DNA from: Candidatus Poribacteria bacterium
GTDB taxonomy: Bacteria > Poribacteria > WGA-4E > WGA-3G
Direction: 5' to 3'
Length of the DNA: 64,000 nucleotides
Assembly (NCBI GenBank): GCA_964291315.2
Contig: OZ219753.1
Span: forward strand, 1,344,001 to 1,408,000
This document shows, piece by piece, positions 1-64,000 of the stretch. The stretch's first letter is position 1; each line of letters begins with the position of its first letter. A program made the position numbers and the translations under genes. The notes beneath the pieces were generated by a model that worked only from the letters and a program-made list of their open reading frames with translations, did not search any database and was not told the origin of the DNA.

Positions 1-295
1 CAAATGATGTCAATAAGCGAGTGATAACCAGTAAGCTCCTGATGTGTTTGCCGACATGGATGACACCGATGCGCCCACGCTTGTGCTTCGTCAGCACATA
101 CGCTTGCATCAGCACCCCTAAACCCGAGGAATCTAAACGATGTGCATGTGATAAATCTATCAAGATCCGAGGCGCATCGTAGGCGCTCACCTCTGGTAAT
201 ATCGCAGTCCGTAGCTCCGAGACACGCTCACCTATTATCTTGCCACGGGGCTCAACTATAACAACCCCTGCTTTATGACGAACCTCTGTTGACAT
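1..295 (-). CDS. STAS-domain anti-sigma factor antagonist (3' end outside window)
   Basis: Not in ORF track; manual translation from ATG 295 gives MSTEVRHKAGVVIVEPRGKIIG...ILIDLSHAHRLDSSGLGVL...; DSSGLG phospho-Ser motif; AGGAG RBS upstream. Confidence 0.8.
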   Translation of the reverse strand, partial: MSTEVRHKAGVVIVEPRGKIIGERVSELRTAILPEVSAYDAPRILIDLSHAHRLDSSGLGVLMQAYVLTKHKRGRIGVIHVGKHIRSLLVITRLLTSF

Positions 296-673
296 GACTC
301 TTCTCCTTCTTCGCAAACGCTACACATCTTCCAGCGAAACGTTCACAGTGCAAGCAAATGGAAATAGCTTTCAAATACTTCTTACAGAGAACAACATAAC
401 ACACAGGTTGCCCTCTTAATAGGTATAGATACATCTCGGAGAAAAAAGTTTGTTTTTTTTTATTTTTTTGTTCGCAGCAGAGGAAGATGAAGGGGATCGC
501 CCAAAAACGTTCACTCTTAACGCACAAGCGGTATGCGTTTTTCGGCGGTTCTTGTGACACTGCAACGGGGTCATATCAGTCTGGTTTGCTGTTATACCGG
601 ATTGTATAACATGTGTGGTCGTAGATTAGACTCTTCAGCGCAAGTATGTGGTGTACGTTCGGGTGTATCTAGT

Positions 674-1843
674 TCATAGTGCGGAGAGCTCTGGTAGCTC
701 TACCCACTTGCGGGTTTGGCAAGATTCCATGCCTTTTTCTGCTAATTGCACGCCCTTCGCGCCTGCAAGGAGGGTCCACGGAAACGGTTCGTCAGCCACG
801 ATATGTCGAAGGAACAGCTCCCACTGTGCTCTAAATGCGTTCTCATAGGCTTCCTGTTCTGGTATTTTGAGCCATCCATCGAAGAATTGAATCGGTTGCT
901 CTATGTCAGGATTCCAGACGGGACGTGGGGTGCCGGAAAGCGGTTGGATCCAACAATCCCTCAAGCCTGCAACAGCGGAGCCGTTCAAACCGTCTACGTG
1001 TAGAGTCAGCAGATCGTCCCGCCGAACCCTGACCGCCCAAGATGAGTTAAAGTGTGCAATGATGCCGTTTTTCAATTCAAACGTTGCATAGGCGGCATCT
1101 TCAGCTGTGCAGGTGTAAGGTTTGCCTTCCTCATCCCATCTTTCTGGCAGATGCGTCGCAGCGATACAGGAAACGGAGTTGACTGCCCCGAATAGGTGGT
1201 CGATGACGTATCGCCAGTGACTGAACATGTCGAGAATAATACCGCCTCCGTCTTGGGCACGGTAGTTCCAGGAGGGGCGCTGCGTGGGAATGGCATCGCC
1301 TCGGAAAACCCAATAGCCGAACTCACCTCGCACTGCGAGAATCTCTCCGAAAAAGTCAGCATCTATCAGGCGTTTCAATTTCTGAATGCCGGGCAGCCAG
1401 AGCTTATCCTGAACGACACCGTTCTTGAGTCCGGCTTTCGCTGCTTGTTCATAGAGACTATAAGCGTCATCGGTAGTGGTAGCAGTCGGTTTTTCACAAT
1501 AGATGTGTTTGCCAGCGCGTATTGCGGCTTGGACTGCCTCGACCCGGCGTGAGGTAACTTGTGCGTCGAAATAGACAGCGTAAGAATCATCAGCGAGGGC
1601 GGTATCGAGATCCGTGCTCCACTTCTCAACACCGGTAGTTGCAGCTAATCTCTCAAGCTTCTCTGCACTCCTACCGACGAGAAACGGTTCGGGCATAATA
1701 ACGCTGCCATCCCCGATCGGAATGCCCCCGTCTTCTGCAATTGCCAATATAGATCGGATAAGATGCTGGTTTGTTCCCATCCGGCCGGTCACACCGTTCA
1801 TGATGATACCGACGCGGTGTGTCTGCTGGGTATGATTCGCCAT
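674..1843 (-). CDS. Gfo/Idh/MocA family NAD(P)-dependent oxidoreductase
   Basis: GVTGRMG Rossmann motif, KHIYCEKP motif, GGGIILD. Confidence 0.85.
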   Translation of the reverse strand: MANHTQQTHRVGIIMNGVTGRMGTNQHLIRSILAIAEDGGIPIGDGSVIMPEPFLVGRSAEKLERLAATTGVEKWSTDLDTALADDSYAVYFDAQVTSRRVEAVQAAIRAGKHIYCEKPTATTTDDAYSLYEQAAKAGLKNGVVQDKLWLPGIQKLKRLIDADFFGEILAVRGEFGYWVFRGDAIPTQRPSWNYRAQDGGGIILDMFSHWRYVIDHLFGAVNSVSCIAATHLPERWDEEGKPYTCTAEDAAYATFELKNGIIAHFNSSWAVRVRRDDLLTLHVDGLNGSAVAGLRDCWIQPLSGTPRPVWNPDIEQPIQFFDGWLKIPEQEAYENAFRAQWELFLRHIVADEPFPWTLLAGAKGVQLAEKGMESCQTRKWVELPELSAL

Positions 1844-1857
1844 ATATAGTCCTTTGG

Positions 1858-2301
1858 TTAAGGTTTGTCAGTGCATTGCGGAGCTGCGCCCGCTGGCAGG
1901 GGCGGTGCGTCAACGCCGGCCTTCGGGAGAGTGCCAGCGAGTTCCTGTTTCCAGTGAGCTACATCGCCCGCGGGACCGTAGCAGTAGACCATATGCATCG
2001 GCGTGTCGCTGGTATTTGTCAATTGATGGAAACTCCAAGACGGGATAAATACAGTCTGCCCCGCCGAGATGGTTTGACGTTCCTCGCCGAGACACATTTC
2101 GCCCTCACCTTCAACGATGAAGTAGATCTCTTCTTGTTCATGGTTGTGCCATGGCACTTGTCCACCGTTCGGTTCTAAGACGACAAACCCGAGACAGAAT
2201 TCATCTATCTGGATCGGAGAGGCACCACCGACGAGATTTCTGGTGAGTCTACGGGCCGGATAGGTTCGCCCATCCATTTCGTTTATGTCTGCGATTAGCA
2301 T
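1858..2301 (-). CDS. Cupin domain protein
   Basis: PWHNHEQEEIYFIVEGEG and FIPSWSFHQL cupin motifs. Confidence 0.85.
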   Translation of the reverse strand: MLIADINEMDGRTYPARRLTRNLVGGASPIQIDEFCLGFVVLEPNGGQVPWHNHEQEEIYFIVEGEGEMCLGEERQTISAGQTVFIPSWSFHQLTNTSDTPMHMVYCYGPAGDVAHWKQELAGTLPKAGVDAPPLPAGAAPQCTDKP

Positions 2302-2351
2302 GTCTATTGTCCTTTCAAGGAAGCTGTCTTTTTTTCGAGAGCGGATTTATC

Positions 2352-2394
2352 TATTATATAGGCGTGCTTTGCCGTCATGCACGCCTATATAATA
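2352..2394. terminator. Perfect 16-bp inverted repeat downstream of ppdK (terminator or mRNA-stabilising hairpin)
   Basis: TATTATATAGGCGTGC (2352-2367) / GCACGCCTATATAATA (2379-2394), 11-nt loop; no clear U-tract. Confidence 0.55.
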
Positions 2395-2414
2395 ACAAGA
2401 CACGTCCGTTTACA

Positions 2415-5048
2415 CTAACCCTCATTTTCAATGACAGCTTGTGCTGCGGCGAGTCGTGCAATCGGCACACGGAACGGCGAGCACGATACGTAATCGAAGT
2501 CTAAGCCGTGGCAGAACTTCACAGAATTCGGCTCCCCGCCATGTTCACCACAGATACCGAGTTTGAGATCGGGCCGTGTTGCACGCCCTTTTTCAGAACC
2601 GATTTGCAAAAGACTGCCAACACCGTCCTGGTCGAGTACCTGGAACGGGTCATATTCAAGAATACCGTTTCTGACGTAGGTATCAAGAAATTTCACTGCG
2701 TCATCACGACTCATGCCGAATGTCGTCTGGGTGAGATCATTGGTGCCGTATGAGAAGAATTCGGCCTCGGCAGCGATTTTGTCAGCCGTGAGTGCTGCAC
2801 GTGGTAGTTCAATCATCGTGCCGATAAGATACTCGACGCGCGTGTTGGTCTGTTTAAACACAGTTTCTGCTGTTTCAACAACAATCTTGCGCTGTAAAGA
2901 TAATTCGTTGATGTGACCGACAAGTGGAATCATAATCTCTGGTAAGACGGGGATCCCCCGTTTTGAGACCTCGACAGCGGCTTCAAAGATGCCCCGGGCT
3001 TGCATCTCGGTTATCTCTGGATAGACGATACCGAGTCTACATCCACGATGCCCAAGCATCGGATTAAACTCATGCAGTTCTTCAACACGCCCCCGCAGTT
3101 TTTCTGGTTCCACATCGATGCGAGCAGCCAATTCAAGGATCTCAGCCTCGCTTTTCGGCAGGAATTCATGGAGCGGTGGATCAAGCGTGCGAATCGTGAC
3201 CGGGTAACCCGCCATCGCCTCGAAAATACCGATGAAGTCTGAGCGCTGATGTGGGAGCAATTTTGTCAATGCTTGCTGGCGTTCTTCTATATCATCAGCA
3301 AGTATCATCTCACGCACAGCATCAATCCCCGTGCCGAAGAACATATGTTCGGTGCGACAGAGACCGATCCCTTCCGCGCCAAATTGCCTAGCATTTTTCG
3401 CATCTTCAGGCGTATCGGCGTTCGTGCGAATGCCTAAGGTTCGGATTTCATCCGCCCATTCCATGAGAGTTCCGAATTGACCACTCAGCTCAGGCTGGAT
3501 AAGCGCGACCTTTCCCTCGAGAACATCCCCCGTAGATCCGTTGAGCGTGATGAAATCACCTTCAGTGTAGCGTTTCCCCTCAGCGTAAAATTCTCGTGCT
3601 TTTTCATTAATGAACAGAGTAGAGCATCCTGCCACACAGCACTTACCCATCCCGCGGGCGACGACCGCAGCGTGGCTTGTCATGCCTCCGCGGGCAGTGA
3701 GGATCCCCTCTGCGGCATCCATGCCGCCGATGTCCTCTGGTGATGTTTCCGTACGAACGAGAATAACCTTTTCCCCTTTGGCCGCGAGTTCTTCAGCGTG
3801 GAGGGCAGTGAAAACAACTTTGCCAACAGCAGCACCCGGGGAGGCAGGCAAACCTTGTGCGATCACTTCAACGTTAGCCTCCGGGTCAACGCTCGGATGC
3901 AGCAGCTGATCGAGATCGTTGGCCGGGACGCGCGTTAAAGCCGTCCGCTTATCGATTAAACGTTCCTCAGCCATCTCAACAGCGATGCGAACAGCGGCTT
4001 GACCGGTACGTTTCCCGTTACGGGTCTGGAGCATGTAGAGTTTGCCGTCTTGAATCGTAAATTCTACATCTTGCATGTCGCGATAGTGCATCTCAAGATT
4101 TAAGCCGATCTCGACCAATTCTTCATGCACATCGGGCAAGATGTTTTTCAATTCAGCGATGGGGAGCGGTGTACGGATGCCGGCGACCACATCTTCGCCT
4201 TGGGCATTCATGAGGAATTCTCCATAGAACTGGTTTGCCCCAGTTGACGGGTTCCGGGTGAAGGCTACTCCTGTCCCAGAACTTCCGCCCATATTTCCGA
4301 ATACCATCGCTTGGACGTTAACAGCGGTACGCCCGAGCTCCTCGGAAATATCGTTGAGCCGACGGTAGGTAATAGCCCGCTGGTTTCCAGAAGATTCAAA
4401 AACAGCATCTCGTGCCATGTCTAGCTGCTGTCGAGGTTCATCAGGAAAATCATCGCCTGTGTGCTGTCTAACAATGTTCTTAAACTCTTGGACGAGTTCC
4501 ACTAAATCATGGGCTTCTAATTCAGTATCTAACGTAACGCCCTTAGTCTTTTTCTTTTCTTCGAGTAAATGCTCAAATTCATCGTGATCGACGTTAAGCA
4601 CAACATTTCCAAACATCTGGACGAAGCGCCGGTAGGCATCATAAGCGAAACGTTTGTTTTCGGATTTAGCGATCAGCCCTTTAACTGCATCATCATTTAA
4701 ACCGAGGTTGAGAATTGTATCCATCATACCGGGCATCGAGACAGCAGCCCCAGAACGCACAGAAAGGAGGAGTGGGTTTTCGGTATCACCGAATTTTGAA
4801 CCGAGGGCGGCCTCTAATTTCGCTAAGTTCTCGTCAATCTGTTCGTCGAGCCCAGCGGGGTACTGTTTGTCATTTTCGTAGTATAATTTACAGACCTCAG
4901 TGGAGATAGTGAAGCCGGGCGGAACAGGGATACCGAGATTGCTCATCTCCGCAAGATTTGCTCCTTTCCCGCCGAGGAGCGACCGCATTGTAGCGTCGCC
5001 TTCGCTCTCACTACCTCCAAAGAAGTAGACATACTTTGGTTGTGGCAT
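2415..5048 (-). CDS. ppdK: Pyruvate, phosphate dikinase
   Basis: LLGGKGANLAEM, SVRSGA, GGMTSHAAVVARG phospho-His motif, GLCRTEHMF, SYGTNDLTQ; AGGAGG RBS. Confidence 0.97.
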   Translation of the reverse strand: MPQPKYVYFFGGSESEGDATMRSLLGGKGANLAEMSNLGIPVPPGFTISTEVCKLYYENDKQYPAGLDEQIDENLAKLEAALGSKFGDTENPLLLSVRSGAAVSMPGMMDTILNLGLNDDAVKGLIAKSENKRFAYDAYRRFVQMFGNVVLNVDHDEFEHLLEEKKKTKGVTLDTELEAHDLVELVQEFKNIVRQHTGDDFPDEPRQQLDMARDAVFESSGNQRAITYRRLNDISEELGRTAVNVQAMVFGNMGGSSGTGVAFTRNPSTGANQFYGEFLMNAQGEDVVAGIRTPLPIAELKNILPDVHEELVEIGLNLEMHYRDMQDVEFTIQDGKLYMLQTRNGKRTGQAAVRIAVEMAEERLIDKRTALTRVPANDLDQLLHPSVDPEANVEVIAQGLPASPGAAVGKVVFTALHAEELAAKGEKVILVRTETSPEDIGGMDAAEGILTARGGMTSHAAVVARGMGKCCVAGCSTLFINEKAREFYAEGKRYTEGDFITLNGSTGDVLEGKVALIQPELSGQFGTLMEWADEIRTLGIRTNADTPEDAKNARQFGAEGIGLCRTEHMFFGTGIDAVREMILADDIEERQQALTKLLPHQRSDFIGIFEAMAGYPVTIRTLDPPLHEFLPKSEAEILELAARIDVEPEKLRGRVEELHEFNPMLGHRGCRLGIVYPEITEMQARGIFEAAVEVSKRGIPVLPEIMIPLVGHINELSLQRKIVVETAETVFKQTNTRVEYLIGTMIELPRAALTADKIAAEAEFFSYGTNDLTQTTFGMSRDDAVKFLDTYVRNGILEYDPFQVLDQDGVGSLLQIGSEKGRATRPDLKLGICGEHGGEPNSVKFCHGLDFDYVSCSPFRVPIARLAAAQAVIENEG

Positions 5049-5090
5049 CAAAAGCCTCCTATGATTGGTTATTAGTGTTGTATTGTATCG

Positions 5091-5167
5091 TCATCGGCAT
5101 TCAGTAGACGATGGCAGCGGTTTTTATCGTTTTCACCTGCCACAAGATCTGCTCTACTGAACGCTGG
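5091..5167. repeat. Intergenic palindromic element (heptamer-armed family)
   Basis: TTCAGTAGA (5100-5108)/TCTACTGAA (5153-5161) outer stem and TGGCAG/CTGCCA inner stem. Confidence 0.5.
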
Positions 5168-5188
5168 GGTTATTTCGTTGACAACTCT

Positions 5189-6547
5189 TTAAATTGAGTA
5201 AATTGTACGGCTTGCTTCGTCAAATTCGGGTTTAAAAGGATCCGTTGAAAGATAAAGAATCTGGTATGGCTCATAAAGTTGAATATAACTCCAATTCACC
5301 CCGCACAGCACTTTCCCTTGGTTTACTTTTTTGATGAATTTGCCTCTAAACTTGGCTCTCGTGCGTTCAGGCGGGAAATTTTCAGCACGCCGAATTTGCT
5401 CGTCTCCGACAATCCGTTCAATCTCGCCCCGATTTTCGAGCGCATAGTAAAGACTTTCTTGCTGCCGTACGTTATGGTATTTTAAATCCAAGTGTTTGAC
5501 TTGCGGAGCGTCCCAATCAAAACCGCGTCTTGTGAGATATGTCTGTAACCACTTCCACTTAATCACCCAATCCAATTCGCGATCCAGCTGCGTTGGATCA
5601 CTTTCTAAACAGGTGAGGACATACTCCCATCGCGCCATAATTTGTGTTGTCGTTGCATCAGATTCGGCTTGTTCGAGGTAGCGTTTTGCACACTCTAAAT
5701 ACTGCCATTGCAGCTGAACAGCCGAGACTCGCTTTCCGTTTTGAAGTTCAATGAGGTGCTTGCAGGTAATGTCATTAGAAATATCGCGTATAGCTCTAAC
5801 GGGGTTCCGAAGGGCGAAACGTTGTTCAATGAAATTGTCTTCAATCATACGGAGGATAATGCCGGTGGTTCCGACTTTCAAAAAAGTGGAAAATTCGGAC
5901 ATGTTTGAATCTCCCACGATAACGTGTAAGCGCCTATATTTCTCCCGATCCGCATGCGGTTCATCGCGTGTGTTGATAATTCCGCGTGCGGTTGTTGTGC
6001 CGATAGAGATTTCTTCCCGGATGTGTTCAGCCCGCTGCGAGATGGCGTAATAACCTTGATGCCTCGGTTTGATTTTCCCCCCGCCTGTGAAGACCTGCCG
6101 CGTCACAAAGAATGGAATCAGCTGTGCTGCGATCTGTCGAAAATCGACATGACGCTCCATCAAATAGTTTTCATGGCATCCGTATGTATTTCCGGGGGTA
6201 TCCAAGTTGTTCTTAAAAATGGATATCCTGCCGAAGAATCCATCATTGCGCATGCGTCTTTCAGCTGTTGTTGCAAGGCGCGTAATGATACGCTCACCTG
6301 CCTTATCGTGAGCAACCAGCTCAGCAACGTCATCACACTCTGGGGTAGCATATTCTGGATGGCATCCTATATCTTGATAAAACCTTGCACCGTTTTCAAG
6401 GAAAACATCAGGATACATTCTCCCCGCCACGATTTCGCGGAAGAGATACATCACAACGTTCTGGACAGTGAGTGTTTTTCTACGCGGCGCGTCCGGGGTC
6501 CAGATGATCCCGAATTCAGTTTCCAGTCCGTAAATCCTACGATTCAT
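5189..6547 (-). CDS. pafA: Pup--protein ligase
   Basis: RRIYGLETEFG, DIGCHPEYATPECD, NTRDEPHAD, RRLHVIVGDSNMSE; lacks Dop loop; last gene of Pup operon. Confidence 0.93.
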   Translation of the reverse strand: MNRRIYGLETEFGIIWTPDAPRRKTLTVQNVVMYLFREIVAGRMYPDVFLENGARFYQDIGCHPEYATPECDDVAELVAHDKAGERIITRLATTAERRMRNDGFFGRISIFKNNLDTPGNTYGCHENYLMERHVDFRQIAAQLIPFFVTRQVFTGGGKIKPRHQGYYAISQRAEHIREEISIGTTTARGIINTRDEPHADREKYRRLHVIVGDSNMSEFSTFLKVGTTGIILRMIEDNFIEQRFALRNPVRAIRDISNDITCKHLIELQNGKRVSAVQLQWQYLECAKRYLEQAESDATTTQIMARWEYVLTCLESDPTQLDRELDWVIKWKWLQTYLTRRGFDWDAPQVKHLDLKYHNVRQQESLYYALENRGEIERIVGDEQIRRAENFPPERTRAKFRGKFIKKVNQGKVLCGVNWSYIQLYEPYQILYLSTDPFKPEFDEASRTIYSI

Positions 6548-6631
6548 CAATTACCTCTCGATAAATACCTTTGCCATCATGAACTTGGCTGTATTTGCAA
6601 ACAAACGGTGTCACATTGAATAGTTGGCAGA

Positions 6632-7357
6632 TCATGAGAGAAGATATGTGATCTCTTCAGTCGAAAGGCGACGGAATCTCCGGCGTTCAGCGGTCTGCTC
6701 AAGACAAGCAACCTCTATGGTTTGGGGGGTGATTTGATGCCCGGCTTCGAGCTCTGTCTCTGTTTCAACACTCTGAAAGGTTTCTGTTACGAGTCGGAGT
6801 GCTGCCGCCATTTCTAGTCCATCCGTATAATCTTGTTCCAGCCTTTCTGTTATCGCAGTAGTACGCCCGCCAATAACGGCATACTTTTCTTCTTCCGAGT
6901 AGATACCATCGAACGCAATATGGTAAATCTGAGTGTGTTGTCGCCGGCTTGTTCCTTCGTTACCGGCCATCCCGATTTCACACACAAGGAGTTCGATCTC
7001 CAAAGGTTTCGCATCCCATGCTTGGGCAACTGCCCCCATATGTTGTGAGTAGAGGTTGGTTAGCCATTTTGCAGTGACATCCTCTCGGTAGTACCGGAAC
7101 CCTTTGATTTCAGATTCTCGGATACCGGCGACGCGTAATGCTTCATATTCAGCAATCCGCCCTGCCGCTGCAAGAGCGATTCGGTCATAAATTTCGGAAA
7201 TCTTATAAATGGTTTTGCGCGGGTTCTCGGCAACCATGAGGAGACCCCCTCGGTATTCTAAGACGACTACCTCTTTTGCCTGTGCAATGCCGCGTCGGAC
7301 AAAATCTTCTTTATCCTGACGAATTTGATCGGGGGAAACATAATAAGGTGTGGACAT
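6632..7357 (-). CDS. prcA: 20S proteasome alpha subunit
   Basis: MSTPYYVSPDQ N-terminus, KISEIYDRIALAAAG, RRRFRRL; actinobacterial-type PrcA features. Confidence 0.93.
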   Translation of the reverse strand: MSTPYYVSPDQIRQDKEDFVRRGIAQAKEVVVLEYRGGLLMVAENPRKTIYKISEIYDRIALAAAGRIAEYEALRVAGIRESEIKGFRYYREDVTAKWLTNLYSQHMGAVAQAWDAKPLEIELLVCEIGMAGNEGTSRRQHTQIYHIAFDGIYSEEEKYAVIGGRTTAITERLEQDYTDGLEMAAALRLVTETFQSVETETELEAGHQITPQTIEVACLEQTAERRRFRRLSTEEITYLLS

Positions 7358-7433
7358 GTCTGTGTTTTTTGTGTTCCGAGGAGTACGAAGACGACATTAG
7401 TGCCAGTTGACTATAGGTGCATTGAACTCAGCA

Positions 7434-8228
7434 CTATAGACGGGCTATCAACCTTCTATAGAGCTCTTCAACAGTCGTCTCAGGAATGTCGGTCACTCCT
7501 TCTTTAGTGACGGTGTAAAACGTAGGGAAGATTTTCCGAATGAGATCAGGGCCACCTGTTGCTATATCCTCATCAGCAGCATCCCAGAGGGCTTCTGCGG
7601 CGATGTCAAGTGTTTCCGGATAGGCGATTCCTGGCTTATACCGTTTTTTAAGCGTCGCGCGTGCATCTTTGCCACCGGAGCCGATAGCGTAATAGTCCGC
7701 TTCCTCATAACGACCACCGACGGCATCATATTTAAATATCCTACCGCGTTGTTGTTTTAAGTCAAAACCGGCAAAGAGCGGCAAGACGACTAATCCCTGC
7801 ATAGCGAGCCCGAGGTTTGATCGTACTAAGTGGGCAAGGAAGTTTGCCTGCCCTTCCAAGCTCAGACGGATACCTTCCGTTTTTTCATAAAATTCAACTT
7901 CAACTTGGAAGAGCTTTGCCATCTCAATGCAAGGGCCGGCGGCTCCCGCAACAGCGATTGCAGAGTGCCGATCCACCGGATAGACTTTCTGGATCCGCCG
8001 CTCACCAACTTGATGCCCTTCTGTTGCCTGCCGGTCACCAGCCATAATAACCCCAGCATTATAGACCACAGCAAGCACTGTTGTCCCTTCATAATATTGG
8101 GCGGAGGACTCCGTTATAACGGAATTGGAACCAGTATTAGACGAATGGAGCCCTGTTAACAATTCAGGATGGCGACGTTTGAGGATTTCAAAGAAGTTAG
8201 CGGTGCCATAGTCGCTGAGATCAAGCAC
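7434..8228 (-). CDS. prcB: 20S proteasome beta subunit (48-aa propeptide)
   Basis: G|TTVLAV processing site giving Thr1, with Asp17 and Lys33 in register; GSGG; DIATGG. Confidence 0.94.
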   Translation of the reverse strand: MLDLSDYGTANFFEILKRRHPELLTGLHSSNTGSNSVITESSAQYYEGTTVLAVVYNAGVIMAGDRQATEGHQVGERRIQKVYPVDRHSAIAVAGAAGPCIEMAKLFQVEVEFYEKTEGIRLSLEGQANFLAHLVRSNLGLAMQGLVVLPLFAGFDLKQQRGRIFKYDAVGGRYEEADYYAIGSGGKDARATLKKRYKPGIAYPETLDIAAEALWDAADEDIATGGPDLIRKIFPTFYTVTKEGVTDIPETTVEELYRRLIARL

Positions 8229-8230
8229 TC

Positions 8231-8428
8231 CTATTGCCCTCCCCGCTGGATATAGTTTTCGACGAATTCCTGTGAATTTTCTTCCAAGATGTCATCAATT
8301 TCATCAAGGAGCGCATCTAAGTTTTCAACAAATTCCTCGTCCATTTCGCCCTGCTCAACGTTCGGCTGAATCTCTTCGGTTCCATCAACCTGCCGATCAA
8401 GGTGTTCCTGTTGTTTTTCAGTAGACAT
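8231..8428 (-). CDS. pup: Prokaryotic ubiquitin-like protein Pup (C-terminal GGQ)
   Basis: 65 aa, acidic, LDALLDEIDDILEENSQEFVENYIQRGGQ; AGGAG RBS; between dop and prcB. Confidence 0.95.
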   Translation of the reverse strand: MSTEKQQEHLDRQVDGTEEIQPNVEQGEMDEEFVENLDALLDEIDDILEENSQEFVENYIQRGGQ

Positions 8429-8505
8429 TGTTTTCTCCTTTTATACGTATCGGTATCTAATTAAAGCGTTTGTAGCGGTTGTGTTTTGTTCCGCTGCTAC
8501 AATTG

Positions 8506-10053
8506 CTACTGACTGTTGACCCCTGACGACTGCTTTGAAGCATCGCCTCGGATATCCCTAACGAGTTCCTCTGCTGTACAAGTATTCAGCAACTCGCCAA
8601 CGATCTGTTGTGTACCGAAGTGGGGGCGATCCATTATAATTTTGTCAAGCCCCCCTGACTTACTGATAAAAATCATTGAGTTCCAGCTTGCACTATAAAT
8701 GCTCTCTGGAAATTTCCGTAAACAGGTTCCGCGAAAGTATGCCCGCGTATCTATAGGTGGATAATGCATCGCATGCACAACTTCTTCGTGGCTCAGTAAA
8801 CGTTTAACATGACCATTCTTCGCTAGTCTCATATAGAGTCCTCTGTCTGGACGAAGATCATGGTATTGCAAGTCTAACATCTGGAGGTGTGAATCGTCCC
8901 ATTGATATCCATGGCGCCTCCGATAGGCATCCAGTAACTTTTTTTTGATAACCCAATCGAGATAGTGCCCTAATCGGCTCGGGTCAACCGCTAAGTTATC
9001 AAGCACGTACTGCCATTTTTCAAGTACATCTTCGATCACGGGGGTCCGTTCTTCAGCTGTGAGATGTTGCCGGGCCAGCTCAAGGTATGCGCGTTGCACC
9101 TCTATCGGGGTCCACGCCCTTCCGTCTTGGAGTTCTATCGGGTTTTTGCAGGAAAGATCGCGCGAGATGCTTTTTATCGCCGCGACCGGTTCCTTCAAAC
9201 TAAATTGATCTTCGACAACCCCCTTTTCAATCAGCTGGAGTGCAATCATAGTAATACCAGCCTTGAGATAGATGCTGAACTCCGACATGTTAGAATCACC
9301 AACGATGACATGCAACCGGCGATAGTGTTTGTCATCTGCGTGTGGTTCATCGCGCGTGTTAATGAGCGGCCGATTTACCATAGTACTCAGCCCCACTTCT
9401 TGTTCAAAGAAGTCGGCACGCTGAGAAATTTGATAATCTATGGTGTCAGCCGTATTTTCGGCACCGACTTTGCCGCTCCCGGTAATAATAATGCGAGTGA
9501 CAAGGAACGGGATTAAGCCATCAATAATGTCCTCAAACGGAATTTTTCGGGACATGAGGTAGTTCTCATGTGACCCGTAACTATGCCCCTTGTAATCGGT
9601 ATTGTTTTTATAGATGATAATCTCTTGATTGTCAAGCAGCAAACGTCCAGCTGCGGCTCTACTGACCTCTAATATTAATTCTCCTGCTTTTTCATACAGG
9701 AGCAGGTCGCGCGGGTTACTACATTCAGGCGTGCAATATTCAGGATGCGCGTGGTCCACATAATAACGTCCACCGTTTATCAAGATGTCGTTGACAGTGC
9801 TACCTGTGTCGGGCTCCGCAGGAATCCGATCCGCCTCGGCTTGAAACCCGCGGGCATCCATTAACGGACTCTCTTGTTCATAATCCCACGTGACAGAAGC
9901 ACCAGGGCTCGGCAGATCCGCGACGCAGCTTTTATACGCATTGACTACCAAAGTAGAGGCAGCGACGGGGTCTTGCTCACGCGCGTTTTTGACTGAGATA
10001 CCATACTCAGTCTCTGTTCCCATTATTATAGGAGTTCGCATTTTTTTCGCCAT
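8506..10053 (-). CDS. dop: Pup deamidase/depupylase Dop
   Basis: IMGTETEYG, Dop loop WDYEQESPLMDARG, YVDHAHPEY, DTRAYFRG; start placed at MAKKMR (ORF track extends to 10128). Confidence 0.93.
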   Translation of the reverse strand: MAKKMRTPIIMGTETEYGISVKNAREQDPVAASTLVVNAYKSCVADLPSPGASVTWDYEQESPLMDARGFQAEADRIPAEPDTGSTVNDILINGGRYYVDHAHPEYCTPECSNPRDLLLYEKAGELILEVSRAAAGRLLLDNQEIIIYKNNTDYKGHSYGSHENYLMSRKIPFEDIIDGLIPFLVTRIIITGSGKVGAENTADTIDYQISQRADFFEQEVGLSTMVNRPLINTRDEPHADDKHYRRLHVIVGDSNMSEFSIYLKAGITMIALQLIEKGVVEDQFSLKEPVAAIKSISRDLSCKNPIELQDGRAWTPIEVQRAYLELARQHLTAEERTPVIEDVLEKWQYVLDNLAVDPSRLGHYLDWVIKKKLLDAYRRRHGYQWDDSHLQMLDLQYHDLRPDRGLYMRLAKNGHVKRLLSHEEVVHAMHYPPIDTRAYFRGTCLRKFPESIYSASWNSMIFISKSGGLDKIIMDRPHFGTQQIVGELLNTCTAEELVRDIRGDASKQSSGVNSQ

Positions 10054-10140
10054 CGATAATTCATTGCGGCGGTTGCTGACGTTTGCACCTATCAAGACCG
10101 TTTTAGCTTCCAGCAACCGACAGTCCATAGCTGAAAGCCA

Positions 10141-11940
10141 TCAAAGAAAAGTGCCCCCGCGGGTTACACGGACGCTCTGTTTTTTCTCTTGTGTAGGTTC
10201 GTTAATCAAGGCACGGATATTGACAATCTTTTCGCCTTTACGACCAGAAATTTTCGCCCAATCGTCGGGATTTGTCGTGTTCGGCAGGTCCTCGTTTTCT
10301 TGATACTCTTCTTGGATAGCTCCTTTCAGATCATCAAGGCGCATCCCTTTTTCCAACCCATCAGAACCGATAAACCGCTTGATCGCTGTTTTCTTTGCGC
10401 GGGACACGATGTTCTCAATCATCGCACCACTGACAAAATCCTTGAAAAAGAGGGTCTCGCGTTCTCCGCGGGCGTAAGTTACTTCAATAAATCGATTCTT
10501 CTCAGTGGTTGCATACATTTCGTCTACCGCTTCAGTAATAAAGTGTTTTGCGATTGCCTCAGGATCCCCCTCGAATTGCTGGCGGGTATCCTCAGAAAAG
10601 GGCAGCTCTGGTGTTAGGTATATGCCGAAGATGTCTTTAGCACCCTCCGGGCTGGGGCGGTCGATTTTAATCTTAATGTCTAGTCTGCCGGGCCGTAAAA
10701 CCGCTGGATCAAGCAGATCTTGACGGTTGCTAGCTCCAATGACAATTACGTCTCGTAGGTTCTCTATGCCATCAATCTCGGCGAGAAACTGCGGCACAAG
10801 GGTTGACTCCATATCCGATGAGATTCCCATACCTCTGGATCGGAACAGTGAGTCCATTTCGTCAAAGAAGATAATAACCGGGAAACCTTCTCTGGACTTA
10901 TCTCGTGCCTTCTGAAATATCTCTCGAATTTTACGTTCAGTTTCACCAACGTACTTATTGAGGAGCTCGGGGCCCTTGATATTAATAAAATAGCCGCGCA
11001 CTTCGTCCCGGCCGGTTTGCTTGCGAACCCGCTCCGCAATCCCGCTGGCAACCGCACGAGCTATCAAAGTTTTGCCACACCCCGGGGGGCCGTAGAGAAG
11101 CACACCTTTAGGGGGCGAGAGGTTGAATTCTTCGTACTCCTTCGGATACAGATACGGCATCTCAATAGCATCGCGAATTGCCTCTATCTGTGTATCAAGA
11201 CCTCCGATGTCAGCGTATCCGATGTCTGGTACCTCTTCGAGAAAGAGATCTTCAACTTCATGTTTGGGAAGTTTCTCCATGAGCATACTTGTGGTATGGT
11301 TGAGAAGCACGTTATCCCCAGTTTTCAAAACGACCTCTTTGAGAGCTGCAGCGACTCTAACGACACGCTCTTCGTCCATGCGTAAACTAACGATAGCAAG
11401 TTCATCGTCAATCCGTTCTTTAATTTTCACGACCTCGCCATGCCTCTCGGCAGCCTTAACGCCGACAACATTCATCCCGCTGTTGACGATAACTTCCTGT
11501 CCGACCGAGATATCTTGTGCCTTGAGTCCCGGATCAAGATTGACCCGCCATTTTCTGCCGGTAATGTCGACATCAACGGTGCCGTCTTCGTTTGCACCCA
11601 GGAAAACCGCATAATTATTTGGCGGTGCGCTCAGCTGTTCAACCTTTTCCCTGAGTATCTGGAGTTTTTCTTTGGCTTCTTGTAGGGTCCCCGTCAACTT
11701 CTTGTTTCGACGATGCGCCGTCATCAACTCACGCTGCATCTCATAGAGTCGACTTTCAAGATCTTTAACATAGGCTGCACGTTGCTGCTGCCGCATGCCT
11801 TCGAGCTCATCTTGAAGCATATCAACCGTCCCTTGGAGCGTACGAATCTGCTGTTGATACCAGACAGCATCAAATGTATCTTGCTCTTCAAAGGAATCCT
11901 TGGAATTTCCTCTTTTGATAGCCATACGTGAAATTCTCAC
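10141..11940 (-). CDS. arc: Proteasome-associated AAA+ ATPase ARC/Mpa
   Basis: N-terminal coiled coil, OB region, Walker A GPPGCGKT, KGPELLNKYVGETE, Walker B IIFFDEMD, NEDLPNTTNPDDWAKISG; start may be ATG 11925. Confidence 0.95.
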   Translation of the reverse strand: MRISRMAIKRGNSKDSFEEQDTFDAVWYQQQIRTLQGTVDMLQDELEGMRQQQRAAYVKDLESRLYEMQRELMTAHRRNKKLTGTLQEAKEKLQILREKVEQLSAPPNNYAVFLGANEDGTVDVDITGRKWRVNLDPGLKAQDISVGQEVIVNSGMNVVGVKAAERHGEVVKIKERIDDELAIVSLRMDEERVVRVAAALKEVVLKTGDNVLLNHTTSMLMEKLPKHEVEDLFLEEVPDIGYADIGGLDTQIEAIRDAIEMPYLYPKEYEEFNLSPPKGVLLYGPPGCGKTLIARAVASGIAERVRKQTGRDEVRGYFINIKGPELLNKYVGETERKIREIFQKARDKSREGFPVIIFFDEMDSLFRSRGMGISSDMESTLVPQFLAEIDGIENLRDVIVIGASNRQDLLDPAVLRPGRLDIKIKIDRPSPEGAKDIFGIYLTPELPFSEDTRQQFEGDPEAIAKHFITEAVDEMYATTEKNRFIEVTYARGERETLFFKDFVSGAMIENIVSRAKKTAIKRFIGSDGLEKGMRLDDLKGAIQEEYQENEDLPNTTNPDDWAKISGRKGEKIVNIRALINEPTQEKKQSVRVTRGGTFL

Positions 11941-12047
11941 TTTCCAAAACGTATTTTTGACCTCACCGGTGACAGCGAAGATCGGATAGACAAATAAATA
12001 GCCTCAATCGGGCTTCAGGCTTTACGCTAATCATCTCTATTCATTAG

Positions 12048-12076
12048 AGTATAGCACACCGAAAATTTTGTGTCAA
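12048..12076 (-). promoter_or_regulatory. Sigma70 promoter of the Pup-proteasome operon
   Basis: Minus strand TTGACA-17 nt-TATACT with TG extended -10. Confidence 0.75.
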
Positions 12077-12207
12077 GAAAAAATTACAGACTCCGTTTCA
12101 TCAACCCGCTCAGGCGATTTCATATACCTGAAAATTGGAAACTTTAAACGAAAAACGGGCGGTATCAGAAATTCGTGCCGTAAAGGTCCAGCACTTCACG
12201 CTATAGC

Positions 12208-13251
12208 CTACCCTTCGTCTTCCGTGTCTTCTTCAGGAATCGCCCCCGCTGTTGGGGGGAGTGACAGATTCAGCGATTCTCGTATCTTGGCTTCTATCTC
12301 TGCCATAATCTCCGGATTATCTTCGAGATATTTCTTAGAGTTCGTCCTGCCTTGACCGATGCGTTCTCCGTTGTAAGCGAACCAAGAGCCGCTCTTCTGA
12401 ATAAATTCTCTGTCAACAGCAATATCTAAGAGATTGCCCTCTTTGGATATCCCCTTCCCGAAGGTCAAATCGTACTCTGTCTCTTTAAAAGGCGGGGCAA
12501 CTTTATTCTTTACGACCTTGATCCGGACGCTACTCCCAAGGACGTCAGTACCCTCTTTGATCTGTTTACCGCGGCGGAGTTCTAAACGAACAGAGGCATG
12601 AAACTTAAGGGCGAGTCCACCCGGCGTCGTATCCGGGTTACCGAACATGATTCCAATTTTTTGGCGGATCTGGTTGGTAAAAATGACACACGTCCGAGAT
12701 TTATTGGTGACCCCCGACAATTTACGAAGTGCCTTAGACATCAAGCGAGGCAGCAGTCCAACGTGTGCATCGCCCATTTCGCCCTCAATTTCAGCTTGCG
12801 GGGTTAAGGCTGCCACAGAGTCAACAACAACGACATCAATAGCCCCACTGCGAATGAGAGTCTCAACAATTTCCAAGGCTTGTTCCCCGGCATCAGGCTG
12901 CGCGATCAGCAAGTTTTCCATGTTGACCCCGATACTTCGAGCGTACGTCGTATCGAGGGCGTGCTCAACATCAATGAAGACAGCTGTGCCCCCCAATTTT
13001 TGGGCTTCAGCCACAATATGGAGCGCCAAAGTGGTTTTCCCTGTGCCTTCATGTCCAAAAATTTCGGTGATCCTGCCGCGCGGGACTCCCCCGACACCGA
13101 GCGCGAGGTCAAGTGAAAGAGCCCCTGTTGGAATTGCCTCAACAGGCACCACCTCGTCACTAGCGAGGCGCATAATGGAACCCTTACCAAATTCACGTTC
13201 TACTTGTGAGATCGCTTGGTTAATCGCTTGCTGCTTTTGTTCATCTTGCAT
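12208..13251 (-). CDS. recA: Recombinase A
   Basis: [10 protein letters not shown], Walker [39 protein letters not shown]. Confidence 0.98.
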
Positions 13252-13311
13252 GTTTTAGCGGTTTCTCCTTTATGGCACCTACTGCCAAAAATAGTTTTTT
13301 GTATTCTGGAA

Positions 13312-13896
13312 TTACGTAGAAAAATGACATAAGTTCAACGGCGTATAGACCGCCCCGTTCGGATGCAGGCGACTCTGCATGAGTGTCATTTCGTTCACAT
13401 TCATGAGAGCCCCGTCAATTGTATCGTATCGTTGTAGCATGTCTCTCAACGGTTTCAGATTCATCGGAGCTCGAAGCCGGGCAACTGTAAGGTGTGGATG
13501 AAAACGTTTGTCTATAGCGAAACCGAGATGCCTTAGCTCAAGATTTACGACACTTGCAAGACGTGAGACGGTCGGCGCCCCATGTTTGACACCTACCCAC
13601 AGCACACGCGGACGACTCAAATTTGGAAACGCCCCGATCTTACCGAATTCAATCGAAAAGGAGGATTGGACAGCTGCCAAGCTTTGCATGACTTTACCGA
13701 CACCTTCAACTGCTGGCGCGTGAACATCGCCCAAAAACTTTAGCGTGAGATGAAAGTTTCCAAATTTTGTCCATGAAGCTTTACGAATCTCCGGGTTAAG
13801 GCAGGTTTGCATGTGTTGCAGCGACTTTTGTATCGATTGCGGTATCTCAATAGCCACAAAGCAGCGAACAATCCCACGTTTAGCCGCCATGATCAT
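13312..13896 (-). CDS. thpR: RNA 2',3'-cyclic phosphodiesterase (2H family)
   Basis: RCFVAI N-terminus, two HxT motifs (FHLTL, PHLTV), PRVLWVG; usual position before recA. Confidence 0.9.
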   Translation of the reverse strand: MIMAAKRGIVRCFVAIEIPQSIQKSLQHMQTCLNPEIRKASWTKFGNFHLTLKFLGDVHAPAVEGVGKVMQSLAAVQSSFSIEFGKIGAFPNLSRPRVLWVGVKHGAPTVSRLASVVNLELRHLGFAIDKRFHPHLTVARLRAPMNLKPLRDMLQRYDTIDGALMNVNEMTLMQSRLHPNGAVYTPLNLCHFST

Positions 13897-14513
13897 GCCC
13901 CTGTTTCCGGATCGTAACGTCTCAAATGCGCCAAGGCAAACAAAAATTTGCGGTTGTTGACGAGAAATTCCACGCCGGATGCAACAGTGAGAATTAGGGG
14001 TAAAAGCATCATAAAAAAGATGGGGCCCCGGTTCCGCACAATTAATGCCGAATTCAACTCGCTCTGAAAAGCGAGCAGAGCTAAACCCGCAGCCGCTACA
14101 ATCAGCTGCGAAACCATCTTATACTTCCCCCATTGGCTTGCCGAAACAACTCGTCCATATTTTGTCATAAAAACGACTCGCAAAATTGTAACGAGGACTT
14201 CACGCCCCATGATGATGACAACCATCCACATCGGAATAAGCCCATCTTCAACATGTTTAAAGAAAGCGAGACAGAGTAAAGTAGCACCAATGAGCAGCTT
14301 GTCAGCAAGCGGATCCATAAATTTTCCGAAACTAGTCACGCCTTGCCTTCGCGCGATTCTGCCATCAAGATTGTCTGTTACTGCCGCAATAAGAAAAATA
14401 ATGAGCGCTGGAACCATCATATCTGTCTGAAAACAGAATATGAATGGCGGTATCAAGAATAAACGTAACAGCGTCAGAAGATTTGCTAACCGCAAAAGGA
14501 CACTGAAATTCAT
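13893..14513 (-). CDS. pgsA: CDP-diacylglycerol--glycerol-3-phosphate 3-phosphatidyltransferase
   Basis: ANLLTLLR, DNLDGRIAR...GKFMDPLADK CDP-alcohol phosphotransferase motif. Confidence 0.88.
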   Translation of the reverse strand: MNFSVLLRLANLLTLLRLFLIPPFIFCFQTDMMVPALIIFLIAAVTDNLDGRIARRQGVTSFGKFMDPLADKLLIGATLLCLAFFKHVEDGLIPMWMVVIIMGREVLVTILRVVFMTKYGRVVSASQWGKYKMVSQLIVAAAGLALLAFQSELNSALIVRNRGPIFFMMLLPLILTVASGVEFLVNNRKFLFALAHLRRYDPETGA

Positions 14514-14555
14514 ATTATATTGGAAAAATGTTAGAGATACCCTAATCGGAGCTCT

Positions 14556-15302
14556 CTATTTTTTTTCGGAAAGATCGATCACCTCAGCATCTTCAGGCAC
14601 AACAAACCTGAAAAGATCCCGTGCCAACTGTTTATCTCTTTCAATCTGTGTGAGCTTGACAATGACGCTCTGACGGGTTCCGTCCTCAAATCGGGTTTCG
14701 TAGCCAAATTGCACAGGTAGCCATTCACCCGTCTTTACCCAAATTTGCAGCGTTTCCTGGGCGTTCGTACTTACCATATGAAGTTTAGGCTGCAGCTCGA
14801 TGTGATGGATCCCTTTCGGGTTTGCAAATTCGTCGGGAATCAACGCCATATCATAGTTCTGTTGAACATTCTCAAGCGAGGCCCCGATACCGGGAAACAA
14901 CTCTCGCCGTTCCGGATTGTTCAACTTCATCTTATTGACTTGGTTGAGTATAGGTGTATAGGTCCAACCGTATTCCCCATCCAAAACAGTGAGTTGGACA
15001 ACTTTTGAGGTATCTTTCCGATCGACGTATTCTTTGCGGAGCAGATTTGGTCTACGGAATATAAAGCGCCCACGGGCGACGCTCTTCTTATTCGCGAAGA
15101 GCGTGGTTTCCTCAAAGTTCGCACTAAAATTTTCAGACTTCTCATAAGCCGTTTTGAAATTATGAAAAATTTCATCGACAGTTTGAGGATATACACGGTT
15201 GGCAGATAGTAGGAAGAGGAGGATAACTGCTACCAGCCACTTTTCAAAATGTGAGGGTTTGCGCAAAATTCTGCCTCTACCTCTATAGGTCCGCCGAATC
15301 AT
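14556..15302 (-). CDS. LolA-like outer-membrane lipoprotein carrier protein
   Basis: Signal/TM segment, FSANFEET, GRFIFRRPNLLRKEY, C-terminal FRFVVPEDAEVID. Confidence 0.75.
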   Translation of the reverse strand: MIRRTYRGRGRILRKPSHFEKWLVAVILLFLLSANRVYPQTVDEIFHNFKTAYEKSENFSANFEETTLFANKKSVARGRFIFRRPNLLRKEYVDRKDTSKVVQLTVLDGEYGWTYTPILNQVNKMKLNNPERRELFPGIGASLENVQQNYDMALIPDEFANPKGIHHIELQPKLHMVSTNAQETLQIWVKTGEWLPVQFGYETRFEDGTRQSVIVKLTQIERDKQLARDLFRFVVPEDAEVIDLSEKK

Positions 15303-15365
15303 TTCATCACCCTTTCCTATTTGACCAAATTGTGTGTTGGAAAACTAATTTCATACTATTATAGT

Positions 15366-15395
15366 ATTATAGCACAATCTATTTTCATATGTCAA
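15366..15395 (-). promoter_or_regulatory. Sigma70 promoter for lolA-pgsA-thpR-recA
   Basis: Minus strand TTGACA-18 nt-TATAAT with TG extended -10. Confidence 0.65.
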
Positions 15396-15401
15396 TCTTT
15401 T

Positions 15402-15779
15402 TCAATTAGCCAAGCGCGTCCAATCGGTTAGGATAACTTCAAGACCCTCGGGGTCGTCTAATGCACAAAAAACGAGACGCTCTAATACTTGGGCAATAGA
15501 CTCATCGCGGAATATCGCCTGAAACCAGTTTGCAAAGCTCTTAATTGCCTCTGGAGATTCGGCAGATGCCCAGAAGACGACACGACAAAAATCGAGGCCT
15601 TCGTCCACCCGCTTGTCAGAAATCTGAACATTTTGCGGAAAATCCCGAAAAATCGGCAAAAGGTCCGCCACTAACATCACTAGGTCATGATTGAGATACG
15701 ATATCTCTGGCAGAATATCGAAATGGACAGCATATTTATGTAACGGTAAATCCTGGCGGATATCGCCTCGGTTTTGCAT
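15402..15779 (-). CDS. Hypothetical protein (125 aa)
   Basis: ATG with GGAG RBS, protein-like composition, fills the gap between lolA promoter and metH. Confidence 0.55.
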   Translation of the reverse strand: MQNRGDIRQDLPLHKYAVHFDILPEISYLNHDLVMLVADLLPIFRDFPQNVQISDKRVDEGLDFCRVVFWASAESPEAIKSFANWFQAIFRDESIAQVLERLVFCALDDPEGLEVILTDWTRLAN

Positions 15780-15799
15780 AGGTTTCTCCAGACTTTAAG

Positions 15800-15829
15800 T
15801 GGACAAAACGGTGTCCAACGTGGTATACT
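15800..15829 (+). promoter_or_regulatory. Putative metH promoter with overlapping palindrome
   Basis: TGGACA-18 nt-TATACT (TG extended -10); TGGACA-N6-TGTCCA palindrome at 15800-15817. Confidence 0.5.
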
Positions 15830-15912
15830 ATCTTGTAGCTTTAATGCATAGGCACTAGGACGTTTGGGCAATGTAGGCACGTGCATCTATCAAAGGACAC
15901 AATATATATTCT

Positions 15913-18900
15913 ATGGCACATTCTCAACAAATAACACTTAAAAATGAACTGAAGAAGCGGATCCTGGTCCTTGACGGGGCGATGGGATCACTGCTACAAA
16001 CCTACCGATTGACAGAAGACGATTTCCGTGGGGAAAAATTTGCCAATCACCCTTGTGAGCTCAAAGGTTACAACGATCTGCTTTCAATAACGCAACCCCA
16101 CATCGTAAGAGAAATACATGCCAACTATTGCAATGCCGGGGCGGACATCATCGAAACAAATACCTTTACCAGTACATCGATATCAATGGCGGACTATCAG
16201 CTTCAGGATATTGCCTATCAAGTTAACTATGCAGCTGCACGCATCGCCCGCGAGGTTGCAGATAAATGGACATCACCGGACAAACCACGTTTCGTTGCCG
16301 GGAGCATGGGACCTACCAATCGAAGCTGCTCCATTTCGCCACATGTGAACGATCCGGGCTATCGGAATATCACCTTTTCACAACTTGTCTCTGCATATAC
16401 CACACAAGCGGAAGGCCTGATTGATGGCGGCGTTGACCTCATCCTTATCGAGACCGTCATGGATACACTTAACTGTAAAGCCGCACTCTTTGCCGTACAA
16501 GCCCTCATTGAAACAAGAGCTATTGACATGCCACTCATCGTCTCCTCCGACAGAAGCGGCGGCGGCGGCAGAAACCTCTCCGGACAAACAGTCGAAGCTT
16601 TTTGGAACTCTGTTCGACATGCCGATTTGAGCGCTGTAGGGCTGAACTGCGGCTTCGGCTCGCAACAGATTCGCCCCTACCTTGCCGAAATGTCCAAAAT
16701 AGCCGATATACCTGTTATCTGTTATCCGAACGCCGGGCTTCCGAATGAACTCGGACACTACACACAGACCCCCGAAGAAATGGGTAATTGGATGCGCGAA
16801 TTCGCAGAAAACCAACTCGTCAACATCGTCGGCGGTTGCTGCGGCAGCCACCCTGAACATATTGAAGCTGTTGCTAAGATCGCCGCTGAATACCCACCCC
16901 GCGAACCTAGACCACAAAAACACGCCTGCCGCCTCAGCGGCTTGGAGGCGTTCAACATCACGCCCGACTCTCTCTTTGTTAACGTTGGAGAACGCACAAA
17001 CGTAACGGGATCGCGCCGATTCGCAACACTCATCAAAAACGATGACTATGAGACAGCCTTAGAAGTGGCACGTGACCAAGTGGAAAACGGGGCACAGATG
17101 GTTGACATCAACATGGACGCGAGTATGTTAGACGCCAAAACCGCAATGGTCAAGTTCCTTAACCTCATTGCAGCAGAACCCGACATCAGTCGAGTGCCTA
17201 TCATGCTAGATTCCAGCCGATGGGAGGTTATAGAAGCAGGATTAGCGTGTGTTCAGGGCAAGGGTGTCGTCAACTCAATTAGTTTAAAAGAGGGCGAGGA
17301 AGACTTCTTATCAAAGGCACGCCAAGTCCGCCAATATGGTGCAGCGGTTATCGTCATGGCCTTCGACGAAGACGGACAAGCGGATACCCGCGAACGGAAG
17401 GTGGAAATCTGCCGTAGAGCATATCGACTCTTGACAGAAGAGGCCGGGTTGCCCCCAGAGGACATTATCTTCGATCCCAATATTTTTGCGGTTGCAACAG
17501 GTATTGAGGAACATAACGCATACGCAAAGGCATTTATAGAGGCGTGTGAAGAAATCAAAACCGCATGCCCACACGCCCTCCTCAGTGGCGGTGTCAGCAA
17601 TATTTCATTCGCTTTCCGGGGTAATGATGCCATCAGAGAGGCGATGCACGCAGCCTTTCTCTATCATGCGATTAACGCCGGCATGGACATGGGAATCGTC
17701 AACGCCGGGCAGCTCGCTGTCTATGACGATTTGCCAAAGCCACTTTTGGAGGCAGTAGAAGATGTTTTGTTCGATCGCAGAGAAGACGCGACCGAACGCC
17801 TCGTTAATCTCGCTAACACGCTGCGCGGAAAAGGCAAAAAGAAGCGTGTGAATCGGAGATGGCGCAAATTGCCGGTTGAAGAGCGACTCCGTCATGCACT
17901 CGTTGAAGGAATCCTTGAATACATTGAAGCGGACACAGAGGAAGCACGGCAAAGCTACGAACGTCCGATACAGGTGATTGAGGGGCCATTGATGGACGGC
18001 ATGAACCGCGTCGGTGAACTTTTTGGGGACGGGAAAATGTTCCTACCCCAAGTGGTGAAAAGCGCACGCGTGATGAAAAAAGCTGTCGCACACCTCACCC
18101 CCTACATTGAAAAGGAACAAGCAGCCGGCGCTATCCCATCGAGAGGCAAAATTGTGATGGCAACCGTGAAGGGCGATGTTCACGACATCGGGAAAAATAT
18201 CGTCGGAGTTGTACTCGGATGCAACAACTACGATATTGTCGACCTCGGGGTCATGGTCCCTGCAGAAGATATACTGGAAACCGCTCGCAAAGAAAACGCT
18301 GATATCATCGGATTGAGTGGACTCATCACTCCTTCATTAGATGAAATGGTAAACGTCGCCGAAGAGATGGAACGTGAAGGTTTTCGGATACCGCTGCTCA
18401 TCGGCGGGGCGACGACCTCAAAGGTGCATACCGCTGTTCAGATCGAAACGGCTTATAGCGGCTTAACAGTTCACGTCAAAGATGCCTCCCGAAGCGTGGG
18501 GGTTGTCGGCAATTTAATGAACAACGAAAAACAGCAGAAATTCACACAGCAGACGCGGGAGGAATACGCAGATATTCGGGAACGACGTGCAAAACATCGG
18601 AAACAGGCGAAGCTGCTACCGTTTGACGTGGCACAACAGCGGAAATTTACGCCGGATTGGCGGAGCTATCGCCCCGCTACGCCCCAACAGCTCGGCACCC
18701 AAGTCTTTGACGATTATCCGTTAGCCAAACTCATAGATTATATCGATTGGAGCCCCTTTTTCACCACCTGGGGACTCCGCGGGAAATACCCCGATATCTT
18801 GGAACACGCGGACGTCGGGACGGAAGCCCGTAGACTGCTTAAAGACGCAAAAACACTTCTCTATACCATCATTGAGCAGAAAAAACTCCAAGCCCGGGCT

Positions 18901-19584
18901 GTTGTCGGGCTTTTCCCAGCCAACGCGGTTAGCGAAGATACTGAGATTTACGCAGACAACGCACGAACAAAGGTGACCGCTACGGTGCACCACCTCCGTC
19001 AACAGACAGAACAACCTTTTATGAGACCCAACCTGAGCCTCGGTGATTTCATCGCCCCCAAGGCAACAGGCATTCAAGATTATATCGGGGCTTTTGCTCT
19101 AACAACTGGGAGCGGCGTCTCTGAGCTGTGTGCTGAATTTGAGCGGAAGCAGGACGATTATAACAGTATTATGACAAAGGCACTAGCAGACCGCCTGGCA
19201 GAGGCATTCGCGGAAAAGATACATCAACACGTCCGGACAACACTTTGGGGCTACATCCCAGATGAGGCACTGGATAACGCGGCTTTAATCGCCGAACGGT
19301 ATCGCGGAATTCGCCCCGCACCAGGCTACCCCGCCTGTCCCGACCACAATCAAAAACGGGTGTTGTTTGACTTGCTGAACGTTACAGAAAACACCGGGAT
19401 CGCTCTCACTGAAAACCTAGCGATGTTCCCAGCCGCATCTGTGAGTGGATGGTACTATTCCCACCCAGATGCCCGATATTTCAGCATTGCCAGAATTGGG
19501 GAAGATCAAGCCGCGAACTATGCAGAACGAATTGGAATGGACCTAGAGACAGCAAACCGGTGGCTTAAGCCGCTGCTGACATGA
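15913..19584 (+). CDS. metH: Cobalamin-dependent methionine synthase
   Basis: LDGAMGS, GGCCG Zn site, [17 protein letters not shown] cobalamin motif, [12 protein letters not shown]. Confidence 0.97.
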
Positions 19585-19689
19585 AAAAATTGCGCTTTTG
19601 ACAGATTGCCGTAGCGGCGAAGCCGCCGCGCAACTAATAGCTGGCTACGATACAAACAAAAACCGTTCCATCTTCTATAAAGAAACCTT

Positions 19690-20580
19690 ATGCAAACATC
19701 ACATAAATATTTAGACCCGGTCGCCCTTTCCCGGATTGGCGGGTTAGAGCTTGTTGCAAGGCTCGTCGTTGAGGGATTCGTCACGGGCTTGCACAAGAGT
19801 CCATATCAAGGATTTAGCGTCGAATTCGCAGAACACAGGCAATATATGCCAGGCGATGAAATCCGCTATATCGATTGGAAAGTCTACGGAAAATCCGATC
19901 GGTATTATATCAAAAAATTTGAGGAGGAAACCAATCTGCGGGCATACCTTCTCCTTGATAAGAGTGCATCCATGAACTACAAGCATGCAGAGGACGGGTT
20001 GACGAAGTTTGAATACGGTTGTTATCTCGCAGCAACCCTCACCTACCTTATGCTGAAGCAACGGGACTCCGTCGGACTAGCGCTCTTCGATACCGCTATC
20101 ACACAATATATTCCGCCAAGAGGCGCCGCAACGCACCTACGGGCAATTATGACCGCCTTGGAAAATGCGACTCCGGGACAGGAAACACGGTTGAGCAGCC
20201 TCTTCCACGAACTCGCCAAACGCATCGTGAGACGTGGGTTAGTTATTGTTATCTCCGATCTGCTCGACGATCCCTCGCAAGTCATTTCCGCCTTGAAGCA
20301 TCTACGGCATAAGAAACACGAAGTGATTGTCTTTCATCTACTCGATCCTGCCGAACTCGCCTTCCCTTACACCGGTTCTGTCGTCTTTCGCGATATGGAA
20401 ACAGGACAAACGCTTTCAACACAAGCCGATACGTTAAAAACAGATTATCTTCAGAAACTCAACGAGTTTATCCAGAGCTATCGTAGAGGCTGCGGCGCAA
20501 GCCAGATTGATTATATTCAGATGGATACCGCAACGCCCTTTGATTACGCACTATCTGCCTATCTATCCCGCCGAAAATAG
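19690..20580 (+). CDS. DUF58 / VWA-associated protein
   Basis: GLHKSPYQGFSVEFAEHRQYMPGDEIRYIDWK, DKSASM MIDAS-like motif, VISD. Confidence 0.9.
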   Translation: MQTSHKYLDPVALSRIGGLELVARLVVEGFVTGLHKSPYQGFSVEFAEHRQYMPGDEIRYIDWKVYGKSDRYYIKKFEEETNLRAYLLLDKSASMNYKHAEDGLTKFEYGCYLAATLTYLMLKQRDSVGLALFDTAITQYIPPRGAATHLRAIMTALENATPGQETRLSSLFHELAKRIVRRGLVIVISDLLDDPSQVISALKHLRHKKHEVIVFHLLDPAELAFPYTGSVVFRDMETGQTLSTQADTLKTDYLQKLNEFIQSYRRGCGASQIDYIQMDTATPFDYALSAYLSRRK

Positions 20581-20618
20581 TCTTCCCCTCGGACATTAAC
20601 CGTTCTCTTAGAGGGTTT

Positions 20619-23600
20619 CTACCATAGGATTGTGTCGATTTGCTGCATGAGGGTGAGGGTCTCCGCAATAGAGACTAAGATGGCACGATAATGCCGTACC
20701 TCCTCATGACGCAACACCTCCCCGCGACGATCCCGAAGCCACTTCTCACAGACCTGATACGAGCCGATCTTATACGCCCAGACCTCCGGCGGTACGTCTG
20801 TGAAATATTGCGTGGCATTCATCCAAACCGCGCCCTCCACATAACGCACCTTTCCGACAACGCCATCTCCCACGCCCTCAAAGCGGTGACGCGCCGGAAT
20901 TTCTACGTCTTTCAAGAGGTGCCAGTTCATGAGGTGCTGCCCGAGCGATGCGAGTGTGTGGAACTGCTCGCTGTTGCGCGGCATGGGGATACGCGGGTAG
21001 TCGTATTTGAGGAAGTCGTAGTACCGTTTGCGATAGGTGGGGCTATGGAGCAGTGCGTAGAGATAGGCGAGGATCTGCTCGGGTGAGACGCGTTCGGGCA
21101 GCTGGAAGGGTTGAACCTGCTGGGCATCCAGCGCCTCTGAGAGCGCGGTGAGAAAGGTTGGTTTGAAATTGAGGGAGCGTTCTGTGTTAAGTCCTAATTC
21201 TTTGGGGTTTGGATAGAGATAGAGCGGGAATACATGGGTGGGACCGTCTTTATTTGAGATACAACAGGCATCGGTAATCTCGTTGGTAACAAAGACGTGC
21301 TGCCATGTGGTAGAGCTTTTGAAGCTGCGGTATGTGCCGAGGGCAAGGTTTTCTTTTTGCAAATGCGGCATAATCGCCGGTCGTGGCCTACAGTGAAAGC
21401 CGCGCGACCGTCCTGTGTAGTAGGTCCAGCGCGTGTCAAACGGCCGGTAATTGATCGGCACAATGTGCTCTTCTGTGTTCGGATGATTGCGGAGGTCTGC
21501 TTGGGCGAGATGTACCTTCCAATCTTGGCTGTCTTTTGGCAACCCGTATTTTTCGCGGGCCTTGTCTACAGGGAGCGAGACAAAGTCGGTTACGGTGTCG
21601 CGAACATCTTCGGCAGTGCGATGGATTGTTAACTTATCTCGGGCGGTAACAATCCCGATTGAGCTTGCTTGAAAGATGTCGGTTATCCTCCATCCGACTT
21701 CGTATTCCTCTATGTGTTGCGTGTGACGTGGCACGAAATGATAGAACGGGGAGTCGGGGGTGAGCTCTGTCCACGTTGTGCTCTGAACATCGGTATTGAG
21801 GAGGGTTTCGTATTTTTCTACGCGACTGCCCCACACGTCGGCATAGTAGATTTTCGCGGGTGCAGGGTTGTGCGGCTCTTTAACACAGAACAGAATGGCT
21901 GTTCCCTGCAGAATATCAAAGACGTTCTCATCGGTTTTACCTTCGGGGACAATCTCTCCGATTCTAACGCTGCCGTGCAAGTTAAGACAGTAGATGGTGT
22001 TGAAGCTGTTGATCAGGCTCTGTCGCATACCGCGAAAGATGATACCGTACAGAAACCCGTTATTTACGATGTATCCAACAACGCCTTCTCCATTTTTATC
22101 AATGCGCCATTGTGCCCACCGGATAAATTTGACGTAGTCACTTTGAAGGGCTTGAACGTTTTGTTCTGTCATCCGTGCGCCATCGACGCTCCTATAATCT
22201 TCCATGAGCTGCCCGATGAAGTTTAAGCTTTTATCAGCGTTCCGGTTTGGATTGGCAGAGCTCCGTGGATAGGGTGGGTTGCCGAGGACGACGAGGAGGG
22301 TTCGTCGCGTTTCACTGACAACGCAGCGTTCGCCTCCTCGGAGATGAACTCCGTGAACGGCAACGGCGATTGCATCTCTTGCGGCTGTTCTAGTGTGTTG
22401 GTGAGGTAGATGCGTAGACGCTCATCCGCACGCCAGCCTTGCGATTCTAAGAAGAGACCCAACTTCAAGTGTGCGATGGTATACGGCGCAACAAGCAGCT
22501 CAAATCCAAAGAGGCGACGCACCAGATCCCCGTTGATATACTGTGCCCATTCCCCCGAGCCGTAGGTCGAGGTGACAGAAGCCTGGATCTGCTCAAGCAC
22601 TGCCAACAGAAAGCCGCCCGTCCCCGTCGCTGGGTCGAGGATGAGCGTATCGGTATCCGCGAGACCGTCCGATCTACCGAGCTCTGTTTTCAAGAGGCTA
22701 TCAACAGACCGCACAATATACGAGATCACCTGGGGCGGCGTATAGTAGACACCCCGATCAACCCGACGCTCCGGATTATACGCAGCGAGGAAGGTCTCAT
22801 AGAAGTGGATAACAGGATCCTCGGCGTGAGTTCCCGGAGAAAATGCCGTGCGGATCATCTCTGTCTGCACGTTTCGCAGGAGCGTTGCGATGTCGTCGAG
22901 GATATAGATGACGTTCGCCTCTAGCGTTGGCGATGCGATCTGATGAAAGAGCTGCACAAGAAATGGGTTGGATTTCGGAAGGGCTCCTGCGGCGGTGTGT
23001 CGTGAGAAGTTTGTGGCGTTCGGCAGCGTGCATCGGGCGGCGAATAGTCCATAGGCGAGCGTCTGTGCATACATATCCGCAAAATCAGCGGGGGTCAATG
23101 TAGAGAGCAGCAGCTCCTTGAAGGCGGAGAACATCCGATAGAGGTTGCTGTTTTCATTAGTGAGTGCAGCGGCGACTTGCACCTGTAGCTCTCGGGTGCG
23201 TCTGGCGAGGTATCTGGCGAGCACCTCTGGTGTGGCGATCTGAACGGGTTTGGCGTTTAGGAACCGTTCCAATAACATCTCCAAGTTTGCGGTGCCGTCT
23301 CCGGCGCGTGCTTGTGCGTGGAGTTGTCCGTCTGTCCAGAGCTGGAAGTCGACGAAGTTGGTCAGGATAAAGTTATCTAGGTTTTCGGTAAATCGTTTGT
23401 TCTGCTCTTGTGCGTGTCCTGTGAGCTTGTTGAGGTCTCTGCGGTATGACTCTGCTTCGATGTAGCCGATGGGGAGCAGTCCGTCTATTGCGACGAAGTC
23501 GGGTCTGCCGATCTGCTCGATATTTTTCGATTCTTGGAGGAAGTGTATGGTATTTCTGTGGAAGTGGTTAGCGGTTGTTTCCGCGAGGAATGCGTGTAGG

Positions 23601-23695
23601 TGTGGGAAGAGTGAGAGCTCTGGTGTTGCTGCGGTGTTGGCGCGGGTGTGTTGTATTCTCTGTAGGTAGCGGTTGGTGCGGGTGTGGAAGTCCAT
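20619..23695 (-). pseudogene. Frameshifted single-polypeptide restriction-modification enzyme (type IIG/ISP-like N6-adenine MTase with C-terminal specificity domain)
   Basis: PD..ExE nuclease-like N-terminus, GVYYTP, motif I LDPATGTGGF; motif IV GNPPY appears only in the shifted frame at ~22270-22300 and runs in frame into ORF 20619..22205 (YRPFD, YDYPRIP, IGSYQVCEKWL). Confidence 0.85.
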
Positions 23696-23729
23696 ATGTT
23701 GTTTTGAGATTAATCCTGTTTAGGTTGAG

Positions 23730-23756
23730 GTGGCACAGACGGGTCGTCTATGCTAC
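23730..23756. repeat. REP-like imperfect palindrome
   Basis: GTGGCACAGAC-GGGTC-GTCTATGCTAC; minus strand begins GTAG. Confidence 0.45.
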
Positions 23757-23964
23757 AAGAAGTGTCTGGGCTACACACAATGGTTTATTTCTGACGTTTA
23801 CGTTATTATACGGGTTTTGGTGGTTAGGTGCAAGTGTTTTCTGGGATCACATAACGTTTTGGAGCAGACGAAGTGCTTGAAAACTAGAAGTGGGCGTGGT
23901 ATATTTAAGTTGATGGTTTCTGCTTATTAACTGAACTTTGGACAGCCTGGAAAAGGGGTTTATC

Positions 23965-24681
23965 ATGAAAGAGTCGCGGAAAATGCGTTACAAAGCCGTT
24001 GTGTTCGATTTGTACGGGACACTGGTCGAAAATTTCAGTCGCCAAGTCTACGATCGCGTCCAAAAGCGGATGGCGAAAATTCTGGATGTACCCTATCCAA
24101 AATTCTGGCAAGTCATGGGAGAAACCTTCTATAACAGGGTATCGGGCAGCAACCGTTCACCCGAAGAGGAGATGCTGGAAGTCTGTCGACGCTTAGGTGT
24201 TAAAGCAGATAACGCACAAATCGCGAAGTGCCTCGGCTTGCGTTACGAGTTCACCCGAAATTCTGTCATCCCTGAAACCGAAGTTTTGGAAGCATTAAGC
24301 ATGCTGAAACGCAACGGCTTCCATATAGGACTCGTCACTAACTGCAACCGTGATGTGCCACTACTCTTTCCTGACTCACCTTTAGCGTCCTACATTGATG
24401 CCCCCATTTTCTCTTGTGTGGAAGGGGTTAACAAGCCTGATCATCGCATCTATGAGATAGTATGTGAGCACCTGAAAATTCAACCCCAGGAATCTATTTA
24501 CGTTGGAGACGGGAGCAGTGAAGAATTGACGGGCGCGGCCGCGATCGGCATGTTACCGATACTAAAGTGGCCCGATTTAACAGATGTCTACGACCGACAC
24601 CGACCCGAGTTAGAAAACTGGCAAGGTATTACCATTAACGACATTGCCGAGCTGCCAAACCTTCTTTCCGAGCTGACTTAG
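23965..24681 (+). CDS. HAD family hydrolase
   Basis: FDLYGTL motif I, VTN motif II, KPD, YVGDG. Confidence 0.88.
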   Translation: MKESRKMRYKAVVFDLYGTLVENFSRQVYDRVQKRMAKILDVPYPKFWQVMGETFYNRVSGSNRSPEEEMLEVCRRLGVKADNAQIAKCLGLRYEFTRNSVIPETEVLEALSMLKRNGFHIGLVTNCNRDVPLLFPDSPLASYIDAPIFSCVEGVNKPDHRIYEIVCEHLKIQPQESIYVGDGSSEELTGAAAIGMLPILKWPDLTDVYDRHRPELENWQGITINDIAELPNLLSELT

Positions 24682-24838
24682 GGAGACAGGGAGGCAAGCC
24701 CTAAAATCACGGGGCTTAATTCACAGAAAAAGTCTCTAGGAGTCAGTAGATTTGATACACTTTTCAGATAATATTTGACCGCATAGAGATATAAGAACGG
24801 ACCGATAGCCGCTAATAGACTGTGCTGATAAACCATAT

Positions 24839-25555
24839 TCAAAGCACATCTGATAGCCGCACAAACCGGTACCCGTCTCGCTTTAGCGCTGTAATGATCA
24901 ACGCTGTCGCTTTAACAGTTCCTGAACGGTTTGCGTTCGGATTTTCTGCTTTTCCATCGTGTAGGACGACGATTGAACCTGCACCTTTGGATAATCTTAC
25001 CTTCCGCAGGACGGCTCCTGCAATTTTATTAGCGTTTTGTGTCATCCAATCCCAACCCCACGCATTGCAGCTGATATGGGTCCGGTTGCCTTTTGCAAGT
25101 ACCCATGCGACTGGCAGGAATCTTGTTAACAACGGGGCTCGAATCAGGAGCTCACCTGTAACCCCGGCTTGACGAATCAGCTTATCTGTGCGTTCGATTT
25201 CTCGCTGAATATAGGCAGGCGGGCAGAAACCGAGTACAGGATGGCTGTAGGAGTGATTTCCAATTTGGTGCCCCTCAGCGATCACGCGCTGCACTGTTTC
25301 AGGATGTTTCTCAATCCGATTGCCGATCATAAAGAAGGTAGCTTTGACATCATGCTTGCTGAGGATGTCAAGAATCTGATCCGTATACGGAGGTTTCGGT
25401 CCATCATCGAAGGTGAGTGCAACCACACGATCGCCCGTATTCAAACGAACGATATTTTTTCCGAAAGGAGGTTTAAAAAAAATCCACGACACGCCTAGTG
25501 TCGCAAGCCCTGACACAGCTGCAATTATTGATCTCATGAGGTTCTCCTTATTCAA
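24839..25555 (-). CDS. Polysaccharide deacetylase (CE4/NodB)
   Basis: LTFDDGP, HSYSHP, DW, VLHDG; N-terminal membrane anchor; motif 3 reads RAP. Confidence 0.88.
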   Translation of the reverse strand: MNKENLMRSIIAAVSGLATLGVSWIFFKPPFGKNIVRLNTGDRVVALTFDDGPKPPYTDQILDILSKHDVKATFFMIGNRIEKHPETVQRVIAEGHQIGNHSYSHPVLGFCPPAYIQREIERTDKLIRQAGVTGELLIRAPLLTRFLPVAWVLAKGNRTHISCNAWGWDWMTQNANKIAGAVLRKVRLSKGAGSIVVLHDGKAENPNANRSGTVKATALIITALKRDGYRFVRLSDVL

Positions 25556-25689
25556 CTAATTTTTCTTGATGGTTTTTGCTAAACTTGCTATTATTAAGTA
25601 GTTATAGCACAAAATGGTTTGGAGTTTCCTCAATAACCCGCAAACACGGAAATGTCTAGGTGATTTTGTTACCCAATTTTGGAGTTTTT

Positions 25690-26793
25690 GTGAAAATTCG
25701 CTGTATTAACGCTTATCAAGTCGATCTCCCGCTCCATGAGGGCAGTTATAATTGGTCTGGCGGAAAATCTGTATCCGTCTTCGACAGCACTATTGTCTCA
25801 ATAGAGACAGACGAAGGCATTACTGGTTACGGTGAGGTCTGCCCACTGGGCCCCTTCTATCTCCCTGCTTATGCAGCGGGGACCCGCACCGGCATTGCTG
25901 AACTTGCCCCGCATCTTATCGGTGAAGATCCTACACGATTGCTTCCGATCAATCAACGCATGGATGCTGCACTCAAGGGGCACCCGTATGTAAAATCCGC
26001 AATCGACATCGCCTGTTGGGATATTCTCGGTAAAATCGGAGACCAACCTGTTTGCACCCTCCTCGGCGGCAGGTATGGCTCGGACTTCATGCTCTATCGC
26101 GCGATTTCGCAACAATCTCCGCATGAGATGGCGGCAAAGATCGCAACCTACCGCCAAGAAGGATACCGCAAATTCCAGTTGAAAGTCGGTGGTGACCCAA
26201 ATACCGATATTCAACGCATCCAAGCGGCTGCCGAACTAATGCAACCCGGAGATGTGCTGATCGCTGATGCGAATACCGGTTGGTTAATGCACCAAGCCGC
26301 CCGCGTTGTTCGAGGCGTGCGCGATGTGGATGTCTACATTGAGCAGCCCTGCCTTTCCTATGAAGAATGCCTCGCAATCCGGCACCGCATAGACCATCCT
26401 TTCGTTCTCGACGAAACGATTGATAGCATCCAAGCCCTCTTACGGGCTCATGCTGATCGCGCCATGGATGTCGTCAATATTAAAATAAGCAAATTCGGCG
26501 GACTGACTAAAGCGAAACTCGCTAGAGACCTGTGCATTGAACTCGGAATTGCGATGACGATTGAGGATAGCTGGGGCGGGGACATTACAACCGCCGCGAT
26601 CGCCCATCTCGCCCACAGTACCCCACCAACGTTCCTTTTCACAGCAACCGATTTCAACAGTTACGTCACCGTCAGCACCGCAGCGGGCGCACCGCAGCGT
26701 ATAAAAGGTAGAATGGCAGCCTCAACGCAACCCGGTTTAGGTATCACCCCGGATATGGAGATGTTAGGCGAACCGGTCCTCCGTGTGGAGTAA
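25690..26793 (+). CDS. cis-3-hydroxy-L-proline dehydratase (enolase superfamily, MLE subgroup)
   Basis: [47 protein letters not shown]; GTG start after GGAG. Confidence 0.8.
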
Positions 26794-26797
26794 TCGT

Positions 26798-27763
26798 ATG
26801 CGTATCAGAATTCTCTCTGCCTCCGATGTTCGAGCAGCTCTACCCATGCCTAAAGCCATCGAGGCAATGCGGCACGCTTACAGTCAACTGTCAGCAGGCA
26901 AAGCGACCGTACCACCGCGCCAACATATTTCTGCTGCTCAAGGGGTTACCCTCATAATGCCAGCACACCTGCCGCAACGCAGCGAGTTTGGGATCAAAGT
27001 GGTCTCAGTTTATGACAACAACCCCAAACTCAACTTACCGCGCATCACTGGCACAGTTTTGATCATCGATCCTGCCACGGGAACCCCAAAAGCGTTCATG
27101 GACGGCGCGAGTCTCACTGCCATCCGGACCGGAGCAGGGGGCGGCGTGGCAGCAGACCTACTTGCCCAAAAACACACAGAAACCGTCGGACTATTCGGGG
27201 CAGGTGTACAAGCAAGATCACAGCTCCAAGCAGTGATGGCCGTCAGAACCATCAAACGCGTGAACCTCATCAGTCGCACAAAAACCTCCGCACAACAATT
27301 CGCCACCGAAATTTCGGGATGGTCAGATGCCCCCGAAGTCAAACTTGCACACACACCACAACAGGTTGTAGAAGATGCTGATATTGTGCTATGCGCAACG
27401 ACAGCAGCAACCCCGCTTTTTGACGGAAACGCACTGCAAACCGGAACACACGTCACAGCAGTTGGTACGTTCGTGCCTGAAAAACGAGAGGTTGACACGG
27501 CAACCATAAGACGCGCCGATCGGGTCGTAGTGGATTCTCGGACAGACTGCTTAGCCGAGGCAGGCGAACTAATTATTTCCAACGCTAAAATTGACGCTGA
27601 AATCGGTGAAATCCTCAACGGGGACAAGCCCGGACGTCAAGCGGCTAGCGACATCACGTTTTTCAAATCGGTGGGCGTAGCGGCACAAGACGCAGTCGCA
27701 GGCGCAGCAGCACTCGCAGCAGCAGAAGCACAAGGGTTAGGCACCCTCGTTGAAATGTGCTAA
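26798..27763 (+). CDS. Ornithine cyclodeaminase/mu-crystallin family protein (probable Delta1-pyrroline-2-carboxylate reductase)
   Basis: GIKVVS, LTAIRTGA, GAGVQA, FKSVGVAAQD; 4 nt after the dehydratase. Confidence 0.8.
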   Translation: MRIRILSASDVRAALPMPKAIEAMRHAYSQLSAGKATVPPRQHISAAQGVTLIMPAHLPQRSEFGIKVVSVYDNNPKLNLPRITGTVLIIDPATGTPKAFMDGASLTAIRTGAGGGVAADLLAQKHTETVGLFGAGVQARSQLQAVMAVRTIKRVNLISRTKTSAQQFATEISGWSDAPEVKLAHTPQQVVEDADIVLCATTAATPLFDGNALQTGTHVTAVGTFVPEKREVDTATIRRADRVVVDSRTDCLAEAGELIISNAKIDAEIGEILNGDKPGRQAASDITFFKSVGVAAQDAVAGAAALAAAEAQGLGTLVEMC

Positions 27764-27825
27764 TCACTATGAGTTTCAGGAGTCAGCTAGCATCTTGTAG
27801 CAGCGCGCACCCCTTGAACACCCCC

Positions 27826-28566
27826 TTAACGAGTAACTGAGGTCTGATCCCTTCTAAGACTGACATCCATTTTGCGTGCCTCCGGTAGATTCCACCACGG
27901 GATATACGGATATTCATGATGTTCCCAATGATAACCGAAGTGATAACAGGTGACAAACGACCAAAATGGCGAATACGCATTGCTCTGGGCCCGGTGTGGA
28001 TTATCGTAGCCATCCCTCGGCATGCGATGCGGCAGATACGTTCCAAAATAAAACAGCTGCAGAGTGCTAAGCAGGGCTGGAGACACCCAGAAGAGTATCA
28101 GATTCAGCCTCGGGATTCCTAGCACATGTTCCATGATTTGAAAAACAAGCGCCATACCCGCGATCTGTTTCCATCTGAGGTATTCCTTCATAAAATGAAG
28201 ATACCACCTCACGAAGCCGCTATGTTCTCCATCATGAAAATCTGGGTCAGTCCGGCTTGCGGGTTTTCGGTGGTGTTCCCAATGTTTTTCCAATAATATG
28301 CTATATGAAAATAGGGCATATAACCCGACAGCGATTGCCCCAATCGTATTGTTGACACGAGGATGTGTATTACAAACCGAACCGTGCATCGCATCGTGCG
28401 CAGTGATAAACACTCCTGTGTAGAGAAACGTCTGACAAAGGACCCCCAAAGGTATCAGCACAATGTTCTTCCGGGCAACGTCGAGGGTGAGTAACATCGA
28501 CAGACTCACGCCCCACAGACCGATGATTGTTAGCGCGATGAATAAACCTATGTTTGTTCGTTTCAT
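27826..28566 (-). CDS. crtW: Beta-carotene ketolase (CrtW type)
   Basis: His boxes HDAMH, HWEHH, CYHFGYHWEHH; QLFYFGTYLPHR; ATG overlaps cruF stop (ATGA). Confidence 0.88.
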   Translation of the reverse strand: MKRTNIGLFIALTIIGLWGVSLSMLLTLDVARKNIVLIPLGVLCQTFLYTGVFITAHDAMHGSVCNTHPRVNNTIGAIAVGLYALFSYSILLEKHWEHHRKPASRTDPDFHDGEHSGFVRWYLHFMKEYLRWKQIAGMALVFQIMEHVLGIPRLNLILFWVSPALLSTLQLFYFGTYLPHRMPRDGYDNPHRAQSNAYSPFWSFVTCYHFGYHWEHHEYPYIPWWNLPEARKMDVSLRRDQTSVTR

Positions 28567-29225
28567 AAGCTTTTCAAGTCCACCAGTCCAAAATAAATGA
28601 GCTGCGCAAGATAGAAGTGAAACGCGATACGAGGCAGCGGGGGCTGAGAAAACAAGCCCATTCTTATACCTAGCATCGTAAAAATAAAACTCAATCCGAA
28701 CCACGCCAGATAGTTCTGCAAAGGAATACGGTTGTCCACCCATGTCCAATAGTCTAATTTGCCTGCTGCGGGTTCTAAAAACAGATCAAAACAGACCATT
28801 AACAGCGCCGTCCAGAGCGCCAACCTGATACTGTTTTCAACCACGGATTTCGGGCCGAACCGTTGGACGACAGCGGCTGAGGAGATGAGCATTACAAACC
28901 ATGCAGCGCCAATACATGCGGGTACACCATCAATCAACGGTCGCAGTGTCTGGCCATATGTATACGCCCCGAAAATTTTCCCCGTTCGAACACCGAGCCA
29001 TTCCACTCCGAAGCTGCACACCACAACGATCGCACTCCAAAAGACCAGTTTCTGCTTTTTCCGTTGTGGGGATATCCGCCAGCACTCCCAAAACAGCCAG
29101 ACCCCTAAGCCGAAAACCATCGACGAGTTGAGGATCCGCATGATGCCTTGGAAAACGTCGAGCATGTGCCACAATCCGCCCGCCCCTAGAAGTAGATAAA
29201 GCCCGCCTATTTTTAGCTTGTTCAC
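28563..29225 (-). CDS. cruF: Carotenoid 1',2'-hydratase (CruF family)
   Basis: EWLGVRTGKIFGAYTYG, DLFLEPAA, YWTW, IPLQNYLAWF; multi-TM. Confidence 0.82.
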   Translation of the reverse strand: MNKLKIGGLYLLLGAGGLWHMLDVFQGIMRILNSSMVFGLGVWLFWECWRISPQRKKQKLVFWSAIVVVCSFGVEWLGVRTGKIFGAYTYGQTLRPLIDGVPACIGAAWFVMLISSAAVVQRFGPKSVVENSIRLALWTALLMVCFDLFLEPAAGKLDYWTWVDNRIPLQNYLAWFGLSFIFTMLGIRMGLFSQPPLPRIAFHFYLAQLIYFGLVDLKSL

Positions 29226-30347
29226 TTATCCGTTCACCTGTCTATTAATCTGCCGTCCTTTCCACTGTAAACGGCCGCGTTTGAACTGACAGAATGAATT
29301 GATACCAATCAGCAGAGTAGTCAAAATGCCAAGTGGGTGCAAAACAACACTTGTAAAGAACGGATGTCTGTATTTCAATGCCAGTACAGCGCGTATAACA
29401 GTGTTCATAGAGATTGCAGCGAGCGAGAGGGGTCTAAGCGATGCAGAACAGACCGTGATATACGGTAAAACGCAGATTGTGAACAGCACCAGCGTTAAAA
29501 TAAAAAACGGGACTGTTTTGTAACGCACTAGCCCAAAAAGATTTTTGGAAAATCCGCTCCACACTTCACTGAACGAATGGTACATCCTACAACGTACTAA
29601 GCGCGTGCCAGCCAAGGTCAAGATTTTGATGCCCCTCTTTTTTGCCAAGCGACTTAATTCAACGTCTTCAACAATTTGATTCGAGACTGCCTGGTGTCCA
29701 CCGACCTGTCGGTATGCCTCGCGGGTAAACGCGATCCATAGACCGCTCGCCGCTGCGAGCGAGGGGAAACGACTAAAATATGTTAACCATAACGGTAGCC
29801 CAGCATAAACGAACATATCAATCACCGGTACCACGAGTTTTTCTGCGAATGTTCCTGTCACCTTCTCTGGAAACGCTGACAATAATCCAAGTTCAAACTT
29901 TTCCATGTAGGCAACAGTATTAGCAATCGCGTCCGGTGCGGGACGGTTATCGGCATCGGTGAAAATAAGTATGTCGCCGCTGGCATGTTGGCTCAATTGA
30001 TGGCACGCCCAATTTTTCCCCAACCAGCCTGAAGGTAACGATTCGCCCCGAATTGCTTGAACCTTCGGATACCGTTTCGCAAATTTTTCAATGATAGATC
30101 CAGTGAGATCCATCGATTGGTCGTCAAGAACGTGAATCTCAAAATTGTCATACTTCTGGGCCAAGAACCCTTGGATACAACTGCCTATATTGGATTCCTC
30201 GTTGCGAGCGGGAATCAGCACCGAGACGCACGGACAGTTTCGGCAATCATCTGCGTTTTTGAGCATCGGTGCAGTTAACGCATTAAACAACGTGACCGTC
30301 AAGGCAACTGTCAATATCCCGGTAGCGATAAACATCAGTACAAACAA
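29226..30347 (-). CDS. GT2 carotenoid glycosyltransferase (CruC/CrtQ-like)
   Basis: VSVLIPARNEE, LDDQS, GWLGKNWACHQL, FTDAD, VEDVEL, CRMY. Confidence 0.82.
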   Translation of the reverse strand: MFVLMFIATGILTVALTVTLFNALTAPMLKNADDCRNCPCVSVLIPARNEESNIGSCIQGFLAQKYDNFEIHVLDDQSMDLTGSIIEKFAKRYPKVQAIRGESLPSGWLGKNWACHQLSQHASGDILIFTDADNRPAPDAIANTVAYMEKFELGLLSAFPEKVTGTFAEKLVVPVIDMFVYAGLPLWLTYFSRFPSLAAASGLWIAFTREAYRQVGGHQAVSNQIVEDVELSRLAKKRGIKILTLAGTRLVRCRMYHSFSEVWSGFSKNLFGLVRYKTVPFFILTLVLFTICVLPYITVCSASLRPLSLAAISMNTVIRAVLALKYRHPFFTSVVLHPLGILTTLLIGINSFCQFKRGRLQWKGRQINRQVNG

Positions 30348-30377
30348 TACTATTACCCTACCTTTAATCGCTAATCA

Positions 30378-31034
30378 TTAAAGCAAATTTCGCCCCGCCT
30401 CTTGACCAAGGATTCGCACTGCCAAATCCTCCAACAAAACGTTCTCGGTCTTTTCCAGCCAATCCATGCCGTAAAATGTGTCTGGATCGCACGAATAAAC
30501 ATCCCCAAACAAAAAAAACACCTTCGGACGTTTCTCACCGAGAAACTCGGTGCGGATACCTAGCGGAAGAACGGCTATTTGTTTTCCATACGCCCGTAAA
30601 ATCCGTTCAATGCCGCGCTTATAGCCGAGGGGACGGGTGTGCCACGGCAGCAGTTCACCCTGAGGAAAGATGGAGACCAGCGGTGTTCCTTGATTCAATA
30701 CCTCAACAGTGTATTCTAGCGACTCAACAATACCTTGCCGATGTTTCGGTTCTATGGAATAAGCCCCAAGCTTCGCAAAGAACTTGTATTTGGATAACTG
30801 CTCCTCAAGCATCATCAAATAGGCAGTTCGCTGGAAAATTCGTTTATTGAGCAGATAAACGAAGAATCCATCCCACCAGGTACTGTGATTCGGAAGCAAC
30901 AGCACGGGTAAATGAGACGGAATTTCCGGCAGCGCCCCCAAAACCTGAATCGTGTGAAAATGCCGCCTGAATAACCATGTGAGATACGGCTGGAAAATGA
31001 AGTCTGCCCAAAGCCGATGCTGTGCACGAATCAT
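30378..31034 (-). CDS. PlsC-family acyltransferase (CruD-like carotenoid glycoside acyltransferase)
   Basis: NHSTWWDG (HX4D), IFPQG; inside crt operon. Confidence 0.78.
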   Translation of the reverse strand: MIRAQHRLWADFIFQPYLTWLFRRHFHTIQVLGALPEIPSHLPVLLLPNHSTWWDGFFVYLLNKRIFQRTAYLMMLEEQLSKYKFFAKLGAYSIEPKHRQGIVESLEYTVEVLNQGTPLVSIFPQGELLPWHTRPLGYKRGIERILRAYGKQIAVLPLGIRTEFLGEKRPKVFFLFGDVYSCDPDTFYGMDWLEKTENVLLEDLAVRILGQEAGRNLL

Positions 31035-31957
31035 TTATGTATCACAGAGTGTGCTGGACATAGTTTCTCTTGTGCTGATAGGAATTTCGATCGTAACCCC
31101 TCATGTACGAGAACCCCTACTTTCTGGAACGTCGGCACAAAAACCCGCCCCAAGAATGGATTGTAATTTTGGGATTCGATCCTTCTTAAGATACCCCGGT
31201 ATATTTTAGCAGCCGAATAAATTGCATACTGGGATTCCGTATTGAGCAAGGAAATCCCTGGGAGCGCACCGGTGTAGTAAGCGTCTGCACGTTCAACTTG
31301 GAACTTGATGAGTGCTTTTAACCGAGGAGTCATTTTCTCTTGCAAGATATCTTCTTCAGAGACACCGAAGCGCACCAAATCTGCCTGCGGCAAATAGATA
31401 CGGCCCAACTCTTTGTCTTCCTTGACATCCCGCAGAATGTTCGTCAGTTGCATAGCAGTGCCAAGGCGCTTAGCATAGTCGAAGACTCGCTTGTCTTTAT
31501 AACCGAGAACGTGAGTCATCATCAGTCCAACGACGGACGCAACTCGATAGCAGAAGAGAGAGAGCTCATCAAACGTTTTGTATCGTGCCTGTTGCACATC
31601 CATAGCAACCCCTTTGAGCAGGTCAAGAGGATAGGCAATCGGAATTGCATAAGATTTAGCAACAAGTATGAAGGCGCGAATGACAGGGTGTTCAGATTCA
31701 CCCGTATTGTAGGCAATCCGTAATTCTTCCGCTAACCATCTGATCTCTCTGAGAATCTCCGCCTCCGTTCGTTGCCGTGGCGTATCAATCAAATTGTCAC
31801 AATGCCGACAGAAGCCATACAACGCGTATGTTGCCCAACGACGCTTGCTGGGCAACACCCGAGTGGAGAAGTAAAAACTTTTTGAATAATAGGCAGTTAT
31901 CCTGCGTGCATGTTCAAAAGCTGCACGATTCTCTGCTGCTGGTTTCCACAATTTCAT
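31031..31957 (-). CDS. crtB: Phytoene synthase
   Basis: SKSFYF, YGFCRHCDNLID, CYRVASVVG, QLTNILRDVKED, GRIYLP. Confidence 0.93.
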   Translation of the reverse strand: MKLWKPAAENRAAFEHARRITAYYSKSFYFSTRVLPSKRRWATYALYGFCRHCDNLIDTPRQRTEAEILREIRWLAEELRIAYNTGESEHPVIRAFILVAKSYAIPIAYPLDLLKGVAMDVQQARYKTFDELSLFCYRVASVVGLMMTHVLGYKDKRVFDYAKRLGTAMQLTNILRDVKEDKELGRIYLPQADLVRFGVSEEDILQEKMTPRLKALIKFQVERADAYYTGALPGISLLNTESQYAIYSAAKIYRGILRRIESQNYNPFLGRVFVPTFQKVGVLVHEGLRSKFLSAQEKLCPAHSVIHK

Positions 31958-31999
31958 GATACTTCCTCCTCTCCCGATTAATGGTTGAGAACACTAAAA

Positions 32000-33481
32000 T
32001 TATGCTATCAGATCCTCAACAACCAATTTCACCGTCGTTTCCGCCGTCAGCAGGACCCCGGGAACGCCAGCACCCGGATGCGTACTCGCCCCGACGAAAT
32101 AGAGGTTTTGTATATCTTCACTCCGGTTATGCGGTCGAAAATATGCTGTTTGTGTTAATTTCGGTTCAACCCCCCATGCACTGCCGAGATAGCTGTTCCG
32201 TTTTTCCTTGAAATCTGAAGGTGTGAACGTTTCGAGCACCTCAATAGCATCTCTTAAGGCTGTCAGTCCGAAGTCCTTCTCCAAAAAAGTTAATACGGAA
32301 TCCGTATATCTCTCTGTTGTCTTCTCCCAGTTAATACCGCTTGCCAAATTCGGCACAGGGATCAGTATGTACATACTCTCACACCCCTCAGGTGCCATAG
32401 ACGGGTCGGTTTGCGACGGAATATGCAAATACATTGAAAAATCGTCAGAAAGAACTTTATTGTCAAAAATGTCAGCTACCAATCCCCTATATCTCTCGGA
32501 AAGAACAAGCGTATGATGCTTCAAGTGCGGGTACCTGTTTTTCACGCCCAGATAGAGTAAGAAAGCACTCATTGAATATTGGGTTTTCTTGAGTTTTCCA
32601 TCCGACCATTTCTTTCGATGCTCCGCGTTAATAAGTCTTCCATAAGTGTGTAGCAGATCAGCATTGGAAATAACCCCGTCAGCTTCGTAAAATTGGTCTT
32701 TTACCAGCACACCTTTCGCTCTGCGATCTTCAACGACAATCTGTTCGACTTCTGCCCCAGTTTCAATAACACCACCGAGTTTCTTAAAGACCTCTTCCAA
32801 TGCAAGAACGAGATTATACATACCGCCTTTGCAAAACCAGACACCGCCGGTTTTTTCAAGATACGGAATCATTAGGTAAACTGCTGGCGCACGGAACGGA
32901 TTACCACCTATGAATAGCGGATGAAATGAGAAAATGAAACGGTGCCGCGGGTCCTTGAAATATTTTTTAACGACATCATAAGCCGGAGTCAGTGCCTGAA
33001 GACGTAACGCACGCGGTAGAAAACTGAGCAGTGTCTGCAAGTTAAACGGCGTAGAACCGAGCCCGTCCGTGATGACAGCATCGTAAAGTCGACCGGTATG
33101 CTCCATGAAACGATCATAGTTGTTAGCGTCTTTCTTGTTGAAACCTGCCATCTGCCGTTTCATCTGTTCACCATCGTCCGTATAGTCAAACGATGAACCG
33201 TCATGAAAATATATACTATAGAACGGATCCAGTTTTACTAGCTCAAGGTAATCTTCCATCTGAACCCCCGCACAAGCAAATACCCGTTGAATGAGATCAG
33301 GGGCGGTGATAATCGAAGGCCCCATGTCGAAAGTGTAACCTTCCTTAACCAGCTGATAAGCGTGTCCACCGACTTTCTCGTTCTTTTCGAGAATCGTGAC
33401 CTGCATACCTTTCGCTTGGAGTCGAATCGCTGCCGCGAGCCCGCCAAACCCTGAGCCGATGATAACGATTTTCCGTTTCAT
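32000..33481 (-). CDS. crtI: Phytoene desaturase
   Basis: GSGFGGLAAAIRL, FDMGPSIIT, GGNPF, VGASTHPGAGVPGV. Confidence 0.92.
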   Translation of the reverse strand: MKRKIVIIGSGFGGLAAAIRLQAKGMQVTILEKNEKVGGHAYQLVKEGYTFDMGPSIITAPDLIQRVFACAGVQMEDYLELVKLDPFYSIYFHDGSSFDYTDDGEQMKRQMAGFNKKDANNYDRFMEHTGRLYDAVITDGLGSTPFNLQTLLSFLPRALRLQALTPAYDVVKKYFKDPRHRFIFSFHPLFIGGNPFRAPAVYLMIPYLEKTGGVWFCKGGMYNLVLALEEVFKKLGGVIETGAEVEQIVVEDRRAKGVLVKDQFYEADGVISNADLLHTYGRLINAEHRKKWSDGKLKKTQYSMSAFLLYLGVKNRYPHLKHHTLVLSERYRGLVADIFDNKVLSDDFSMYLHIPSQTDPSMAPEGCESMYILIPVPNLASGINWEKTTERYTDSVLTFLEKDFGLTALRDAIEVLETFTPSDFKEKRNSYLGSAWGVEPKLTQTAYFRPHNRSEDIQNLYFVGASTHPGAGVPGVLLTAETTVKLVVEDLIA

Positions 33482-33622
33482 GTTTTCTAACCCCGTTCAA
33501 TCGAAACATGCGATGTTTGATACTGCCGAGTGGACATCGCTCCGCGCCCGGCCTTCTCCGCAATTCTTCCAGACACGGGGTGTTTGTTCCCTTTAACTGT
33601 GATCAAACCCGTTAGGTGCCCC

Positions 33623-35125
33623 TTAATAGGCATCTGAAATTTTTGACTCATGATTCTCCGCGATCAACATCGCTGCTATCTTTCCCGACAATAACACCAA
33701 GGGGATTCCACCGCCGGGGTGCACTGAACCGCCAGCAAAGTAGAGTCTATCGAGGGTCCGGCTTCTATTTGGTATTCGCCTGAACGCCGTGCTCTTGCTA
33801 TTTGATGATGTACCGTAGATGCTCCCCTGATTGCTGGCGTAAAGTTTGGCAAAATCTTCTGGGGTGTAGATTTGCTCCATCTCAATTCGATCTGCGATGT
33901 CAAAACCGAGTCGTTTTAGCTTATCCAAAACGACTGCACGCATCCGGACCTTTTCTTTCTCCCATAATTGCCCAGGAGCCAAGTACGGCATATTTAACAA
34001 CACGAACCAATTTTCGCTGTCAGTCGGTGCATGCCCCGCATCGGTTTTGCTGGTTATGGCAATGTAAATAGTGGGTTCATCCGGTACTTGTTGATGTTTG
34101 AAAATCTGTTCGAATTCCACTGCATAGTCGCTGGAGAAGATAATGTTATGGTGTGCTAACTTCGGCTGTTTAGCACTAACCCCCCATAAGAATACCATTC
34201 CGGACAGCGATGGCTCCAATTGATTCAATTTTTCGCGGCGCTTCTGAGGGCTGTCAATCAGTTTCTCATGTGCTACGACTGCGTCCGTGCCACATAGGAC
34301 GTAGTCCGCAGCAACCTTTTCACCATTGACTTGCACCCCGCTTACACGTTTACCATCACTGCAGATTCTTTCAACTTTTGCTGATGTATGAATCTGTACA
34401 CCTAATCTACATGCTACTGATTTTAGAGCGTCAATCAGGCGATATATACCCCCTTTGATGTAGTATCCGCCTAAACCGTATTCGATATACGGAATTATAT
34501 TCAGAGTCGCTGGTGCCTGAAATGGATCGGAACCGTTATAAGTCGCGTAGCGGTCAAAAAGTTGGATGAGTCGAGCGTCTGAGAAAAATCGAGAGACGCT
34601 TTGATGTACCGTCCGAAACGGATCAATTTGATGAAGCCTGAATAACGTCTGAAAATAGCGAGGCTTCATGAGTTTCCTGAACTCATGGATCGGTGTAAAC
34701 ATAAAGATTTCAGCTGTTAAGGTGTAGATCCGTTCTGCATATTTCAAGAACTGTTCATACGCTTTCACGTCATCAGGAGAGAGCTGCTCAATTGCCACCT
34801 CCATCTTTGCTCTGTCAGCACTTGCATCCATCACTGAACCATCTGAAAAGAAGTATCGACATATCGGGTCAATTGGCACGAAGTCGAGATAATCTCGTCT
34901 CTTAAACCCTGCGAAATCGAACAGCTCGTCGATGACAAAAGGCATCGTTACTAACGATGCTCCGGTATCGAACCGGTAGCCCGCCCCAATTACCTCATTC
35001 ACCTTTCCACCGATTTCTGGATTTTTCTCGAATAATTGGACAAGGAATCCGAGCCGTGCAAGACGAATCGCGCCGCTTAGGGCACCGAGTCCGCCGCCAA
35101 CAACCGCTATCCTCTTATTTTCCAT
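33623..35125 (-). CDS. crtD: Second CrtI-family desaturase, probable 1-hydroxycarotenoid 3,4-desaturase
   Basis: GGGLGAL FAD motif, RYATYNGSDPF, GGSVHPGGGIPL as in Bacteroidota-type CrtD. Confidence 0.72.
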   Translation of the reverse strand: MENKRIAVVGGGLGALSGAIRLARLGFLVQLFEKNPEIGGKVNEVIGAGYRFDTGASLVTMPFVIDELFDFAGFKRRDYLDFVPIDPICRYFFSDGSVMDASADRAKMEVAIEQLSPDDVKAYEQFLKYAERIYTLTAEIFMFTPIHEFRKLMKPRYFQTLFRLHQIDPFRTVHQSVSRFFSDARLIQLFDRYATYNGSDPFQAPATLNIIPYIEYGLGGYYIKGGIYRLIDALKSVACRLGVQIHTSAKVERICSDGKRVSGVQVNGEKVAADYVLCGTDAVVAHEKLIDSPQKRREKLNQLEPSLSGMVFLWGVSAKQPKLAHHNIIFSSDYAVEFEQIFKHQQVPDEPTIYIAITSKTDAGHAPTDSENWFVLLNMPYLAPGQLWEKEKVRMRAVVLDKLKRLGFDIADRIEMEQIYTPEDFAKLYASNQGSIYGTSSNSKSTAFRRIPNRSRTLDRLYFAGGSVHPGGGIPLVLLSGKIAAMLIAENHESKISDAY

Positions 35126-35786
35126 TCTTTAGTTTCTCGTAGACCATTGTGTTGAAAAGCATGAGTGTGAATCCGTATCCGAAATCCTCAATCGGGATAG
35201 TCCATATCCGGTAGCCCATCTGGTATGTTTCCCCGTACAAAACAATAGGACGGGCTGTGAGATAACCGTTGAATATCAGAATTAAACCTAAGACAATTGC
35301 CAAGTAGAGATAGGTTCTCGGTAGCAGGAGCAGATCGACACCTAATAATGTATCGAGCAATCCGAAGAGGCCGAAACAGAATATAACGAGTCCCGTATAC
35401 TGCTTACCCATGCTAAACACCCACACACCCGCTGGTAGCGCAGCGTATAAGACCGTTCTGATGTTCCGTAACGACTCTAGGCGTATCTTCTGTTCTGCAT
35501 GCGGCAGTGTTTCCCACACTAACAGAGACCCGAATGGAACCGTGATAAAGAAAAGCCACTCCTCAATCGGCAAACCTAACAGTCGGAAGTCAAGTGTATA
35601 CGCCTCGTTGAACCACCAATGGGAACCAGCGACCATAGCATCCCATATAATATATGGGATCATGACTATCCCACTTGTCAGCAATTTCAATCGCCAACGC
35701 GAAACGAGTCTAATCTGACGACTGAAGTGTGATACGATAGGCCCCACAATAACGACGAGATTAAACAGAAGGTATTCAAATTTCAT
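35115..35786 (-). CDS. Membrane-type lycopene cyclase (fused CrtYc/Yd repeats)
   Basis: Two repeats with LPIEEWLFF and IPIEDFGY motifs; highly hydrophobic. Confidence 0.82.
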   Translation of the reverse strand: MKFEYLLFNLVVIVGPIVSHFSRQIRLVSRWRLKLLTSGIVMIPYIIWDAMVAGSHWWFNEAYTLDFRLLGLPIEEWLFFITVPFGSLLVWETLPHAEQKIRLESLRNIRTVLYAALPAGVWVFSMGKQYTGLVIFCFGLFGLLDTLLGVDLLLLPRTYLYLAIVLGLILIFNGYLTARPIVLYGETYQMGYRIWTIPIEDFGYGFTLMLFNTMVYEKLKNGK

Positions 35787-36379
35787 TGTTGCGTGCCTGG
35801 ACGCTGAGATTCCAATGTGTTTTTAAGATTTTGAAGATATATTTTCTCCTTAGGCATCAATTTAACGTTTTCAAGCAGGAACGCAATGATATTTACGATG
35901 AGTTTCCGATCATAGATATCCACTTGGGACTGCATCTGTTTAATAATTTTCTTGAAATCTTGCTGAGCATCATCGCTGCGTTGGAAGAAGAACGGGAGAT
36001 GATAACACGTCATCCCATGGATGAATAGTGCTTCAATGTCGTTAGGGCTTTTCTGCAGGCCGCTGTCCATAACAGCCAAACCGCGCTTTGCCCATTTGAA
36101 CTTCGTATACGGAAAAAAAGCATGCTTGCCTTTGAGAGCAATAAGTGCTCCGATGTAGACCTGTGCCCGTCCAATGTACTTCGGTTCCATTTGTCCAATA
36201 CGCTCAAATAACGCAATTGTCGGTTTAATTTGTTTTTTCTCTTCGATCGCGCTATAGAATTGCTTGCGTGCAACCTCTAGCGTTTCTTCTACTAAATCGT
36301 CAGATGCCACACTGCTCAAGCAGAATAAGAAAGGGAGCAGTAATATCAAACTTGCAAGAAAAAATTGGTTAAGTTTCAT
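35783..36379 (-). CDS. Secreted helical (TPR-like) hypothetical protein, first gene of crt operon
   Basis: Signal-peptide-like MKLNQFFLASLILLLPFLFCLSSVAS; stop overlaps cyclase start (ATGA). Confidence 0.7.
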   Translation of the reverse strand: MKLNQFFLASLILLLPFLFCLSSVASDDLVEETLEVARKQFYSAIEEKKQIKPTIALFERIGQMEPKYIGRAQVYIGALIALKGKHAFFPYTKFKWAKRGLAVMDSGLQKSPNDIEALFIHGMTCYHLPFFFQRSDDAQQDFKKIIKQMQSQVDIYDRKLIVNIIAFLLENVKLMPKEKIYLQNLKNTLESQRPGTQQ

Positions 36380-36690
36380 TACAAAAACTGACCTGTTTGG
36401 ACTATTCCACGCCATGATCCAACGCGAGTTTGCACCAATACGTGTAGCTGCCAGAGGTTTCCTGAACATCTTGTTTCAACGTGTGTATGTTAATCCATAG
36501 CAACAATTCGCAGATGGCGTTAAAGGCTAAAATCGAAAATGTGATATGTAATTTACCTTCACATTGCTATATTTTAAATATATATTGCAATCTGCTAAGT
36601 TGCCACCTTAATAAAACAACACAATTTCAATCGATAAATTGTATAAACACCATCTTTGGCAATAAGAGTCGTCGACAAGGAGTGCCGACT

Positions 36691-38304
36691 CTATTTGAAA
36701 TCCTTGATTAGATTTTTCCGTGTTTTTTGCCCCGCTATCTTTTTTCTTGCAAGCATCATTTTTAAGGAGCAGCTCTGAAATTCTTGATTAAATATCGCAG
36801 GATTCCTGGCATCGCTGTCCGATCTCTGGAAATCTCCAATCTCAAAGGGCAACTCGGACATGTCCATAAGTCCTTTTGTACCTATCTCACTGTTATCTTG
36901 CCAAAACAGGTTCGTCGACCCTTGATCTACGCCAGTAGCCCTCTCAAACATCTTACTGTTAACCTCATTTCTGATGTCCATCATCTTCAACGATGGACGT
37001 TTTTCCCAATGTTGTGGTACAGGATATCTCTGGTTATCTTTAGACGTTTCTAAATTCATTTGGGCATCGCCTTTCCCTTGGAGTCGCTTTTCATACGCGT
37101 GAGTATGTTCCTTGGATTGTTTGTGGAGCTGTCTGCTGTCTGCTTTCCATTTTGCTGCGGATATTCGGAGAGTATGAACTGCCTCGCGGGGTTGAGCAAG
37201 CTGAGCAGCGATCGACTTTTCGTTAAACCTTTCTTCTAGCTGTTGAGGTGCCTGAACGAATAACGAGATTTTCAAAGCTTTTAGAGGGGCTAATTGTGCC
37301 GTTGCCAATAACGGCAAAAAGGTTAGGAGTAAAGTTGCCCCAATCAGACGCAAGCGCGGTTTCGGTTGTACATCTAACCGGCGATTGTTTTTCAGGATAG
37401 AATCAATGCGAGAGCCCAACCGAGACCCCTGATTTAGGGATAACACGGGCGGAATAATTCGGTTTTCATGCTGAACCAGATCTAGTAAACATTGGGCGTA
37501 GCTTTTTCTTGCACCTGTGAATTGAATCACCCAATCATCACAGATACGTTCCCGTAGATGAGTGAGTTCGCGATTAAGAAAATGATAGGCCGGATGAAAA
37601 AAGAAAATAACTCCAATGAAGTGCGAAAAGAGGTTTGTTAACCAATCGAGGCGCTGCACATGTGCTAACTCGTGAATAGCTACTAACTCAAACTGCTCCA
37701 CATTCAAATGTCCCGGAATCAAGATACAAGGCGATAACCAACCGAATGAGATCGGCGACACTACCCGATCTGATAGGTAGACTGTGACCGGGCGATCTAT
37801 GTCTAGCTGCTTCGCTAACCGGCCACAGATTGCTTGATACGACTCATCAGCCACTACCGCTCTGTGTTGCAGTTGACAAATTCGGTACAGACCAAACAGG
37901 AGATGGATTAACATAGTGAGTGCACCAATTGCCCAAAAACCCAACAGGATGTCTGTTTTATCCCAATTGGCGAAAGACGAAGCACCAGAAAGCAATTGGC
38001 TCTCCGATTGTGTGGTGCCCTCAACAGCTGAAACTTCTGTTAGATCCGTAGTTAACACAGACAAGCCGAGTATGTTTACTTGCTCTGTCTGCCCTAATTT
38101 TGAACCCGTGCCCTCTATTGAGAGCGCTGGTACAAACTGATTTAAACCGAACAAGATCGGTAAACTGAGTAAAGACAACAACCATAACAGATAAACAGTA
38201 GGGTTGGAACGGAGGAAACACTTCGCAACAAACCAAGTTACTCCACATAGGAACATCCATTGCCATGAACAGTTGAGCAACGGAAGCAGGATGTGCTTAC
38301 TCAT
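36691..38304 (-). CDS. BlaR1/MecR1-like M56 metallopeptidase with unknown C-terminal region
   Basis: TM segments, HELAH zincin motif, FFHP, RERICDD; overlaps blaI stop. Confidence 0.85.
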   Translation of the reverse strand: MSKHILLPLLNCSWQWMFLCGVTWFVAKCFLRSNPTVYLLWLLSLLSLPILFGLNQFVPALSIEGTGSKLGQTEQVNILGLSVLTTDLTEVSAVEGTTQSESQLLSGASSFANWDKTDILLGFWAIGALTMLIHLLFGLYRICQLQHRAVVADESYQAICGRLAKQLDIDRPVTVYLSDRVVSPISFGWLSPCILIPGHLNVEQFELVAIHELAHVQRLDWLTNLFSHFIGVIFFFHPAYHFLNRELTHLRERICDDWVIQFTGARKSYAQCLLDLVQHENRIIPPVLSLNQGSRLGSRIDSILKNNRRLDVQPKPRLRLIGATLLLTFLPLLATAQLAPLKALKISLFVQAPQQLEERFNEKSIAAQLAQPREAVHTLRISAAKWKADSRQLHKQSKEHTHAYEKRLQGKGDAQMNLETSKDNQRYPVPQHWEKRPSLKMMDIRNEVNSKMFERATGVDQGSTNLFWQDNSEIGTKGLMDMSELPFEIGDFQRSDSDARNPAIFNQEFQSCSLKMMLARKKIAGQKTRKNLIKDFK

Positions 38305-38683
38305 CACTTTTTTCTTCCTCAGGCTGATAGTTATTAATCAACGTTTGTAAGCGGTTGTGTTCCTCTAGGGTGGTTTGTCGCACTTCGAGCAGTGTATTGA
38401 CCAATTTTTCGGCTGAGCTGTCAAAAAGCCTTTCCAATAAATCGCTAAGCATCGAACGCTTAATCTCAACCTCTTTGACTAAGGGCTGATAAACGAAAGT
38501 TCTACCGTCAACTTGATGCGACAAAAAACCTTTCTTTTCAAGATTTTTCATCGTCGTAGCGATGGTAGTATAGGCAAGTTTCCGATCAATATTATCAAGG
38601 ACATCGTTGACCGTAGCATGCTTCAATTTCCATACTACTTTCATCACTTCAAGTTCTAGATGATGCAATCTCTTCGTCTTCAT
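38297..38683 (-). CDS. BlaI/MecI/CopY family transcriptional repressor
   Basis: LELEVMKVVW, LAYTTIATTMKNLEKKG, GRTFVY, LLERLFDSS. Confidence 0.92.
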   Translation of the reverse strand: MKTKRLHHLELEVMKVVWKLKHATVNDVLDNIDRKLAYTTIATTMKNLEKKGFLSHQVDGRTFVYQPLVKEVEIKRSMLSDLLERLFDSSAEKLVNTLLEVRQTTLEEHNRLQTLINNYQPEEEKSDE

Positions 38684-38745
38684 TTGATTTCGTCCTTATA
38701 GAAAAAAACACCCGCGATCCAGAGCATTAGGGGATATGTTTCAAA

Positions 38746-38816
38746 TTACGACCTAGTAAATACTAATATTGAATACTTAACAATAACATTATAGACTAGG
38801 AGAATACATTTTTCAA
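38746..38816 (-). promoter_or_regulatory. Sigma70 promoter and putative BlaI operator
   Basis: Minus strand TTGAAA-17 nt-TATAAT (38816-38788); TTAC-N6-GTAA inverted repeat at 38746-38759. Confidence 0.6.
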
Positions 38817-39080
38817 ATTAATTTTGAAAATTATAATTTTAATTCTCCTGCCTGCCCAAGCTTGAACCTTGTAATTAGCGGGCTGCCTTTACTGATTTGT
38901 ACTTGTTATATCATACAGAATTCATAAGCGAGAAAAGCGTAACAGCGAGAGACACTCCTCCTGAGGGTTCTCACATCTACTTTCGCCGGATTGCTTGTCG
39001 TAAGGATTTCGTCCGTCCCAACGTTGTGAGCGAGATTGGCACATTTTGCGTGATCTCCATGTGCATACGAAATTGTGTTG

Positions 39081-41339
39081 TCAGTCGATTAATATCTGCT
39101 CAATGGAGTGTACAAACAATACATCTTTTACCCCATTGTACTGCTGGAGTATTTGAGGCAGCGCGGCAGAATTAAGGTCTTCTCCTGTTAATCCAGTGAT
39201 AATTAAGTCGGCCCGACCCGATCGATGGGATACTTCTTTTTCAAGCCCCTTCATACTGTCATAAGAGATAGGAGTTACATTCTGCATTGAAATGGGCAAC
39301 CTCCCCTCTTTCATAAGCGTTGAGAGTTTGTCCGTTTCCCGTTCGGCTTCACCTTCAGCGCTTTTAGACGGAGAACAAGCGAAAAGGCTGATTTCAGCGC
39401 CTTTCCAGTCTGGATGCCCGATGGTGATATACGCCAACAATAGCATCATCGCAGCGTTTTTCAAATTATCTTGTGTTACCCATACATGAATGGAGGACTT
39501 ATAACCGAAGCGGTAAGCCGTAGATCTGAGGATTAGAATATTAAAAAGTGAGTTTACGGCGATCAGCGCCCCCTGTTTGATCTCCTCAATTTCCTCTGGA
39601 TTCTCCTCATCGAATTCAAAGAGTATCGAATTATTAGGTAAACCGGAAATACCCGGCATTTGCACTATCTGGGTGAGGGCGAGTTGGAAAGTTGGACAAA
39701 TGAGGGTGTCGACGAAGACACCGGCTCGACTGACTTCCGTCCGTTTGATTAATTCGTCAACATAGAGCCGCGCCTTTATTTTGTTCGAAAACGTGAAGTC
39801 ACCCAAGTAGAGTTGAATAAAGTGCCCGAAACCGTGTCTGTGACAGATCCACCGAAGCAAGTCAAAATGCCCAAGACGGCGTTCCCCTAAACGTGAAACG
39901 GCGACAATAGACGGACGCCAGCCCCCTTCAGAGGTCATCACCCGACTTTTTTGTAAGGTTGTCTGCAACCAGCGCGTTAACTGAAACATCGTCCCTTGAA
40001 AGATAGCAGCAAAGTCGCGTTCCCCTTGGCGGCTGCGACGGAGGCCAATATAGGTTCCGCCCATGAGTACCAAGGCAATGAGCGCGTACAAGGCGCTAAT
40101 CTGAACCATCATCAGACCGCACATCACAGTACCTGATAGGGACAAATACCAACGAGAATGGAAAGTCGGACGATAGGACGGATTGCTTGCAAAATGTTCA
40201 AGAAATGATACCGCGCAGAGTGCCCCATAAGTTACCATAAAGAACATGCTCAGAATTTGAGCGATAAAGTCCACATCGCCTATGACAACAAACACTATAG
40301 CTACAGCACCAGATATACCTGTCGCATATATCGGCTCTTGACTTTTGCCTCTACCGGTTTCCATGAGGCGATTCAGCCTCGGAATTGGGAAAACATTATC
40401 ACGAGCAAGCATTTGCAGCGTTCTAGGGGCCACCATTATCGAACCGAGAGCAGAGGATAACGCAGCTGCCCCTAATCCGATATAGATGACAGGTGCCCAT
40501 AGAGCCACACGCGCCATAATAAACTGATCTTCATTCAGTGCCTCAGGAGTCGCACTCTGTCCCAACTTGACTGCCACAAGGATATATATCACCATCCCTC
40601 CGAATGTCGCCCCGATTGTGCCGAGAGGGATACTCTTTCGAGGAGTTCTTAGATCTCCAGATAGCCCTAAGCCCGCTATCATGCCTGTAAAGGCAGGAAA
40701 ACACGTCGCAAAAACCGTTCCGAAACCATCCGGGTTTTCAATGTGTGATGTAAGATTTAAGCCATTGGGGCGTATAGATTCCGGGCCTTCGCCAAATAGG
40801 AAAGCGAGGATTGATACCGCCAGCATTGCACAGACACACCAAAGCAATTTCACGCCTCCGCCTGCACCTTTAACCAACATGATGCCTAGCATCAGAAATG
40901 TACACGGAAGACTCACCCAACGCGGGTCTAGGTCGAGACCGTAAATGGCTTCAACCCATTCATAGACCGGTTGAAAGGCTTCCGCAAAAGCGACGATATA
41001 GAAAGCGACAGAGATCGCTTGAGATATATAGAGAGCGATTCCGATTGAACCACCTATACTCGCTCCGAAGGAACGACTGACAATGTAGTAGGCACCGCCC
41101 CCCGCTACCCGACGGTTCGTCGCGATCTCAGACACTGCCAGAACGGTCGGAACTGTCACCAGATGCCCAAGCAGCACAATCATGAGTGTACCCCAAAGTC
41201 CAACGTGTGCAACAGCGTAACCAAACCGTAAAAACAGGATCGCACCGAGAATAGTACTGATTGAAGCCAAAAATACAGGAGCCGTTCCGAAACCGTGCCC
41301 GGTTTGACTTGCAGGCCTTTGTGAGGCTTCCGCAAACAT
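39081..41339 (-). CDS. APC-superfamily permease, SLC12/cation-chloride cotransporter-like
   Basis: STILGAILFLRFG, GGGAYYIVSRSFG, FPAFTG, YRPTF, long soluble C-terminal domain with WRP. Confidence 0.85.
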   Translation of the reverse strand: MFAEASQRPASQTGHGFGTAPVFLASISTILGAILFLRFGYAVAHVGLWGTLMIVLLGHLVTVPTVLAVSEIATNRRVAGGGAYYIVSRSFGASIGGSIGIALYISQAISVAFYIVAFAEAFQPVYEWVEAIYGLDLDPRWVSLPCTFLMLGIMLVKGAGGGVKLLWCVCAMLAVSILAFLFGEGPESIRPNGLNLTSHIENPDGFGTVFATCFPAFTGMIAGLGLSGDLRTPRKSIPLGTIGATFGGMVIYILVAVKLGQSATPEALNEDQFIMARVALWAPVIYIGLGAAALSSALGSIMVAPRTLQMLARDNVFPIPRLNRLMETGRGKSQEPIYATGISGAVAIVFVVIGDVDFIAQILSMFFMVTYGALCAVSFLEHFASNPSYRPTFHSRWYLSLSGTVMCGLMMVQISALYALIALVLMGGTYIGLRRSRQGERDFAAIFQGTMFQLTRWLQTTLQKSRVMTSEGGWRPSIVAVSRLGERRLGHFDLLRWICHRHGFGHFIQLYLGDFTFSNKIKARLYVDELIKRTEVSRAGVFVDTLICPTFQLALTQIVQMPGISGLPNNSILFEFDEENPEEIEEIKQGALIAVNSLFNILILRSTAYRFGYKSSIHVWVTQDNLKNAAMMLLLAYITIGHPDWKGAEISLFACSPSKSAEGEAERETDKLSTLMKEGRLPISMQNVTPISYDSMKGLEKEVSHRSGRADLIITGLTGEDLNSAALPQILQQYNGVKDVLFVHSIEQILID

Positions 41340-41842
41340 ATATATAACTCTCCTTATAACCTATTAAAATTTCTCAGTAGCAAACACAAAAATTCCATGA
41401 AGTTCTAACCTGCGAAATTATAACGGAATTTTTAAGTATACCCCTGAAGAACCAAATGTCCCTCTCTACCGAATGAATGATAATTTTTGGGGCATTGCCG
41501 CCATTATTATGCCACAATGGCGTTTCATAAGCAAGAAAAGTATAACACAATACCGTTTTGAAAACGAGTGGAAGCTGCTTAAAAAGCAGGGGCATTCAGT
41601 TTTCTTATGTTCAGATCTTTCTGTAGAGGCGGGCTCTTGCTGACGATTGACCGACCACTGTCAAAAAATTTGCTTGACAAAATTATCAAGAATCTGTTTA
41701 ATAATAGAGGCAGATATAAACATCTCCAGTCAGTTTCCGCTTGCTTCGCGGCACAGCTTGCAAGCCGATATTTCAAAGCACACTCAAAGTGCCCCGTTTG
41801 TGGCATATTAACGTTTAATCCGTTTACAAAGGAAAATATCAC

Positions 41843-42304
41843 ATGACAATAGAACAACGACTTGAAGAATTAGGGGTAGAACTGCCAGAACCAGCAGTGC
41901 CCGTAGCGAATTACCTAACAACTGTGCAGACCGGAAATCTCATATTTACCTCGGGGCATGGCCCTGGAACCGGCGAGGGTAAAATATATAAGAGTCAACT
42001 CGGCACCGACGCTACAATTGAAGAAGGGTACGCATCAGCGCGGCAGGTGGCGATCTGTTTGCTAAGCACCCTTAAACATGCACTGGGTGATCTCGATCGG
42101 ATCAAGCGCGTCGTCAAAGTGGTCGGATTCGTCAACTCAGCACCTGACTTTACCGACCAACCCGCAGTTGTCAATGGAGCCTCCGACTTTTTCGTCGAAG
42201 TGTTCGGGGATAAAGGTAGACATACCCGCTCCGCAGTCGGTATGGTGCAACTGCCCGGTGGAATTCCGGTTGAAGTCGAAATGGTCGTCGAAATTGAAGA
42301 TTAA
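41843..42304 (+). CDS. RidA/YjgF family protein
   Basis: PVANY, SGHGP, NGASD, GRHTRSAVG, VEVE. Confidence 0.9.
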   Translation: MTIEQRLEELGVELPEPAVPVANYLTTVQTGNLIFTSGHGPGTGEGKIYKSQLGTDATIEEGYASARQVAICLLSTLKHALGDLDRIKRVVKVVGFVNSAPDFTDQPAVVNGASDFFVEVFGDKGRHTRSAVGMVQLPGGIPVEVEMVVEIED

Positions 42305-42327
42305 CCGCTTCAAAAGAAAAGGAAACA

Positions 42328-43521
42328 ATGGCAGTTCAAATTGTTAAACCTCGAATACGCGGATTTATCTGTACTAACGCACACCCCGTCGGGTGTCAAA
42401 CAAACGTGTTAAATCAGATAAATGAGATAAAACACGGTATTCCGTACAAAGAAACCGGGATGAATGCACTTGTCATCGGGGCATCGACCGGATATGGGCT
42501 TGCCTCTCGTATTGCTTTGACATGGGCTTACGGTGCAAAGAGCCTTGGGATTCTCTATGAACGTCCTGCCGATAGTAGACGCACGGCAACAGCTGGCTAT
42601 TATAATACAGTGGCCTTCCATCAACAGGCCGCAGCAGATGGGTTTTCTGCCGATAGCCTCAACGGGGATGCGTTTGCTGATGAGATGAAAACTGAAACTA
42701 TTAAACGACTCAAGGCAGACTTCGGCAAAATAGACACGCTCGTCTACAGCATCGCTGCACCACGCAGAATTCATCCAAAAACGGGAGCATCACACCAGTC
42801 CGTTCTCAAGCCGATCGGCACCCCTTACACAGGAAAGACGATTGACCTGAATCGCGAAGTCATCACCCCGGTAACGATTGAACCCGCGTGTGAGCAGGAG
42901 ATCGCTGACACAATCTCCGTGATGGGCGGCGAAGACTTAGAAATGTGGGTTGAGGCATTAAACGAATCGAAATTGCTTGCACCAGAAGTGACGGTCGTTA
43001 CCTATACGTATATTGGCAGCTGCTTGACCTGGCCCATTTATCGAGATGGCACTATCGGCAAAGCAAAAGACGATTTGAAAATGCGGATGGACGCGCTTGA
43101 CAAACGACTCGCTAGCCAGCTCGGCGGTAGTGCCTATGTTTCTGTGAACAAGGCCGTCGTTACGCAAGCATCCGCGGCGATTCCCGTTGTGCCACTTTAC
43201 GTTAGTATCCTCTATGACATTATGAACGCCAAGGGCATCAACGAAGCACCAATTGAACAGATGAAACGGCTTTTCTCGGAGCATCTTGGACCAGAACTGA
43301 TACCTCAACTTGATGCGGATGGCTATATTCGACTCGATGACCGAGAATTGCAGCCTGAGGTAACCGATGCAGTAACCGAGCGGTGGGAATACATTAATAC
43401 CCGTAACTTCCATGAACTCTCCGATTACGCAGGTTTCAGACAACGCTTCCGAAACCTCTTCGGATTCGAGGTTAACGGCGTGGATTACGATGAGGCAGTT
43501 GAGACGGAATTGGTGTTTTAA
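42328..43521 (+). CDS. fabV: Enoyl-ACP/trans-2-enoyl-CoA reductase FabV
   Basis: RGFICTNAHPVGC, GASTGYGLASR, YRDGTIGKAK, LFGF. Confidence 0.92.
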   Translation: MAVQIVKPRIRGFICTNAHPVGCQTNVLNQINEIKHGIPYKETGMNALVIGASTGYGLASRIALTWAYGAKSLGILYERPADSRRTATAGYYNTVAFHQQAAADGFSADSLNGDAFADEMKTETIKRLKADFGKIDTLVYSIAAPRRIHPKTGASHQSVLKPIGTPYTGKTIDLNREVITPVTIEPACEQEIADTISVMGGEDLEMWVEALNESKLLAPEVTVVTYTYIGSCLTWPIYRDGTIGKAKDDLKMRMDALDKRLASQLGGSAYVSVNKAVVTQASAAIPVVPLYVSILYDIMNAKGINEAPIEQMKRLFSEHLGPELIPQLDADGYIRLDDRELQPEVTDAVTERWEYINTRNFHELSDYAGFRQRFRNLFGFEVNGVDYDEAVETELVF

Positions 43522-43667
43522 TTTCTGATCGCTATATAGAGCAGGCATCATGAAAATCAGTGGGAACTTCTAATCTTTACACGCCGAAGACGCAAAAGTA
43601 TAATTGACAACGAGAATCTCGGAAGAGATTTTTAATCTGTTTTTTTCAAAAAAGTAAGGAGAAACTT

Positions 43668-44396
43668 ATGTCGCAACCAATTCAGGTTACAGTCTGGAAC
43701 GAATTTAGACACGAAAAAACGAACGAGTTTATCCGTGGCATCTATCCAAACGGTATCCATGCTGCAATTGCCGATGGGCTCGATCAGGCTGGCGGTTTTG
43801 AAGTCCGCAGCGCAACTTTGGATGAACCCGAACACGGCTTAACCGACAATGTTCTCACAAACACCGATGTCTTAATCTGGTGGGGGCATGCCGCACACGC
43901 TGCTGTTGATGACGCGATTGCTGCCAAAGTTCGAGCACGCGTGTTAGATGGTATGGGGCTTATCGTTCTGCACTCTGCACACTATTCTAAACCATTCACC
44001 GGGTTGATGGGGACCTCGTGTAGTCTCAAATGGCGTGAGGCCGGTGAAAAAGAACGCCTCTGGGTAATTGAACACGGACACCCAATTGTAGAAGGTTTGG
44101 ACGAATGCTTTGAAATTGAGCGCACCGAAATGTATGGCGAACCCTTCGATATTCCTGAACCCGATACACTTATTTTTGTCAGTTGGTTCCCCGGCGGTGA
44201 AGTTTTCAGAAGTGGATGCTGTTATTATCGCGGCCGAGGTAAAATCTTCTATTTCCGCCCGGGTCATGAAACATATCCGATCTATTACGATGAGAACGTT
44301 CGGCAGGTTATAGCGAACGCCGCACGATGGGCGACACCGGGGAATGCACCAACCCCGATCTTTGGCAATGCCCAACCATTAGAACCCTTAGATTAG
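43668..44396 (+). CDS. ThuA-like (trehalose utilisation) protein
   Basis: [39 protein letters not shown]. Confidence 0.88.
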
Positions 44397-44684
44397 GTTT
44401 TCCTGAACCGCCCATTTCACACGAGTGCTTGCTCTACAGACGGAAGGAACGCTAACAACTGAAACTATTGATGTTCCATCCGTCATGGGCCTCATCATTT
44501 TGAACATTAAACTGCTGCTTCTTTATCGGACATCCATTCATGTTTATTAGTGGACCTGTTTTCTCAGCTCTGTTGTTGGGTTTGCTGCGATGAGGGGGTC
44601 GGGGTTAAGCGTCAAAATTGCCAAACTGCTCAGAAGTCGGCATTTGCAAAGGCATCTTACAAAAGATGTTTCAAAAGGAAAAAA

Positions 44685-45410
44685 ATGATGTCAGATATGA
44701 AAGATAAACTCACGCAACTTCAGGAAAAAGGATTCATTTTAGTAAAAGGAGCGTTATCTCCAGAGGAAACGGAACATATCCGCCAGCGCGTTAATTATGC
44801 CCGCGAAATGGGATGGGAGGAAGGCCTGAACGCTGTCGGCAACATGTGGTTTGATACTCTCCTTGATAGGGAACCCGATACTTATGCCCCACTCGTCGGA
44901 CACCCGGGGGTCCGACCCTATTTGGAAGGCTTGATGGGCAAGCAGTGCCAGCTCCGGAGCCTACGGGCACACATTAATCCCGGGCCCTATCTCCAAGAAT
45001 GGCACATGGATTTTTACGGATATTGGGAAGAAAAACGATACGTCGAAGACCACCCGTTTGCCATGGCCCCGGTAGGGATTAATACAACCTTCTATTTACA
45101 AGACAACGACCCGGGGGAGGGACACCTCACATTTATCAAGGGCGGGCATCTGTCAGAACCACCACATCTCTATCCGTTAGATCGTCCTAAATTTGAAGCC
45201 TGGTGTGAAGCACAAGAGCATGTTGTCCTGCATCCGAAAGCCGGAGATTGCGTTGTATTCATTAACCACATTCCGCACCAAGGCGCGAAGGAGCGCGACG
45301 ATATGGAACGAAGCAACGTTGTATGCCATTATCAGGTAACCCCGATGTATGAAGGCGTTTGGCACGTCTCTCGCCCGCGCGGGTATCAAGGCACATTCCC
45401 GTTTGCTTAG
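44685..45410 (+). CDS. Phytanoyl-CoA dioxygenase (PhyH) family 2OG-Fe(II) oxygenase
   Basis: WHMD (HxD), GGH, AGDCVVF, distal His in IPHQG; start moved to ATG 44685. Confidence 0.8.
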   Translation: MMSDMKDKLTQLQEKGFILVKGALSPEETEHIRQRVNYAREMGWEEGLNAVGNMWFDTLLDREPDTYAPLVGHPGVRPYLEGLMGKQCQLRSLRAHINPGPYLQEWHMDFYGYWEEKRYVEDHPFAMAPVGINTTFYLQDNDPGEGHLTFIKGGHLSEPPHLYPLDRPKFEAWCEAQEHVVLHPKAGDCVVFINHIPHQGAKERDDMERSNVVCHYQVTPMYEGVWHVSRPRGYQGTFPFA

Positions 45411-45565
45411 AAATATTTCAGTTTTTTAACGACAGATGTTTGTTGACCGGGTGTCCACGTTGCTTTTTACGACTGTGAGGACAGTGGACACTCATGCATC
45501 TAGCGTGTCGTATTGGCGATCCGCCAAATTGATTTCTGAACACATTCTTTTAATAACGTGCCAAT

Positions 45566-45627
45566 TTGGCAGACATTCTGCAAGAATTTTGGAGGTTTTA
45601 CCAATTAATATTGGCATAGATATTGCA
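45566..45627 (+). promoter_or_regulatory. Sigma54-type (-24/-12) promoter motif(s) upstream of dnaK
   Basis: TTGGCATAGATATTGCA (45611-45627) fits TGGCA-N6-TTGC; weaker TTGGCAGACATTCTGCA (45566-45582). Confidence 0.6.
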
Positions 45628-45860
45628 CGTTATAGTAGAGTTCAGATGAGATTTCTATAGATTTATAAAGAGACGCTGCCTGCCCGCACGTTAAAATTCG
45701 TCAATATTCTACAATTTTATTCTCCAAGGGCGGCTGACGAAAAAGGGTATTTGGCGCAGTAAGACGCAGCCCCAACGAGGTAACATCTGTATAGAATTAT
45801 CTTTAATCTTAAAAAGGAATTATCCAAAGTCGAGTATATTCACGGAAAGGAGTATTTGAA

Positions 45861-47783
45861 ATGAGTAAAGTCATTGGAATTGATTTAGGCACAACAAATT
45901 CCTGTGTGGCGGTCTTGGAAAGTGGCGATGCTAAGGTCATTGAAAACTCTGAAGGAAATCGGACAACCCCCTCGGTCGTCGGTTTTACCAAAGAAGGGGA
46001 GCGCCCCGTCGGGCAAGTTGCGAAAAGACAAGCGATTACGAACCCACAAAATACAATCTTCTCCATTAAAAGATTCATGGGGCGAAAATATCAAGAGATC
46101 GGCGATGATGCCTCTCGAGTCCCTTACGAGTTGAAGTCCGACCAAAGTGGTGCTGTTGTCGTAAATATTGAAGGCAAAGACTATTCTCCGCCTGAGATTT
46201 CCGCCATGGTTTTGCGGAAAATGAAGGAAACCGCTGAGGCCTATCTCGGTGAGGAAGTTACACAAGCGGTTATTACCGTCCCCGCATACTTTAACGACTC
46301 CCAACGTCAGGCGACCGCAGATGCCGGGAAAATTGCCGGGTTAGAAGTTGAACGGATTATCAACGAACCTACCGCCGCATCCCTCGCTTACGGGCTCCAA
46401 AATCAAGGCGACAAGAAAATCGCTGTCTATGACCTCGGCGGCGGAACATTTGACATCTCTATCTTGGAAATCGGGGACGGTGTGTTTGAGGTGAAAAGCA
46501 CAAACGGCGATACACACCTCGGGGGCGATGACTTCGACCAAACTATTATCGACTGGATGGCACAAGAATTCCTCAGCAGCCAAGGCATTGATCTACGCAA
46601 GGATCAGATGGCACTGCAACGCCTAAAAGAGGCAGCGGAAACCGCAAAGTGTGAACTTTCTAGTACCCTGCAAACCGATATCAACTTACCTTTTATCACG
46701 GTTGACGCTAGCGGCCCGAAGCATCTAAACTTAACGCTCTCTCGCGCAAAACTTGAACAGATTACGGATTCCCTAGTTCAACGTTCTCTTGAACCCTGCC
46801 GCCGTGCCCTCGCTGATGCAGAGATGCAGCCTTCCGAAATTGACGAGGTCATCCTCGTTGGCGGGCAAACCCGCATGCCCAAAGTCCAACAGGCCGTGCA
46901 GGAACTCTTCGGTAGAGAACCACACAAAGGCGTCAATCCTGACGAGGTTGTCGCTATCGGCGCCGCTATTCAAGGCGGAGTGCTTGCAGGTGATGAAGAA
47001 GTCAAGGATATCCTCTTGTTGGATGTTACACCCCTCTCACTTGGCATCGAGACCCTCGGCGGAATGTTCACGCGTTTGATTGATAGGAATACAACCATTC
47101 CTACCAAGAAATCCAATGTATTCACAACGGCTGAAAATAACCAGACAGCTGTTGATGTGCATGTCCTCCAAGGCGAACGGGAGCAAGCGGTTTATAACAA
47201 AACTATTGGCCGGTTCCGATTGGGCGAATTGCCACCTGCCCCGAGAGGGGTACCGCAGATTGAGGTAACTTTTGATATTGATGCGAACGGTATACTCAAC
47301 GTCTCTGCTAAAGATACCGCAACTGGCAAGGAACAGAAGATCACTATTACCGCGTCCTCCGGACTCACAGATGCCGAAATCGAACAGATGGTAAAGGATG
47401 CCGAAACGCACGCCGAAGAGGATAAACAGAAACGAGAGGAGGTTGAGACGCGGAACCGGGCAGATTCCCTAGTTTACGAGACGGAGAAAAACCTCACCGA
47501 ATTGGGAGACAAGATAGACGATGCCTCCAAGGAAAAGGTAAATGCCGCCGTTGATCGGGTCAAGCAGGCATTAGAGGCAGACAATCCCACAGCAATTCAA
47601 TCCTCTACGGACGAGTTAACCCAAGTCTGGCACGAGGTTTCTCAACAGATATATCAACAGGCAGCAGAGACGGCTTCCGCTAACGATCCCGCTGGAGCCC
47701 CAGGGGCTGCATCCGCAGATAGTGATGTCGTTGACGCTGAGTATGAAGTTGTTAACGAAGACGAGAAAAAAGACCAGAAGTAA
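45861..47783 (+). CDS. dnaK: Chaperone DnaK (Hsp70)
   Basis: [40 protein letters not shown] tail; AAGGAG RBS. Confidence 0.98.
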
Positions 47784-47813
47784 AGCGTAAGCTTTACACT
47801 TTAAAAGGTTTAC

Positions 47814-47861
47814 AGAGGGTGGTTATAACTCACATCATGTTATGTATCACCCTCTTTTTTT
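47814..47861 (+). terminator. Intrinsic terminator after dnaK
   Basis: AGAGGGTG...CACCCTCT stem followed by T-run. Confidence 0.7.
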
Positions 47862-47911
47862 ATTTAATTGTACTTCTGGAAAGCACGCAGACAAGGTTGC
47901 CAAAAAACCAG

Positions 47912-48838
47912 CTAATACCCTAACAACGCAATACCTTCCCGATAGGTTTGTGCGGAGTGCTGTAAGGAGCCGAGCTCGTCATCAGTCAGCTCAATTTCAA
48001 GAATCTCTTCTACGCCATTTCCGCCAAGTTTAATTGGAACTCCGATATAGAGGTTATCTATACCGTATTGTCCGGTGAGATGTGCGGAACAAGGCAACAG
48101 CCGTTTCTTATCCAAGATGATAGCTTCTGCCATTTGTGCCAATGAGGCACCCGCGGCGTAATATCCGCTCGTTTTGAGAAGATTAACGATCTCAGCACCG
48201 CCGTCCCGCGTGCGTTGTGCCATCGCTTCGATGCGCTCTTTGGGTATCAGCTGCGGGATCGGGATTCCGTTAACAGTGGTATAACGTGGAAGCGGCACCA
48301 TCGTGTCACCGTGTCCACCGAGGACGAGCGCGTGAATGTCTTCCACGGAGACCTCTAGTTCAAGAGAGATAAAGTAACGGAACCTCGCCGAGTCGAGCAC
48401 GCCTGCTTGGCCCACAACGCGCTCTGAGGGGAATCCTGAGACCTTCCACGCATGGTAGGTCATGATGTCCAACGGGTTGGTGAGCATCATAATGATACAG
48501 TCTGGCGACTGCTTCACAACATTTTCTGTGACGCTGCCGACGATGTTGGCATTCGTTTGCAACAAGTCTTCACGCGTCATCCCCGGCTTGCGTGGGGATC
48601 CTGATGTAATAATTACGAGATCGGAGCCTGCTGTTGCACTGTAATCCAAGTCCCCCTCAATCGCAGCATCAAACAGTTCTACGGGTCCCATCTGTGCCAT
48701 GTCCAATGCTTTTCCCTGGGGAACGCCGTCAACGATGTCTATCATAATGACATCTCCGAGCTGTTTCTGTGCGATCAGAAACGCCGCTGTTGCCCCGACG
48801 TTCCCCGCACCAATAACACTGATTTTTTTTCTTGCCAC
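47912..48838 (-). CDS. mdh: Malate dehydrogenase (LDH-like)
   Basis: GAGNVG, RKPGMTREDL, TNPLD, LDSAR, GGHGD; GTG start after GGAGG. Confidence 0.93.
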   Translation of the reverse strand: MARKKISVIGAGNVGATAAFLIAQKQLGDVIMIDIVDGVPQGKALDMAQMGPVELFDAAIEGDLDYSATAGSDLVIITSGSPRKPGMTREDLLQTNANIVGSVTENVVKQSPDCIIMMLTNPLDIMTYHAWKVSGFPSERVVGQAGVLDSARFRYFISLELEVSVEDIHALVLGGHGDTMVPLPRYTTVNGIPIPQLIPKERIEAMAQRTRDGGAEIVNLLKTSGYYAAGASLAQMAEAIILDKKRLLPCSAHLTGQYGIDNLYIGVPIKLGGNGVEEILEIELTDDELGSLQHSAQTYREGIALLGY

Positions 48839-49133
48839 TTCTTCCTCCATTCTGAAAACGTACAGTTTTAATCTTTAGATTCACTGTATTAATTATACCC
48901 AGAAATCTGAAAATAATCAAGTTACCTATAGAAGCGATCTCCTAATCTTACGCCTTGTTCCTGTCTATCTACCTCACTCTTATCCTTCCTATTTTCCATT
49001 CGTTCGCTTCTTCTCGACTCCTTGAAAAAACGGAAATTGCTGTTTTTTTTATTTTTCTGAACCTTTTCGCGATAACTACTCCTCTGTGTCAAAACCTAAA
49101 CCGTGGGAAACTTTTATAGCTTCGCAGCGTATT

Positions 49134-49397
49134 TTATCTTATAAGTCCGGATAACCAAAACCCCAAGCAAAAAAGAAACGTAGTACCGAGGAGTATCATT
49201 GCATTACGTCTTACTCGAGGAGAGCTCGCTTTCCACGTACTCAGATAAATTCCTCCTAGGACTAGCAGTTGTCCGGTAAGTATAAAAATATCGACAAACA
49301 TATAGGGTAACCTGCCCCCGATTAACATAAGCATCGCTCCTAAAATCATCAAGCCTCCGCTTAATACCTTTCGTTTCCCTTGGATCCATTCTTTCAT
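49134..49397 (-). CDS. Small three-TM hypothetical membrane protein (87 aa)
   Basis: ATG 49397 with AAGGAG RBS; three hydrophobic segments. Confidence 0.6.
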   Translation of the reverse strand: MKEWIQGKRKVLSGGLMILGAMLMLIGGRLPYMFVDIFILTGQLLVLGGIYLSTWKASSPRVRRNAMILLGTTFLFCLGFWLSGLIR

Positions 49398-49811
49398 AAT
49401 ATTCTCCTTCAAAGACAGAGTCTTTATTTGTAAGTGGTCATACAAATGTAATTTAGGAAACCAATTATATTCATGGTTAGATCAAATTTTGAGTTCAGCC
49501 TACTTTGTTACCAAAGTTTAGACAATTTTAAGAGTTTCCGTATACAGGTTGGCTTGAAGATAACATCCTAATCGAAGGCGATATCGAAAGACGAGAAAAT
49601 TCAACTTCTCAAGAAAAACGAACACCCAAAATTTAATAAATAGTAATATAGGTAGCTTAAATCCGTCTTTTAACGAGCCTGCGATTTCGTAGAAAGTTTT
49701 AAAAAAACACAGAGATTCTCGCAAAGGATAAGCACATTGGAGCCCTGCTTGCACAATGTGTGCAATGACCGGCACTCACCCCTTCTGTAATTAATCATTA
49801 TCGCTTGACAA

Positions 49812-49845
49812 GTTTTCACCAAAATCTCGCGATTTTGGTGAAAAC
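49812..49845. other. Perfect 15-bp hairpin, GNRA loop on minus strand
   Basis: GTTTTCACCAAAATC-TCGC-GATTTTGGTGAAAAC. Confidence 0.6.
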
Positions 49846-50094
49846 ACTTTACTTAATACCAAATAGCTCCCAAAGAAGTTTCAGAATAGTTTTGATCCAG
49901 CTAGAAATAGCGTTTTTTTCTTCTCCATTGTAGATACAACATTTGAGAGGGCAATTTAGAGAAAAGGTTCAAAAAACATAGAAATTCCTCGCCTCACAAC
50001 TGACAGAACGTTTTCCAACCGCCAAAACCCCTACTAATTTCTATGCTATGATCCAAGGTTTTCAGATTCAGTCTTACAGTATGAGAAAAAATAG

Positions 50095-51024
50095 TTAAGC
50101 GTGGCGGGGCCCCAGCGCGTAGGCAGGAGTGTCACCGAGATTGTCAATCAGCCAACCGCGTAAAGGCACATCATCTTCGGAAGGAACGTAGCGTCCGTTG
50201 TTTCTCGTAGCGGCACCGAGGAGCTGCCGACGGATCGGATCGCACCGGTCGTAGAGCGGTTCAACCGTCATCTCGTCTTTCGGACGAATCCAGCGGTAGC
50301 CATAACCGTAGAAGAGTGCCTTGCGGGTGATTTGGGAGTGATTCGGACTCCGCGAGTGCCAAAGCCTTCTATCGAACAGCACTGCCGTTCCAGGCTCCAC
50401 ACAGACCGGCATGGCATCATCGGGCACATCATCCGCAGCCGCTTCGCGCGGATCACGACTCATCTCGGACACGGGCACCGACATATCTGACTTGAGATGG
50501 CTCCCGGGGCGGATATAGAAGTTACCGCGGCCGGGTTCAGAGACATCCGTGAGGAAATATGCCACCTTCAGTGACAAACGCGGACGCGGATTCGTTTCCA
50601 TCTCAAGGTTAACCCGCCCACTGTCTTGATGCCACTCCAACCACCCGTCACACTCTTCTGCATCTGGGGCCGCTGGCGGTTTGACGTGCATGTGGGCGTG
50701 ATAGAGGTAGATATTCCATCCCAAAATGCCCCACACTTTCGGTAACGTCGTCGGGAGATCGACAAGGTTTAGGAGTGAGTCGTCGCTACCTAGGAAATCT
50801 GACCAGCCCCAGGGCGAACCGGGTGTCGCTCTACCGGAAGCTAGAGCTCTCTTATGCAAGGTGTCTACAGCTTTTATGAGTTGTTCGCGCATCTCGCTGG
50901 AGAAGGCGTTTGGGACATACAAATAACCATGTTCCTCAAAAAAGAGGTGCTCCTCTTCTGTGATGAGATGGGCAAGATACTTTTCGGGTGAAGCCGCCAT
51001 GCCCATATGAAGAAGTTCTTTCAT
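50095..51024 (-). CDS. PhyH/ectoine hydroxylase-like 2OG-Fe(II) oxygenase
   Basis: WHQDSG, SLKVAYFLTD, PGSH, DRRLWH. Confidence 0.85.
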   Translation of the reverse strand: MKELLHMGMAASPEKYLAHLITEEEHLFFEEHGYLYVPNAFSSEMREQLIKAVDTLHKRALASGRATPGSPWGWSDFLGSDDSLLNLVDLPTTLPKVWGILGWNIYLYHAHMHVKPPAAPDAEECDGWLEWHQDSGRVNLEMETNPRPRLSLKVAYFLTDVSEPGRGNFYIRPGSHLKSDMSVPVSEMSRDPREAAADDVPDDAMPVCVEPGTAVLFDRRLWHSRSPNHSQITRKALFYGYGYRWIRPKDEMTVEPLYDRCDPIRRQLLGAATRNNGRYVPSEDDVPLRGWLIDNLGDTPAYALGPRHA

Positions 51025-51112
51025 AGTCCATGCTCCTTAGTCACACAAGCGTTGCATTTTCTAATAGAGATCCGAACGAGGATATTGGAGTTAGAAGACC
51101 GTCCGACAATGA

Positions 51113-51976
51113 TTACCGCACATACCGTGAAAGATATTCGCGGGAGCGGCGTAAGCCGTCAGACTCTCCCTCCCACGTTCGCCAATAGCGGTAATCTTCC
51201 AATTCTACGCTGACGATCCCGTCAAAACCTTCATCTTCTAAACGTTGTACCACTTTCAGCCAATCTACAATGCCGTCTCCAGGAATAGTGTAACGCCACC
51301 AATCTTCGCCAAAGCCGCGTGCGTTACGAAAACTGGGCCCCAAATTACCGTGCAAATAGAGAGCCTCTTCATCAAAAGCCGTGTCTTTGCCGTGCACATG
51401 TTTTACATAGGACGCAAATTCATCTAAGGCGCGGAGGCAGTCGATACCGATTCTGACGAGGTGGGATGGATCGTAGTTAAGTCCTAAACCGGGAGATGGA
51501 CACGCCTCAAACATCGCCCGCCACATTTCCGGCGTGCAACCGAGAGCCGGGTAAACAGGGCCAGGCCCGGGCCAACCTTCAATAGCAATCGTCACATCCT
51601 TAGATGCCGCAAACTCAGCGATCGGTGGGATAGTGTCCTTCCAAATCTCAAAGTTTTTTGCACGACCAAGACTCGCATCTTCAGGGACAAAGACACAGAA
51701 CATGATATGCACACCGTTGTCTGCAGCGGCTTCAATCGCGGCTTTTGCTGCTGCAGCACCAGATTTCTGTTTGGACATCTTAGGACTGAGGAGTTCTCTA
51801 ACACCCGGAAGATCAGCCGTGCCGATGACGAGTCCGGCGTCCCTTGCAGTTTGGACAATTTCCGGGGTGGTTTCTCCAATATCAATAGCTTCAAACCCGT
51901 TATCTGCACACCACTTACAGAAATCTGCAAAAGGCAGTTGACGGGCTGCACCGGGAATACGTAATCCAATTTTCAT
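51113..51976 (-). CDS. Sugar phosphate isomerase/epimerase (AP endonuclease 2 TIM barrel)
   Basis: IAIEGWP, NYDPSH, HVHGKD, VSVELED. Confidence 0.85.
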   Translation of the reverse strand: MKIGLRIPGAARQLPFADFCKWCADNGFEAIDIGETTPEIVQTARDAGLVIGTADLPGVRELLSPKMSKQKSGAAAAKAAIEAAADNGVHIMFCVFVPEDASLGRAKNFEIWKDTIPPIAEFAASKDVTIAIEGWPGPGPVYPALGCTPEMWRAMFEACPSPGLGLNYDPSHLVRIGIDCLRALDEFASYVKHVHGKDTAFDEEALYLHGNLGPSFRNARGFGEDWWRYTIPGDGIVDWLKVVQRLEDEGFDGIVSVELEDYRYWRTWEGESDGLRRSREYLSRYVR

Positions 51977-52140
51977 GACATATCCTTTTATAAAATTTAT
52001 CTGTTAATGCAGGTAGTAATTGACGAGTTAGGTTTCGCTGCCCTTTTCGCTTGAAGGTTTAATTTAGCCTTCTGTATAAAAACCGGAGTGTCGGTGTATG
52101 ACCGCTCAACCTGATAATTGTAAGCTAACAACCGACAGCC

Positions 52141-53361
52141 TTAAAATCCCATCAGACCGCAGCATCTTCGACAGACAGGCATTGGCCCATCATTGCTTAG
52201 GGACTGCCGGAATTTCAGCGCCTTCTGATTGTTCCACATATCGACAACTCTGTCTGTTTTGATGTTGCCGATGATGTAATCGTGGTAATCACGGCAGAGA
52301 CTAACATCACCGTTGCTATCAATTTCCATTGTCATGTAGATGCTAACACACTGGTTGTACCCAAAAGTTTGACGGTGATCGGTATAATAATCTTGAATGT
52401 CGCTAGGCGTGTTGAGCCGTGGCATCATAATAGGCGGGCACTTCTGCTGCTTTTCGGAAAGGCTTTCCATCTCTTCAAATCGGTCAAGAATGACCCCGTG
52501 GTCGAAGTCCTTCCATGTGCCTATCCAGCCGTAGTGTGTCTGTGGCTTGAAACCGAAGCGGCTCTCAAAATCTTCCGTGTGTTCCTGCGCAGATTCCGAA
52601 TCTATCCACCAGGTGAGATAAAAGATCTGGGCATCAGCATATTGACTGGTGAACTTATAGAGGTCTACAACAACGTCTATATTATACATTGTAACGCAGC
52701 TGAGCGGGATAATATAAGGAAACTTTATGTTCCGTTTCTCTTTTTCTGCGCTGAGCGTTTCTAACGCAGCCTTGACATCTTTGAAGTTGTCGTAGTTTGG
52801 CGTTAAACCGGGGCGTTGTGTATTGTGAATCTCCTCGTTCGGCCCATCAACGCTCAAGTAGACAATTTTACAAGTTTCTAGAATATCTTCGGCACGTCTC
52901 GCGATGTGTGTTGCGTTGCTCACAAGCGATATAGGCATTCCGCGCTCTTTGATGTAGTGAAGCAACTCTGTAATCCCAGGGTAAAGCATCGGTTCGCCGC
53001 CCCAGATATACCACACCGGAGACCAGCCCGCTTCCACAATCTGATCTACAAGATTCTTATAGACCTCAAGCGGAACCTCGCGATTCTTGAGTTCCTTCAT
53101 CGACTTCCCGAGTAGGTAGCCGTTATCTCCCCACTGTCCACAAGAATGGCAACGGAGATTACACATATCGGTAATGCGGAGGCTTACCAATTCGATGGCA
53201 TCGCCTCTGCCGTGTTTGGCACCGAGCGGATGTCGCCAATTGAAACTTTCCTTGGCGAGCTGATAGCCAACGAACTTTCTGGAAGTGCGCCAGTCTTCCG
53301 TTATAGCAGTGGCGAGTTCATTGACAAAAAAACGGGGTGAGATTCGACTACGTAGTGCCAT
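52141..53361 (-). CDS. Radical SAM protein with SPASM/twitch domain
   Basis: CNLRCHSC, GGEP, C-terminal C..GDVSLC..IGN..CRRCC; ATG 53361 after AGGAG. Confidence 0.88.
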   Translation of the reverse strand: MALRSRISPRFFVNELATAITEDWRTSRKFVGYQLAKESFNWRHPLGAKHGRGDAIELVSLRITDMCNLRCHSCGQWGDNGYLLGKSMKELKNREVPLEVYKNLVDQIVEAGWSPVWYIWGGEPMLYPGITELLHYIKERGMPISLVSNATHIARRAEDILETCKIVYLSVDGPNEEIHNTQRPGLTPNYDNFKDVKAALETLSAEKEKRNIKFPYIIPLSCVTMYNIDVVVDLYKFTSQYADAQIFYLTWWIDSESAQEHTEDFESRFGFKPQTHYGWIGTWKDFDHGVILDRFEEMESLSEKQQKCPPIMMPRLNTPSDIQDYYTDHRQTFGYNQCVSIYMTMEIDSNGDVSLCRDYHDYIIGNIKTDRVVDMWNNQKALKFRQSLSNDGPMPVCRRCCGLMGF

Positions 53362-53484
53362 CAATTCTCCTTTGTTTGTAGCAGTCAGCAATTAGAAGTT
53401 AGAGACCCGTTGCGGTAAGCAAAATAATTACAACACCTACAACGAAGTATTGGAAGTACAACCCCTCTTACAACCGATGACCGT

Positions 53485-53898
53485 CTAGGATGTGTCTTCT
53501 GATTTTACTAGTGTAAGCGCCGCTGAGTTCATACAATAACGTTTGCCGGTTGGCTCAGGCCCGTCATCGAAGACGTGCCCGAGATGTGCGTCGCACCGAC
53601 TGCAGACGACCTCAGTACGCGGCATCAAAAATAAGCTAAAATCCAATTTTGTTTCAACAGATTCGGGGCTGATAGATTCCGAAAAGCTCGGCCACCCTGT
53701 CCCTGAATCGTATTTGGTTTCGGAACTGAAAAGCGGGCTTCCACAGCAGATACAGTGGTAAATTCCTTTTTCTTTACAATCGTGATATTTCCCCGTGAAG
53801 GCCCGTTCCGTGCCCTTCTTCCGGGTTACTTTGTATTCTTCCGGTGTCAGTTGTGATTTCCATTCTTTTTCTGGTTTGACAATCTTTTCTCTATCCAT
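53485..53898 (-). CDS. msrB: Peptide-methionine (R)-S-oxide reductase
   Basis: [26 protein letters not shown]; two CxxC Zn motifs. Confidence 0.95.
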
Positions 53899-54141
53899 TT
53901 TTCGTTCCTTGTAGTTCTGTTGTAAGAAATTTTTCTCCGCTGAAGTACATCAGAATCGGTATTGGCATAGGCAAACGTTGAATTAAACTCAAAACTGGAG
54001 GCTGCAACAGAGCACAACGTCCAGATTTAATGCACAAAAAACCTTGAAAAGTAATATGCCATATTTTCAAAAAAAAAACAAGCAGGTTTTCATAACGTAT
54101 CGGGCAACAACTGAAAACCGACACCTGAAAACCGACACCCG

Positions 54142-55356
54142 TCAACTACCATTTGCTCGCTTCGGCTTAACCGACCCTAAAACTCTGCATTTCGTTGCTG
54201 ATAAAATTTCATATCGCACCCCACCCCAGGTGATTTTGCGTTGGAATATAGAATATAAGGCGTTGATGCCTCCGAGAAATGCCGAAATTGAAGTGACATA
54301 AGAGGTTACACCGATTGTTTCCCGCATCTTAGGCATTTCGCGAAGCCACTGCGGTAGGTTTTTGGTGTAGAGCCTGTAACCAAACGCCTCTAAGAATGGA
54401 ATGAGAACGATCGGTAAGAGACCTTCACGATAAAATGAAAACGGAATCGCCCCAAATACACAGAGACCCTTCGGTAAAAACACAATGAGACTCGTAAGCC
54501 ACTGCGTCCAAAGTCCCATGTGAAGAGTCATAATCATCTGACGGTTCGTAAATTCGACGATTTGGCGCCACGTGCGATCGGTAGTACGTGTGACCACTAC
54601 ACAGTCTGGAACAAAATGGACCTTCTGTTTAACATCTTTCATTGCCAGGGTCGTATTGTGGTCTTCAATGGCTGCCTCTTCCCAACGTTGAAGAATGTGT
54701 GCCTTCTCAAGCATCTCACGGCGGAACGCGTTAGAGCCACCCCAGACTAATGATAACGGGTGGTCACCCTGGAAACTCATTTGAAAGTTTACCCAGACGG
54801 CTTCCACAAGCGAGGCAATGTTCCATGTTTGTGGAAAATAGAATCGACCCCCCACGGTCGTTCCTATGTCCTGTTCTTGGAGCGGATTCACAAGCAGTGT
54901 TAACCAATTTTCCTGAGTAACGACATCGGCATCTACAAACGCTATGACTTCGATATCGTCTGGAAGTTGCTCTATTACCGTCAGAAGATTCTGCACCTTC
55001 TGTGAACGAGGGAACTTATTGTCGACGATGTTCGGTGCTAATAAGACATGGACATTTGGGTGCGGTTCTGCAATTTCACACAGATGGGGATAGGAGACAT
55101 CATACCCAGCGTCCGCTTTTTCGTGTGTGACGAAGAAGATTTCGTACGCACCAGTGTAATCTTGATGCAAGAGCCTTTGCGTGTGCTCTGCTGTATGAGC
55201 ATCCCATCCATAGTGAGGCGCGATGACCCCTACCTTCGGTGTATAGGCTGGCCGCTTCGCGTTACGTTCGCGCCGTGTGTACAAAAAAGATCGACTAATG
55301 ATGAGAATTTCAATAATAAAGAAGAAGTAAGCAGTTACAATAATGTAGGTTTGCAT
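54142..55356 (-). CDS. GT2 glycosyltransferase, ceramide glucosyltransferase/HpnI-like
   Basis: N-terminal TM, SQKVQNL, FVDAD, WGGS, IED, FTNRQ, ITWGG..Y. Confidence 0.75.
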   Translation of the reverse strand: MQTYIIVTAYFFFIIEILIISRSFLYTRRERNAKRPAYTPKVGVIAPHYGWDAHTAEHTQRLLHQDYTGAYEIFFVTHEKADAGYDVSYPHLCEIAEPHPNVHVLLAPNIVDNKFPRSQKVQNLLTVIEQLPDDIEVIAFVDADVVTQENWLTLLVNPLQEQDIGTTVGGRFYFPQTWNIASLVEAVWVNFQMSFQGDHPLSLVWGGSNAFRREMLEKAHILQRWEEAAIEDHNTTLAMKDVKQKVHFVPDCVVVTRTTDRTWRQIVEFTNRQMIMTLHMGLWTQWLTSLIVFLPKGLCVFGAIPFSFYREGLLPIVLIPFLEAFGYRLYTKNLPQWLREMPKMRETIGVTSYVTSISAFLGGINALYSIFQRKITWGGVRYEILSATKCRVLGSVKPKRANGS

Positions 55357-55367
55357 AACATTTTTAA

Positions 55368-55510
55368 TGGCCGTCAGGTTGCTTCGCCCTCAGGCATCAA
55401 CCGTCAACAGGGCATTATAGAGAATTAAGAATGTCCAGGCCTCCACAAATGAATTCTTGAAAGGCACCTGCTGATAGGGACATAACACACGCACTGATAG
55501 CTGATAGCCA
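55368..55510. repeat. Intergenic element with heptamer-repeat arms
   Basis: GGCCGTCAG...CATCAACCGTCAAC left arm; CTGATAG CTGATAG CC right arm (55494-55509). Confidence 0.5.
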
Positions 55511-55511
55511 C

Positions 55512-57383
55512 CTACCTACGAAGCAGAGCGAGTGTCGTTTTCAGTTTCGGAACCAATTCTGCATTAAGCAGGAAAATTGAATCGGGTTCATGTAGCAGCC
55601 GTCCATAAAAACGTCCAGAGGCATCTGTTTTACCAATATACAGAGTGTATACTTTCTGATTCCGCAATTCGAGGGTCAGGTGAACATGCGGGTTACTGAA
55701 CCCTGTAGTGCTGTCCGTCGGGATACGGTCGCCCACTATAAATGCGTCTGCCATTAGGTTATCAAGTTCATAGAGGATACCGTTTACCTCTCTGTTGTTT
55801 GCTGCCTCTTTCACCGGGGCAGTGAGCCGCCAGTTCGTTCCGAGACGTTGACATGTGAAGGACATCATATCTTGTCCACGCAAAGTGAGTCGAACGGCAT
55901 CGTCGATATGGAAATTAAGCACCTGTTTATCTCGTAACCACGCTACCCCGAGTGCAATCTTGTCGATAAGTGCACGTTCAACGCGCGCGACTTCGGACGA
56001 ATCTTCAGATTTGACATAGACAGTCTCGTTTTCCGCGAAGTCTCCGATAAGTAAAACAGCAGGCTTTTTTTCGTCCGGTTGCGTAAACGCCACCTTAATT
56101 GAGGGGGCTGCTAACCCGTACATGTTGAGGTCTTTAGCAGGCGATGCAACAAACGCGACGGCTTCAAGTGAATCTACGCCAAAAAGTAGATCGCTAACTG
56201 CCTTCGTATCTGCCTTTATTTTCTCGGTCGGTGTTTGCAGTTCCCATATATTATCATACCCCTTTGTGCAGACAGTGTTTGGTTGTCCTTTTATTGAAAT
56301 AGTAAAGCGGTTTGTGGCAGTACGCTGAAAGTCGATAACCCGCTTATCGCGTAGATCCAAAATAGATGTGTTGAGAAGACGATAGATATCGTCAGAGACA
56401 GTGTAGACGGAATAGTGTGCTTCAGTGTCTTGGCTGTCGGATCTCATGCTAGCAACCTCTTTTCCCTTGCTGACTGCTGACTTGACGTAGACGTGTCTCT
56501 CTTTTCCGTTTTCTGTTGGAACTGCTGAACCGATGGCTAGCGCGTAAGAAGTCTCTTTATCTGTGAGCGTCACGTGAATACGGGGTGCGGCTAATCCATA
56601 CTTTTCTAATTCCGTCGGAGTGGTCAAATTTGTACCATCTGCTTCAAATGTTGATACCTGCAATAAGAGCAGTTCTGAAAAAAGCCCCTCGATTTCTTGA
56701 GCATCCGCCTTCGTTTCGATCGGATGTGTAAGATACCAGGTATCGTTCCGCTTTTCACAATTCAGCGTTTTTGATGCTACGATTGAGCTTTCAGCCTCAG
56801 GCATAAATTGGATATTAGACACCGTCTCCGGGTTAAACGCAAAAACTGATCTGCTGCGGAGATCAGTCGGTGCCTTCGTTAGATCATCAAGCGCACTGGA
56901 TTCGATGAGGAAAATGTGGGCTTCTGATCGCTCTTTGATATAAACGGAATAATTAATTGCTTTTTTTCCGATAAAGAAAGTTGCCACCGGTGAATTGCCA
57001 TCGGTCCAGAGTGAGAGTGTTATAGTGGGTGCATCCAGACCGTACTGGGTTAATTCTGGCACATCAAGGGTGAGTTTAACACGTTTGGTGAGAATATCGT
57101 CTAACATCTGATTCACTTTTTCATTATCTGCGCGTGCCAAAAACGGAACCTTTAACTGCCAATTTCCTATTGCGTCTTTTATCAATTTTAGGTTTTGATA
57201 TGCTGCATCTGCGAACAGAAGTTCCACCCGTTGGACACTGTTGTGCTCTATGTTGTAGACTTCGTGAATAGGAGGTCTTTCATTTGCCAGGCCTTTATGA
57301 GTCGGTTCTTGAAGAAATAGGAAATACGTCACAGCAATACCTATGAGGAGAATAATAATGACAAGGGTTGTCCGAAAATTCAT
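55512..57383 (-). CDS. DUF4340 domain protein (three repeats)
   Basis: N-terminal TM; repeated W-x-L...AD...YGL..P...IG and LRD/LRS motifs; follows GldG. Confidence 0.8.
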   Translation of the reverse strand: MNFRTTLVIIILLIGIAVTYFLFLQEPTHKGLANERPPIHEVYNIEHNSVQRVELLFADAAYQNLKLIKDAIGNWQLKVPFLARADNEKVNQMLDDILTKRVKLTLDVPELTQYGLDAPTITLSLWTDGNSPVATFFIGKKAINYSVYIKERSEAHIFLIESSALDDLTKAPTDLRSRSVFAFNPETVSNIQFMPEAESSIVASKTLNCEKRNDTWYLTHPIETKADAQEIEGLFSELLLLQVSTFEADGTNLTTPTELEKYGLAAPRIHVTLTDKETSYALAIGSAVPTENGKERHVYVKSAVSKGKEVASMRSDSQDTEAHYSVYTVSDDIYRLLNTSILDLRDKRVIDFQRTATNRFTISIKGQPNTVCTKGYDNIWELQTPTEKIKADTKAVSDLLFGVDSLEAVAFVASPAKDLNMYGLAAPSIKVAFTQPDEKKPAVLLIGDFAENETVYVKSEDSSEVARVERALIDKIALGVAWLRDKQVLNFHIDDAVRLTLRGQDMMSFTCQRLGTNWRLTAPVKEAANNREVNGILYELDNLMADAFIVGDRIPTDSTTGFSNPHVHLTLELRNQKVYTLYIGKTDASGRFYGRLLHEPDSIFLLNAELVPKLKTTLALLRR

Positions 57384-58975
57384 CCAATCTCTCCTTTACG
57401 GCGTTGCCGCCAGACAATTAACCCAGCAATAAAGACGATAGAGGGTATCAGAAAAACGGATGTTATCTGTACCAAGCGGATATCTTGAATGCGCATCTGA
57501 CGGAGTGCCTGTTTTTGCAAGTCAATCGGGCGGATGGCAATAAGATCCTCCTCTAACGAGAGCCAATTGATTGCACCTAAAAAGAGGTCTCGATTTGCCT
57601 CGCGTAGATAGGCGTTCGCTGCGAGACCTGAATCCCCAAAAACAACAATCCGGGTAGCAGAACCTGTCCCTTCAGCTGCTTTGTCATTGTCGACCTTCTC
57701 CTCAACAGCAACAGCGACGGATACAGGGGGTGGGGTGTCTACACCAGCGGTATAGCTGAATTCATTGCTGAAAGCGCCATCACTGCCACGCCCGGTTTCT
57801 CCCCAGCTGTCTTGCACACCGCCAATGGTCTTCGCAAGTGATTTAACGCTGAGGTTTGCTGGCATATCTGCAGCTGGCGTGACAGAGCGCGTTGCGTGAA
57901 ATGCTACTAAATCCCGCATGGCGCGTGTAATCTCATGCAATTCAATTCCCGGCACTGGTACACTAGGGCCAAACAGTGGAACAAACTGCGCTTCATCAAT
58001 TACAAGATCGTTGCCTATCGTGACACCCCATCTCTTCATGAGTCGAACGAGCCCGCTGTTGACATCTTTTGCAGAGGTAAGTGAGGGGTCTATCATCAAA
58101 AACAATTTTCCCTTGCGTGCCAAGTATTTCGTTACGATATCAATTTCATGACGCGTCAAAGCGGTCTTTGGCCCCGCAATAACTAGGACTTCACAATCCG
58201 ATGGAATGTCCGGTTCTGTCAACAACGAGAGTGAAAATGCGGTATAGTTCTGATTTTCTAGTTCTGACCGTATACCGCTGTATCCGTCGTCACTGAAATC
58301 CTCTATGCTGTGTTCTTCATGACCGATAAGGAAGTATATTTTTTTTGTTTCGTCTTTGATGAGTTTAAGGATCGCACTCGTGAATTTCTGCTCCTCGATT
58401 ATTGTTACCTTTTCATGTCGTGTATCACTTTCAAAAACGACCGTTCCATCTACGCGAATATTATATTTATCCGCAAGAATTTGGTCAACATACGGGTTTG
58501 CGTAAGAGACTGTCAGAAATTCAGTTTCACGCTGATATAATTCTAACATATCCCTGGCACGTCGCTGGTTTTGTGCCGGAATATTTCGCCCTAAAAATGC
58601 GATAACACGGATATCTTGATCGACAGATTTCAGGATTTTTCGACTCTGTTCCGATAGGGTGTACAATTGATTAAACGTGATGTCTACTCTTTTATCAAAA
58701 TGCTGCACAACAATGGTGTTCACGAAGACTGCGATGCCAACAACGCCGATGATACTCAGGGCAACGTTCGCCCCGTACCGCGCTTGGCGGCTGACGAAAA
58801 ATGCTATCACCTCTGAAGATCTTAAGGAAACAAAAATGACAAACGAAACGAGGGCAAGCAGCAGACATATCCAAAAGACGATCTGCACTTGGAATATCCA
58901 ATTGGCGATAGCAACAAAAATAAAAATTAAAGTCAGAAGTCCAAAGAGGAGCCCGGTAATGCTTTTATTACCCAT
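57380..58975 (-). CDS. GldG-family ABC transporter auxiliary/substrate-binding protein
   Basis: RVDIT..LYTLS, YFLIGHEE, LVIAGP, VVFGDS, NRDLF..INWL, C-terminal TM. Confidence 0.85.
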   Translation of the reverse strand: MGNKSITGLLFGLLTLIFIFVAIANWIFQVQIVFWICLLLALVSFVIFVSLRSSEVIAFFVSRQARYGANVALSIIGVVGIAVFVNTIVVQHFDKRVDITFNQLYTLSEQSRKILKSVDQDIRVIAFLGRNIPAQNQRRARDMLELYQRETEFLTVSYANPYVDQILADKYNIRVDGTVVFESDTRHEKVTIIEEQKFTSAILKLIKDETKKIYFLIGHEEHSIEDFSDDGYSGIRSELENQNYTAFSLSLLTEPDIPSDCEVLVIAGPKTALTRHEIDIVTKYLARKGKLFLMIDPSLTSAKDVNSGLVRLMKRWGVTIGNDLVIDEAQFVPLFGPSVPVPGIELHEITRAMRDLVAFHATRSVTPAADMPANLSVKSLAKTIGGVQDSWGETGRGSDGAFSNEFSYTAGVDTPPPVSVAVAVEEKVDNDKAAEGTGSATRIVVFGDSGLAANAYLREANRDLFLGAINWLSLEEDLIAIRPIDLQKQALRQMRIQDIRLVQITSVFLIPSIVFIAGLIVWRQRRKGEIG

Positions 58976-58978
58976 ACC

Positions 58979-59704
58979 TTACCTCCATTTAGATGACTCG
59001 ATGGACTTGAATGTCGCAAACAGACAAATGCACGTGAAGCTGATGTAGTAGACAACATCTTTCACTAGGATAACGCCCCGTCCAAAGTCAGAATAGTGTT
59101 CAGGTAAGGACAGATACCCAAAGAATTTCCCGATTGGACCACCGCGCGCTGAGAGCGAACCGATGACCCAAAGCGTTATCAGAGTACCGAAGCTAGTCAA
59201 CGCTGCAACAAGCTGGTTTTTACACATTGATGACATTAACAAGCCCAACGCAAGAAAAAAGGAACTAATCAGGAGGAGGCCGAAATAACCGCTTAGCAAC
59301 GGGCCGACATCTAGATAACCGAAGCGTCGTGTGAGTAAGGGGAACAGAAATGTCAAGGCAAGCATAATGAGGACCAGTGTACAACTCGCCAGAAACTTGC
59401 CTAAGACAACCTGTCCGTCTGTAATTGGGGCGGTAAGAAGCAATTCAAGCGTCCCCGATTTCCGTTCTTCAGCGAAGAGTTTCATTGTCAAAACGGGCGT
59501 AAAGAAGAGTAGAATGATAGCCATATTGCCGAAGAGCGTTTGCATCACATCCGCGCCGGTGCCCCCAATGTTACTTGTACTAGTTAGCAGAATAGAAAAA
59601 AGGAAGCCTGAAATCGCTGTGAAGACAAAACAGACGAAATAGGCGATCGGCGAGACGAAATACGTATATAGTTCTTTTGTGCAAACGGCGAGGATATTTC
59701 TCAT
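58979..59704 (-). CDS. ABC-2 type permease (GldF-like)
   Basis: KELYTYFVSPIAY, LTMKLFAEERKSGTLELLLT, VLGKF, NQLVAA. Confidence 0.88.
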   Translation of the reverse strand: MRNILAVCTKELYTYFVSPIAYFVCFVFTAISGFLFSILLTSTSNIGGTGADVMQTLFGNMAIILLFFTPVLTMKLFAEERKSGTLELLLTAPITDGQVVLGKFLASCTLVLIMLALTFLFPLLTRRFGYLDVGPLLSGYFGLLLISSFFLALGLLMSSMCKNQLVAALTSFGTLITLWVIGSLSARGGPIGKFFGYLSLPEHYSDFGRGVILVKDVVYYISFTCICLFATFKSIESSKWR

Positions 59705-59782
59705 TGTGGCTATTGGCGGTTGGCATTAATTGGTAAGAAAATTACCAATTCCTAGAAGAACGCGTAGCGAACGTCCTAACCG

Positions 59783-60520
59783 CTATCTGCTAAATTGTTT
59801 CCGTACTTTTCCGACAAAGAAAGGACCAAGTGAGTCAATATATCGAGTCGTCTGTTCCGTTTGGCGCATATCTTGTATCAGCCGTGACAATGGATATAGC
59901 TCAGGCCCAACTACCCCGATCACAAATTCGTTGTCGTTGGTGTCTAACCCAAAACAAGCAAGCCGGATATCGCTAGCATATCCCCCGGCAGCATAGCTGC
60001 GTCCAAGCATGGCATGTTCACCCAAAATTCTACCTTTTTCGCGACGTTCAAGCCGATAGAATTCAGGTTTTCGGCGTAGCGGATACCAAATCGCCCAGGG
60101 GAAGTCAGGGTTCAGAACGTTTTGAAGAGGGATGTTGATAAGCCACCTTTCTAAATTCGGCTCTCTGCCGCTCGAATAGGTGCGACCTACCATTGTCATT
60201 TCTGAACGGTATAACAGATTGGGCATTTCTTGTGTTTTTAAGAGCAGCGATCTCGATTCCGCCATCAACGCCGCTGGATCCTCTGCGGCAAAAAGGACCC
60301 CTATACCTGTCGGATGATTCAAATCATCGTATAACACTGCATTTAAACAGCTCTTTTCGAGGGTTTCAATAATCAATTGTGTTGCCGAACAGTTTTCAAA
60401 GATATGGAGTTGAAAAAACAGTCTCCGCTCGCTAACTTGCGGTTTTCCATCGATCGGCGCACCGATTTCGCGCATATCTATCGGCTCAGGTTGTGCAGGG
60501 CTCTTGCGTTCCGTGTTCAT
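59783..60520 (-). CDS. Chlorite dismutase/coproheme decarboxylase (Cld/ChdC) family heme protein
   Basis: WYPLRR...FY.L...ILGEHAMLGRSY (proximal His), FGLDTNDNEFVIG, GPFFVG. Confidence 0.78.
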   Translation of the reverse strand: MNTERKSPAQPEPIDMREIGAPIDGKPQVSERRLFFQLHIFENCSATQLIIETLEKSCLNAVLYDDLNHPTGIGVLFAAEDPAALMAESRSLLLKTQEMPNLLYRSEMTMVGRTYSSGREPNLERWLINIPLQNVLNPDFPWAIWYPLRRKPEFYRLERREKGRILGEHAMLGRSYAAGGYASDIRLACFGLDTNDNEFVIGVVGPELYPLSRLIQDMRQTEQTTRYIDSLGPFFVGKVRKQFSR

Positions 60521-60560
60521 AATTTTTAGGAAATTGCGACTATCCTACCGTTTATGTTGT

Positions 60561-62126
60561 TTAACGTTTTGTGGTATACGATTCGCGAATCCACTCTTCA
60601 AGAAGTTGATCGTGGTTCTCCACAACCTCCTTTGGAAGCGTGAACGTGAATTGTCCAGTGTTCTGTTTGATCAGGTTCAGACCGTGCTGGTAGCTTTCGA
60701 GAAGCTCATCACATATCTGCTCTATTGATTTTTCTTCAGCGGTTGCCAGTTCACAGATATGGGCTGTCGCTTCGGCATCGAATCGGATTTGCAATTGATG
60801 TTCCGCATAAAATTGTGCTTCACACCGACGAATCTTCTCATGCATCACTATTTTCCGATTGTAGTCGGTGTCCTCAATGATATGCCTTAGTTCCGCATCA
60901 GGGGCATCGACGACCGCGGCAGTCACAACGAATTCTGTAATGCCTGTGGAAGGAAGCTCAAACTTATAGTTGCGCAAAACTTTTTCGCAGACTGTCATTA
61001 AGGCACGCGCCCCTGTTTTTTGTTCAAAGGCTTTCTCAGCAATTCGACGTAGACCGTTGTCTGCAAACAGAACTGTAACGCCGTACGCCTGAAAAGCTTT
61101 TTCGTATTGCCGAATAATGGACCCCTCAGAGTGTTTCAGAATGTGGAAAAGATCGCCCACTTCCAGTTCCGTGCAGATCACATGCACCGGGAGCCGCCCG
61201 ATGAACTCAGGTTCGAAACCGAAGTCGATGAAATCCCGTGATGTGACATGCTGAAAACAGTGTGATGCATCATCGGCTTGACTGGCGACTTCAGCATTGA
61301 AACCGATCCTGCTCTGATGCAGTCTCTTCTGGATAATGTTCTCCATACCCGTGAATGCCCCGCTGATGATAAAGAGAATGTGGCGGGTGTTGATGACCTC
61401 TTTTTCAACCTTACCGCGTTTCTGGAATTCCAGCGCAGCACGCATTTGCGCAGCAGGGTCGTTCCCCGCATGCAGATCCACTTCAGTCTCTTCCATCAAT
61501 TTGAGAAGCCCTATCTGCACACCACGGCCACTGACATCGCGTCCCAGAATATTTGGTGGTGTCGCGATTTTATCCGCCTCATCGAGATAGATGATCCCGT
61601 ATTGTGCCAGTTCCAGGTTGTCTTCGGCTTGTGACACTAGTTCCCGGATTAAGTCGTCTACATTCGCACCGATGTAACCCGTTTCGCTGAAGCGAGTGGC
61701 ATCAGCTTTGACAAATGGCACGCCGATGAGTTTCGCAATGTGCCGAACGAGGTAGGTCTTACCAACCCCCGTCGGGCCAAGCATGACGATGTTCTGTTTC
61801 GAATAGTCGGCATCAGCAGCACTCGGATCTTCGTGGCACTCGCGGACATGGTTATAGTGATCACAAACCGCGATGGCAAGCGCCTTCTTTGCTTCGTCCT
61901 GTTTTATGACATACCGATCGAGGTATTTCTTGATTTCTTTCGGTTTGAGATCGAATTTCAAATCAAAAGTCTTTTTCGATTCAGATTCTTTGGTCTTTGT
62001 CTCTAGCGTTGGTTCACCCGCTGTCGCTTTGATCAAGCGCACACTACCGCCGTATTTTCGTTCAACGAACGCTTGAAACTCTTCTTCTATCTCTTCCGGA
62101 GTGGGGAACTTTTTATTTGTATTCAT
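60561..62126 (-). CDS. ClpX-like AAA+ ATPase lacking the N-terminal zinc-binding domain
   Basis: YLDRYVIKQDEAKK, GPTGVGKT, ADAT..SETGYIG, YLDEADK, RDVSG.GVQ, IGF loop, PEFIGRLP, TGARAL. Confidence 0.85.
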   Translation of the reverse strand: MNTNKKFPTPEEIEEEFQAFVERKYGGSVRLIKATAGEPTLETKTKESESKKTFDLKFDLKPKEIKKYLDRYVIKQDEAKKALAIAVCDHYNHVRECHEDPSAADADYSKQNIVMLGPTGVGKTYLVRHIAKLIGVPFVKADATRFSETGYIGANVDDLIRELVSQAEDNLELAQYGIIYLDEADKIATPPNILGRDVSGRGVQIGLLKLMEETEVDLHAGNDPAAQMRAALEFQKRGKVEKEVINTRHILFIISGAFTGMENIIQKRLHQSRIGFNAEVASQADDASHCFQHVTSRDFIDFGFEPEFIGRLPVHVICTELEVGDLFHILKHSEGSIIRQYEKAFQAYGVTVLFADNGLRRIAEKAFEQKTGARALMTVCEKVLRNYKFELPSTGITEFVVTAAVVDAPDAELRHIIEDTDYNRKIVMHEKIRRCEAQFYAEHQLQIRFDAEATAHICELATAEEKSIEQICDELLESYQHGLNLIKQNTGQFTFTLPKEVVENHDQLLEEWIRESYTTKR

Positions 62127-62145
62127 AAGCTCTACCTAACGGTTG

Positions 62146-63180
62146 TTAGAGTACCGGGCCTGCCAATTCACGACGGATAATCTCAGCACCAGCTACCATC
62201 GCTTTGAGTTTGGCTGCTGCTGCCCACCGTGCTATTTGGCTAAAACCGCAATCTGGTGTAACCACCAGTTTTTCAGGAGGCACATGTTCGAGTGCTTCAC
62301 GCAGCAGTCCTGCGACATCCTCTGGTGTTTCTAGGTAATAGTTCTTAACGTCGATTAATCCTACAGCGAGTTCTTTGTTGTTCGGAAACTCGCTCCATAA
62401 CCCTATTTCTGCCATCTCTCGGTTAGCGAACTCGAGGGCGAGTTGATCGAAACCGGCTTCAAGAATAGCAGGAAAAAGTGGTCTATACTGACGCTTACCA
62501 ACCGCCCTGCCGCGGTAGTTACCGAAACAGATATGCAGTCCAATCTTAGCCGAAACCCCTTCAACAGTACGGTTAAACAGCTTCACAAATTCCTGCGGGC
62601 GATCAGGATAAACGGCATAAGAGGGTTCATCGAGTTGGATAAATTCTGCCCCGGCTGTGACGAGCTGCCGAAGTTCTGTATTGATGATTTCCGCACAAGC
62701 GTACGCGATGTCGAGGCGCTGCTCATATACGCCCCCTGTCTGAATCCGCCCGGAAAGCGTGAACGGGCCGGGGCAGGTTACCTTGATCGGTTTCGAGGTT
62801 TCGCCCTTCGCGAATTCAAATTCTGCAAGAATACCGAGTCCGCTGGGCGCGGTAAGCCGATTAGACGGCATCCATTTCCCTCGTTGATCGTGTCCATCAG
62901 GCCCCTGTGTTCTCGGAGCCGGCAGCTGGGTTAATCCGCCGAAGCGTTCATAGAAACCGAGCACGAAATCCTGGCGGCGCATCTCACCTTCCGTGATGAT
63001 GTCAACCCCCGCGCGTTCTTGATCAGCGATGGCGACGCGAACTGCATCGTCAAAGGTTTCGTTAATATCGGTTTCGCCCAGCTCTCCGCGCCCGATGGCT
63101 TCTAACGTCACACACAACCAACTCGGCGGGGCATAACTTCCAATAGTGCTAGTAGGTATTAAAATGTCCGATTCCTTCAT
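62146..63180 (-). CDS. Cobalamin-independent methionine synthase II family (single-barrel MetE C-terminal type)
   Basis: TIGSY, DIITEGEMRR, IQLDEP, HICFGN, LEFA, PDCG Zn ligands. Confidence 0.85.
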   Translation of the reverse strand: MKESDILIPTSTIGSYAPPSWLCVTLEAIGRGELGETDINETFDDAVRVAIADQERAGVDIITEGEMRRQDFVLGFYERFGGLTQLPAPRTQGPDGHDQRGKWMPSNRLTAPSGLGILAEFEFAKGETSKPIKVTCPGPFTLSGRIQTGGVYEQRLDIAYACAEIINTELRQLVTAGAEFIQLDEPSYAVYPDRPQEFVKLFNRTVEGVSAKIGLHICFGNYRGRAVGKRQYRPLFPAILEAGFDQLALEFANREMAEIGLWSEFPNNKELAVGLIDVKNYYLETPEDVAGLLREALEHVPPEKLVVTPDCGFSQIARWAAAAKLKAMVAGAEIIRRELAGPVL

Positions 63181-63373
63181 AAGTCCTTCTATATTTCTAC
63201 TAGGCGCACAATTTCAGTCCGCTCTGTTTTCTGCTAATGCACCAACTAGCATGTGGGGCGACGACGGCAATAGAACCCGATGGCACTGATGAGCAGCAAC
63301 TGATAGACCGTGTTACGCTAAGCATATATTTGCGAAATGATTCAAGTGCTGTAAGCACAATTTTTTATAGTCG

Positions 63374-64000
63374 CTACCCGCTAACATTCGCATAAAAAAA
63401 TGGCGGCATTGTTAAGGCGACAACATCATCCTCTCCAGATATTTCGCGGGCCATTGCAAGGGCATCATCTAAATTCGCCGCCCAATCAACCCCTAAACGT
63501 TGCGCTACCCGCGGCTCCTTTGGACCCACGAGGATTACCTTCGAGAGATATTTCAACGGATACGTTGCCCAATACCAGACGGTAAACGGATGGAAACCGT
63601 GATGCGCAAACCTGTTCCGATAGCAGTCGATCAAATACGGATCCTTCGCGTATTTCTCCTGAAACTTCCGTTGCATCTCAAACGGTTCTGTGGTATCAGC
63701 AAGAACCTCATCGTAAAACATCTTATACGCAGTGTGATATTCTTCATGGAAGATTTCATACGTCGGGTTCATAATAATGACAACGCCATTTTTTTTAATA
63801 ATAGGTTTAGTGTAAAACCAATTGAAGACGTAGCCCAATATGTCGCTGACCACTAACACAGGATTGATACGCGCATCAACGGCATAAGGACTCATATCCG
63901 GAAGTCCGAACACCAAAGTGCTGAATTGGCGCGGGATGTCTATTGCCAACTGTTCCTTCATAGATGCCAACGTCCGGGCGTGAACGGCATCAATGCTGCC
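63374..64000 (-). CDS. Lactate racemase (LarA/DUF2088)-domain protein, C-terminal part (5' end outside window)
   Basis: Frame open to window edge; SPY..NP.LV, GVVI, AHHGFHPF..WYW, VILVG motifs. Confidence 0.6.
   Translation of the reverse strand, partial: GSIDAVHARTLASMKEQLAIDIPRQFSTLVFGLPDMSPYAVDARINPVLVVSDILGYVFNWFYTKPIIKKNGVVIIMNPTYEIFHEEYHTAYKMFYDEVLADTTEPFEMQRKFQEKYAKDPYLIDCYRNRFAHHGFHPFTVWYWATYPLKYLSKVILVGPKEPRVAQRLGVDWAANLDDALAMAREISGEDDVVALTMPPFFYANVSG

Follow-up and report, generated by a model that had tools for sequence, protein, structure and literature searches.

The 64,000-nucleotide stretch of Candidatus Poribacteria DNA analysed here (the window) carries a gene cluster that resembles the Pup-proteasome operons of Actinobacteria, the group in which, to our knowledge, pupylation has been studied almost exclusively. 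The locus raises the question of whether such a system works in this host, and of how long it has been there. From comparison of the sequences, it very probably encodes a functional Pup-proteasome system of actinobacterial type that has been part of Poribacteria at least as far back as the ancestor of the class to which this genome belongs.

Six intact, co-oriented genes in the order mpa/arc-dop-pup-prcB-prcA-pafA occupy positions 5189-11940 of the minus strand, as the original prediction had described, with no stop or frameshift in any of the six open reading frames (Table 1). The flanking genes that it had named, ppdK and recA, were both identified, and thpR, pgsA and a LolA-like gene lie beyond recA. 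Five of the six proteins reach the NCBIfam equivalog cut-offs, with PafA falling 25 bits short, and the Pfam assignments from profile searches agree with those of NCBIfam.

Table 1. Features of the Pup-proteasome locus and its flanks, in positions of the window.
Feature	Positions	Strand	Length and basis of assignment
mpa/arc, proteasomal AAA+ ATPase	10141..11940	-	599 aa; TIGR03689, OB_N/OB_C/AAA domains, 7px9_A match
dop, Pup deamidase/depupylase with Dop loop	8506..10128	-	540 aa; TIGR03688, solved-Dop match
pup, acidic tag	8231..8428	-	65 aa; PF05639, TIGR03687, solved Pup chains
prcB, 20S beta subunit	7434..8228	-	264 aa; TIGR03690, translation, PDB mature N-terminus
prcA, 20S alpha subunit	6632..7357	-	241 aa; TIGR03691, translation
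pafA, Pup ligase without Dop loop	5189..6550	-	453 aa; PF03136, best NCBIfam model TIGR03686, 4b0t match
Sigma-70-type promoter-like element, TTGACA-17-TATACT with upstream TG	12048..12076	-	about 108 nt 5' of mpa start
ppdK, flank	2415-5051		
recA, flank	12208-13251		

The Mpa protein scores 702.5 against the TIGR03689 (pup_AAA) model, for a cut-off of 504.75, and matches the solved structure of Mpa (7px9_A) with 582 bits. Its architecture comprises a coiled coil, two OB domains (OB_N and OB_C) and an AAA module with Walker A (GPPGCGKT) and Walker B (IIFFDEMD) motifs. The C-terminal tail of Mpa is known to dock on the 20S particle; the protein encoded here ends in GGTFL, and the pattern G-x-[YF]-[LF] is present in 17 of 17 Poribacteria Mpa proteins among the matches listed. 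The PrcB subunit (TIGR03690, 286.6 against a cut-off of 191.9) has a 48-residue propeptide followed by TTVLAV, which places the catalytic Thr1 at residue 49, the position at which mature PrcB chains in the PDB begin in the alignment; Asp17 and Lys33 are also present. PrcA scores 234.8 against TIGR03691, for a cut-off of 139.05.

The tag was predicted to be a true Pup and not UBact, and this is upheld by the model searches: it scores 58.2 against PF05639 (cut-off 27) and 50.1 against the Pup C-terminus model TIGR03687 (cut-off 41.45), and in Pfam and NCBIfam it matched only Pup and pupylate_cterm, with no match to the UBact models. It has an isoelectric point of 4.05, ends in GGQ and aligns with solved Pup chains through its last residue. 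Assignment as UBact, a basic tag ending in R-[TS]-G-[EQ], was rejected on model match and charge. Among 78 related loci, 62 tags end in GGQ and 16 in GGE.

Dop scores 570.4 against TIGR03688 (cut-off 492.3) and 485 bits against solved Dop (5lrt/4b0r), an alignment that begins at residue 35; translation of dop may in fact begin at an ATG, at residue 26 of the open reading frame. The Dop loop WDYEQESPLMDARGF, which matches the corresponding loop of solved Dop in the alignment, is present in this protein and absent from PafA, and the GxExE motif reads GTETE in Dop and GLETE in PafA. The catalytic and nucleotide-binding residues that had been claimed for PrcB, PafA, Dop and Mpa can all be located in the translations. 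PafA matches PF03136 with a score of 513.6 and solved PafA (4b0t) with 342 bits, aligned from residue 2. Its best NCBIfam model is TIGR03686 at 526.5, below the cut-off of 551.3 and 100 bits above the score of 425.1 given by the Dop model; none of the 21 Poribacteria genomes tested reaches this cut-off, the top score being 535.2. In trees, the protein groups in the PafA part, adjoining a clade that contains named actinobacterial PafA.

The promoter-like element that the original prediction had called a consensus promoter, read from position 12076 to 12048, is present and matches 11 of 12 consensus positions. It ranks first among 11 promoter-like sites of the region, but shuffled sequence gives a mean of 9.1 such sites, so that the match taken alone is not beyond chance. 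The same element is nevertheless found upstream of mpa in 53 of the 73 related loci with at least 400 nt of upstream sequence.

The characterised mycobacterial Pup system was taken as the model for a mechanism. The six genes would be expressed as one transcript from the conserved promoter upstream of mpa; Dop would deamidate the last residue of Pup, Gln, to Glu, and PafA, with ATP, would activate the gamma-carboxylate of Pup and join it to substrate lysines. The Mpa hexamer would then bind Pup with its coiled coils, unfold the substrate and dock on the 20S particle of PrcA and PrcB through its C-terminal G-x-[YF]-[LF] tail, and Thr1 of PrcB would cleave the chain, with Dop also able to strip Pup off again. 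We infer the chemistry, binding and degradation of this system by homology.

The host is a diderm, sponge-associated member of Candidatus Poribacteria. Among the best 79 PafA loci from GTDB species genomes, the titles give Candidatus or uncultured Poribacteria for 77 and "uncultured bacterium" for the other two, and the window's contig also encodes BamA (404 bits, cut-off 297) and LpxC (221 bits, cut-off 187). These observations indicate a diderm and not a member of Actinobacteria or Nitrospirae, and thus bear out the suggested diderm host, possibly Ca. Poribacteria, and dispose of the objection that the host might belong to either of those groups.

A survey of related genomes found Pup_ligase in 173 of the 176 species genomes of the phylum and Pup in 167. 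Of 79 related loci, 73 keep all six genes in the same order and on the same strand (E<=1e-5); the remaining six comprise four cut by contig ends and two in which only the short pup gene was missed, and a laxer search recovered a Pup open reading frame in 78 of 79. Identity of the proteins to those of Nonomuraea (Actinomycetota) is 52.6% for Mpa, 48.4% for Dop, 46.5% for PafA, 42.8% for PrcB, 38.7% for PrcA and 42.9% for Pup. Among named organisms, the window's enzymes have their nearest relatives in other candidate diderm groups, Moduliflexus for PafA (50%) and Entotheonellia for Dop. Poribacteria PafA forms a 12-sequence clade (SH-aLRT 96) beside a 16-sequence clade (support 99) that holds three Actinomycetota-named members, Poribacteria and Entotheonellia Dop are together sister (support 94) to Nonomuraea and Acidimicrobiia Dop, and a 183-sequence tree gives the same picture for both enzymes. 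These trees against Actinobacteria, which the original prediction had called for, place Poribacteria PafA and Dop beside and not inside Actinobacteria; the placement is provisional, because these are unrooted single-gene trees from a short search in which 11 of about 150 representatives carry organism names.

These data bear directly on whether the operon came recently from Actinobacteria by horizontal transfer, or is actinobacterial DNA misassembled or mis-binned into this genome. An assembly of four contigs with 3.49% estimated contamination leaves some room for such an origin, as do the actinobacterial gene set and order and the proteins that exceed the equivalog cut-offs. Against it, the recA, ppdK, pgsA, thpR and LolA-like flanks are the same in most relatives, with recA preceding the operon in 58 of 79 loci and ppdK following it in 61, and closed single-contig relatives, such as G143 and G045, also carry the operon; the chimeric assembly that had been considered as a possible flaw is not borne out. 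PafA identity also drops in step with RecA identity across relatives, the GC content of the operon (0.47-0.49) falls within the range of the window (0.43-0.53), the best named actinobacterial match reaches no more than 46.5% identity, and the Poribacteria clade is not nested among Actinomycetota-named sequences. We therefore regard recent import or misassembly as highly improbable, and the operon, judged from these comparisons, as an old resident of Poribacteria. That it is a decaying or silent relic is hardly credible; the PafA score below its curated cut-off would fit such decay, but the reading frames are free of stops and frameshifts, the catalytic motifs are intact and the promoter is conserved. 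Estimates of dN/dS, which are rough because dS is saturated, are about 0.04-0.12 for the operon genes where computable and 0.02-0.05 for recA and ppdK; among the six operon genes, pafA shows the lowest dN, 0.041 compared with 0.079 for RecA in the same pair.

A complete UBact-type operon is present on another contig of the same genome, with an ATPase gene and Dop-like, PafA-like, alpha and beta genes of its own, arranged in the order of the Pup locus, and a tag that scores 69.2 bits (cut-off 35) and ends in RTGE. The lineage thus has both Pup and UBact, and not Pup in place of UBact. Identity between the proteins of the two loci is 38.6% for Mpa, 41.3% for Dop, 39.1% for PafA, 35.9% for PrcB and 29.5% for PrcA, so that the proteins of the Pup locus resemble their Nonomuraea counterparts more than the paralogues in their own genome; pairwise comparison of the Pup and UBact tags gave no match. 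In one Poribacteria family both loci are split: three of the four Pup-type loci compared consist of mpa-dop-pup-prcB-prcA with no adjacent pafA, in the fourth, L098, prcA went undetected as well, and UBact-prcB2-prcA2-pafA2 stands without adjacent mpa2 or dop2 in four of four loci, which shows that co-location of the operon genes is not obligatory.

The two systems probably serve different substrate sets. They may go further and form two insulated tag-and-destroy pathways in one cytoplasm, Pup with Mpa and its own 20S particle and UBact with Mpa2 and another 20S particle, both passed down jointly from the time the class arose; we advance this tentatively, at somewhat less than an even chance. 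Corynebacteria tag proteins without a proteasome, a precedent for a Pup system that mainly regulates its targets without degrading them. Sharing of parts, with one ATPase or 20S particle serving both tags or with cross-acting enzymes, could be favoured by the homology of the two loci throughout (30-41% identity), by the split loci described above and by a few near-complete genomes that seem to get by with one set, among them G062 (96% complete), with two ligase-family matches and no UBact. Set against sharing, all of it indirectly, are the retention of both full sets in 162 of 176 genomes, the opposite charge of the tags (pI 4.05 for Pup, 10.07 for UBact) with no detectable similarity between them, and the ATPase tails, G-x-[YF]-[LF] in Mpa as against x-V-[IV] in the five Mpa2 sequences examined. 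Each set, moreover, has its own alpha and beta subunits, the beta carrying Thr1, Asp17 and Lys33. We consider shared parts or a mainly regulatory Pup unlikely.

Taken together, these results suggest that a Pup system of actinobacterial type is stably maintained under selection in an uncultured diderm phylum associated with sponges, with enzymes that are not nested among named actinobacterial sequences in the trees. Regulated proteolysis may matter to sponge symbionts facing host-derived stress. The pairing of the two also bears on whether UBact is distinct from Pup. If the two pathways are insulated, they would offer matched paralogous parts (two tags, ligases, depupylases, unfoldases and 20S particles in one cytoplasm) for specificity experiments; as two orthogonal ubiquitin-like codes they would be a natural test bed for the specificity of tag, ligase, unfoldase and protease, and UBact would be a functionally separate system and not a mere divergent Pup. 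We found no paper that joins Poribacteria with a proteasome, pupylation or a ubiquitin-like system in its title or abstract, so at that level prior publication of the operon, a possibility that the original prediction had raised, was not encountered. Proteins of other diderm candidate phyla are already labelled as Dop and PafA in public annotation.

The system of M. tuberculosis is built from the same six parts (Mpa, Dop, Pup, PrcB, PrcA and PafA), encoded in the same order, and shares with the Poribacteria operon the C-terminal half of Pup with its GGQ end, the Dop loop, a beta subunit with propeptide and Thr1, and the domain set of Mpa. Unlike the actinobacterial hosts, however, the Poribacteria host belongs to a diderm candidate phylum, and no pafBC or tat genes adjoin its operon, an absence that had been noted from the outset. 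The Mpa tail is GTFL in this genome where two actinobacterial reference proteins end in GQYL, this genus having Phe in place of that Tyr, and a search of the genome (95.2% complete) for a PAC2-type assembly chaperone found none, a further difference from the actinobacterial system. In Nonomuraea, the one actinobacterial genome compared for layout, whose proteins are 39-53% identical to those of the window, mpa, dop-pup and prcBA are separated by other DNA and pafA lies far away, whereas the six Poribacteria genes, pafA included, are contiguous. The second Poribacteria locus is of the same kind as the UBact systems of Gram-negative phyla (PF20513, NF033388), whose models the window's tag does not match. 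The 2017 paper that named UBact reportedly lists Poribacteria among the candidate divisions that have it; in that case the UBact system has been published and what is added here is the Pup system.

Published descriptions of Pup systems beyond Actinobacteria go back to 2008, in an account that reports sporadic occurrence in verrucomicrobia, nitrospirae, deltaproteobacteria and planctomycetes. In these diderm lineages a tag ending in G[EQ] and PafA-family paralogues are encoded in the same neighbourhood, usually along with proteasome genes (PMC2588565). The Poribacteria operon resembles these systems in these respects, and Poribacteria is not among the lineages just named. A genome with two systems is likewise already known: Leptospirillum ferrooxidans (Nitrospirae) is described as having two complete pupylation loci, L1 and L2, which share their gene context but differ greatly in sequence, and the second tag has no GGE end (PMC3511204, 2012). 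Its enzymes were proposed, in the same account, to have been transferred from Acidimicrobiales, and in our trees the Poribacteria clade lies beside an actinobacterial clade. Compared by description, the Leptospirillum arrangement resembles the pairing of Pup and UBact in Poribacteria, which, in contrast to that one-genome case, is kept across the whole class (162 of 176 genomes).

Six long open reading frames run head to tail, with intergenic gaps of 2 to 81 nt, and were identified with Pfam and NCBIfam models as a proteasomal AAA ATPase (mpa/arc), Dop, Pup, the 20S beta and alpha subunits, and PafA, which bears out the intact, co-oriented six-gene operon of the original prediction. Five of the six proteins pass the curated NCBIfam equivalog cut-offs; PafA scored 526.5 against a cut-off of 551.3, but no other model fits it better, and that of Dop trails by 100 bits. 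Every one of the catalytic and nucleotide-binding motifs that had been listed is present in the translations. Pup ends in GGQ, and PrcB carries a propeptide of 48 residues followed by Thr1, with Asp17 and Lys33 present; alignment to mature PrcB chains in the PDB begins at query residue 49. The GxExE motif is found in both ligase-family enzymes, PafA and Dop, an extra loop that aligns with the loop of solved Dop is found only in Dop and not in PafA, and Mpa has Walker A and Walker B motifs.

A TTGACA-17-TATACT element with an upstream TG lies ahead of mpa, as had been proposed. As a single match it would not establish a promoter, with 11 promoter-like matches in the region against 9.1 expected; support for a real promoter comes from recurrence of the element (TTGACA, 16-18 nt, TA[TC]A[AC]T) upstream of mpa in 53 of the 73 related loci whose upstream sequence is long enough. 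No Rfam family reached its gathering score in positions 1-20000 of the window.

Contig 4, which contains the window, belongs to a 4.4-Mb genome in four contigs (95.2% complete, 3.49% contamination). A PafA scan across one genome per GTDB species confirmed 608 relatives, and the best 80 of these fall into 79 distinct loci with 68-94% identity, 77 of which carry the title Candidatus or uncultured Poribacteria and two that of 'uncultured bacterium'. Genes for BamA and LpxC, both scoring over their cut-offs, are present on the same contig, and together with the LolA-like neighbour in the window they mark the host as a diderm. The locus titles and these envelope genes are in agreement with the proposed assignment to a diderm, possibly Candidatus Poribacteria. 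No match to PAC2 (PF09754) was found in this genome, with a positive control in five genomes; the Bpa profile (PF10759) gave zero matches, as did its control everywhere.

A chimeric assembly and a recent import are both very unlikely. When the six operon proteins and their neighbours were searched with tblastn against the 79 related loci, all six genes were recovered in the same order and on the same strand in 73; four of the remaining loci are cut by contig ends, and two missed the short pup only. A laxer search found a Pup reading frame in 78 of the 79, ending in GGQ in 62 and GGE in 16. The flanks are also conserved, with recA upstream in 58 loci and ppdK downstream in 61, and PafA identity drops in step with RecA identity across the related loci. 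Across the phylum, Pup_ligase-family genes were present in 173 of 176 species genomes, with a modal count of four, and Pup in 167; the three genomes with neither (88-97% complete) belong to other families and are kin at phylum level only. Pairwise dN/dS values against two relatives were 0.04-0.12 for the operon genes and 0.02-0.05 for recA and ppdK, for the computable pairs and with dS saturated, several pairs giving no estimate. The operon is thus under selection and vertically kept, and neither chimeric nor recently imported.

The family search of the window's own genome (G000) returned four Pup_ligase genes rather than two, and the other pair lies in a second, UBact-type operon on contig 1. 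Poribacteria were reportedly among the UBact-bearing candidate divisions in the 2017 paper that named this modifier. Downstream of the second operon is an HtrA-like protease with TPR repeats, and upstream are a YgjP-like gene and a type I restriction HsdR gene.

Coordinates and family assignments of the Pup-type, UBact-type and related features in the window and in Poribacteria genomes (G000, the window's genome; other G-numbers, species genomes; C-numbers, contigs; L-numbers, fetched loci)
Feature	Location	Strand	Evidence
Six-gene Pup-proteasome operon	window 5189-11940	minus	Pfam and NCBIfam
Promoter element ahead of mpa	window 12076-12048		motif match
Complete UBact-type operon	G000 C1:47775-56400 (L005:9128-16396)	minus	outside the window; family matches
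UBact-locus AAA ATPase			TIGR03689, 435 bits, below cut-off
UBact-locus Dop-like enzyme			TIGR03688, 490.6 vs cut-off 492.3
UBact tag			63 residues, ends RTGE; NF033388, 69.2 vs 35; PF20513, 64.2
UBact-locus beta and alpha subunits			beta with Thr1, Asp17, Lys33
UBact-locus PafA-like enzyme	contig 1, second operon		
Sigma-Pup_ligase fusion	L102:1474-3522 (G056:C5)		
Sigma-Pup_ligase fusion	L103 (G031:C1:5742790-5744811)		
Tandem PafA genes	G025:C1:4517611-4520498		
Fifth Proteasome-family match	G000:C1:415350-415865		PF00227

UBact was found in 168 of the 176 genomes at E<=0.01, 167 of them over the cut-off. The genomes without Pup and those without UBact do not overlap except for the three that lack everything, so that both tags are present in 162 of 176. 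Both systems lie on one chromosome in closed single-contig genomes (for example G143 and G045), and the pairing is therefore not explained by binning. A single tag was seen in a few genomes of 90-96% completeness: G062, G073, G005 and G006 are without UBact, and G132 is without Pup. These have two or three ligase-family matches, against four in most genomes; G062, at 96% complete, has two and retains Pup. Real loss of one system may have occurred in G062, G073, G005/G006 and G132.

The layout of both loci differs in one family of the same class (G012, G013, G014 and G016; loci L092-L099). Here three of four Pup-type loci read mpa-dop-pup-prcB-prcA with no adjacent pafA, and in L098, the fourth, the search also failed to detect prcA; all four UBact-type loci read UBact-prcB2-prcA2-pafA2, with no adjacent ATPase or Dop-like gene. 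Each of these genomes has four ligase-family genes despite the split loci. Outside both operons, the window's genome has a fifth Proteasome-family match, a 180-aa open frame whose size suggests HslV.

The two sets of proteins in the window's genome differ in several ways. Paralogues from the Pup and UBact loci share 30-41% identity, Pup and UBact have no BLAST similarity to each other, and the window's proteins share 39-53% identity with those of the actinomycete Nonomuraea gerenzanensis, whose chromosome was read from the plasmid collection. Pup is acidic (21 D/E vs 3 K/R, pI 4.05), whereas UBact is basic (12 D/E vs 18 K/R, pI 10.07). All 17 listed Poribacteria sequences of the Pup-locus ATPase have a C-terminal G-x-[YF]-[LF], the Mpa tail being GQYL in Nonomuraea and Tsukamurella, and the five UBact-locus ATPases that were read have x-V-[IV] at their ends. 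A complex of UBact with two copies of residues 50-230 of its ATPase, predicted from small custom alignments, scored 0.15 against a mark of 0.32. The contrasts in identity, tag charge and ATPase tails suggest that the two tags, and likewise the two ATPases, would each work with their own partners, and those in charge and tails point to what may be two insulated pathways.

A full HMMER pass with PafA over 1.84 billion representatives yielded 6198 family members, with organism names for 11. The named PafA relatives include proteins from Moduliflexus (50% identity), Ilumatobacteraceae/Actinomycetota (46%) and Tectomicrobia (46%), as well as Nitrospinota and Dermatophilus; named Dop relatives come from Entotheonellia and Acidimicrobiia, and proteins named as 'PafA2 family' from Gemmatimonadota, Latescibacterota and Armatimonadota. 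Trees were built from 183 rows with FastTree and from 53 rows with IQ-TREE under a site-heterogeneous model. Poribacteria PafA form a clade of 12 rows (support 96) beside a 16-row clade (support 99) in which the three rows named Actinomycetota fall, and Poribacteria Dop together with Entotheonellia Dop are sister to Nonomuraea and Acidimicrobiia Dop (support 94). For single genes, mostly unnamed rows, a short search and a midpoint root, this would place the operon outside the named actinobacterial rows and say no more. The UBact-type enzymes of Poribacteria lie elsewhere in the trees, with Gemmatimonadota and Armatimonadota proteins.

Duplication of the whole operon within Poribacteria would give the two loci a simple common source. 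We reject it, as the window's proteins are closer to those of Nonomuraea than to their in-genome paralogues, and the UBact-type enzymes group instead with proteins of Gemmatimonadota, Latescibacterota and Armatimonadota. Separately, in the unrooted tree a split with support 95 places the UBact-type 'PafA' of Poribacteria, with a Gemmatimonadota relative, on the side of Dop and away from Pup-type PafA. Pairwise duplication, ligase from ligase and deamidase from deamidase, may thus be too simple an account of the two loci, a tentative reading given the long branches and unknown root.

The representatives closest to the window's PafA, P0007 and P0012, have an ECF-type sigma factor (Sigma70_r2 and r4_2) fused to a full Pup_ligase domain; these and a third such protein, P0283, are about 670-690 aa. 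Searching the 176 genomes with P0007 gave uninterrupted, near-full-query copies in G056, G031 and G007 and, in G006, one that begins at query residue 19; those in G005, G008 and G055 are broken or cut, and the window's genome has none. The fusion genes are extra to the operon's PafA. The G056 copy keeps GxExE and the catalytic Asp context, with CLPEY and NLRDDETYAD in place of the CHPEY and NTRDEPHAD of the window's PafA. Judged by title, no paper on an ECF sigma factor-Pup ligase fusion was found. Other PafA variants are a tandem pair of genes closing the Pup operon in some members of a single genus (G023, G024 and G025) and an 868-aa metagenomic representative, P0121, with C-terminal TPR and HEAT repeats.

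Taken together, these results support the original interpretation, in which a diderm candidate phylum carries a Pup-proteasome operon. Among the papers listed as pairing Poribacteria with proteasome, pupylation or ubiquitin-like in their full text, none has these terms in its title or abstract, and at that level no earlier description of the operon was found. The pupylation enzymes of Leptospirillum have been proposed to derive from Acidimicrobiales through transfer (PMC3511204). Pup-proteasome proteins are already named by public annotation in neighbouring phyla; what Poribacteria add is a complete UBact system that accompanies the operon almost universally, the contrasts between the two in tag charge and ATPase tail, and the compact six-gene layout.
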